A stretch of DNA of 17,404 nt from the UHGV virus genome UHGV-2147075; one strand, given 5' to 3'. The position numbers and the translations under genes are program-made. Positions within the stretch are counted from its first letter, which is position 1. The number at the start of each line of letters is the position of its first letter. This DNA comes from a virus. The notes below the pieces were generated by a model. That model saw nothing but the letters and a program-made list of their open reading frames with translations. It ran no database searches and had not been told where the DNA came from. This document shows, piece after piece, positions 1 through 17,404 of this stretch.

Positions 1-1416
1 GTGAAACAAAGCACTATTGCACTGGCACTCTTACCGTTACTGTTTTCCCCTGTGACAAAAGCCCGGACACCAGAAATGCCTGTTCTGGAAAACCGGGCTG
101 CTCAGGGCGATATTACTGCACCCGGCGGTGCTCGCCGTTTAACGGGGGATCAGACCGCCGCTCTGCGTGATTCTCTTAGCGATAAACCTGCAAAAAATAT
201 TATTTTGCTGATTGGCGATGGGATGGGGGACTCGGAAATTACTGCTGCACGCAATTATGCCGAAGGTGCGGGCGGCTTTTTTAAAGGTATCGATGCCTTA
301 CCGCTTACCGGACAATACACACACTATGCGCTGAATAAAAAAACCGGCAAACCGGACTACGTCACCGACTCGGCTGCATCAGCAACCGCCTGGTCAACTG
401 GTGTCAAAACCTATAACGGCGCGCTGGGCGTCGATATTCACGAAAAAGATCACCCAACGATTCTGGAAATGGCAAAAGCCGCAGGTCTGGCGACCGGTAA
501 CGTTTCTACCGCAGAGTTGCAGGATGCTACGCCCGCTGCGCTGGTGGCGCATGTGACCTCGCGCAAATGCTACGGTCCGAGCGCGACCAGTGAAAAATGT
601 CCGGGTAACGCTCTGGAAAAAGGCGGAAAAGGATCGATTACCGAACAGCTGCTTAACGCCCGTGCCGATGTTACGCTTGGCGGCGGCGCAAAAACCTTTG
701 CTGAAACGGCAACCGCCGGTGAATGGCAGGGAAAAACGCTGCGTGAACAGGCACAGGCGCGTGGTTATCAGTTGGTGAGTGATGCTGCCTCACTGAATTC
801 GGTGACGGAAGCGAATCAGCAAAAACCCCTATTAGGACTGTTTGCTGACGGCAATATGCCAGTGCGCTGGCTAGGACCGAAAGCAACGTACCACGGCAAT
901 ATCGACAAGCCCGCAGTTACCTGTACGCCTAATCCGCAACGTAATGACAGCGTACCGACCCTGGCGCAGATGACCGACAAAGCCATTGAATTGTTGAGTA
1001 AAAATGAGAAAGGCTTTTTCCTGCAAGTTGAAGGTGCATCAATCGATAAACAGGATCACGCTGCGAATCCTTGTGGGCAAATTGGCGAGACGGTCGATCT
1101 CGATGAAGCCGTACAACGTGCGCTGGAATTCGCTAAAAAGGATGGCAACACGCTGGTCATAGTCACCGCTGATCACGCCCACGCCAGCCAGATTGTCGCG
1201 CCGGACACCAAAGCGCCGGGCCTCACCCAGGCGCTAAATACCAAAGATGGCGCAGTGATGGTGATGAGTTACGGGAACTCCGAAGAGGATTCACAAGAAC
1301 ATACCGGCAGTCAGTTGCGTATTGCAGCGTATGGCCCACATGCCGCCAATGTCGTTGGACTGACCGACCAGACCGATCTCTTCTACACCATGAAAGCCGC
1401 CCTGGGGCTGAAATAA
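1..1416 (+). CDS. phoA: alkaline phosphatase, periplasmic (complete; GTG start at window base 1)
   Basis: 471-codon ORF; translation recognisable as enterobacterial PhoA (signal peptide [15 protein letters not shown], catalytic-serine region [12 protein letters not shown], metal-ligand region TADHAHASQ); TAA stop at 1414-1416. Confidence 0.97.
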
Positions 1417-1421
1417 AACCG

Positions 1422-1460
1422 CGCCCGGCGGTGAATTTTTGCTGTCGGGTGGTTTTTTTG
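1422..1460 (+). terminator. candidate intrinsic terminator downstream of phoA
   Basis: Imperfect stem CCCGGC (1424-1429) / GTCGGG (1444-1449, one G-U pair) followed by a T7 run at 1453-1459; the 14-nt loop is large, so tentative. Confidence 0.35.
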
Positions 1461-1534
1461 CTGTTAGCAACCAGACTTAATGGCAGATCACGGGCGCAAA
1501 CGCTCATGGTTAAAACATGAAGAGGGATGGTGCT

Positions 1535-1567
1535 ATGAAAATAACATTACTGGTTACCTTGCTTTTC
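1535..1567 (+). pseudogene. psiF: 5' fragment of phosphate-starvation-inducible psiF, disrupted by prophage insertion
   Basis: ATG at 1535 with RBS GAAGAGGGATGG upstream; encodes MKITLLVTLLF, which matches the PsiF N-terminus as I recall it; reading frame then runs into the phage terminus and stops at TGA 1568-1570. Confidence 0.8.
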
Positions 1568-1645
1568 TGATGCGCCGCGCGATAAACGCACTCTATCTTG
1601 TGCGATAAATGGCATCCACGCGGCGTTTCATTATTTGAAAAAGAA
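1568..1645. mobile_element. prophage right terminus (attR-like; candidate transposase-binding sites)
   Basis: Read toward the end, the terminus is ...CATTTATCGCACAAGATAGAGTGCGTTTATCGCGCGGCGCATCA-3'. Phage Mu right end as recalled is ...CATTTATCGTGAAACGCTTTCGCGTTTTTCGTGCGCCGCTTCA-3' (same CATTTATCG block at the same distance, same CG-rich terminal block, terminal CA). Only 78 bp separate the terminus from the invertase stop. Confidence 0.65.
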
Positions 1646-2218
1646 TTACATTTCAGGTTGCGTTATGACAGTCCCAACAGGGTGATAGCGGTAGATCGTT
1701 GACAGTCCAATATCATAGATAATTGCCAGCCGCTTTCTGTCATACCCTTTCTGGAGCAATCTTGCGATCTGCTCATGCTGCTCCTTCGTCAGTTTCGGGC
1801 GACGTCCTCCAACTCTTCCTTGTGCTCGCGCAGCAGCCAGTCCTGCCAGCGTGCGCTCAACTATCAGTTCACGCTCCATTTCTGCCAGTGCACCCATCAT
1901 ATGAAAAAAGAACCTTCCCATCGGAGTGCTGGTATCGATTGAATCCGTCAGACTGCGAAAATTGACACCTTTTGCGCGTAGCTCTTCTGTGAGAGCAATG
2001 AGGTGTTTCATTCTTCTACCCAACCGATCCAGCTTCCAGACCACCAATGTATCCCCTCTTTTAAGGCACTTTAAAGCGCGTTTCAGGCCTGGTCGTTCCG
2101 ACTTGGTTCCGCTCATTTTGTCCTCAAAAATCTGTTCACATCCTGCGCACATTAATGCATTGCGTTGCAAATCTGTGTTTTGGTCATTTGTTGACACACG
2201 TATGTAGCCAATCAGCAT
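1646..2218 (-). CDS. site-specific DNA invertase, serine recombinase of the Gin/Pin/Cin/Hin family
   Basis: 190 codons from ATG at 2216-2218 (the ORF track extends upstream to a non-start position); N-terminus MLIGYIRVSTNDQNTDLQ with catalytic Ser, C-terminal helix-turn-helix; strongly resembles Mu Gin / e14 Pin as recalled; RBS GGGAG 8 nt upstream. Confidence 0.95.
   Translation of the reverse strand: MLIGYIRVSTNDQNTDLQRNALMCAGCEQIFEDKMSGTKSERPGLKRALKCLKRGDTLVVWKLDRLGRRMKHLIALTEELRAKGVNFRSLTDSIDTSTPMGRFFFHMMGALAEMERELIVERTLAGLAAARAQGRVGGRRPKLTKEQHEQIARLLQKGYDRKRLAIIYDIGLSTIYRYHPVGTVITQPEM
2065..2125. promoter_or_regulatory. candidate Fis-dependent recombinational enhancer inside the invertase 5' coding region
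   Basis: Two 15-bp Fis-like sites with G and C at the ends and AT-rich centres: GGCACTTTAAAGCGC (2065-2079) and GCTCATTTTGTCCTC (2111-2125), centres 46 bp apart, at about +101 and +147 of the invertase gene. In Gin/Hin/Cin systems the enhancer sits at this position. Confidence 0.35.
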
Positions 2219-2231
2219 TAAAAATACTCCC

Positions 2232-2259
2232 TTTTGAGTGGTTAAAGTACTGAGATAAT
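2232..2259 (+). promoter_or_regulatory. candidate extended -10 promoter reading into the invertible segment
   Basis: TGAGATAAT at 2251-2259 (TG-n-GATAAT) with weak -35 TTTTGA at 2232-2237 (16-bp spacer); divergent from the invertase gene. Sequence-pattern call only. Confidence 0.3.
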
Positions 2260-2272
2260 GTGGGGAGGATTT

Positions 2273-2298
2273 GAGAGATAAACGTTGGTTTAGGAGAA
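2273..2298. other. left crossover site for the invertase (gix/pix-like, 26 bp)
   Basis: GAGAGATAAACG-TT-GGTTTAGGAGAA; the inner half-site is identical to that of the right site, outer halves differ, and sequence identity between the two inverted repeats begins exactly at the central dinucleotide (2285-2286). Half-sites fit the Gin/Hin pattern (..TAAACC). Confidence 0.6.
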
Positions 2299-2478
2299 GG
2301 CTCGGCGCTACCCGTTGGTGTGCCTGTTCCGTGGCCCACCGCCACACCGCCAGCAGGCTGGNNNNNNNNNNNNNNNNNNNNNNNNNNNNNNNNNNNNNNN
2401 NCTGGCCAGAGTCTACCCGACCCTCCGTCTTCCCGATTTACGCGGTGAGTTTATCCGTGGATGGGACGACGGGCGCAA
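2285..2478. repeat. left inverted repeat of the invertible segment (contains the N gap)
   Basis: Reverse-complement identical to 3698-3896 wherever sequence is present; mapping is x to 6181-x before the gap and x to 6176-x after it. Confidence 0.9.
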
Positions 2479-2797
2479 AGTTGATACAGGACGTAAGTTG
2501 CTGTCCGCACAAGGGGCAACGCTGTTAAGAACAGCAATGCTGGATTATTATAACCAGGACACTACGGGAACCTCGGGGATAGTCGGCATGGGATTCAACA
2601 ATGAAGATTCCATTACAGACCTTCGTGAGGGCAGCTTTAAAATGCCGGACGGGACAACATTCAGCAATCCTGTCATGGCAATGTCAGACAATGGTATGCA
2701 GGCTACTATTCTGACCTCTATCAGAAGCGGGTATGCGAAGGGTATCACTGTCAGACCCCGTAGCATTGCACTTAATTACATTGTGAGGGCAGTTTAA
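2287..2797 (+). CDS. alternative tail-fibre C-terminal cassette (no start codon; fused to the fibre gene only after inversion)
   Basis: Open frame from the crossover site to TAA at 2795-2797. The first ~65 codons are the inverted-repeat copy of the fibre constant/variable junction (...LGEGSALPVGVPVPWPTATPPAGW, gap, LARVYPTLRLPDLRGEFIRGWDDGRK), then a divergent variable end ...RPRSIALNYIVRAV. The frame is continuous only if the gap is 45 nt. Confidence 0.8.
2362..2401. other. assembly gap (40 N) inside the left inverted repeat
   Basis: Run of N; the intact right copy (3775-3819) is 45 nt across the same interval, so the gap is an arbitrary-length placeholder that is 5 nt short. Confidence 0.95.
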
Positions 2798-3411
2798 TGA
2801 GTAACACTGCAGTTCTGGATGAAAACGGTATCGCCACTGTAGCGGGCGATATCACTGTATATCACTATGACGAGGAAACCCGGGAATACACCTCATCCTC
2901 TGTGGAGTATCTCGCCCTTGGGGTGGGTACTCCGGCACATTCGTGCGCCGATGCACCGCCGGAGGCAATTTCGGGTTACGTGGTTTGTCGGACTGCCACG
3001 CTGAACGGGTGGGAGCATGTGCCTGATCACCGCGGCGAGACGGTATACAGCACGGAGAACGGTAACCCCGTTCTGATTACCCAACCGGGTGATTACCCGG
3101 CGGACACCACCACAAAACAGCCAGCCACGCCATGGGATACCTGGAACGGTGAGGCGTGGGTAACCGATACTGAACGGCAGCGAGCCGCAGAACTGGAGGT
3201 TGCCAGACAGCAACGCCAGCAACGGGTGAAACAGGCGATGGCGTCCGTCGATCTTATCAACCTCAAACTGCGTGCTGGTCGCAGTCTGACACCAGAAGAA
3301 ACGGCAAAACTGAACGCCGTGCTGGATTATATCGACGAGCTGAACGCACTGGATATCAGCACGGCACCTGAAATCAGCTGGCCGGAAGCGCCACTGGCAC
3401 TTGCCAGTTGA
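2797..3411 (+). CDS. tail fibre assembly chaperone (Tfa; Mu U / P2 G-like)
   Basis: 204 codons; ATG overlaps the cassette stop (TAATG); C-terminal region ...LNAVLDYIDELNALDISTAPEISWPEAP is typical of the conserved Tfa C-terminus; SD-like GAGGG upstream. Confidence 0.88.
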   Translation: MSNTAVLDENGIATVAGDITVYHYDEETREYTSSSVEYLALGVGTPAHSCADAPPEAISGYVVCRTATLNGWEHVPDHRGETVYSTENGNPVLITQPGDYPADTTTKQPATPWDTWNGEAWVTDTERQRAAELEVARQQRQQRVKQAMASVDLINLKLRAGRSLTPEETAKLNAVLDYIDELNALDISTAPEISWPEAPLALAS

Positions 3412-3417
3412 ACGGTA

Positions 3418-5010
3418 TCACGCCGCCCTCACGATATAGTTAAACGCGATATTGCGGGGGCGGGTTATGTTAAAGAATGCTCCGTTTAATACGGCTTTTG
3501 CGCGACTGTTTGTTCCACCCAGCATTGCGTACCACAAATAATCGCTACGGTAATTCCCCGCAAACACCTTATCGCCGCCATAGTCAATATTATTTCCGTT
3601 ACTCATGTACGAGATATCAAGCGAAGAATCGTTATCGTCATGACCGCCGACCAGTGTACCTTTCTGCCATGAAAGCAACTTACGCCCCTCGTCAATCTTG
3701 CGCCCGTCGTCCCATCCACGGATAAACTCACCGCGTAAATCGGGAAGACGGAGGGTCGGGTAGACTCTGGCCAGAACAGGATATTGTTCTTTGGTGAACG
3801 TAGCTCCGTTGCACTGTAACCAGCCTGCTGGCGGTGTGGCGGTGGGCCACGGAACAGGCACACCAACGGGTAGCGCCGAGCCTTCTCCTAAACCAAGGTA
3901 ATTGAGGACATCTTTTATACTGCCCTTAGCGATAATAGCGCGACCAATAGCTGTAAGGGTTGCCAGCGCTGCGCGGTCTGCTCCGGTAAAATAAGGCAAC
4001 CGATCTGCTGCAGTGGCAAGCCCTGCCAGAGCAGTGAGCGTGGCATCTGCCGGTTGTTTTCCGTTTGCCAGATCGTATGCAGCCTTGACCGCTTTCGGTG
4101 TGGCGGCCAGTATTTCAGACGTGCTGTTGATGGCACTGCTCAATTGTACGGTGCCTTTTGCCGTCAGCGAGGCAGCAGGCACTCCCGTTATCTGACTCCA
4201 CGGGTGAGTGTGGCTGACGGGCGCCTTGCCGGCTGCAAGGTCGTATGCAGCCTTGACCGCCTTCGGCGTGGCAGCCTCAGTTTCTGATTGACTGTCCGTG
4301 GCGCTGCTCAGTTGTACGGTGCCTTTTGCCGTCAGCGAGGCAGCAGGCACTCCCGTTATCTGACTCCACGGGTGAGTGTGGCTGACGGGGGCCTTGCCGG
4401 CAGCCAGGTCATATGCAGCCTTGACGGCCTTTGGTGTGGCGGCCAGCGTTTCAGAGGTGCTGTTGGTGGCACTGCTCAGTTGTACGATCCCTTTACGGGT
4501 CGTTGTTGCATCCTGGGCTGTGTATTTTCCCCGGGCCAGATCATACGCGATTTTCACAGCCTTCGGCGTGGCAGCCTCAGTTTCTGATTGACTGTCCGTG
4601 GCACTGCTCAGTTGTACGGTGCCTTTTGCCATCAGCGAGGCAGCAGGCACTCCCGTTATCTGACTCCACGGGTGAGTGTGGCTGACGGGTGCCTTGCCGG
4701 CTGCAAGGTCGTATGCAGCCTTGACGGCTTTTGGTGTGGCGGCCAGCGTTTCAGAGGTGCTGTTGGTGGCACTGCTCAGTTGGGTGAACCCCTTAGCTGT
4801 CAGTGTCGCGTCCGGGTGGTTACGGGAACGCACGTGTTCAGCCAGTGACTGTGCGGCTTCCTCCGTTTTCTTCTTCAGCCATTTCGTCCTGTTTGCCAGT
4901 TGCCGGGGGGCTCGATTTGATATCCCGTCAGCACCACCCAGAACCGGATCTGATGTCTCCAGTTGATAGATATTTTCTTCCCACTTTTCTGTTTCATTCA
5001 GGTTTCCCAT
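3418..5010 (-). CDS. tail fibre protein (constant part plus currently joined variable C-terminus)
   Basis: 530 codons from ATG at 5008-5010 (SD GGGAG upstream, 2 nt after the upstream gene stop; the TTG at 5016 used by the ORF track is less likely). Five tandem copies of a ~56-aa phage-fibre repeat (KG.VQLSSAT.S.SET.AATPKAVK.AYDLA); the gene crosses the right crossover site; C-terminus ...NITRPRNIAFNYIVRAA. Confidence 0.92.
   Translation of the reverse strand: MGNLNETEKWEENIYQLETSDPVLGGADGISNRAPRQLANRTKWLKKKTEEAAQSLAEHVRSRNHPDATLTAKGFTQLSSATNSTSETLAATPKAVKAAYDLAAGKAPVSHTHPWSQITGVPAASLMAKGTVQLSSATDSQSETEAATPKAVKIAYDLARGKYTAQDATTTRKGIVQLSSATNSTSETLAATPKAVKAAYDLAAGKAPVSHTHPWSQITGVPAASLTAKGTVQLSSATDSQSETEAATPKAVKAAYDLAAGKAPVSHTHPWSQITGVPAASLTAKGTVQLSSAINSTSEILAATPKAVKAAYDLANGKQPADATLTALAGLATAADRLPYFTGADRAALATLTAIGRAIIAKGSIKDVLNYLGLGEGSALPVGVPVPWPTATPPAGWLQCNGATFTKEQYPVLARVYPTLRLPDLRGEFIRGWDDGRKIDEGRKLLSWQKGTLVGGHDDNDSSLDISYMSNGNNIDYGGDKVFAGNYRSDYLWYAMLGGTNSRAKAVLNGAFFNITRPRNIAFNYIVRAA
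3698..3896. repeat. right inverted repeat of the invertible segment
   Basis: Reverse-complement identical to 2285-2478; similarity decays gradually inward past 3698. Confidence 0.9.
3883..3908. other. right crossover site for the invertase (gix/pix-like, 26 bp)
   Basis: TTCTCCTAAACC-AA-GGTAATTGAGGA; lies inside the fibre coding sequence (codons for ..LNYLGLGEG..); same core dinucleotide as the left site when both are read inside-out. Confidence 0.6.
4057..4797. repeat. coding tandem-repeat array inside the tail fibre gene
   Basis: Near-identical DNA blocks, e.g. CAGTTGTACGGTGCCTTTTGCCGTCAGCGAGGCAGCAGGCACTCCCGTTATCTGACTCCACGGGTGAGTGTGGCTGACGGG at about 4306 and 4606, with a further copy near 4141; corresponds to the 5 protein repeats. 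Confidence 0.85.
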
Positions 5011-5012
5011 AA

Positions 5013-5591
5013 TCAACTGCTCCCGTGGTTATAACTGCCATCATGGATGGCGGTATTGTTATAGCGAATAGCCACAGACTGATACTCCAGGCTGGCCAGA
5101 TGGCAGCGGGCCGGTGCAAATGCAGCGAGCGTCTGACGCAGCATCGCGGCCTGATCGTTAGTAATGGGCTGTTTCAGAATAACGCGATAAACCGCCCAGG
5201 CGGCTGCATCTCCATGAACAAACAGTCCGTTATAGCTGCGATTGCCGTCGTAACTGAGACGACCTGTGCCTTCAATCAGATCCACTTCACCAAAGCCAAA
5301 ACGGCGGATAACTTCCCGGATTGACCACGGCGTCCCTTTATACTGGTGTAGTTCGATGGCTGCTTTTATAAGCATGCGGCGAACATCGTCCGATTCCGCC
5401 AGCTCCCAGCCATCGCCGAACAGTGAGAACTGCTCTCCCAGCCATGGCAGCGCGGAACTGTCGACGATATCGACGAGATAGACCATCAGTACGCTCAGGT
5501 CGATGTTATCCAGCCGCCCGGCCAGTCTTCCCAGCGTTCTGAGGCTGATATCCCCCTCAAGCGGTGGCGGGAGTTGTAGCGGCTCAGCCAT
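5013..5591 (-). CDS. baseplate/tail protein, P2 gpI-like (Mu gp48-like)
   Basis: 192 codons, ATG at 5589-5591 overlapping the upstream stop; size, position between the J-like gene and the fibre, and a central motif (...ELHQYKGTPWSIREVIRRFGFG...) fit the tail-protein-I family. Confidence 0.8.
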   Translation of the reverse strand: MAEPLQLPPPLEGDISLRTLGRLAGRLDNIDLSVLMVYLVDIVDSSALPWLGEQFSLFGDGWELAESDDVRRMLIKAAIELHQYKGTPWSIREVIRRFGFGEVDLIEGTGRLSYDGNRSYNGLFVHGDAAAWAVYRVILKQPITNDQAAMLRQTLAAFAPARCHLASLEYQSVAIRYNNTAIHDGSYNHGSS

Positions 5592-6687
5592 CGGACACCC
5601 TGGTCATGTTAAGTGTGATCGCCGTACAGTTTGCCCATTCGTTTTCTGCCACCACCCGCAGTGCCGGTGTCACCAGCTCAACCTGGTACACCCCGGAAAC
5701 GGACAATGCACTGATAATCTGGCTGGGGACAATATCGCGCCCCAGCGTGGCGGCACGTGATGCCACCCAGTTCTGGATGGCACTGTTGGCGGCATCTTTT
5801 ACAGACCCGGCATCCTGATCACGATAGATCGTAATCCTGGCTTCAATGGCATAATCCACCTGCACAGGTGTTTTAGCCCGCACGGTATCAGTGAGCGGCC
5901 TGACTTTCTCATCAGAGCAGAAACTCTCTACCAGCGTGAGAACACCGCCGTCCGGCAGACCGGTACTGAGCAGCGGATACAGATCTACGGTGCCGGGAAC
6001 CGGGGAAAGCACAGCAACATCGACAATGTTGGGATGGGCCTGCATGGCATGAAAGCGGTATGCGCCACGGCTTCCGGCATTGGTGAATGACTCCGGGGCC
6101 AGTCTGATACGCTCCCGGAGCCTGTCATCGTCTTCCTGTTCTGAACCGCCGGAACTGGCCGTCAGATTGCTCACCAGCAGGTCGACGTTATCAATCTCAT
6201 CGAGTAACTGACTGACCTGCGCAGGTTGCCAGCCGTTACCAGCGGTACCGGGTTCGGTACAGGTGGCCGTGACATTGACCAGCAGCAATCCGGCCTTCAG
6301 TACCACATCTGTATCGGTGGCAAAAATAACGCTGTCGGAAGCGCTGACGCGGGTACCCGCCGGAATCAGCACGTCAATGGCCAGTGCCTCATCCACGGAG
6401 AACTGGAGCGTGGTGGTGGCAGGCTGCGCGGCAAGGCGGTAAACACCGACCAGTTCACCGAGGTAATCAATCATCGGCTCACGGGCAAAGGCGACCAGAT
6501 TCTGTTTGGCTATTTCCTGCGCCGCTACCCTGACCAGCATTTCGCGGTATGCCCACAGGTCAATCAACAGGCGCTCAGCCTGAGCGGGGTACAGCGTTTT
6601 GCCGGTTGCGGCTTCGTACTGTGCAATCATTTCAGCCGTGATTTTGTCGGCATCACGTTCAATAAAATCGGGTTCTGTCAGCGCCAT
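5584..6687 (-). CDS. baseplate protein, J-like (P2 gpJ / Mu gp47 family)
   Basis: 367 codons; ATG at 6685-6687; typical position and size; overlaps both neighbours. Confidence 0.85.
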   Translation of the reverse strand: MALTEPDFIERDADKITAEMIAQYEAATGKTLYPAQAERLLIDLWAYREMLVRVAAQEIAKQNLVAFAREPMIDYLGELVGVYRLAAQPATTTLQFSVDEALAIDVLIPAGTRVSASDSVIFATDTDVVLKAGLLLVNVTATCTEPGTAGNGWQPAQVSQLLDEIDNVDLLVSNLTASSGGSEQEDDDRLRERIRLAPESFTNAGSRGAYRFHAMQAHPNIVDVAVLSPVPGTVDLYPLLSTGLPDGGVLTLVESFCSDEKVRPLTDTVRAKTPVQVDYAIEARITIYRDQDAGSVKDAANSAIQNWVASRAATLGRDIVPSQIISALSVSGVYQVELVTPALRVVAENEWANCTAITLNMTRVSDG

Positions 6688-7025
6688 AGCAACTCCTGAG
6701 TCCGGGGCTGTCCGTCAGAGCCTTTCCAGCTCACCCGGAGCGTAAGATGTTCGCCGTCGACGGCGGGTTTAACCGACATAAGCTGGCAGCGAGGCTCCCA
6801 GCGCCGGATGGCATCGACAGATTCGCGCACCACATGAGGAATGGCCCGGTTTACAGGCCAGTCGATATAAAGATGCAGATTGCTGCCGAACTCTGGGCGA
6901 TGCGGGTCGCTGCCACGGGGAGTTCGCAGGATAATTTGAATCGCCTGCCAGATATCATCCAGCCCCCGGACAATTTCGCCGGGAGCCTGCAGGGCCGGTT
7001 GCCAGAATACGGAAGTTGTTTTCAT
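6678..7025 (-). CDS. baseplate protein, GPW/gp25-like
   Basis: 115 codons; motif ...IWQAIQIILRTPRGSDPHRPEFGSNLHLYID...AIRRWEPR is characteristic of the GPW/gp25 family. Confidence 0.85.
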   Translation of the reverse strand: MKTTSVFWQPALQAPGEIVRGLDDIWQAIQIILRTPRGSDPHRPEFGSNLHLYIDWPVNRAIPHVVRESVDAIRRWEPRCQLMSVKPAVDGEHLTLRVSWKGSDGQPRTQELLWR

Positions 7026-7026
7026 G

Positions 7027-7071
7027 GGGGCAGTATTGCCCCTGTGCGGGAACGCCGATATTAAAGGCGTT
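7027..7071 (-). promoter_or_regulatory. two adjacent RNA hairpins in the V-W intercistronic region
   Basis: On the mRNA strand: AACGCC-9 nt loop-GGCGTT (7051-7071), then GGGGCA-ATAC-TGCCCC (7027-7042) ending 1 nt before the W-like ATG; no unpaired SD for that gene. Confidence 0.3.
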
Positions 7072-7079
7072 TAAGAAGG

Positions 7080-7592
7080 TCAGTGGGAATGGTGATTAGA
7101 GTTCTGGCCGTCAGACAGCATGCTACCTGTGGAGTGGGCATTGCCGTTGATTTCAAGGTTGCCGTTCACCGTGGTGGTGTCAGCGGTCAAATCAATGGTT
7201 TTCCCCTTCAGGCTGATACCTACCGCAACCTCGATTACTACGCGCTCGATACCACCTTTGACCGTCAGCGTATGGGTCGCGCGGTTATAGCTGAACTCTG
7301 CGCCATCCGCGTATTTCGTGCCCCGGACGTTTTTGTCGCTGAACGGTGGCTTATCGACGCCTGAGTACACCGCGCCCAGAATGACACCATCCTCGCCGTT
7401 GGCATCGAGCAGCACCTCAACCTGCTCCCCCACGTCAGGGAGCCAGTAATCCTTGTTATCCTGGGTGTTGCGCTGGAGTACGTTAAGCCAGTTAGTGCGC
7501 AGGTTATCGCACTCAGGCAGACGAACGCGGGCCTGAACCTTGTCGGCATCGACGGCGCTGACCGTACCGACCTGACGGGTGACACCTGCCAT
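7080..7592 (-). CDS. baseplate assembly protein V-like (spike)
   Basis: 170 codons; ATG overlaps the upstream TAA; N-terminal region ...GTVSAVDADKVQARVRLPECDNLRTNWLNVLQ...WLPDVGEQVEVLL...GVILGAVY is typical of the gpV family. Confidence 0.85.
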   Translation of the reverse strand: MAGVTRQVGTVSAVDADKVQARVRLPECDNLRTNWLNVLQRNTQDNKDYWLPDVGEQVEVLLDANGEDGVILGAVYSGVDKPPFSDKNVRGTKYADGAEFSYNRATHTLTVKGGIERVVIEVAVGISLKGKTIDLTADTTTVNGNLEINGNAHSTGSMLSDGQNSNHHSH

Positions 7593-8761
7593 TATTTCTT
7601 CTCCTTTGTTACCGTAGATGTGCTGCCGTCCGGTTTATAGACGGTCAGTGTCTGACTCTTGCCGGTCTTTTTACCTTTCTTCGCCTTGCCCTGCGTGACC
7701 GGCCCTCGCGCCACCTCCAGTTCGGTGATATAGCCGCTGTTGCGGTCAAACGCATGGCGGGCAGTGGTTATCAGCCATGGCCCGGATAACTGTCCAAAAC
7801 CCACCAGTTCAATTTTGTTGCCTGCAGTCAGTTGAGGTGTTCCCGTCAGCGTCAGGGAGCCGTTCTGCTGGTATTCGTTATGCCTGGCCAGCGCCGAATC
7901 CGCTTTAATCCGGGCGCTGTCCGGGTCGCTGACGCGGCTGTTGACCTTCAGTGAGTCGGCACTGGTGACCTTACCGCCTTTGGTTTGTTTGTCGCTTTCA
8001 CGGGTACCACCATCAGCTTCGTAGACGATCAGTTTTTTACTGCTGCTTTTCTGGTGTTTTACCTTTGCAGATTTATAGACCCGGTTGATGGTGTCACGCA
8101 GGGAAAAGCGGGCCACATCCTGCGGTTTTAACTGCCTGACCGGCTCCTGACTGCGCAGTGTGGCCAGATGAGAAAAAATCAGCTGGTCACTGACCACTTT
8201 CACTGCATAACCATACTCGCTGGCCAGCCGGCGCAGAAAACCCACGTCCGTTTCAGCATACTGGGTCACCCGGTCGATTCTGATGGACTCAATGCTGCCC
8301 ACCAGTTTCAGTCGGTGCTTTCTGGCAATCCGCCCCGCAACAGCTGCCAGCGTGGTGTTCTCAAAACCACGACTGGTTTTAGTCCGCAGGGCACTGTTAA
8401 CCGAGGTGGCCACCCCACGGATAGAAACAACGGAAGCGGGCGAACTCACTTCGATCTCGTCTATAGAGAACGTACCGCAGGACAGCAGCTTCTCGCCCTG
8501 ATAGCCCATTTTCAGCGTCAGCGTGTCACCCTTGCCCGGATACCATTTATCCAGCCAGCGGCCATCGGTGTCGTCCAGTTCCACCTCAATGGTATCGGAC
8601 TCATTTTTGATGTTATCGCTCCAGGTCACACGGGTGACATAAGGCGCGATATCAGAGGTGATGTTTTTCTGCAGATACCACAGAGTGAACACCGGTGTCA
8701 GCACATCGCTGACGCCGGTTAACGCTGATGTGACTTGCGCAGTGCTGTTTATCTCAGCCAT
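7592..8761 (-). CDS. tail protein, P2 gpD-like (late control D / Mu gp44-like baseplate hub)
   Basis: 389 codons; size, position after the X-like gene and N-terminal region fit the phage D family. Confidence 0.85.
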   Translation of the reverse strand: MAEINSTAQVTSALTGVSDVLTPVFTLWYLQKNITSDIAPYVTRVTWSDNIKNESDTIEVELDDTDGRWLDKWYPGKGDTLTLKMGYQGEKLLSCGTFSIDEIEVSSPASVVSIRGVATSVNSALRTKTSRGFENTTLAAVAGRIARKHRLKLVGSIESIRIDRVTQYAETDVGFLRRLASEYGYAVKVVSDQLIFSHLATLRSQEPVRQLKPQDVARFSLRDTINRVYKSAKVKHQKSSSKKLIVYEADGGTRESDKQTKGGKVTSADSLKVNSRVSDPDSARIKADSALARHNEYQQNGSLTLTGTPQLTAGNKIELVGFGQLSGPWLITTARHAFDRNSGYITELEVARGPVTQGKAKKGKKTGKSQTLTVYKPDGSTSTVTKEKK

Positions 8762-8961
8762 GGGGCAATATCCTCTTCTGTACGGGCTTCTTCAGCCTCA
8801 ATCACCGGGATCAGTAACAACAGCCCGGAGGGCAGCACCGGCGTGATGGCCACGTGCGGATTGGCGGCAATAATCCGGGGATAGCCCAGCGGGTCACCGT
8901 AGTACTGCCATGCCAGCGAATCCCAGCGCTCTCCGTCACGGGTAACATGTTCAAGAAACAT
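8749..8961 (-). CDS. tail protein X-like (LysM-like fold)
   Basis: 70 codons from ATG at 8959-8961 (SD GAGGAG with 6-nt spacer; the GTG at 8964 used by the ORF track is less likely); motif RDGERWDSLAWQYYGDP...IIAANPHV...LPSGLLLLIPV matches the tail-protein-X family. Confidence 0.8.
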   Translation of the reverse strand: MFLEHVTRDGERWDSLAWQYYGDPLGYPRIIAANPHVAITPVLPSGLLLLIPVIEAEEARTEEDIAPWLR

Positions 8962-9845
8962 CACACACTCCTCGTCAGTATTCTGGCGGCCATTGCACTT
9001 AATCCCGGAGACATGCGGTTGAATGCTGTGCCGGCGGCGTTAAGCTGCCCGGAAACGGTATCCAGAGCACCTGCAATATTTCTTTTGTCCACACCACTCA
9101 GCGCAGACTGTGCCTGCTGTACATACGTGGCTGCTTCGCTGGCTGTTCTGGCCAGACTGATGGCATCGGGCATGGATTCAGAGAGTGCGTTAAACGCCGG
9201 AACACTTTTCCCCAGAGCCCCGGATATATTACCCAGTCCGCTCATCAGCCCCGGCACACGGGTCAGTGCGACAACGGGGTTATCCTTCATTTTCTGTGTC
9301 ACCCGAACGGCTCTGATAGTGGTCTGGAGTACAGACTGCGCCTGTTTCGCATAGTTGACGCCGTTGCGGATGAACTGCGCCACCCCTGAAGGTGAAGGAA
9401 TGGCACCGGAGACCGCCCCGACACCCGGGAGCTTCGTGCGTATTGCCGGTGGTTGCAGAGGATTTTTCGGATCACCGGTGTATTCCCGGAGAGACACGGT
9501 GGCACTGACAGCCAGCACGTTACCGGTGCTGTCTGTCTGCTCGCTGGTTGCGGTCACATCGGTAATCACGAACCAGCCACGATAGTCACCGTTGCCGAAG
9601 ACCAGCGCCAGTGCCTGATGGGCTTTCATGGTTGTTCGCAGTCTCGCCAGCTCCACATCGGGTACACAATAATGCTGATGGAAGACCAGACTTATCTGGA
9701 TTTCGTCCAGCCTGTCGCCGACGAACTGCAGGCCAGGCTTACCCCCGATGCGGGCATGCTCCGCATAATCGACGCCGAACGTGGCCTCGAAGCCGTCCCA
9801 GTAGGTAATCAGCTCAAACTCAATATCACCCAGTACGGCAAACAT
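8961..9845 (-). CDS. tail protein, P2 gpU-like N-terminal domain with C-terminal extension
   Basis: 294 codons; ATG overlaps the tape-measure stop (TGATG); N-terminal ~120 aa (...GWFVITDVTATSEQTDSTGNVLAVSATVSLREY) resembles the gpU family; Ala/Ser/Gly-rich C-terminus. Confidence 0.7.
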   Translation of the reverse strand: MFAVLGDIEFELITYWDGFEATFGVDYAEHARIGGKPGLQFVGDRLDEIQISLVFHQHYCVPDVELARLRTTMKAHQALALVFGNGDYRGWFVITDVTATSEQTDSTGNVLAVSATVSLREYTGDPKNPLQPPAIRTKLPGVGAVSGAIPSPSGVAQFIRNGVNYAKQAQSVLQTTIRAVRVTQKMKDNPVVALTRVPGLMSGLGNISGALGKSVPAFNALSESMPDAISLARTASEAATYVQQAQSALSGVDKRNIAGALDTVSGQLNAAGTAFNRMSPGLSAMAARILTRSV

Positions 9846-12796
9846 CAGCGGTACTCCTTACGTTGTTTCTGAGCCAGCAGACGCTCCAGCATTTTTTCCA
9901 GCTCATGCAGACTCATATTCAGGGCACCAGTCAGTCCTGCAGGCGCTGTGGTTTCCTTGCCATTGAGGAAAAACTGAGGATTAAAGCTGACCTGGATACC
10001 ACCAGACGTTCCACCGCCGGTTGCAGCTGCACCACGGCCTGAATATCCGGCAGCCAGGATTTCAGACGAGGGGATACGGGGAACATCCGGTGTCATCTCA
10101 TTTGCCAGACGTTGCCCTGGTAAAATCGATGCCCGGGTGGAGAGCGGAATAACGGGCATGGAAGACAAACTATTGATTACGGCTCCGATCGCATTTTTAG
10201 CAGACGACATAAACCCGTTGATATCGGGCAACGGCATACTGAAGCGAACACCTGAAGTGTTATCCCGTATTTCTGGCCCCTGGATGCTCACGGGCATTCT
10301 GGGGAGCAGTTCACTGGCCATTCGCTGCCCGGCCAGAGCTGCAAGCGGAGTGGTCCGCTGCAGGCCAATGGCGGCCCCCTGCGCGATATTGTCACCAAAG
10401 CCCATAAACACGCGGCTCGGCGAATGAATGCCCAGCTTTTCGCTGAACCAGCCACTGATGCTGTCACCCATTCCGGTTACACTGGATTTGAGCGACTCCC
10501 ATTTGTTTTTGATACCGTTAATCAGACCATCGACAAGATGGCCACCGAAGTCGGTAAACTTTGCCGGCAGATCAACACCAAGATATTTCAGCGCAGCTGC
10601 AAAGGCTTTATAGAGCAGACCTGCCGGCGACCAGTTAATCAGCAGCTTACCAGTTCCCGCGATACCGCCGTTAAAGGCTTCCTGAATGTCAGCCCAGCAC
10701 TGTTTAAACCAGCTACTGATGCTGTCACCCATTCCGGTTACACTGGATTTGAGCGACCCCCATTTGTTTTTGATACCGTTAATCAGACCGTCGATAAGAT
10801 GGCCACCGAAGTCGGTGAACTTTGCCGGCAGAGCAACGCCGAAATATTTCAGCGCAGCCGCAAAGGCTTTATAGAGCAGGCCTGCCGGCGACCAGTTAAT
10901 CAGTAACTTACCAATTCCCACAATGCCGCCGTTAAAGGCTTCCTGAATGTCTGCCCAGCGCTGTTTAAACCAGCCACTGACTGCCCCCCAGTTGCGGTAG
11001 ATAAGGTAAGCTGCTGCCGCGACAGCGGTGATAACGAGACCGATGGGATTCATCATCAGCGCACGCCCAATCCAGAGAACAGCACGTCCGGCGAGCATAA
11101 TTCCGCGAACCAGCCCCCCGGAGAGCACGCCACTCAGTGTTCTGGCTCCTCTGGCGACGGCGCTAAATCCGGTCACCAGCCAGCGGAGCTTACCGCCTTG
11201 CCCCAGTGCGAGCGACAGACGAAGCCAGTTGGCCCGAAGTAAAACAGCATTTTTCCAGACACTTACAAAGGGGGAAATAAGGAGATTCAGCCCCAGTTTG
11301 AGACCAACAGTCGCTATCTTAATCGCAAGGAGCGCACTGATGAGCTTAAAAGCCCCACTGACAAATTGCGGGTGAGTCGCTACCCAGTGTTTTGCCCCCT
11401 GAATGAGTGGAAGCAGTTCCTGAGTCAAAGAAATAAAAGATGGAGCTAATTGATCGCCCAGCGTAATTGCCAGATCGCGACTGCTGACCATAAGTGTTTT
11501 AGTGGCTTCAAGGGGAGATTTCAGCCGCTGATCATAAGCACTGGCAAGCAAATCGTTATCCGCAGCCCTGAGAGCACCGGCACGGATCTCTCGATATCTG
11601 TCCATGTTGGCCAGCATCGGGCGGATAAATGCCATGACCTGCATATCCGCGAACATATCGCCCAGACCAAAGTTTTTCGCCAGAGCCTGAAGTGCCTCAT
11701 CTCTTGCCGTATCATTCTTTATTTTCATGGCTGATTTGAAGCCGGCCAGCGCTTCGGGGCTTTTGGCATTGAGGTAACGTTCTATAACACTCAACATCCC
11801 TTCAATCGGAGAGATCCCCGCAGCTTTATAACTCGCAATAGATCCCTGCAAATCAATACCCAGATCAGCAAACTGTTTCTGAGTATCGCGGGCAAAAATT
11901 TTGGTAAGAAAGTTTTTAAAATTATTGGCTGCTTCGTCGGTGGAACCTGCACCGATTTTTGCTATCTGGAGACTGGCCCCGATTTCAGCAACAGCCTCTT
12001 TTCCACTGGCAATACCCGCCATCATTGGGGCCAGGGACTGCATCCACTTGACCTGATCCGGGATTTCAAATGACCCCTGGTCACCGGCATAAGCCATAAT
12101 ATTCTGAACGGCACCAAAATCTCTGGCCGCACCTTTCAGGGAGTTTTGCCAGACTGCGGCCACTTTTGCCCAGTCCTGAGCAGACGTGCGTGTTGCCGTT
12201 GCCGCGCGGGCAATATCCGGCATCAGAAAACCGATATCTGACACATTATCAATATTGTCGCTGATGAGTGAACCCACCGCCTCCTGCAGCTCATCCTGAT
12301 ACTGATTGTATTTAAGCGCCCAGCCTTTTATCTGTCCGGCAAGTCCATCCCGCGTTTTATTGTCATATTTTGCGGTGATCGACATATCAATCATTTTGTC
12401 CTGAAAAGACATGGACTGCTGAACGGCAGGGGAAACCGTATGATAAACAGTCTGTGCCATGCCATACGCTTCAATCCCCTGACCATACAGCGCCATGCGG
12501 TTAGCTTTCAGCGCATCACTGGTAGCGGATGCCGCTGACAGACGGCGCTGCTGGCGCTCAATTTGCTCCATGGTGCGGCTTACCCGCAGCAGCTCGCTGT
12601 TGAGATGCTGCATCCGGGAAGAACCCAGTTGACCATAACGTTCTGTTGCACGGGTTAAAGCGTTCTGACGTTCCTGCAGGCGGCGTGAGGTATCGCTCAG
12701 GGAATCAAGCGCACGGCGGGTACCGCTCATTGCAGAACGGAATGTGCTACCAATCATCCCGCCGATAACAACGCCGACTGAAAACTGTCCCGACAT
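9845..12796 (-). CDS. tail tape measure protein
   Basis: 983 codons; strong SD GGAGG upstream of ATG at 12794-12796; largest gene, between the chaperone ORFs and the U/X/D genes; contains an internal tandem duplication. Confidence 0.88.
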   Translation of the reverse strand: MSGQFSVGVVIGGMIGSTFRSAMSGTRRALDSLSDTSRRLQERQNALTRATERYGQLGSSRMQHLNSELLRVSRTMEQIERQQRRLSAASATSDALKANRMALYGQGIEAYGMAQTVYHTVSPAVQQSMSFQDKMIDMSITAKYDNKTRDGLAGQIKGWALKYNQYQDELQEAVGSLISDNIDNVSDIGFLMPDIARAATATRTSAQDWAKVAAVWQNSLKGAARDFGAVQNIMAYAGDQGSFEIPDQVKWMQSLAPMMAGIASGKEAVAEIGASLQIAKIGAGSTDEAANNFKNFLTKIFARDTQKQFADLGIDLQGSIASYKAAGISPIEGMLSVIERYLNAKSPEALAGFKSAMKIKNDTARDEALQALAKNFGLGDMFADMQVMAFIRPMLANMDRYREIRAGALRAADNDLLASAYDQRLKSPLEATKTLMVSSRDLAITLGDQLAPSFISLTQELLPLIQGAKHWVATHPQFVSGAFKLISALLAIKIATVGLKLGLNLLISPFVSVWKNAVLLRANWLRLSLALGQGGKLRWLVTGFSAVARGARTLSGVLSGGLVRGIMLAGRAVLWIGRALMMNPIGLVITAVAAAAYLIYRNWGAVSGWFKQRWADIQEAFNGGIVGIGKLLINWSPAGLLYKAFAAALKYFGVALPAKFTDFGGHLIDGLINGIKNKWGSLKSSVTGMGDSISSWFKQCWADIQEAFNGGIAGTGKLLINWSPAGLLYKAFAAALKYLGVDLPAKFTDFGGHLVDGLINGIKNKWESLKSSVTGMGDSISGWFSEKLGIHSPSRVFMGFGDNIAQGAAIGLQRTTPLAALAGQRMASELLPRMPVSIQGPEIRDNTSGVRFSMPLPDINGFMSSAKNAIGAVINSLSSMPVIPLSTRASILPGQRLANEMTPDVPRIPSSEILAAGYSGRGAAATGGGTSGGIQVSFNPQFFLNGKETTAPAGLTGALNMSLHELEKMLERLLAQKQRKEYR
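10424..10980. repeat. in-frame tandem duplication (2 full copies of 261 bp plus partial flanking copies) within the tape measure gene
   Basis: Copies offset by exactly 261 bp (e.g. CCAGCCACTGATGCTGTCACCC at 10448 and CCAGCTACTGATGCTGTCACCC at 10709); the protein shows WFKQ[RC]WADIQEAFNGG...GMGDSIS[SG] twice, 87 aa each. Confidence 0.9.
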
Positions 12797-12871
12797 AGTG
12801 GTTAACCTCCGGGGAAGGTGAAAAGACGTGAGGGGATAACGCAGAACAGCCGCTACTGGCGGCTGTCTGTA

Positions 12872-13289
12872 CTATGATTTGTCGCCGTACTCGCTTTTTA
12901 TTTGCTCTTCAGCCTGCTCCAGCCACATCTCCAGATCGTCAGTATCGAGGGCATCAATCTCCCCCGGCTGAAACCGGAACCATCTCGCCAGCAGCCCCTG
13001 CGCCTGCGTCAGCGCCCTGGTTGCTCTCACCCATCCCCGTGATGAGCTGAAATCGTTTCTGTAACTGCAGGTAATCAGCCAGATCCATATTGTCGAGATC
13101 TTCCGGGAGAAGACCAGTACTGCGGGCAATCAGCGGTTCGTCCCAGTCTGCCGGGTTTTTGCTGATTTTGCGCACCTGCTTCAGGTCTTTTACCGTCAGG
13201 CGTTTCAGTTCAACCAGCTCAATTCTGGTGCCTGCAGCAGTGGTGAAGGGATAAGACAATTTAAAAGTATCGGATGGGGTCTGTGACAT
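12872..13289 (-). CDS. predicted frameshifted chaperone fusion product (E+E' analogue), made by a +1 or -2 shift near 12957-12965
   Basis: A second frame is open from 13129 to TAG at 12872-12874 with no credible start of its own (TTG only); it is the +1 frame relative to the chaperone gene and overlaps its 3' end. Confidence 0.45.
12954..12968 (-). promoter_or_regulatory. candidate recoding site: G5 run immediately before the chaperone stop codon
   Basis: mRNA reads GCC GGG GGA GAU UGA in the zero frame and CCG GGG GAG AUU GAU in the extension frame. Confidence 0.4.
12954..13289 (-). CDS. tail assembly chaperone (P2 gpE / lambda G analogue)
   Basis: 111 codons; ATG at 13287-13289 with SD AGGAG; position between tube and tape measure; Leu/Asp-rich pattern ...ELKRLTVKDLKQV...LLPEDLDNMDLADYLQLQKRF typical of this chaperone class; acidic Gly/Ala-rich C-terminus. 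Confidence 0.75.
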   Translation of the reverse strand: MSQTPSDTFKLSYPFTTAAGTRIELVELKRLTVKDLKQVRKISKNPADWDEPLIARSTGLLPEDLDNMDLADYLQLQKRFQLITGMGESNQGADAGAGAAGEMVPVSAGGD

Positions 13290-13352
13290 GATTGTGCTCC
13301 TGTGTAAGTTCAGGGCAGTATGTCGGGAGAAGCGCGTGACGGATATTAAAGG

Positions 13353-13379
13353 AGATTAAGAAGAAGGGGCCGGAGCCCC
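13353..13379 (-). terminator. weak terminator-like hairpin between the small ORF and the chaperone gene
   Basis: mRNA GGGGC-UCCG-GCCCC (13366-13379) followed by the pyrimidine-rich UUCUUCUU; not a clean U-tract. Confidence 0.25.
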
Positions 13380-13386
13380 TGTGATG

Positions 13387-13668
13387 TCAGCAAGTGCGAA
13401 ACCCCTTGCAGTTACGCAGGAAAGCGATGAGAAGCGTCTTTCCCTCAGATTTGCCGATGCCGGAGAACCAGTGGTCGGGAGGCTCCCATGCTTCAATCAA
13501 ATCCGCCAGTTTGCGGGCCTTTGAACGTGTGCAGTCAATCGGGTCATTGGTTTTACGGGTATTAAAAAGGGTTTCCACCCCCGGAATATCAAGGAGGGTA
13601 AACCACGTACCATTTGACATGCCCAGTGCCGCACATCGTCCTCCTTTATCCGTCAGTTCAACACTCAC
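13387..13668 (-). CDS. hypothetical protein (uncertain coding assignment)
   Basis: 93 codons starting at GTG 13666-13668, 2 nt after the tube stop; no family recognised; a 97-codon ORF on the opposite strand (13394-13687) overlaps it completely. Confidence 0.4.
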   Translation of the reverse strand: MSVELTDKGGRCAALGMSNGTWFTLLDIPGVETLFNTRKTNDPIDCTRSKARKLADLIEAWEPPDHWFSGIGKSEGKTLLIAFLRNCKGFRTC

Positions 13669-13670
13669 CG

Positions 13671-14192
13671 TCAGCCCCCGATATTGATACGGTAGTCAGT
13701 CAGTTGATCAACACCGCCGACCCGGAAGATGTTGGCCAGATAGTCCAGTTGCAGCAGCTCTTCACCATCCAGTACCTGTCTGATATACGTGCAGGTGAAG
13801 CTACTGGAGAACTCGGCGTTCTCGTGCTGTTTGAACGTCCCCAGCGGGTTCTTCTTGAACATAATCGTCAGGAAGGTGACCAGCGGGATTTCGTCAATCA
13901 GCCCCTGCGAGCTGTAGCGCTGGACGCTGGAACGACACTGCAGTGCCAGCGACCTGTACGGGTTCGCGGCAGACAGCATCGCATCGCGGTAAAAGCTGTT
14001 CCATTTGATTTCGCCTTCCAGTTTGTCAAAACCAGCCGGGAGTTCCACCTTACCCACCATCCCCAGCGCCTTGTGTTCCTGCATAATCATGGAGACATCG
14101 GGGAGTTTAACTTCCTCAGCCCGTCCCAGCAGGTTAGTACCATCCAGATAGATGTTGGCATTCGTGATGCGGTTTATCTCAATCTTTGACAT
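13671..14192 (-). CDS. tail tube protein (Mu M / P2 FII-like)
   Basis: 173 codons; ATG overlaps the sheath stop; size and position immediately after the sheath gene. Confidence 0.88.
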   Translation of the reverse strand: MSKIEINRITNANIYLDGTNLLGRAEEVKLPDVSMIMQEHKALGMVGKVELPAGFDKLEGEIKWNSFYRDAMLSAANPYRSLALQCRSSVQRYSSQGLIDEIPLVTFLTIMFKKNPLGTFKQHENAEFSSSFTCTYIRQVLDGEELLQLDYLANIFRVGGVDQLTDYRINIGG

Positions 14193-15619
14193 CAGTTGCC
14201 CCCTTTCAGGGTTAACAGGTATTCCGAGGTGATCTCAGTCTCAAACGTCAGTCGCTCCAGCGGCGGTGGTGGCGTATATTTGTAGCTCAGCAACAGGTGC
14301 CCGGCGGCCAGCTCCGTCTCCGGATTGCGGGCCGGATCAAACCAGCAACGGAAGCCCAGTACCGCACCATCACCAGTCATTTTGCGACCGTAGGCGTTGA
14401 CCGACTCCGTCAGTGCATCAATCAGCGCCTGAGTAATCGGCATGTCGATGTACTGCTGGCTGAAATAACGAATGGACTCGTTGATCACATCACCGGTGCG
14501 GCGAACGTTCTCAAAGTTACGCATATGGGTGACCGTTGGCCATGCTGCCGTCCGGTTACCCCACAGACGAAGGCCGCTGCCGTAACTGCTGAATACCGTG
14601 GTGATCCCCTGTTCGTTAAGCAGGTTCACCTCACTCTGCGGGTCATCAATCATCGCGGACAGCTGGCGCTCCACGCCGGTGATCCCCAGAATCTCCTGAT
14701 TGGAGGATGACCACCAGTAGCCCTTGTCCAGATCGACTCTGGCACGCAGACCTGCTGCACGCTGGCTGAGCGGCTCCAGACGCTCTGTGTTTGTCACCGG
14801 GTCATATACCTTCACATGCGGATAGCACAGACGGACGCGGTCGGAGCTGGTATTGAAGTTGATGGTGCCTTCCGGGCCACGACCTGCCAGAGCCTGTGCA
14901 AAGGTGGTACCGACAGGCGCATCAATGTAGGTTACCGCGCCCAGCTTCTCTGCCATGGCGATAAGCTCAACTGCGACACTCTTCTGGGTGCAGAACACCG
15001 GCGCAATCAGAATTTTGGCGAAATAGCCGTACAGGTTGAAGCTGTCGTTAAGCAGCTTCATGCCGGTTCGGTTTCCGGCGCTGTTCACCCCGCCGATGAT
15101 GTCCGCCGCAGTCACCTTCGACGGGTCCGCGTACTCATAGCTCACCTTCACGCTGCCACCGGCCTCAATAGCCTTGCCCAGGTTCGTGAGCACACCCGCC
15201 TGCGCATCAACACGGTAGTCCGTGTTCGCCGTGTGGGAGGTGCTGCCTTCACTGTTTTTCACCACCACATTAGCGACAACCGGATGCGCCAGTCTGGCCT
15301 GCCCTGTCGATTTGTCAAAGGTAACCACCTCATCCTCGATCGCCGTTTTATGTTTCGCCGGGTCGAGGACGTTAATGACCAGAACGGTACCTGCACCATG
15401 GTCATAAATCGCATCCAGCGCCTGCGGAATGGTAAAGCCGGTGAACTGGCTGCCAAATGCCGCTGCGTCTTTCTCAGACAGGCACTGTACCAGCGTATTG
15501 ACATCCCCCATCGGGGCGGTACCAATCAGGCCAATAACGGCAGATTTCACCGTTTTAACCGGGCGGGCACCGTTTTCCACCTCAATGGTTTCGGGACCAT
15601 GCAGATAGTTAGCTGCCAT
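14192..15619 (-). CDS. contractile tail sheath protein (Mu L / P2 FI-like)
   Basis: 475 codons; strong SD GGAGGA upstream of ATG at 15617-15619; size and composition typical of myovirus sheath proteins. Confidence 0.92.
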   Translation of the reverse strand: MAANYLHGPETIEVENGARPVKTVKSAVIGLIGTAPMGDVNTLVQCLSEKDAAAFGSQFTGFTIPQALDAIYDHGAGTVLVINVLDPAKHKTAIEDEVVTFDKSTGQARLAHPVVANVVVKNSEGSTSHTANTDYRVDAQAGVLTNLGKAIEAGGSVKVSYEYADPSKVTAADIIGGVNSAGNRTGMKLLNDSFNLYGYFAKILIAPVFCTQKSVAVELIAMAEKLGAVTYIDAPVGTTFAQALAGRGPEGTINFNTSSDRVRLCYPHVKVYDPVTNTERLEPLSQRAAGLRARVDLDKGYWWSSSNQEILGITGVERQLSAMIDDPQSEVNLLNEQGITTVFSSYGSGLRLWGNRTAAWPTVTHMRNFENVRRTGDVINESIRYFSQQYIDMPITQALIDALTESVNAYGRKMTGDGAVLGFRCWFDPARNPETELAAGHLLLSYKYTPPPPLERLTFETEITSEYLLTLKGGN

Positions 15620-15863
15620 GGGTGTCCTCCGTTTTCACTTCGCTGTCACTGCTGCTTCTGCGCTTTGGTGACTGCACAGCCGGTGTGCCGGCGGGTTTAG
15701 TCTCTTCAGGTACCGGCGTCAGATGTTTCAGCGCCACCAGTACCTTCACGTAGTCATGCTCCTCCGGCAGGGAAACCGTCTTCCCCGGCCAGAGCAGGAT
15801 TTCGGTTCCGTCCGACAGCGTGACGCCGCTGGCCGGGCCGGAATAGCGGTATTCTTTCATCAC
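15609..15863 (-). CDS. small phage protein upstream of sheath (Mu gp38-position)
   Basis: 84 codons from GTG 15861-15863 (or 83 from the adjacent ATG 15858-15860); SD AGGAAAG upstream; overlaps the sheath start by 11 nt; function assigned by position only. Confidence 0.6.
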   Translation of the reverse strand: MMKEYRYSGPASGVTLSDGTEILLWPGKTVSLPEEHDYVKVLVALKHLTPVPEETKPAGTPAVQSPKRRSSSDSEVKTEDTHGS

Positions 15864-16324
15864 TCGCTTTCCTCATAGTTCACTTCGGTTAACAGCGGGC
15901 CGGACGGTAAATCGCTGTCTTCGATAAAGACGCTTTCAGTCGCGAAGTCGAGGGCGTACTGCCACAGCCCCCTGACTTCACCGATAAACACCTCGCGGGT
16001 CAGCCAGATACGGCGGCGGCAGCCGGGCGGGGTGTGGCCACCGAGAATGCGGCGGACAGCATCCAGGACATTAATCGCCCCTTTTTTACCGTTGAGCTGG
16101 CGGAAGACCACCGTGACGCAGAGCTGGATAGTCTGAGACTGGATCACCGCACCGGTATCATCCGGCCTGTCAAAGCGCGAACCGGCATAGCTCAACAGCA
16201 ACGCGCCAACCGGATGGTTCAGGCGATATTCAGCCGGTTTCTCCGGGAAGTACTCCACCTGCAGTTGCGGCAGCTTCTCGCGTAACCGGGCCAGTACCGC
16301 ATCAAGGACGGGCAGAACGTTCAT
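15860..16324 (-). CDS. phage protein, Mu gp37-position (probable tail completion/terminator)
   Basis: 154 codons; ATG at 16322-16324 overlapping the upstream stop (ATGA); assigned by synteny. Confidence 0.65.
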   Translation of the reverse strand: MNVLPVLDAVLARLREKLPQLQVEYFPEKPAEYRLNHPVGALLLSYAGSRFDRPDDTGAVIQSQTIQLCVTVVFRQLNGKKGAINVLDAVRRILGGHTPPGCRRRIWLTREVFIGEVRGLWQYALDFATESVFIEDSDLPSGPLLTEVNYEESE

Positions 16325-16770
16325 CAGTATTTCTCCAGTAAACCGTCACGACCGCCGAAAGTGGCCGGGCGACTGCGTACACGAAACTCGCCAGGCTCAG
16401 GCACATCTTTCTGAGTGGACGGCAGCCCCAGCGTGAGCCTGTTATCACGTAACTCCCTGAGTTGCCGCAGCGCTTCTTTGTGGTCATCCTTCACCGTATC
16501 CGGGAGGTCACCTTCCGGGCGGCGGGCGTAGAGCCGGTAACGGACCAGCGTGATGGCAATGTCCCGCAGAACAGTCGGTATCTCTGCCAGTGGCAGGATA
16601 TAGCGTCCGCGCAGATGGGCATCAATCAGCTCGTCGGCATAGCGGATACAGCTGTCCACCACACGGGTATTCACTGTTGCAGGCGAGTCGAAGTCCATCT
16701 CTTCACTGGTGAGCTCGATAAGCGTCCGCTCCGGCACCTGCGCAAGCAAATCCTCCAGGGTGCAGTACAT
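16324..16770 (-). CDS. phage protein, Mu gp36-position (DUF1320-like as recalled)
   Basis: Preferred start is ATG 16768-16770 (MYCTLEDLLAQ...), 1 nt after the upstream stop; the longer ORF-track start at 16932 would overlap the upstream gene by about 160 nt. Confidence 0.65.
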   Translation of the reverse strand: MYCTLEDLLAQVPERTLIELTSEEMDFDSPATVNTRVVDSCIRYADELIDAHLRGRYILPLAEIPTVLRDIAITLVRYRLYARRPEGDLPDTVKDDHKEALRQLRELRDNRLTLGLPSTQKDVPEPGEFRVRSRPATFGGRDGLLEKY

Positions 16771-16771
16771 G

Positions 16772-17110
16772 TCACACCCCGCGCAGGATACGAATGACGT
16801 CGCCTTCACCCCCGGCTTCATCAAGTGCAATACCACAGGATTTACCGTCGCCGGACTGCGGCACGGCTCTGGCCTGAGCATCTGACTGAACAGCCACACC
16901 ACGGCTGACAGCGGCCCCGGCCTCGACAGCAATAATGCCCAGAACGCTCACCGGCGTGCTGTCGCCGGTAACAGCATCCACTTCGGCAACCCCGAGCGCT
17001 GCGGCACCGGCTTTACAGGGGGTATTATCTGCCCCGACAAAACGCTGCTGTGCCAGTGCTGCCCCTGCCGTTACGGTTGTGATCAGAATGACCTGCTGAG
17101 TGGTTCCCAT
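16772..17110 (-). CDS. small Ala/Gly/Val-rich phage protein (Mu gp35-position; possibly DUF2190-like)
   Basis: 112 codons; strong SD AGGAGG upstream of ATG at 17108-17110; composition resembles small capsid-associated proteins; low confidence on function. Confidence 0.55.
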   Translation of the reverse strand: MGTTQQVILITTVTAGAALAQQRFVGADNTPCKAGAAALGVAEVDAVTGDSTPVSVLGIIAVEAGAAVSRGVAVQSDAQARAVPQSGDGKSCGIALDEAGGEGDVIRILRGV

Positions 17111-17119
17111 AACGCCTCC

Positions 17120-17404
17120 TTATTTACTGATACCGGTAATGAGATACCCGGCATCGCCACCAACCACGGCGACTTTGTAGATATCGGTATAACGGCAGTA
17201 CTTCACCTTGCCACCGGCTCCGTCGTATTTGTCGGCAACAGGCATCCCCTTACGACGCAGGGTGTAGCCGAAGGACGGCTCGTTCTCGTCCGCGCTGTCC
17301 GCCCCCGGCTGCGGTTTGCCGACATAGTGCAGCATCAGATTGTCTCCCCAGATATCCGCCGGCACGCTGTTCTTATCCATTGCCGCTTTCATGGACGGCA
17401 AGGA
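17120..17404 (-). CDS. 3' end of an upstream phage structural gene (probable major capsid protein), truncated by the window edge
   Basis: Frame is open to the window end (no start inside the window); TAA stop at 17120-17122; lies just upstream of the head-completion genes. Confidence 0.45.
   Translation of the reverse strand, partial: SLPSMKAAMDKNSVPADIWGDNLMLHYVGKPQPGADSADENEPSFGYTLRRKGMPVADKYDGAGGKVKYCRYTDIYKVAVVGGDAGYLITGISK

Follow-up and report, generated by a model that had tools for sequence, protein, structure and literature searches.

A psiF gene of Escherichia coli interrupted by a probable BcepMu-group transposable prophage

The stretch of DNA analysed here in full, which we call the window (17,404 nucleotides, UHGV virus genome UHGV-2147075), begins with bacterial genes and enters a prophage that runs on past the window's end. 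Its features are the following.

1–1416, plus strand: phoA (alkaline phosphatase), an intact host gene upstream of the insertion; an open reading frame of 471 aa, 100% identical to E. coli phoA annotations
1535–1567, plus strand: 5′ remnant of psiF, 11 codons (MKITLLVTLLF); the same as nucleotides 1–33 of K-12 psiF, followed by divergence
1562–1567, no strand: CTTTTC, predicted copy of a 6-bp target-site duplication, the second copy of which would lie beyond the window
1568–1645, plus strand: invertase-side terminus of the prophage, the equivalent of the BcepMu right end, with a terminal TG and two direct subterminal repeats
1646–2218, minus strand: Gin/Hin-type small serine DNA invertase of 190 aa (Pfam Resolvase, 8e-51, and HTH_7)
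2282–3899, no strand: invertible tail-fibre segment of 1.6 kb, with inverted repeats of ~224 nt (2282–2505 and 3671–3899; 92–99% complementarity)
2797–3411, plus strand: tail-fibre assembly chaperone, within the invertible segment and at present opposed to the fibre gene (Pfam Caudo_TAP, 3.5e-28)
3418–5016, minus strand: tail fibre of 532 aa, with Phage_fiber_2 repeats and a Collar domain (Pfam)
5013–9845, minus strand: baseplate and tail genes of the P2 type, corresponding to gpI, J, W, V, D, X, and U (annotations of relatives; tblastn)
9845–12796, minus strand: tail tape-measure protein of 983 aa (31% identity to BcepMu gp44; annotation of relatives)
12954–15619, minus strand: tail assembly protein, a small open reading frame, tail tube (13671–14192), and tail sheath (14192–15619)
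15609–17404, minus strand: genes for head completion and for the connector, followed by the major head gene, of which the 3′ end is included; they correspond to BcepMu gp38 to gp34

The reference named in several of these lines is Burkholderia phage BcepMu (AY539836; genus Bcepmuvirus), reportedly described by Summer et al. in 2004. The host flank (1–1567) matches several complete E. coli genomes with an intact psiF at 100% identity, SCU-172 and MS 21-1 among them. The host is thus E. coli, and the empty site is present in its closest relatives. The first 33 nucleotides of K-12 psiF are exactly those of the window at 1535–1567 (ATGAAAATAACATTACTGGTTACCTTGCTTTTC), and the match stops at the break between 1567 and 1568, beyond which K-12 reads GGTCTGGTT and the window reads TGATGCGCCGCGCG / TGATGCGCCGCGCGATAAACGC. 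This bears out the claim of an earlier, sequence-only reading of this DNA that psiF is cut after codon 11. The truncated frame is ended by the TGA at the tip of the phage (1568–1570), and the strain, in which the upstream phoA is intact, is left with a null allele of psiF.

The position of the terminus was established with a query of 301 nt spanning the break. Its host half matched every genome, and its phage half (1568–1720) is found at 97–99% identity in many complete E. coli genomes, where it adjoins unrelated genes (flgA, yeiB, irp1, irp2, mdfA, ecpC, cirA, dcuC, nfrB, a prophage lom, and others). According to the flanking genes, this terminus occupies at least 19 distinct loci. When nine copies are compared base by base, their flanks diverge up to the base preceding TGATGCG, which places the terminus exactly at 1568. 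The inserted DNA had been said to begin with the TG at this position, and this is where the homology among independent copies starts. It had also been said to lie in a protein-coding gene and not in a tRNA gene or att site, which agrees with the multiplicity of loci and with the full copies that lie inside genes, around which the host gene is split into two annotated halves.

The terminus contains two direct repeats, G-N-GCGATAAA, at 1579–1586 and 1602–1609, with a period of 23 nt. The arrangement GCGATAAA-N15-GCGATAAA occurs a single time in the window (1579–1609), where none is expected, and the likeness of the two repeats to R1 and R2 of Mu makes them putative transposase-binding sites. The sequence-only reading had found the first ~45 bp to resemble the right end of Mu, and alignment to the Mu reference (AF083977) confirms a likeness above chance. 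An ungapped alignment in register has 23 matching bases among 45, a value reached by 16 of 100,000 shuffles, but also by 22 of the 73,346 45-mers of Mu. With gaps, there are 33 identities over 48 nt (score 13); random 48-mers of Mu score 3.1 ± 1.6, and 4 of 20,000 do as well. Both of the blocks that had been named are present, i.e. the CG-rich terminal block and CATTTATCG (CGATAAATG on the strand of the window), yet their spacing, given as that of Mu, is off by one base: the two CGA(T/A)AAA blocks are separated by 23 nt in the window and in BcepMu, and by 22 nt in Mu.

The end of the window's prophage is closer to the right end of BcepMu than to that of Mu. Without gaps, it shares 27 of 45 bases with the former, the best-matching 45-mer of the whole BcepMu genome, and the gapped alignment to BcepMu has 36 identities over 48 nt, a result matched by none of 20,000 random 48-mers. 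The opposite, Mor-side end of the relatives described below matches the left end of BcepMu at 29 of 45 positions and carries GAGATAAA/GAGATATT at the positions of the two blocks. TG...CA ends and similarity to R1 and R2 are what one finds in a Muvirus, but they do not discriminate, because they are common to all Mu-like and B3-like phages (PMC8705779). We also considered that gin and the right end might have been captured together as a module from a Mu-like phage. This idea was rejected, since the right end of BcepMu, a phage without gin, fits the window better than that of Mu.

The genes of the window tell a similar story. We compared 20 of its open reading frames with phage genomes by tblastn, and 16 of them match BcepMu between 20.7 and 33.1 kb, in strict order, with 31–76% amino acid identity. 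Within this series, the genes at 5013–9845 are collinear with BcepMu gp51 to gp45, also in strict order (39–63% amino acid identity), the tail tube and sheath are 67% and 76% identical to gp40 and gp39, respectively, and the genes at 15609–17404 are collinear at 49–52% identity and remain 98–99.6% identical to relatives at the nucleotide level up to the window edge. The N-terminus of the tail fibre resembles BcepMu gp52 (tblastn match at 32895–33077 of BcepMu). The same search against Mu yields only the invertase, a 48-residue fibre stretch or repeat, and a marginal baseplate match (E ~9e-4). Sp18 of O157 Sakai was tried as the E. coli counterpart and dismissed: it is a prophage of Mu layout, and only the invertase and one connector protein match it. 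At the nucleotide level, 85% of the phage part aligns to Escherichia phage PhiKM (PQ738613.1, a partial genome) with 97.3% identity, and the GenBank taxonomy line places PhiKM in Bcepmuvirus.

The invertase, whose gene lies 78 bp from the psiF junction, is 76% identical in amino acids to Gin of Mu and to the invertase of Sp18. Next to it, the invertible segment holds alternative C-terminal parts of the fibre and one assembly chaperone. Its left arm includes a run of 40 N (2362–2401), in a place where the right arm has 45 nt. In four of five relatives (L001, L003, L004, and L005), the stretch 2402–3899 aligns in reverse, and 2402–3462 has the same orientation as in L006; both orientations are therefore observed, which means that the inversion happens in nature. 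Sequences at the outer edges of the inverted repeats were tentatively read by eye as gix-like, and a search for the Mu gix site allowing up to 8 mismatches gave none. We propose that the Gin-like invertase flips the 1.6-kb segment and thereby swaps the C-terminal part of the tail fibre, which would act as a host-range switch.

The genes of the transposase, ATPase, and repressor are not within the window and are known from relatives only (95–99% identical). We sampled nine copies in total, of which five were retrieved in full and another three at each of their two junctions; the named relatives include Ecol_448, SCU-101, AVS0501, CE10, and LSC52. Of 5,426 complete E. coli genomes, 632 contain the Mor-side end, at 695 places, and some genomes hold two or three copies of the element. 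Full copies measure 36.4–38.5 kb, start with TG, and end with CA. Starting from the end seen in the window, they encode the invertase, the invertible fibre segment, the P2-type baseplate and tail, the Mu-type head, and the lysis genes. Then come a divergent CI-type repressor and an operon reading outward, made of an HTH protein, a DUF3102 protein, a DDE transposase of 589 aa, an ExeA-like AAA+ ATPase, Gam, small genes, gp16/GemA, and Mor. The last of these stops 162 bp short of the terminus. Genes for A and B and a repressor had been expected at the far end, but in the relatives this end is occupied by gemA and mor, and the transposase and repressor are found further inside (~5–6.7 kb and ~8.3–8.7 kb, respectively). 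The layout is thus not that of Mu, as had been expected: invertase and tail-fibre genes do adjoin the end, but the early operon of the relatives reads outward, towards gemA and mor.

The transposase of the relatives is 69% identical to BcepMu gp09, which GenBank labels as an rve transposase of the Tn552/IS1604 type. BLASTP between this 589-aa protein and MuA gives no similarity (E 0.4). Its only Pfam domain is rve, without those specific to Mu, and the adjacent ATPase matches AAA_22/AAA_16. No tyrosine or large serine integrase is annotated in the five fully annotated relatives, the only recombinases of which are the DDE protein ('integrase catalytic domain') and the small invertase. A tyrosine integrase with att repeats had been put forward as the observation that would speak against transposition; none is annotated in the relatives and the insertion sites vary. 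The many loci, the TG...CA ends, the short duplications, and the lack of a tyrosine integrase together indicate DDE transposition and not site-specific integration.

All eight of the full copies have TG...CA ends abutted by direct repeats of 6 bp, and these duplications differ between sites: ATTTTC, ATTTTT, GTTTTT, ATGTGC, ATTTAC, CCCTTT, ATTTGC, and TCTTCG. A seventh matching base is ruled out wherever the sequences are informative, and with a duplication of five, one further shared base would go unexplained; the relatives thus have duplications of 6 bp. Such a length is the footprint of transposases of the B3/Tn552 family, and that of Mu is 5 bp (PMC8705779). The duplication of 5 bp (TTTTC, 1563–1567) predicted earlier is thus probably one base short. 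By comparison with the relatives, the target in psiF would be CTTTTC (1562–1567, codons 10–11), and the other junction should read ...ATCA, CTTTTC, then GGTCTGGTT, some 36–38 kb on. In its fuller form, the predicted junction is (A/G)ATCA, CTTTTC, GGTCTGGTTTTTTTAACC. The members of the group in E. coli appear to favour T-rich 6-bp targets, with an NTTTTN-like sequence at 5 of 9 sites.

Searches for the source genome were negative. The near junction (GGTTACCTTGCTTTTCTGATGCGCCGCGCG) and the far junction, the latter in two predicted forms, were sought as exact patterns in genome_contigs, viral_contigs, and metagenome_contigs, without a match. The junction between psiF and the prophage is likewise absent from the 5,426 complete E. 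coli genomes, and the contigs that contain exactly the PhoA of the window all have an intact psiF, among the 24 blocks read out of 7,658. Given that the near junction is missing as well, the negative scans mean only that these collections do not include the source genome.

These results very probably make positions 1568–17404 one half, that with the invertase and tail genes, of a temperate transposable myovirus of the BcepMu group (Bcepmuvirus), of ~36–38.5 kb, inserted in psiF. The assignment is based on the rve transposase and ExeA-like ATPase of the relatives, the collinear Mu-like head and P2-like tail, the BcepMu-like TG...CA ends, the 6-bp duplication, the many insertion loci of the relatives, and the nucleotide relatedness to PhiKM. 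It retains one part of the sequence-only reading, which had described a Mu-like transposable prophage in psiF: the transposable lifestyle and the insertion by transposition stand, and the family and layout are replaced by those of the BcepMu type. Elements of this type are described with TG...CA termini and an Rve core (PMC2628397), and recent surveys mention Bcepmuvirus prophages of E. coli (10.1101/2022.05.07.487787; PMC12629997). The element belongs to an already described and common group of E. coli prophages.

One alternative is that the prophage is a true Muvirus, like Mu, D108, SfMu, and Sp18, with MuA and MuB, a 5-bp duplication, and c-ner-A-B at its far (left) end. The terminal TG, the 33 identities of the 48-nt end to the Mu right end (with 4 of 20,000 random 48-mers of Mu doing as well), and an invertase 76% identical to Gin that adjoins the end as in Mu are all in line with this possibility. 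We nevertheless regard it as very improbable. The BcepMu right end fits better than that of Mu, the structural open reading frames have no matches in Mu beyond the 48-residue fibre stretch and the marginal baseplate hit, and only one frame besides the invertase matches Sp18, so that head and tail proteins homologous to those of Mu are lacking in the window by tblastn. In the relatives, the transposase has the rve domain alone and no BLASTP similarity to MuA, the duplications are of 6 bp in eight of eight, and the early region is inverted relative to Mu: neither MuA/MuB, nor a 5-bp duplication, nor a c-ner-A-B left end with late genes reading right is found. At the level of the relatives, a Mu-type prophage is already refuted. 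An even smaller chance, close to nil, is left to a P2-like (Peduoviridae) or other site-specific prophage whose recombinase would have acted at an att site in psiF. The tail and baseplate genes are indeed of the P2 type (gpI, J, W, V, D, X, U, sheath, and tube) and there is a recombinase gene at 78 bp from the junction, but the latter encodes a Gin-type invertase of 190 aa and no integrase; the relatives lack tyrosine integrases, and the head genes and Mor, GemA, and Gam are those of transposable phages. The integrase and fixed att core repeat typical of site-specific temperate phages are not found. Identical termini occur at many unrelated loci, with duplications that differ in sequence from site to site, and this multi-locus distribution already refutes site-specific integration.

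A less remote possibility, which we still consider improbable, is that the BcepMu-type element in the source genome is a rearranged or truncated copy, with its invertase-side end in psiF and its other end not joined to the rest of that gene. Such a copy could result from recombination between two prophage copies, from deletion, or from inversion by intramolecular transposition. Genomes with two or three copies offer substrates for recombination, one of the nine sampled copies (in cirA of SCAID WND1-2022) has no far end at 36–39 kb, and that of CE10 bears an IS3 element and several pseudogenes. The predicted far junction was not found in the scanned collections either, but the near junction is missing from the same scans, which then show only that the source genome is absent. 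Against a rearrangement, eight of the nine relatives that we sampled are simple insertions between the two halves of the target gene, and the 15.8 kb of prophage visible in the window are intact and collinear with the relatives, at 95–99.6% nucleotide identity.

For the BcepMu-type element, analogy with Mu, B3, and Tn552 suggests how the insertion may have arisen. A phage of this type would have infected the strain, and its DDE (rve) transposase, acting together with the ExeA-like AAA+ ATPase, would have bound the subterminal G-N-G(C/A)GATAWWW repeats at both ends. The 3′-OH of the terminal ...CA would then have been joined to a psiF target cut with a 6-bp stagger at CTTTTC, and repair of the gaps would have duplicated the six target bases. 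The expected outcome is a psiF remnant of 11 codons stopped by the phage TGA, with phoA left whole. The element may be active at present.

Hence, E. coli harbours two unrelated lineages of transposable prophages, the Mu/Sp18 type and the BcepMu type, the latter in ~12% of complete genomes. As these lineages differ in the length of the duplication (5 bp versus 6 bp), in transposase, and in layout, junctions have to be predicted with the right model. A 'Mu-like end' can give the right lifestyle and the wrong family, which matters little beyond correct annotation. The right ends of both lineages have a terminal TGA-GCG-CGC-CGA block followed by a CGATAAAT block one helical-repeat-and-a-bit inward. 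One might speculate, though we hold this to be rather doubtful, that the Mu and BcepMu lineages keep a single architecture for right-end recognition in spite of transposases without similarity detectable by BLAST, and that the E. coli members of the BcepMu group prefer T-rich targets. If either the architecture or the preference was previously undescribed, it would bear on the evolution of end recognition and target choice.

Among known systems, Mu and Sp18 resemble the prophage of the window in being transposable phages that insert almost anywhere, in the TG...CA ends and two-block architecture of the right end (with the 33 identities over 48 nt mentioned above), in the Gin invertase (76% in amino acids) and invertible fibre segment adjoining this end, and in the Mor, GemA, and Gam homologues of the relatives. 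They differ from it in the transposase and 6-bp duplication of the relatives and in the tail and head proteins of the window, which are not Mu-like by tblastn. Furthermore, the left end of Mu is occupied by c, ner, A, and B, which read inward, whereas the far end of the relatives has mor, and the BcepMu-type element of E. coli lacks mom and com. B3 and Tn552 share the 6-bp footprint (PMC8705779) and, to judge from the GenBank label of BcepMu gp09, a transposase family; B3 is a siphovirus whose genes are organised differently, and Tn552 is a plain transposon.

BcepMu is much closer. The gene order of the relatives over the whole element is that of BcepMu (mor, gemA ... ATPase, transposase ... 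repressor; lysis, Mu-like head, P2-like tail), and it has TG...CA termini and a right end with two blocks at the 23-nt spacing. The host here is E. coli, and there are differences around the tail fibre: BcepMu has the acyltransferase gp53 past this gene, where the E. coli phage has the Gin-like invertase and the invertible segment, and the fibre body and chaperone of the E. coli phage have no match in BcepMu. The closest systems are PhiKM and the BcepMu-like prophages of E. coli. The latter differ from the element of the window in inserting at sites other than psiF and, in four of five, in the opposite orientation of the invertible segment; all are collinear with it, at 95–99.6% nucleotide identity, and have an identical terminus.

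Six-base-pair target duplications were found at the junctions of eight relatives of the prophage, taken from the near-identical full-length copies (L001, L003–L006) and from the junction sequences L017–L022: ATTTTC, ATTTTT, GTTTTT, ATTTAC, ATTTGC, CCCTTT, TCTTCG, and ATGTGC. For the copy in the window, we predict the duplication CTTTTC at 1562–1567. The consensus target of Mu is N-Y-(G/C)-R-N. The middle of the 6-bp duplications is rich in T, and these nine sites, which include the predicted one and make up the whole sample, therefore hint that the target preference of the BcepMu-type prophages of E. coli differs from the Mu consensus.

The tail-fibre region carries the following features, given with their positions in the window:
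2282–3899, invertible tail-fibre segment, bounded by inverted-repeat arms
2362–2401, run of 40 N, within the left inverted-repeat arm

The segment is flipped relative to four of the five near-identical relatives (L001, L003, L004, and L005); in the other one (L006), the stretch 2402–3462 is oriented as in the window. In the window orientation, no assembly-chaperone gene follows the tail-fibre ORF (3418–5016) in the same direction; the chaperone gene (2797–3411) faces it. The counterpart of the masked run in the right arm (3775–3819) is 45 nt long, so the 40 N probably stand in for 45 nt of tail-fibre coding sequence. The tail fibre also contains internal tandem repeats (4066–4782, self-match offset of ~168 nt) made of Phage_fiber_2 units, whose copy number varies among relatives and is higher in L003. 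A further duplication lies in the tape-measure gene (10446–10998, offset of ~261 nt, aligned blocks of ~290 nt).

Several copies in other E. coli genomes show features of their own. In A24 (NZ_CP028751.1; L020, 289–1395), mor is separated from the terminus by an additional ~1.1 kb, which contains two hypothetical ORFs, and the terminal sequence is a variant, …CATGTCTGATCA in place of …CAAGTCTAATCA. The Mor-side end, opposite the invertase, thus has a variable cargo slot. In SCAID WND1-2022 (NZ_CP102947.1; L023/L024), the invertase end adjoins cirA; the Mor-side end was searched for 36–39 kb away and not found, and fruBKA lies there instead, which suggests that this copy is truncated or rearranged. 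The CE10 copy has an IS3-family insertion (L005, 36059–37236) and several genes with internal stops, and looks like a decaying copy inside another prophage. IAI39, AR_0013, and N32 likewise carry it at this lom site.

Two lineages of transposable prophages that are unrelated to each other occur in E. coli, one of the Mu/Sp18 type and the other of the BcepMu type. The Gin-like invertase cassette of Sp18, the Mu-like prophage of O157 Sakai (L016), is ~76% identical to that of the window and is located at the same end, a likeness in sequence and position suggesting that the two lineages have exchanged their host-range module.

Follow-up and report, generated by a model that had tools for sequence, protein, structure and literature searches.

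The DNA analysed here, referred to as the window, is a 17,404-nt stretch of the virus genome UHGV-2147075 that includes the right end of a transposable prophage. At this end, a gene for a small serine invertase adjoins a segment bounded by two crossover sites and two inverted-repeat arms; the segment carries one tail-fibre tip in reading position behind the constant part of the fibre, a second, silent tip, and a gene for a tail-fibre assembly protein, Tfa (Table 1).

Table 1. Coordinates of the features at the right end of the prophage, in window positions
Feature	Position	Strand	Remarks
Right end of transposable (BcepMu-like) prophage	1568-1645	.	starts 5'-TG; interrupts psiF downstream of phoA
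DNA invertase	1646-2218	-	190-aa small serine recombinase; Pfam Resolvase (E 8e-51) and HTH_7
Candidate recombinational enhancer	2134-2196	.	Fis-like 15-mers at 2182-2196 and 2134-2148, inside the invertase gene at its 5' end
Left crossover site (A)	2273-2298	+	GAGAGATAAACG TT GGTTTAGGAGAA; adjoins the invertase
Left inverted-repeat arm	2285-2505	+	takes in the N-run at 2362-2401
Silent alternative tip S'v	2285-2797	+	172 codons with a 45-nt gap; ends SIALNYIVRAV
Tfa, tail-fibre assembly protein	2797-3411	+	204 aa; Pfam Caudo_TAP (E 3.5e-28); sole tfa in the segment
Fibre tip Sv, in reading position	3418-3896	-	159 codons; ends NIAFNYIVRAA; Pfam Collar; no tfa after it
Right inverted-repeat arm	3671-3896	-	226 nt
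Right crossover site (C)	3883-3908	-	plus strand TTCTCCTAAACC AA GGTAATTGAGGA; reverse complement TCCTCAATTACC TT GGTTTAGGAGAA; within the fibre gene
Constant tail-fibre part Sc	3897-5010	-	about 371 codons; five Phage_fiber_2 repeats

Prophage end, invertase and fibre genes

Eight relatives share sequence with the window from exactly base 1568 and occupy seven different chromosomal insertion sites. The nearest deposited phage, the transposase-encoding PhiKM (97% over 13 kb), belongs to the genus Bcepmuvirus, and the window encodes baseplate J and tail protein I domains in a P2/BcepMu-like tail module. Multiple insertion sites, a TG end and a P2-like order of tail genes are thus all found, as in Bcepmuvirus; the transposase lies outside the window. 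Insertion of the prophage in psiF was seen in no complete E. coli genome, and the exact psiF junction in no species-representative genome. The prophage ends 78 bp past the invertase.

The preliminary description had proposed a Gin/Pin-family invertase next to the segment, and both the domain content and the identity to Mu Gin (77%; PDB 4m6f/3uj3, E 2e-93) and e14 PinE (76%) bear this out. In Hin, the Fis and enhancer contacts that are specific to invertases map to K47/R48/K51 and Q151/R154/L155, and Met114 is the wild-type residue (PMC3798978; PMC3575834). The translated invertase has the catalytic Ser9 (within YIRVSTNDQ), keeps Met114, and contains LKRALK, EQIARLL (with the Q..RL Fis-contact residues) and AEMERE. 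It is accordingly a small serine recombinase with Ser9, a C-terminal helix-turn-helix and the residues for Fis/enhancer contact, the combination that marks DNA invertases.

The invertase gene starts 67 bp outside the left site, a spacing identical in Mu. Within its 5' end, two Fis-like 15-mers, which were scored with a crude home-made scheme and assigned by position, have centres 48 bp apart at gene positions +30 and +78; Mu gin has both at matching positions, with 14 of 15 bases each, and the centre of the proximal one lies 96.5 bp from the left core, exactly as in Mu. Inversion is presumed to depend on Fis and on this candidate enhancer, and, as is typical of such invertases, may also need negative supercoiling. 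A scan of positions 1400-4000 for sigma-70-like promoters returned none, that of the invertase included, and a scan of the same interval for terminators returned the phoA terminator as the only convincing one.

The tail-fibre gene (3418-5010, minus strand) encodes 530 aa, and its ATG at 5010 agrees with the start annotated in A20, a relative with a closed genome. The core of the right site sits in a Leu codon, CTT, which is codon 372 of the 530-codon reading, so that the constant shaft can be joined to either tip. The right site had been placed within the fibre gene, where it is indeed found, and the exchange of the C-terminus between two cassettes ending NYIVRAA and NYIVRAV also stands, both cassettes being present; the length given for the exchanged part, the last ~150 codons, does not, the tips being 159 and 172 codons long. 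A crossover inside the fibre gene, with a constant part set against alternative C-termini in frame, is characteristic of a host-range segment.

Sv is homologous to the tip of T4 gp37 (PDB 2XGF, E 7e-14). The variable cores of Sv and S'v are unrelated to each other, and across the prophage family at least seven different cores are found between the conserved ends. Comparison of the two cores with phages of known receptor gave no match. Assignment of receptors by similarity was rejected: outside records of the same family, matches are either driven by the conserved collar part or weak (33-35% identity), the latter to structural proteins of Yersinia phages for which no receptor is given.

The start of tfa overlaps the stop of S'v (TAATG), and its own stop lies 6 nt from that of Sv. 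Both tfa and S'v beyond the gap are open reading frames. Tfa aligns over its full length with HK97 gp29 and e14 TfaE; a search by sequence found no solved structures for it. In place of one tfa per tip (S-U / S'-U'), a single Caudo_TAP gene follows S'v, and it lies antisense to the late operon in the window orientation. In HK97 and e14, each related tip of the collar type has its tfa, and the related tails of two loci from other genera (L017 and L051) include an inward-facing pair of tfa genes, each of which adjoins a collar tip in L017.

Crossover sites and inverted repeats

Two 26-bp gix-like sites in inverted orientation were expected and are present, sharing the TT/AA core and the inner half-site GGTTTAGGAGAA; as is usual for the DNA invertase family, each comprises 12-bp half-sites around an identical 2-bp core. 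The core together with the inner half-site (TTGGTTTAGGAGAA) occurs in exactly two copies, inverted, in the 17.4-kb window, and no third site was found there even with up to two mismatches (0.36 expected by chance). A window with only two sites points to a simple two-state switch and lacks the three or more sites of multiple inversion systems (Min/p15B, shufflon-like). The outer half-sites are degenerate, as they are in hixR, so that a strict 26-bp palindromic consensus has no match in the window with up to three mismatches. Upstream of the left site, an extended -10-like motif, TGAGATAAT, at 2251-2259 is directed into the segment.

Strict homology between the arms begins at the core T (2285), next to a mismatch at 2284 (G vs C) beyond which two bases agree by chance. 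The aligned blocks are 2282-2361/3820-3899 (80 nt, 99% identity) and 2402-2505/3671-3774 (104 nt, 92% identity), on either side of the N-run in the left arm. Inverted repeats of ~195 bp starting at the core had been reported; the start is correct, and the length is revised to about 226 bp (3671-3896).

Natural isomers and the probable inversion switch

Among complete E. coli genomes, 206 contain the inverted left junction, constructed in silico, unbroken at 98-99% identity, and 302 contain the junction as it stands in the window. In two inverted relatives (L007 and L012), automatic genome annotation gives an intact Sc-S'v fibre followed by tfa, and in ST131 the prophage inserted at aroA is found as two isomers whose parts are 100% identical. 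In six relatives (L002, L005, L006, L008, L011 and L016) there are three sites and a choice of three tips, again with several isomers.

The position of the exchange can be read from polymorphisms in pairs of relatives. When L003 is compared with L007, a polymorphism in the arm, 6 nt inside the core, moves with the cassette, and the flank differs at -1, which confines the exchange to TTGGTTT, the 7 bp surrounding the core. In this pair and in L002/L006, polymorphisms from 6 nt inside the core stay with the cassette in both orientations; consequently, the inversion joint falls within 7-13 bp around the core and not along the repeat. The family thus contains both orientations, joined at the core. 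Judged by these natural isomers, the segment is one that inverts at these sites, and the copy in the window is probably able to flip as well.

Very probably, the right end of this BcepMu-like transposable prophage carries a site-specific inversion switch of the Gin/Pin type, an ordinary, intact-looking case of well-known phage fibre switching. The overall reading of the preliminary description, an invertible fibre segment, is supported by the presence of the sites, the invertase and the tips and by the natural isomers in relatives. In the proposed mechanism, dimers of the 190-aa serine invertase would bind the two 26-bp sites and, with host Fis on the candidate enhancer near the start of the invertase gene, both sites would be cut at the 2-bp core (TT/AA); half of the complex would be turned through 180 degrees and religated, flipping the 1.6-kb segment (2285-3896). 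The constant shaft would then be joined either to Sv (159 codons, the state in the window) or to S'v (172 codons) together with tfa. Each tip would be a T4-gp37-like unit whose conserved N-terminal part corresponds to the inverted repeat; this part and the conserved last ~13 residues would form the collar, and the variable 70-85 residues between them would make up the distal, receptor-contacting part. With two possible tips, a lysogen population would release particles bearing two different tips, and it is reasonable to infer that these confer two receptor specificities.

Since the family lacks one of the two chaperone genes, inversion may toggle not only the tip but also which way the single tfa points with respect to the late operon, although this extended reading is doubtful. 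With the segment as in the window, tfa would lie antisense during production of Sc-Sv; Sv could fold without Tfa, Tfa could be made from an outside-in promoter, for which the -10-like motif at 2251-2259 is a candidate, or it could be taken from other prophages. If this reading is true, an inner inversion in the three-site relatives would flip only the orientation of tfa, leaving the expressed tip unchanged, and the segment would not be a plain switch between two tips but a chaperone on/off device, or one dependent on other prophages.

A frozen or half-decayed switch, in which a 5-nt deletion in the masked part of S'v would yield a truncated fibre upon inversion and leave only Sc-Sv functional, is unlikely. 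The N-run is 40 nt long, which is not a multiple of 3, and the corresponding block measures 45 nt in all eight relatives in which it was measured; fibre genes are also called pseudogenes in many relatives. Taken literally, 40 nt would put S'v out of frame, and a full fibre would be made from one orientation only; with 45 nt, the frame would be kept. However, the sequence around the gap is 99-100% identical to that of relatives whose frame is intact, the length of an N-run in an assembly is often not the true one, and the remainder of S'v and tfa are open. The expectation that inversion keeps the frame holds at the crossover, where N-Y-L-G-L-G is read both ways, and for S'v hinges on whether the gap is 40 or 45 nt.

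Inversion could instead proceed by RecA-dependent homologous recombination between the 226-bp repeats, with the invertase irrelevant or inactive. The repeats are long enough for RecA, and the arms are mosaic: the S'v arm of L007 has a middle block of the Sv type, which implies that gene conversion or homologous exchange does happen within the repeats. Yet the joint confined to the core in both L003/L007 and L002/L006, and the intact Gin homologue accompanied by all cis elements, the putative enhancer among them, in canonical position, make RecA a highly improbable agent of the inversion itself. That the arrangement is an assembly artefact, from a population of mixed orientation or collapsed prophage repeats, is hardly credible: an N-run does lie inside one repeat arm and the psiF junction is in neither the complete-genome nor the species-representative set, but the architecture recurs base for base in many closed genomes, e.g., in A20 at 99.6% over 3.5 kb.

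Identification of a Gin/Pin-type switch here is mainly of value for annotation. It accounts for the frequent calls of fibre pseudogenes or 'phage tail protein' fragments in the region, and for assemblies that break or differ at it. Sites common to other prophages can drive larger rearrangements between prophages (strain 4/0; ST131 preprint). A BcepMu-like transposable phage of E. coli joins the phages that hedge their host range by Gin/Pin-type inversion, and its family proves to have at least seven gp37-like tips that are interchangeable.

Relation to known inversion systems

The G segment of Mu resembles the window segment in its location, a transposable phage's right end, in its crossover sites, in the order of fibre, segment and invertase, the latter reading away from the segment, in the distances from the site to the invertase (67 bp) and to the proximal Fis-like motif (96.5 bp), and in a Gin that is 77% identical. 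By contrast, the Mu segment is 3 kb long with 34-bp repeats and a TC/GA core, as compared to 1.6 kb, 226 bp and TT/AA; Mu has two S-U pairs, and its fibre tips belong to another fold family. In Mu, com/mom follow gin, whereas here the prophage ends shortly past the invertase, and the tail module is P2/BcepMu-like, unlike that of Mu. The C segment of P1 (Cin) has long inverted repeats within the fibre coding sequence and crossover sites at their outer ends, as here; its repeats are ~0.6 kb, as opposed to 226 bp, it has two tfa-type genes, and P1 is a plasmid prophage.

Candidate carotovoricin loci of Pectobacterium encode a baseplate protein I that is 70-73% identical, followed by a fibre, with a full-length invertase in 4 of 11. 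As cited in PMC4272514, fibre inversion switches the killing range of carotovoricin Er (Nguyen, 2001); carotovoricin is a tailocin, not a phage. The P2-like prophage 'shufflon' of EPEC E2348/69 has three repeats and four variants with three C-termini (PMC4272514). The three-site relatives resemble this shufflon and Min of p15B, from which the window, with its two sites, differs. The phase-variable 'Mu prophage' published for EPEC E2348/69 was considered as the same phage and rejected: it is truly Mu-like, carries two tfa genes and has no invertase next to it.

The P segment of e14 in E. coli K-12, which flips in culture (PMC4272514), has near-identical sites with the same TT core, TTTTCATAAACG TT GGTTTGGGAGAA (pinE-proximal) and CTCTCGAAAACC TT GGTTTGGGAGAA, the former close to the left site of the window. 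Its StfE has the same collar-type tip, ending RPRNIAFNYIVRAA, and TfaE is of the same Tfa type. The two differ in that e14, a defective lambdoid element, has two tfa genes in its segment (tfaP and tfaE), one per tip, whereas the window belongs to a transposable phage and holds a single tfa.

Crossover sites, invertase and fibre tips

The proposal that the window contains an invertible host-range segment is upheld, in both observation and interpretation, by the crossover sites, the inverted repeats, the fibre tips, the invertase and natural isomers in relatives. The two predicted 26-bp sites, A (left) and C (right), are present in inverted orientation with a shared core and inner half-site: this 14-mer occurs exactly twice in the window, the copies inverted to each other, and no third copy is found there with up to two mismatches allowed. 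The nearest known sites are those of e14 (TTTTCATAAACG TT GGTTTGGGAGAA and CTCTCGAAAACC TT GGTTTGGGAGAA); Mu gix (TTATCCAAAACC TC GGTTTACAGGAA) is also related. The repeat homology begins at the core, as the preliminary description had it, with base 2284, the first outside, mismatched. It comprises blocks of 80 nt at 99% and 104 nt at 92% identity, far above chance, separated by 45 nt in the right arm and by 40 N in the left, and spans ~226 bp rather than the ~195 bp first reported.

Features of the invertible segment and the adjoining chromosome
Feature	Position	Length	Description
phoA (alkaline phosphatase)	1-1416
psiF start	3' of phoA		interrupted ~11 codons in, at base 1568
Invertase	1646-2218	190 aa	Resolvase and HTH_7 domains
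Site A (left)	2273-2298	26 bp	GAGAGATAAACG TT GGTTTAGGAGAA
Silent tip, S'v	ends 2797		fibre frame on either side of the gap; C-terminus SIALNYIVRAV
Tfa (tail-fibre assembly)	2797-3411	204 aa	Caudo_TAP; start overlaps S'v stop
Tail fibre	3418-5010	530 aa from ATG	minus strand; five Phage_fiber_2 repeats, Collar domain; C-terminus NIAFNYIVRAA
Site C (right)	3883-3908	26 bp	minus strand reads TCCTCAATTACC TT GGTTTAGGAGAA

The invertase shares 77% identity with Mu Gin and 76% with e14 PinE. It retains Ser9, the residue covalently linked to DNA, and Met114, a change of which makes Gin Fis-independent (PMC3575834), together with the basic helix-B and Q..RL residues, whose conservation is confined to Fis/enhancer-dependent invertases (PMC3798978). 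The window and Mu share a core-to-invertase-start distance of 67 bp and two Fis-like 15-mers at gene positions +30 and +78, 48 bp apart, each with 14 of 15 bases in common; assigned by position only, these are candidate Fis sites. Given the 67-bp spacing, the proximal one is centred 96.5 bp from the core, in agreement with the ~100 bp reported for Hin (PMC3798978).

Inversion would exchange the expressed fibre tip (Sv) for the silent one (S'v). Both predicted endings, NYIVRAA and NYIVRAV, are seen, and alternative C-terminal parts exist, with lengths of 159 codons (Sv) and, for a 45-nt gap, 172 codons (S'v) in place of the predicted ~150. The window's 40-N stretch corresponds to 45 nt in all 8 relatives in which the block was measured, a length that sets S'v in frame with the crossover; read literally as 40 nt, the gap breaks the S'v frame, and the claim that inversion keeps the frame therefore holds for the length found in relatives. 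Neither the 5,426 complete E. coli genomes nor the species representatives include the source genome. The fibre tip matches the receptor-binding tip of T4 gp37 (PDB 2XGF, E 7e-14), which ends in NIAFNYIVRLA. Across relatives, the first ~75 residues of the tips (equivalent to the repeat) and the last ~13 (RPRNIAFNYIVRAA) are conserved, and the middle 70-85 residues occur in at least seven mutually unrelated versions; by analogy with gp37, the conserved ends are taken to form the collar, and the variable middle the distal part that contacts the receptor. No phage of known receptor was found to match the variable core of either Sv or S'v.

The fibre shaft contains long tandem repeats at 4066-4816, with a 168-nt period and 282-nt units, 81-89% identical. 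Fibre length in relatives ranges from 530 to 640 aa and pseudogene calls in this stretch are frequent, so these repeats seem either to vary in number or to have been assembled wrongly. In E. coli A20 (L001 3753-4235), S'v is annotated as two pieces, a pseudogene fragment and a 'hypothetical protein'; translated from the crossover, it is open over 172 codons. Silent cassettes lacking a start codon are routinely mis-annotated in this manner.

Natural isomers and the exchange joint

An inverted left junction, built in silico by joining the invertase side at the core to the Sv arm, is found in one piece, at 98-99% identity, in 206 complete E. coli genomes, against 302 for the window-type junction. 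L007 and L012 have the inverted orientation: in both, annotation gives a single intact fibre CDS joining the constant part (Sc) to S'v, followed by tfa on the same strand, with Sv silent and adjoining the invertase. The ST131 prophage at aroA exists as two isomers with parts 100% identical (L005/L008 vs L016).

The joint itself can be placed from polymorphisms. L003 (window orientation) and L007 (inverted) both have GGTTTG, not GGTTTA, in the Sv arm, 6 bases inside the core, with more differences farther in. This arm accompanies Sv, whereas the flanking sequences diverge from position -1 outwards, which locates the exchange joint within TTGGTTT. Such a position supports site-specific exchange and counts against RecA crossovers scattered along the repeat. 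The arms are mosaic, e.g., in the middle block of L007, indicating that gene conversion between them occurs too.

One assembly gene, additional tips and exchange between prophages

The window and 12 E. coli relatives with a complete segment have a single tfa, coupled to S'v; its stop lies 6 nt from that of Sv, or of the tip replacing Sv in the ST131 aroA-site prophage. Mu and e14, by contrast, provide each tip with its own assembly gene, and related tails in other genera (L017 and L051) have an inward-facing tfa pair, each member of which adjoins a collar tip in L017. HK97 Stf and e14 StfE share this kind of tip, C-terminus of Sv included, and each is followed by a Tfa of the window type. When the segment is in the window orientation, tfa runs antisense to the late operon. 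On the plus strand, TGAGATAAT at 2251-2259 resembles an extended -10 element directed from the invertase side towards S'v and tfa; a consensus promoter scan did not report it. Possibilities for Sv folding without its own tfa are chaperone independence, this putative inward promoter, or Tfa from other prophages.

In six relatives (L002, L005, L006, L008, L011 and L016), the shaft carries a third fused tip, whose own stop codon, mostly TAA, lies inside the outer half-site of a third site, B, that directly follows the tip. One site faces two, so that any of the three tips can reach the shaft: A x B isomers (L002 vs L011 and L006) and A x C isomers (L005 vs L016) are found, and L002 and L011 encode an identical fibre protein (WP_074441576.1). 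Several isomers occur among near-identical three-site, three-tip prophages. The same architecture is published for an EPEC P2-like prophage (three repeats, four variants, three C-termini; PMC4272514), whereas the window has two sites.

In strain 4/0 (L004 5950-7100, NZ_CP023849.1), the segment is fused to the invertible region of another prophage, whose own invertase is 86% identical at the protein level; this suggests recombination between the two invertible regions, i.e., a larger chromosomal rearrangement. This fits the tail-fibre 'translocations' described in a preprint between P2-like and phiE255-like prophages of ST131, the latter being the label applied to the window prophage family (10.1101/2022.05.07.487787). 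In Pectobacterium species (L028-L037 and L052), this tail module recurs, with protein I 70-73% identical, and is followed by a fibre and, in 4 of the 11 loci, by a full-length invertase. These loci are possibly carotovoricin-type clusters. In such clusters the killing range is switched by fibre inversion.

Prophage setting and known switches

From base 1568 on, the window matches a prophage whose chromosomal place differs in each lineage examined (dcuC, irp1, paaJ, aroA, flgA, yehK, dsrB and ascB in relatives). The common sequence starts at an identical base, 5'-TG, in 8 relatives, and the nearest deposited phage is Escherichia phage PhiKM (97% identity over ~13 kb), a member of Bcepmuvirus that encodes a Mu-type transposase, head genes like those of Mu and a P2-like tail. 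Together, these observations indicate that the window contains the right end of a BcepMu-like transposable prophage. The minus-strand gene order is sheath, tube, tape measure, gpU, gpD, V, W, J, I, fibre, invertible segment, invertase and prophage end. At the junction with psiF (1531-1645), the prophage end, which starts 5'-TG at 1568, has two GCGATAAA(C/T)G repeats (near 1578-1588 and 1601-1611) that are possible transposase-binding sites. At 12872-13289 (minus strand), immediately upstream of the tape-measure gene, two ORFs overlap in different frames, where the P2 E/E' tail-chaperone frameshift pair is usually located.

Sequenced E. coli genomes commonly contain the switch, and the literature has in part noticed it already; only the single-tfa layout and the 40-N gap are points of note. 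The element is a further case of the Gin/Pin class of invertible tail-fibre segments, with sites and tips most like those of e14 and a position and geometry most like those of Mu.

Follow-up and report, generated by a model that had tools for sequence, protein, structure and literature searches.

One tail-fibre assembly gene for two alternative fibre ends in a p15B Min-type inversion module of a Mu-like prophage

Analysis of the window, that is, the whole 17,404-nucleotide stretch of the virus genome UHGV-2147075, led to the identification of an inversion module at the right end of a Mu-like transposable prophage, in which two alternative fibre ends are accompanied by a single tail-fibre assembly gene, tfa. 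This layout is already known: it is the common one of the p15B "Min" type and not a defect, and the window is another instance of it. We favour, with modest confidence, the reading that the window contains a minimal two-cassette fibre inversion module of this type whose Tfa acts as a common chaperone in trans. Phages and tailocins are re-targeted mainly by swapping their tail fibres, and a new tip is as a rule expected to bring its own chaperone along. If one Tfa serves up to eight tips, or if the tips need none, this rule fails for the gp37-type family, and libraries of cassettes could then be designed with a single chaperone. The features of the module are as follows.

1646-2218, minus strand: Din-family serine DNA invertase (Gin/Cin/Pin/Min-like), Pfam Resolvase and HTH_7
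2273-2298, plus strand: left crossover site, GAGAGATAAACG-TT-GGTTTAGGAGAA, central TT at 2285-2286, read from the sequence
2287-3894: invertible segment with two alternative fibre ends and one tfa
2287-2797, plus strand: SvB, silent alternative fibre end of type A0, its stop overlapping the tfa start (TAATG)
2362-2401: run of 40 N, true length 45 nt
2797-3411, plus strand: tfa, tail-fibre assembly gene, 204 aa, Pfam Caudo_TAP PF02413 (E=3.5e-28)
3412-3417: 6-bp spacer ACGGTA between the convergent stops, read from the sequence
3418-3894, minus strand: SvA, currently joined fibre end, 158 aa, Pfam Collar (E=3e-15), PDB 2XGF (E=1e-15)
3418-5010, minus strand: joined fibre gene, Sc and SvA
3883-3908, minus strand: right crossover site, TCCTCAATTACC-TT-GGTTTAGGAGAA in the fibre sense, central dinucleotide at 3895-3896, from the sequence and a two-arm alignment
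3895-5010, minus strand: Sc, constant fibre part with Phage_fiber_2 tandem repeats (Pfam Phage_fiber_2, E=2e-93)

The invertase (190 aa) matched the Pfam Resolvase and HTH_7 families with E-values of 8e-51 and 1e-12, respectively, and in the relatives it is annotated as a 'recombinase family protein' (WP_000904922.1). Its gene lies downstream of the fibre gene and on the same strand, and the invertible segment adjoins it. Two 26-bp Din-type crossover sites are present in inverted orientation, with GGTTTAGGAGAA and the central TT common to both, and we take them to resemble the published gix site. The central TT/AA at 2285-2286 and 3895-3896 defines the segment as exactly 2287-3894, and the half-site GGTTTAGGAGAA with the central dinucleotide is kept at the invertase-proximal junctions in 25 out of 27 related loci. 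Inverted repeats at 2282-2361/3820-3899 and 2402-2505/3671-3774 are 99% and 92% complementary, respectively. Because the window has exactly two sites, it represents a minimal two-state form and is not itself a multiple-inversion system. The invertase recombines the two inverted sites, one of which lies within the fibre gene, and the inversion fuses Sc in frame to either gp37-type tip, SvA or SvB. The single tfa, physically tied to SvB by the TAATG stop/start overlap, flips with every inversion.

In the current orientation the fibre is joined to SvA and forms an open reading frame of 532 aa, with its start at 5010 corresponding to the RefSeq CDS start in one relative (L001) and with direct repeats (D1) at 4067-4816 of Sc. 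SvA has the organization of a T4 gp37-type tip, in which a variable middle links the collar part to the C-terminal RNIAFNYIVRAA. Its match to the T4 gp37 tip structure (PDB 2XGF, E=1e-15) is followed by a second weak stretch whose own E-value is not significant but which holds the terminal NIAFNYIVR motif, found like the collar in T4 gp37 itself. SvA is thus predicted from its sequence to carry both the collar and the return of the chain to the conserved C-terminal NYIVR strand. Unlike T4 gp37, the tips of the window are much shorter (cassettes of 158-171 aa), and SvA has no HxH repeats.

The run of 40 N is not length-true. In three relatives 99% identical to the window (L001-L003), as in the other repeat arm (3775-3819), this stretch measures 45 nt. 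When the gap is set to 45 nt, the flipped Sc-SvB fusion is in frame and ends in the TAATG overlap with tfa, while the same fusion would appear frameshifted if the gap were left at 40 N. An assembly artefact, with a second tfa or more of the segment hidden in the gap or collapsed by the repeats, is extremely improbable. The N-run does sit within the left repeat arm, but in closed genomes 99% identical to the window the gene order is unchanged and the stretch is 45 nt long, as it is in the other arm, and these closed relatives already refute this explanation. The second tfa that the original prediction thought a resolved gap might reveal is absent from the 45-nt fill and was ruled out.

The tfa product scored 98.8 bits against PF02413 (cut-off 22.1) and is assigned by this match to the Caudo_TAP tail-fibre assembly proteins (lambda Tfa / Mu U / P2 G), a family that it shares with lambda Tfa. 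It is identical to WP_000072166.1, which is found on Mu-like, P2-like and P1-like backbones. No match was obtained in a sequence search of Tfa against solved structures, and there is consequently no direct link to the Mu TfaMu structure. A scan of the 17.4-kb window with an HMM built from the Tfa sequences of the fetched loci found no second tfa. Together with the anatomy of the window this confirms that a single tfa accompanies the two alternative ends, as had been predicted. The stops of tfa (3409-3411) and of the fibre gene (3418-3420) are indeed convergent and 6 bp apart, although the genes are arranged tail to tail and not 'head to head' as first described. The geometry of the present orientation had also been read correctly, with tfa antisense to late transcription and the fibre gene without a downstream chaperone gene. 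Nor is there a terminator between the two genes, in line with the same prediction: no terminator-like site was found in or across the 6-bp gap, and the region contains four such sites where 3.5 are expected by chance, the nearest being weak and lying about 100 nt inside tfa. A terminator separating the convergent genes was therefore rejected.

To place this arrangement among known systems, we compared it with other fibre inversion modules. The Min multiple-inversion region of plasmid p15B, reportedly described by Sandmeier, Iida and Arber in 1990-92, has 240 states. A region of pMCR_SCKP-LL83 that is 99% identical to p15B min contains one tfaE among the cassette ORFs, together with pin (PMC5786510). 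Like the window, p15B Min has a Din-family invertase, a 26-bp site at the 5' end of each cassette, abutting 3' cassettes, one constant 5' part and, according to the gene table of the 99%-identical region, a single tfa. The window differs in having two sites, two cassettes and two states, and in its Mu-like transposable backbone; Min-type copies also occur in P1/P7-like phage-plasmids. The Mu G, P1 C and e14 P segments (Gin, Cin, Pin) share with the window the invertase family, an invertase gene that follows the fibre gene on the same strand, and the in-frame swapping of fibre C-termini, and in Mu the module also lies at the right end of the prophage. In contrast, these segments carry one tfa per orientation, whereas the window has one for both, antisense in one of them.

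The same one-tfa organization was found in the relatives. One tfa is combined with two to eight abutting cassettes in 20 loci, the window included, and four relatives (L002-L005) have a three-cassette, one-tfa layout. By their descriptions, these three-cassette relatives are like the shufflons of Enterobacter phage FRphi and of the P2-like prophage of EPEC E2348/69, which have three repeats, three alternative ends, a Gin-like recombinase and variants found together in culture. In the EPEC prophage, three repeats and three C-termini are described, with all four variants together in culture (PMC4272514). Segments with two tfa genes were recovered as a contrast in five loci (L017, L028, L034, L054 and L061). 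The comparison with related prophages proposed in the original prediction thus shows that one tfa per segment is real but not anomalous, and the oddity it implied was overstated, one tfa for two to eight ends being a common and conserved layout.

All complete cassettes in these arrays are open frames that aligned over essentially the whole tip model. Each is self-contained: a variable middle is flanked by a collar on the N-terminal side and a strand at the C-terminus, both of them conserved. Because tfa is carried along by each inversion, the cassettes fall into two fixed sets, one always co-transcribed with tfa and the other always antisense to it. From this topology we infer that a cassette on the tfa strand is always followed by tfa when expressed, while the others, SvA in the window, always face tfa antisense. 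One array (L043) has one co-oriented and six antisense cassettes, another (L045) five co-oriented and three antisense. Of the 13 cassette types with several members, six are shared by the two sets, and for one of these L045 has examples in each set; orphan types move freely between the two. In the relatives the antisense set matches the co-oriented one in size and integrity, which argues that the function of an antisense end cannot depend on co-transcription with tfa.

These observations bear on the possibility that the SvA orientation yields fibre-defective or poorly infectious particles, the single tfa being what is left of a Mu/P1-type segment after loss of the second chaperone gene. We consider this explanation improbable. 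It is consistent with the two tfa genes of the classical segments, namely the five contrast loci and P1, whose segment carries U and U' (PMC10695390), and with the SvB-joined state being about three times commoner than the SvA-joined state in assemblies. In the FRphi shufflon, only one out of three locked isoforms infected the tested host, which receptor specificity explains equally well (PMC13418256). On the other hand, none of the eight SvA copies has a stop codon, up to six intact antisense cassettes occur in one array and the same types are also found co-oriented, the module with an identical Tfa is present on three phage backbones, and the 6-bp abutment of the tfa and fibre stops is precise and conserved among the relatives, unlike a ragged deletion scar. 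A 'non-functional' orientation, one of the options raised at the outset, is accordingly disfavoured, since many intact antisense ends exist, their types recur among the co-oriented ones, and the fibre is joined to SvA in 73 complete genomes. The pN/pS of SvA (about 0.2) was dropped as functional evidence because it comes from only eight copies and the shared repeat part accounts for most of the changes.

Orientation was scored among 5426 complete E. coli genomes with junction-specific queries, the internal SvB-tfa-SvA unit alone covering more than 80% of whole-segment queries. The segment was joined to SvA, as here, in 73 cases and to SvB, flipped, in 239, and full-length 100% matches were found for each orientation. 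As prophages flip neutrally, we judged these counts uninformative about fibre function and rejected them as evidence of it.

Two explanations of how the antisense ends are folded were then weighed. In the one we prefer, Tfa would be a common chaperone for all cassettes, recognising the shared collar and C-terminal frame and acting in trans in small amounts. That it does so with a supply other than late read-through is a proposal we make tentatively, at somewhat less than an even chance. In the other, which is rather unlikely, SvA and every cassette not directly 5' of tfa fold without Tfa, and tfa serves only its cis partner SvB. To compare Tfa with the tips we used 119 heterologous tip and tfa pairs. 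The N-domain of their Tfa has a median identity of 55% to that of the window, and the variable region of their tips a median of 29%. The N-domain identity is uncorrelated with that of the variable region (r=0.05) and correlates with that of the collar part (r=0.47). The N-domain therefore tracks the conserved collar frame, which is common to all cassettes, and not the variable tip; this makes one common chaperone structurally plausible, and counts against Tfa-independent folding. However, Mu Tfa, the sole solved Tfa structure, binds the distal fibre tip, and the N-domain is said to be its non-conserved portion (PMC9608196), as would be expected of a tip-specific chaperone more than of a common one.

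The position of the cassettes was also informative. The SvB type lies directly 5' of tfa (the A0 position) in 12 out of 12 arrays, and the SvA type is convergent on tfa in 9 out of 9. Three types in all were seen directly 5' of tfa, two of which never occur elsewhere, so that the cassette at this position is usually of a dedicated type and tfa could serve only that end. Folding without Tfa gains further from the free movement of the orphan types and from antisense ends that are never co-transcribed with tfa, yet intact and numerous. Mutations in T4 gene 37 can bypass gp38, which we counted on the same side. Tips of the gp37 type without a tfa nearby were found in the fetched flanks of Yersinia (L124, L127) and Photorhabdus (L144, L148) loci, and in another locus (L110) two convergent tips are separated by 86 nt that contain no tfa. 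For xenorhabdicin, exchanging the fibre while leaving the chaperone unchanged is enough, and the authors propose either a common chaperone or one that is not essential (PMC13280938), which can be counted for both explanations. Folding without Tfa is opposed by the two nearest non-array relatives of the SvA tip, 69% and 60% identical to it: a co-directional tfa accompanies each of them, indicating that the SvA tip lineage is normally Tfa-associated. It is also opposed by P1, where gene U is essential in the orientation to which it belongs (PMC10695390). In addition, the SvC type is an orphan relative of SvB with which it shares the motif Q-AT-x-x-RTA-x-x-DYY, and the tfa-linked type is thus not a structurally separate class. 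The passages on the EPEC and FRphi shufflons do not deal with the chaperone, and in the FRphi paper the word 'chaperone' is absent (PMC13418256).

A common Tfa would have to be supplied in the SvA state as well, either from a weak promoter, from opposite-orientation phage copies in the same induced cell or from co-resident tfa genes. A promoter scan found no sigma-70 promoter for tfa in 1500-5100. The best position-weight scores in the invertase-side spacer were 9.0 (at 2191) and 7.9 (at 2234), and the best inside SvB was 7.4; for shuffled sequences the mean was 7.6 and the 95th percentile 10.7. Compared with orphan cassettes, those 5' of tfa scored no higher, and none scored above shuffled sequence. 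An orientation-independent sigma-70 promoter for tfa is therefore unsupported, as is this supply route in the SvA orientation, a result that also counts for Tfa-independent folding. The option that tfa is read from 'another promoter', raised in the original prediction, thus received no support above chance from the sigma-70 scans of spacer and cassettes. An ORF of 109 aa antisense to tfa (2893-3222) was considered as an alternative chaperone behind SvA and rejected because one-tfa arrays with a diverged tfa keep no such frame: the longest antisense frame among them reaches 74 aa (L045 type), and their medians do not exceed those of other tfa genes.

More generally, it is possible, if somewhat doubtful, that in every Min-type shufflon a fixed subset of tips is never co-transcribed with the only tfa, and either folds without a cognate co-expressed Tfa or belongs to modules that hide an orientation-independent production of Tfa. 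Either outcome, Tfa-free tips or orientation-independent Tfa, would supply a general principle for designing fibre libraries with one chaperone or none. The two-cassette window is the simplest natural test system, with two states and its only chaperone gene antisense in one.

At a rough estimate, a tenth or more of the complete E. coli genomes (hundreds) contain the one-tfa module, and its SvA/tfa/SvB unit was found on Mu-like, P2-like and P1-like backbones, the exact unit also on a P1-like plasmid. For annotation, N-runs within such repeats should not be taken at face length, and small 'phage tail protein' ORFs beside such invertases are silent fibre ends. Of note, an extended -10-like TGAGATAAT is present at 2250-2258, with only a loose counterpart, TGGTATAGG, in the second spacer family.

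A repeat search of the window detected two pairs of inverted-repeat blocks, 2282-2361/3820-3899 (99% identity) and 2402-2505/3671-3774 (92%), with 26-bp crossover sites at their outer edges. Since exchange takes place at the central dinucleotides of these sites, the invertible segment is exactly 2287-3894. The features are as follows.

2273-2298: left crossover site, GAGAGATAAACG-TT-GGTTTAGGAGAA
3908-3883, in the fibre sense: right crossover site, TCCTCAATTACC-TT-GGTTTAGGAGAA
2287-2797, plus strand: SvB, alternative fibre end in the segment
2797-3411, plus strand: tfa, fibre-assembly chaperone gene (Caudo_TAP, E=3.5e-28)
3894-3418, minus strand: SvA, alternative fibre end presently fused to Sc
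5010-3895, minus strand: Sc, constant fibre part

Sc and SvA form one fibre ORF of 532 aa from TTG 5016, or 530 aa from ATG 5010, the start chosen by RefSeq in L001, a relative 99% identical to the window. This anatomy confirms the original prediction of one tfa for two alternative ends with convergent stop codons 6 bp apart. As also predicted, no terminator separates tfa from the fibre gene: the gap contains no terminator-like site and the count of such sites in the region is at chance level. SvA being the opposite cassette, tfa is indeed antisense in the Sc-SvA fusion. A second, hidden tfa is excluded, because an HMM based on Tfa finds none in the window and because the run of N at 2362-2401 leaves no place for one: its 40 N stand for 45 nt, as read both in three closed genomes that match the window at 99% identity and in the other repeat arm. 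With a 45-nt gap the flipped Sc-SvB fusion is in frame and its terminal TAATG overlaps the tfa start; taken at face value, the 40 N make the silent cassette seem frameshifted. The N-run coincides with the one stretch over which the repeat arms disagree. This position points to a break in the assembly, brought about either by the inverted repeat or by a sequenced culture of mixed orientation.

In both L001 (2253-2735) and L005, a classical P2-like prophage (5270-5752), RefSeq annotates the intact silent SvB as two pieces, a 'pseudo' tail-protein fragment plus a 'hypothetical protein', although the SvB frame is open throughout (175-177-aa stop-to-stop ORFs). Such mis-annotation of silent fibre cassettes in RefSeq is systematic. 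Sc itself carries tandem repeats at 4067-4816 (three aligned 282-nt copies; Pfam Phage_fiber_2 in five stretches), and the annotated length of fibres with this module is about 530 aa in L001 and about 540 and 640 aa in the relatives L002 and L003, indicating that fibres differ between strains by repeat number.

Comparison with related prophages revealed that the one-tfa layout recurs: many complete E. coli genomes contain the whole region, its genes in unchanged order. In junction-specific queries, 73 of 5426 genomes had Sc fused to SvA and 239 had it fused to SvB; at least 594 genomes contain the SvB-tfa unit. Besides the Mu-like prophage, L005 (NZ_CP059332.1) and a 92.5-kb P1-like plasmid or phage-plasmid (L006, NZ_CP032875.1) carry the SvA/tfa/SvB unit with the same Tfa protein (WP_000072166.1); the unit thus behaves as a host-range module moving between unrelated myovirus backbones. 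L002, L003, L004 and L005 carry a third end cassette, which ends in NYIVRAA-stop and is directly followed by another crossover site, and still have a single tfa.

Gene maps of 80 viral contigs with tips of this family fell into a Mu/P1 type with tip-tfa facing tfa-tip (L017, L028, L034, L054, L061) and a class with two to eight abutting cassettes and one tfa beside an invertase (L018, L039, L043, L045, L046, L063, L081 and the window's own relatives). Thus, the two-tfa class with which the window had been contrasted exists, but a single tfa is widespread and not a peculiarity of this element. P1 has both U and U', of which U is indispensable in its own orientation (PMC10695390), whereas the window has one tfa. 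Across Enterobacterales, sampled at one genome per species, the plain tip-then-tfa and two-tfa types predominate elsewhere, and tips without a nearby tfa are also present. One Dryocola clanedunensis contig (L110) has convergent gp37-type ends at 2-490 and 579-1097, 86 nt apart and with no tfa between them; it is possibly an invertible segment without an internal chaperone gene, on a contig too short to show the flanks.

The Min system of p15B was reportedly described in 1990-92. A region of pMCR_SCKP-LL83 that is 99% identical to p15B min according to its authors contains a fibre gene, small cassette ORFs, one tfaE, further cassettes and pin (PMC5786510). The window's layout is therefore that of the Min system, with one tfa among cassettes, in a minimal two-state form. 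The observation was thus correct and its alternatives well framed, and the architecture is a known one, widespread in E. coli. Experiments have shown active three-end switches in a P2-like prophage of EPEC, with all four variants present together (PMC4272514), and in Enterobacter phage FRphi, where gin deletion locks the state (PMC13418256); the passages of these reports on the switch do not discuss the chaperone.

All cassettes of one-tfa arrays point toward the single tfa. As one site per strand is joined, every Din-type inversion should carry tfa along, so that a cassette on the tfa strand would stay there and one on the other strand would stay opposite. Fusion of a co-oriented cassette (SvB in the window) to Sc would then place tfa downstream on the same transcript, and fusion of an opposite one (SvA) would leave it antisense. 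This fixed two-set rule makes chaperone dependence a general question, and a clean and testable one. tfa has its own Shine-Dalgarno sequence, GAGG, within the conserved VRA codons. Co-oriented and opposite cassettes number 1 and 6 in L043, 1 and 4 in L039, and 5 and 3 in L045, the opposite set elsewhere being equal or larger (L043, L039). Complete cassettes all have open frames and align with the tip model over essentially its whole length, and when variable regions were clustered, 6 of the 13 multi-member types were shared by the two sets, from one array to another and for one type even within L045. The position directly 5' of tfa is usually held by a dedicated type, the SvB type (12/12) or a 154-aa type (6/6); a third type, also found elsewhere, occupies it once (L018). 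SvA is the cassette convergent on tfa in 9/9 cases. Set sizes, open frames and type distribution strongly argue against the ideas that opposite ends are dead and that Tfa must be co-transcribed, and make a non-functional SvA orientation, one of the predicted options, very unlikely.

SvA resembles the T4 gp37 tip (2XGF) both in the collar (E=1e-15) and at the extreme C-terminus (RNIAFNYIVRAA versus KNIAFNYIVRLA). On sequence comparison, the collar N-part and the returning C-terminal strand of each cassette make up a complete frame that encloses a variable middle; this would be why the first 220 nt or so and the last 14 codons are common to all cassettes, far beyond what the invertase needs. Comparing SvB and Tfa of the window with 119 heterologous co-directional tip-tfa pairs (L008-L167) gave median identities, for the tip, of 76% in the collar part, 29% in the variable part and 79% over the last 14 residues, and, for Tfa, of 55% in the N-domain (N-terminal 110 residues) and 37% in the C-domain. 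Identity of the Tfa N-domain correlated with that of the collar (r=0.47) and not with that of the variable part (r=0.05). A chaperone reading the shared frame could thus serve every cassette. Generalizing from Mu Tfa, the summary in PMC9608196 describes a non-conserved N-domain that binds the distal tip; in the window's Tfa subfamily, in contrast, the N-terminal part is better conserved than the C-terminal.

The SvA orientation may obtain Tfa by another route or may need none. Another promoter for tfa, as originally proposed, found no support: no sigma-70-like sequence in the spacer separating invertase and crossover site, or within the cassettes 5' of the gene, scored above shuffle level. That a common Tfa serves all cassettes in trans is plausible, though we advance it tentatively. 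It could come from a promoter of a type outside the sigma-70-like scan, from co-resident tfa genes, or from phage copies that invert while replicating lytically, given that the invertase gene follows the fibre gene in the sense direction of late transcription. That orphan tips fold independently of Tfa we find somewhat doubtful; array topology, the existence of tips without tfa elsewhere and the ability of the xenorhabdicin fibre alone to transfer specificity (PMC13280938) speak for it, while the non-array tips closest to SvA (69% and 60% identical) each come with a tfa gene of their own, which makes this a lineage normally associated with Tfa. A conserved antisense ORF in tfa was looked for and none was found.

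The prophage end is also in the window.

1-1416, plus strand: phoA
1535-1567, downstream of phoA: first 33 nt of E. coli psiF (MKITLLVTLLF)
1646-2218, leftward: serine invertase (Pfam Resolvase and HTH_7)
Further leftward phage genes: P2-I-like and Baseplate_J proteins; gp25/W, V, D, U, tape-measure protein, tube and sheath; head-completion proteins of the Mu Gp36 and Gp37 families

Homology to prophages of other strains starts at 1568, placing the right prophage end at about this position (first letters TGATGCGCCGCGCGATAAACGC), with an insertion in psiF that leaves 33 nt of the gene; the rest of the window is taken up by phage genes read leftward. Elsewhere this end abuts, depending on the strain, dcuC, truncated irp1, aroA or a truncated glycosidase gene beside uvrD, and ssuB, idi and paaJ are also named among the matches in further strains. 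Because its end abuts different genes in different strains, the element is a Mu-like transposable prophage; some 80 nt separate its invertase from the right end, a position like that of gin in Mu. At this insertion site, phoA and the start of psiF are transcribed toward the prophage end. Any host transcripts that got past the phoA terminator region (about 1420-1450) would run antisense through the invertase and in the sense direction through SvB and tfa.

Follow-up and report, generated by a model that had tools for sequence, protein, structure and literature searches.

The tail-chaperone frameshift is among the most conserved recoding events of phages and, to our knowledge, almost all annotated examples are -1 shifts, with Mu as the classic lone -2 case. 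The locus analysed here raises the question of where, and in which direction, ribosomes would change frame in a tail chaperone whose extension lies in the +1 (equivalently -2) frame. The window, by which we mean the whole stretch of DNA that was analysed (17,404 nucleotides, UHGV virus genome UHGV-2147075), contains a BcepMu-like prophage of E. coli that combines a Mu head with a P2 tail and has every one of its tail genes on the minus strand. Escherichia phage PhiKM, a Bcepmuvirus by classification, is 99.8% identical to the region, which was also found in 637 of 5426 complete E. coli genomes, in 580 of them at an identity of at least 99%.

Tail module and reading frames of the chaperone locus

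The genes of the window and the two overlapping frames of the chaperone are the following.

1..1416, full-length alkaline phosphatase domain (PF00245) gene by Pfam, probably host phoA, at the window start before the prophage
Minus strand, first of the listed tail region in transcription order, Mu gp36/gp37-type head-tail genes
15619..14192, minus strand, sheath gene, after the head-tail genes
14192..13671, minus strand, tail tube gene of the P2 FII type (Pfam PF04985, E = 2.9e-53)
13668..13387, minus strand, small ORF, unknown, between tube and chaperone
13289..12954, minus strand, zero-frame tail assembly chaperone of 111 aa (PF10109 Phage_TAC_7, residues 8-81)
12875..13048, minus strand, +1-frame extension of 58 codons (SSSRGW...EYGDKS), seen as an open frame with colinear homology to P2 E'
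12872..12874, minus strand, extension stop TAG, read from the sequence
12796..9845, minus strand, tape measure gene (PF10145, E = 2e-20), named tape measure protein in PhiKM
3' of the tape measure in transcription order, P2 U/X/D/V/W/J/I-type baseplate genes, then tail fibre and invertase

The succession of a PF04985 gene, a PF10109 gene and a PF10145 gene bears out the preliminary description of this DNA, which had sited a chaperone pair between tube and tape measure; the tape measure protein is the expected binding partner of the chaperone. The chaperone ORF runs from an ATG to a TGA at 12956..12954, has the RefSeq product name 'phage tail assembly protein' and matches PF10109 with an E value of 5.5e-21 (74.8 bits vs a cut-off of 25). 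Its 111-aa product is the counterpart of lambda gpG, P2 gpE and Mu gp41. The extension ORF has no stop between 13129 and the TAG at 12874..12872, and it overlaps the 3' part of the chaperone ORF; its codons start at 1 mod 3 and those of the zero frame at 2 mod 3, which places the extension at +1 (= -2). The locus shows three of the features of a conserved tail-chaperone pair, namely the position between tube and tape measure, an overlapping second ORF without a conserved start of its own and a conserved shift-prone sequence.

We then compared 131 related loci, of which 12 came from bacterial genomes and 115 from IMG/VR (gathered with two narrow alignments), the set being completed by the window and by GenBank phage records, namely BcepMu and three more from Salmonella, Ralstonia and Pseudomonas. 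The sequences are phylogenetically non-independent, and the invariance counts given below are not probabilities. The extension lies in the +1 frame in 128 of the 131 loci, which span Enterobacterales, Burkholderia, Pseudomonas and Ralstonia; the three exceptions comprise two fusions from one G fewer in the G run and one upstream indel. The same +1 arrangement was found in the isolated phages PhiKM, KP12, BcepMu and phiE255. No homologue of the extension was found in the -1 frame, either in the window or in the related loci, and the pair falls outside the canonical -1 class (X_XXY_YYZ). This observation agrees with the preliminary description, which had assigned the extension to the +1/-2 frame and had proposed a shift into that frame instead of the usual -1 slip; each point is supported by the offset shared by the 128 loci. 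A -1 heptamer combined with a sequence error, the reading that it had set against its own, is excluded by the 580 genomes at 99% identity or more together with these 128 loci.

Single-frame fusions do occur in a few database sequences (L004, L022 and P0001-P0008), as one might expect if the offset were an artefact or a sign of decay, i.e., a sequencing error or an inactivating indel, with an ancestor that had one ORF or a -1 slip. Nevertheless, the same +1 offset recurs in several bacterial orders, in complete E. coli genomes by the hundred and in isolated phages, the -1 frame is without an extension homologue, and the homopolymers at which the fused entries shift are scattered, as errors would be. 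We regard the probability of artefact or decay as practically negligible.

The G run next to the zero-frame stop

Two features upstream of the zero-frame stop bear on where the frames could be joined.

12961..12965, minus strand, G5 run flagged in the preliminary description, read in the +1 frame within CCG GGG GAG (Pro-Gly-Glu); not a conserved shift site
12978..12995, minus strand, LLARWF stretch (in +1) upstream of the G run, with selection acting on the +1 frame

The preliminary description had proposed a slip on GGGGGA, directly before the zero-frame UGA, either as a stop-stimulated +1 shift or as a -2 shift. In codon terms, the shift would take place on GGG_GGA (12965..12960), with a Mu-like -2 move of tRNA-Gly (GGA to GGG) or a +1 move (GGG to GGG), the latter possibly stimulated by the UGA, and it would give the junction peptide MVPVSAGGEIDALDTDDLEMWLEQAEEQIK (-2) or VSAGEIDALD (+1) and no ALTQAQGLLAR. 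The re-pairing is formally perfect both ways, Mu has a verified -2 shift on CGG_GGG_CGA in a gene that belongs to this Pfam family, and several database entries carry one-base deletions exactly in the G run that fuse the frames there. The run itself is real, but it does not directly precede the stop, as the sequence reads GCC GGG GGA GAT TGA and the GAT codon intervenes. G5 runs are unremarkable in the window, with 28 found vs 45 expected from shuffles.

The distribution of the run among relatives does not sustain the proposed slip. In 88 distinct sequences, a run of at least five G lies inside the zero-frame ORF in 17 and downstream of the zero-frame stop in 28, and no G5 run is present in 43; the run is thus absent or beyond the stop in 71 of the 88. 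The majority of the enteric relatives stop at GTG GTT TAG, 12 nt ahead of the G run, and among relatives the run is interrupted by a +1-silent GGT or has its Gly codon swapped for Ser; in L088 and L089 it is likewise broken by +1-silent changes. The E. coli variant at locus L038 has the same bases as the window over the 201 displayed, save one C-to-T change, which makes codon 91 a TAG and is silent in +1 (ACC to ACT). The 90-aa product of this near-identical variant, which counts among the 71, is on record from 914 contigs, and its G run lies 51 nt past the zero-frame stop; zero-frame ribosomes therefore cannot reach the run in this variant. The zero-frame stop falls 6 to 40 codons past a conserved Phe, varying among relatives, and because of this variability it is no part of a conserved signal. 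A stop-stimulated +1 shift of the prfB type finds its elements neither in the spacing of run and stop, which GAT separates, nor in the position of the stop. A -2 shift of the Mu type would have the G5 run inside the zero-frame ORF in only the 17 sequences mentioned, and the interval that the lineages share (see below) is without a -2-compatible codon.

The pattern of substitutions upstream of the run gives a second line of evidence. At 12995..12978, pairwise comparison of 57 distinct enteric sequences gave 820 synonymous and 0 non-synonymous differences in the +1 frame, against 0 synonymous and 1186 non-synonymous differences in the zero frame of the same sequences; TTC/TTT, CGG/AGA and AGA/AGG are examples of the +1-silent changes. 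There is thus pure purifying selection on the +1 frame from at least 12995, i.e., from 54 nt past the UUU_C site described in the next section, and therefore the extension is already read in +1 upstream of the G run. We also sought a switch in selection immediately after UUU_C. The synonymous/non-synonymous ratios of the enteric set over the first 18 to 54 nt were 0.62 (+1) vs 0.28 (frame 0), and those of the GC-rich set over the first 18 nt were 0.02 (+1) vs 0.36 (frame 0). The counts are ambiguous in these first 18-54 nt and decisive from +54 nt, so that in any single lineage it is the ORF architecture and the conservation of the motif, rather than selection signals, that set the limits of the site.

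When the 139-aa fusion through the G run was used as a search query, the full-length matches were proteins of 138 aa that had either lost one base within the run or shifted at other, scattered positions. We read these 138-aa one-frame database proteins as errors or mutations and not as evidence for a site at the G run. The same fusion gave no PF06528 match in Pfam, and a junction at the G run would cost the product its first predicted helix together with the beginning of the GpE domain (profile positions 4-13). Taking together the distribution of the run, its separation from the UGA, the strict +1 selection upstream of it and the loss of the domain start, we consider a shift on the G run very unlikely.

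The proposed UUU_C slip site and its predicted product

13047..13055, minus strand, proposed frameshift cassette CGA_UUU_CAG (E, P and A codons), based on the invariance of UUU_C and the shared interval
12893..12991, minus strand, putative GpE-type (P2 E', lambda T-like) domain in the extension (PF06528, fusion residues 100-132)

The G run had also been called the only obvious shift-prone sequence, which does not hold because the overlap contains CGA_TTT_CAG at 13055..13047 as well. The codon of Phe80 is TTT (13052..13050), the next base is C (13049), and the site lies about 90 bases upstream of the G run. In each of the 89 distinct related sequences, the zero frame has TTT at this position with C as the next base. 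Among all Phe codons of those loci, TTT accounts for only 49% (enteric) or 27% (GC-rich), and Phe codons elsewhere in the chaperone domain alternate freely between TTT and TTC (63:57 in the enteric sequences and 20:58 in those of GC-rich hosts). The locus has the sequence features of the UUU_Y class of +1 sites, with TTT_C at 13052..13049 and a +1 frame open from 13129, and the same is true of all 128 loci. TTT_C is not rare as such, in that 6 of the 57 in-frame TTT codons in the eight genes tallied precede a C. The heptanucleotide CGATTTC occurs at the chance rate, and CAG, in the A site, is a frequent codon in E. coli.

The open frames of the different lineages further delimit where a shift could take place. 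Measured back from the last base of the Phe codon, the nearest upstream +1 stop is at 11 nt in 13 distinct sequences and at 17 or 29 nt in others. The nearest zero-frame stop lies 18 nt past the Phe codon in L110-L117, which read TTT CGC AGC ATG GVN RAC TGA (V being A, C or G, and R being A or G). If the site is homologous across lineages, the shift is confined to about 30 nt (-11 to +18) around the Phe codon. By inspection, TTT_C is the only codon in this shared interval that re-pairs at +1, and none re-pairs at -2. Together, the invariance of UUU_C, the allowed interval and the +1 selection upstream of the G run place the probable slip site at CGA_UUU_CAG and not at the G run.

The codons on either side of UUU differ between host groups. 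The full cassette CGA_TTT_CAG is present in 56 of 58 enteric sequences, and CGA precedes TTT in 56 of the 58 although it makes up about 10% of the Arg codons; this near-invariance of a rare E-site codon hints at a tuning of the putative shift. The relatives from GC-rich hosts have TCC, GCC, ACC, GTG or TGC_TTT_CGC/CGG/CGT, and the cassette of Ralstonia is CGA_TTT_CTG. Known stimulators were not found near the site. An RNA structure was sought by a single-sequence fold of 12930..13075, which was not significant (z = -0.29), and by an alignment fold of 11 diverse sequences, which at -10.9 kcal/mol, with a covariation term of -0.35 and one compensatory pair, gave no support for a structure. A Shine-Dalgarno core was likewise not found upstream of either UUU_C or the G run.

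Based on these patterns, a low-level +1 slip at UUU_C very probably yields a 138-aa chaperone fusion. We infer from the comparison of sequences that the event is ribosomal and that its direction is +1 rather than -2. The majority of ribosomes would stay in the zero frame and make the 111-aa short form, while in a minority the P-site tRNA-Phe would move from UUU (13052..13050) by +1 onto UUC (13051..13049), after which 58 codons would be read in +1 to the TAG at 12874..12872. The anticodon of tRNA-Phe is GAA, which forms a G-U wobble on UUU and a G-C pair on UUC; since UUC pairs better with tRNA-Phe than UUU does, the +1 re-pairing would be favourable. By analogy to lambda and Mu, the shift efficiency is probably a few per cent. 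For influenza A PA-X, whose +1 site is UCC_UUU_CGU, the shift has been put down to tRNA-Phe having a higher affinity for UUC, and a class of UUU_C sites in which the E-site and A-site codons are restricted was predicted by its authors (PMC3498833). In bacteria, UUU_Ynn shows a particularly strong tendency to +1 shifting without a stop codon and is the apparent site of Yersinia YopN-TyeA frameshifting (PMC5009743).

A junction at UUU_C joins residues 1-80 to the 58 residues of the extension, and the predicted 138-aa fusion would consist of a Phage_TAC_7 domain and a GpE/T-type helical hairpin. A fusion of about 15 kDa and the tryptic peptides FSSSR, GWVR, ALTQAQGLLAR, WFR and FQPGEIDALDTDDLEMWLEQAEEQIK are predicted for it. 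With PF06528 (Phage_P2_GpE), the UUU_C fusion gave an E value of 0.0015 and 18.4 bits, which is below the gathering cut-off of 23 bits; the match starts at extension residue 20, the same as in P2 E'. A profile of 21 diverse fusions aligned colinearly with P2 gpE+E' in hhalign (122 columns, E = 0.0042), and the verified -1 site of P2 fell 3-4 residues from Phe80 in this alignment. Trp86, which lies in the +1 frame six residues past the junction, is conserved in at least 90% of the 21 diverse fusions. In one genome, the RefSeq name of the extension ORF is 'GpE family phage tail protein'. An AlphaFold single-sequence model of the extension, which is weak evidence alone, gave a helical hairpin (mean pLDDT 76.5) whose first helix covers extension residues 3-26, wholly upstream of the G run. 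A phmmer search with the 58-aa extension found no natural one-frame fusion among 1.84 billion representative proteins; the matches were only 30 short stand-alone ORFs or error-shifted proteins. The fusion gave no matches to NCBIfam or to PDB sequences.

Conceivably, tRNA-Gly could instead slip by +1 from GGG to GGA a few codons past UUU_C, at ACG_GGG_AUG (13043..13035), which would put FQLITGWVR at the junction. This position is inside the interval allowed in the window's own lineage (13129 to 13020), tRNA-Gly(UCC) reads GGG and GGA, and the product of the shift at GGG_A would keep the whole extension from Trp86. However, just 12 of the 57 enteric sequences have GGG followed by A and just 10 have a G4 via the preceding G, a Salmonella relative is without a Gly codon there, and L110-L117 have ATG GTG at that position, which makes a slip of tRNA-Gly extremely unlikely.

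An explanation without any frameshift is that the extension ORF starts internally, e.g., at GTG 13030, and gives a separate small GpE-like protein. RefSeq calls GTG 13030 as a start in one degraded prophage, gene callers sometimes give an ORF of 40-85 aa, and in BcepMu an in-frame ATG is the start of the annotated gp42. Nevertheless, a +1 start preceded by a Shine-Dalgarno sequence between UUU_C and the conserved C-terminal block was found in none of the 89 distinct sequences, and 11 of them have no start codon at all in that stretch. An internal start would also leave unexplained the invariance of UUU_C and the +1 frame that is open back to UUU_C in every locus, and the homologous extension of P2 is made solely as the E+E' fusion. 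We consider such a start distinctly unlikely and retain the slip of tRNA-Phe at UUU_C as the preferred reading.

Annotation, significance and comparison with known recoding systems

The records that we inspected (RefSeq for E. coli, GenBank for phages) give the short form only and leave the long form unannotated. In the GenBank entry of BcepMu, slippage was suspected, but gp42 was paired with gp43 and not gp41 with gp42, and this annotation appears to pair the wrong ORFs. We found no description of a +1 UUU_C tail-chaperone shift in the searchable literature, to which neither Xu et al. (2004) nor the BcepMu paper of Summer et al. (2004) belongs. An annotation rule that joins the frames at the conserved TTT_C, where the PF10109 domain ends, would mend many records.

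The P2-tail/BcepMu-like lineage as a whole likely depends on a programmed +1 shift at a bare UUU_C, which is the minimal motif of PA-X. The hosts of this lineage include about 12% of the complete E. coli genomes, Salmonella, Klebsiella, Burkholderia, Pseudomonas and Ralstonia. A large and clinically widespread prophage family would thus have an apparent third solution to the joining of the chaperone frames, a +1 shift without a detected stop codon, Shine-Dalgarno element or RNA structure. If this is true, homologous chaperone genes have switched direction (-1, +1 and, in Mu, -2) while the junction and the product were kept, and the family is an instance of homologous genes that differ in the direction of their frameshift through such a switch. 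It would also be the first natural phage example of UUU_C and a tractable bacterial model for the class. The natural variation of the E and A sites around one slip codon (CGA_UUU_CAG vs NCC_UUU_CGN) would serve as a probe of the efficiency of bacterial +1 shifting.

The closest known system is gpE/gpE+E' of P2, which shares with the present family the PF10109 chaperone, a probable GpE-type extension and the position between tube and tape measure. The fusions are of similar length (142 aa in P2 vs 138 aa predicted in the window), and in both the GpE match starts 20 residues past the junction. P2, however, uses a -1 slip on the U6 heptamer GGT_TTT_TTG, whereas the extension of the window is in +1 and follows a UUU_C tetranucleotide; the zero-frame tail past the shift site is 7 aa in P2 vs 31 aa in the window. 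Mu gp41/gp42 is the same functional module, and its extension is likewise in the +1/-2 frame. The -2 shift of Mu is noted as verified in its GenBank record and has an efficiency of about 2.2% (PMC3498833). The Mu site CGG_GGG_CGA lies 9 codons (27 nt) before the stop, with 7 sense codons between, and re-pairs perfectly at -2, whereas the present family has no -2 re-pairing codon in the shared interval; similarity of the window extension to that of Mu was not detectable. In lambda, G and GT are encoded by two overlapping ORFs between the major tail and tape-measure genes, the second without a start, and little of the long form is made, in a fixed proportion, with a G:GT molar ratio of about 30:1 (PMC5009743). 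Lambda G/GT uses a canonical -1 heptamer and has no sequence similarity to the pair of the window. By analogy to lambda, P2 and Mu, the common N-terminal domain would coat the tape measure protein, the rare extension would recruit tube subunits, and a ratio of the two forms that is fixed and low would be what matters.

As for the mechanism, the UUU_Y sites (the E. coli argI error site, YopN-TyeA and PA-X) involve the same slip of tRNA-Phe from UUU to UUC, for which a stop codon is not needed. The UUU_CGN sites of plant amalgaviruses belong to the same class. The TCC/GCC/ACC_TTT_CGC/CGG of the relatives from GC-rich hosts is nearly identical to the PA-X cassette, whereas the A-site CAG of the window is a common codon and not a rare Arg codon, and it is the E-site CGA that is rare. 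The argI, YopN-TyeA, PA-X and amalgavirus sites are in cellular genes or eukaryotic RNA viruses, unlike the phage chaperone. The CUU_UGA of E. coli prfB (RF2), an example of the stop-stimulated +1 slip that the preliminary description had invoked, resembles the UUU_C proposal as a bacterial +1 slip in the P site; prfB, however, needs a stop directly 3' and an upstream Shine-Dalgarno-like element, and neither is found at UUU_C or at the G run. In essence, a recoded chaperone of the G/GT type and the chemistry of the UUU_Y slip are known already; as far as we can tell, what is new is their combination, its conservation across the family and the change of direction relative to P2 at a near-homologous codon.

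Sequence variants of the chaperone–extension overlap

A TAG stop at codon 91 of the chaperone gene, where the window carries CAG (13017-13019), was found in a variant of this prophage that is widespread in E. coli (locus L038, 1070-1075; protein P0027), and its 90-aa product is on record from 914 contigs. The change from CAG to TAG is silent in the +1 frame of the extension, and the variant thereby serves as an experiment of nature in which the zero-frame tail is truncated. The G5 run (12961-12965) is one G shorter in several database sequences (loci L004 and L022; proteins P0001-P0006), including the chromosome of Erwinia tracheiphila and an IMG/VR contig, which show the run to be an indel hot spot. 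With one G fewer, the zero frame runs on directly into the final 29 residues of the extension (VSAGEIDALD...). Homopolymer sequencing errors, or else inactivating mutations, probably account for these shorter runs, and such indels could mislead annotation.

Neighbouring tail genes and the prophage-host junction

Two features of the tail module and the layout of the prophage-host junction (window 1-5016) are as follows:

13387-13668, minus strand: 93-aa ORF, an insertion between tube gene and chaperone gene
10446-10980, within the minus-strand tape measure gene (12796..9845): tandem duplication of 261 bp, 2.0 copies, 92% identical
1..1416, plus strand: gene for a full-length alkaline phosphatase domain (PF00245)
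2347..1646, minus strand: resolvase/invertase gene
2315..3411, plus strand: two ORFs, one a tail-fibre assembly protein
5016..3418, minus strand: tail-fibre gene

The 93-aa ORF is annotated as hypothetical in Escherichia phage PhiKM and RefSeq, and its match to DUF7739 is sub-threshold (24.7 bits vs 27); no gene is present at the same position, between tube and chaperone, in P2 or in the Salmonella Infantis relative. The tandem repeat gives the tape measure protein a second copy of an 87-aa segment (WFKQ.WADIQEAFNGG...SSVTGMGDSIS), which should result in a longer tail. It is also probably the reason for the sequencing gap that interrupts the tape measure gene in the GenBank record of PhiKM. 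At the junction, the gene with the PF00245 domain is probably the host phoA, and the arrangement as a whole looks like a putative Gin/Cin-type invertible host-range segment.

Annotation of BcepMu and shift types among related chaperones

In the GenBank entry of BcepMu (locus L003, AY539836, 2603-3364), the role of the G-like gene is given to gp42, which is the +1 extension ORF, and gp43 is entered as its slippage product; homology instead points to gp41 and gp42 as the recoded pair. The gp43 stretch is overlapped by a reverse-strand ORF, the C-terminal part of which resembles a multi-pass membrane protein of small size (MNIQSIAEGITYTVIAIAGVVLAVWLF...), and this ORF may be a gene in its own right, lying between chaperone and tape measure. 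In Pasteurella phage AFS-2018a (locus L021, 1468-1900), the extension of a chaperone from the same family lies in the -1 frame, the likely slip site being A_AAG_GGA directly ahead of the stop. Counting P2 (-1), Mu (-2) and the BcepMu-like family of the window (proposed as +1) as well, PF10109 chaperones comprise all three shift types.
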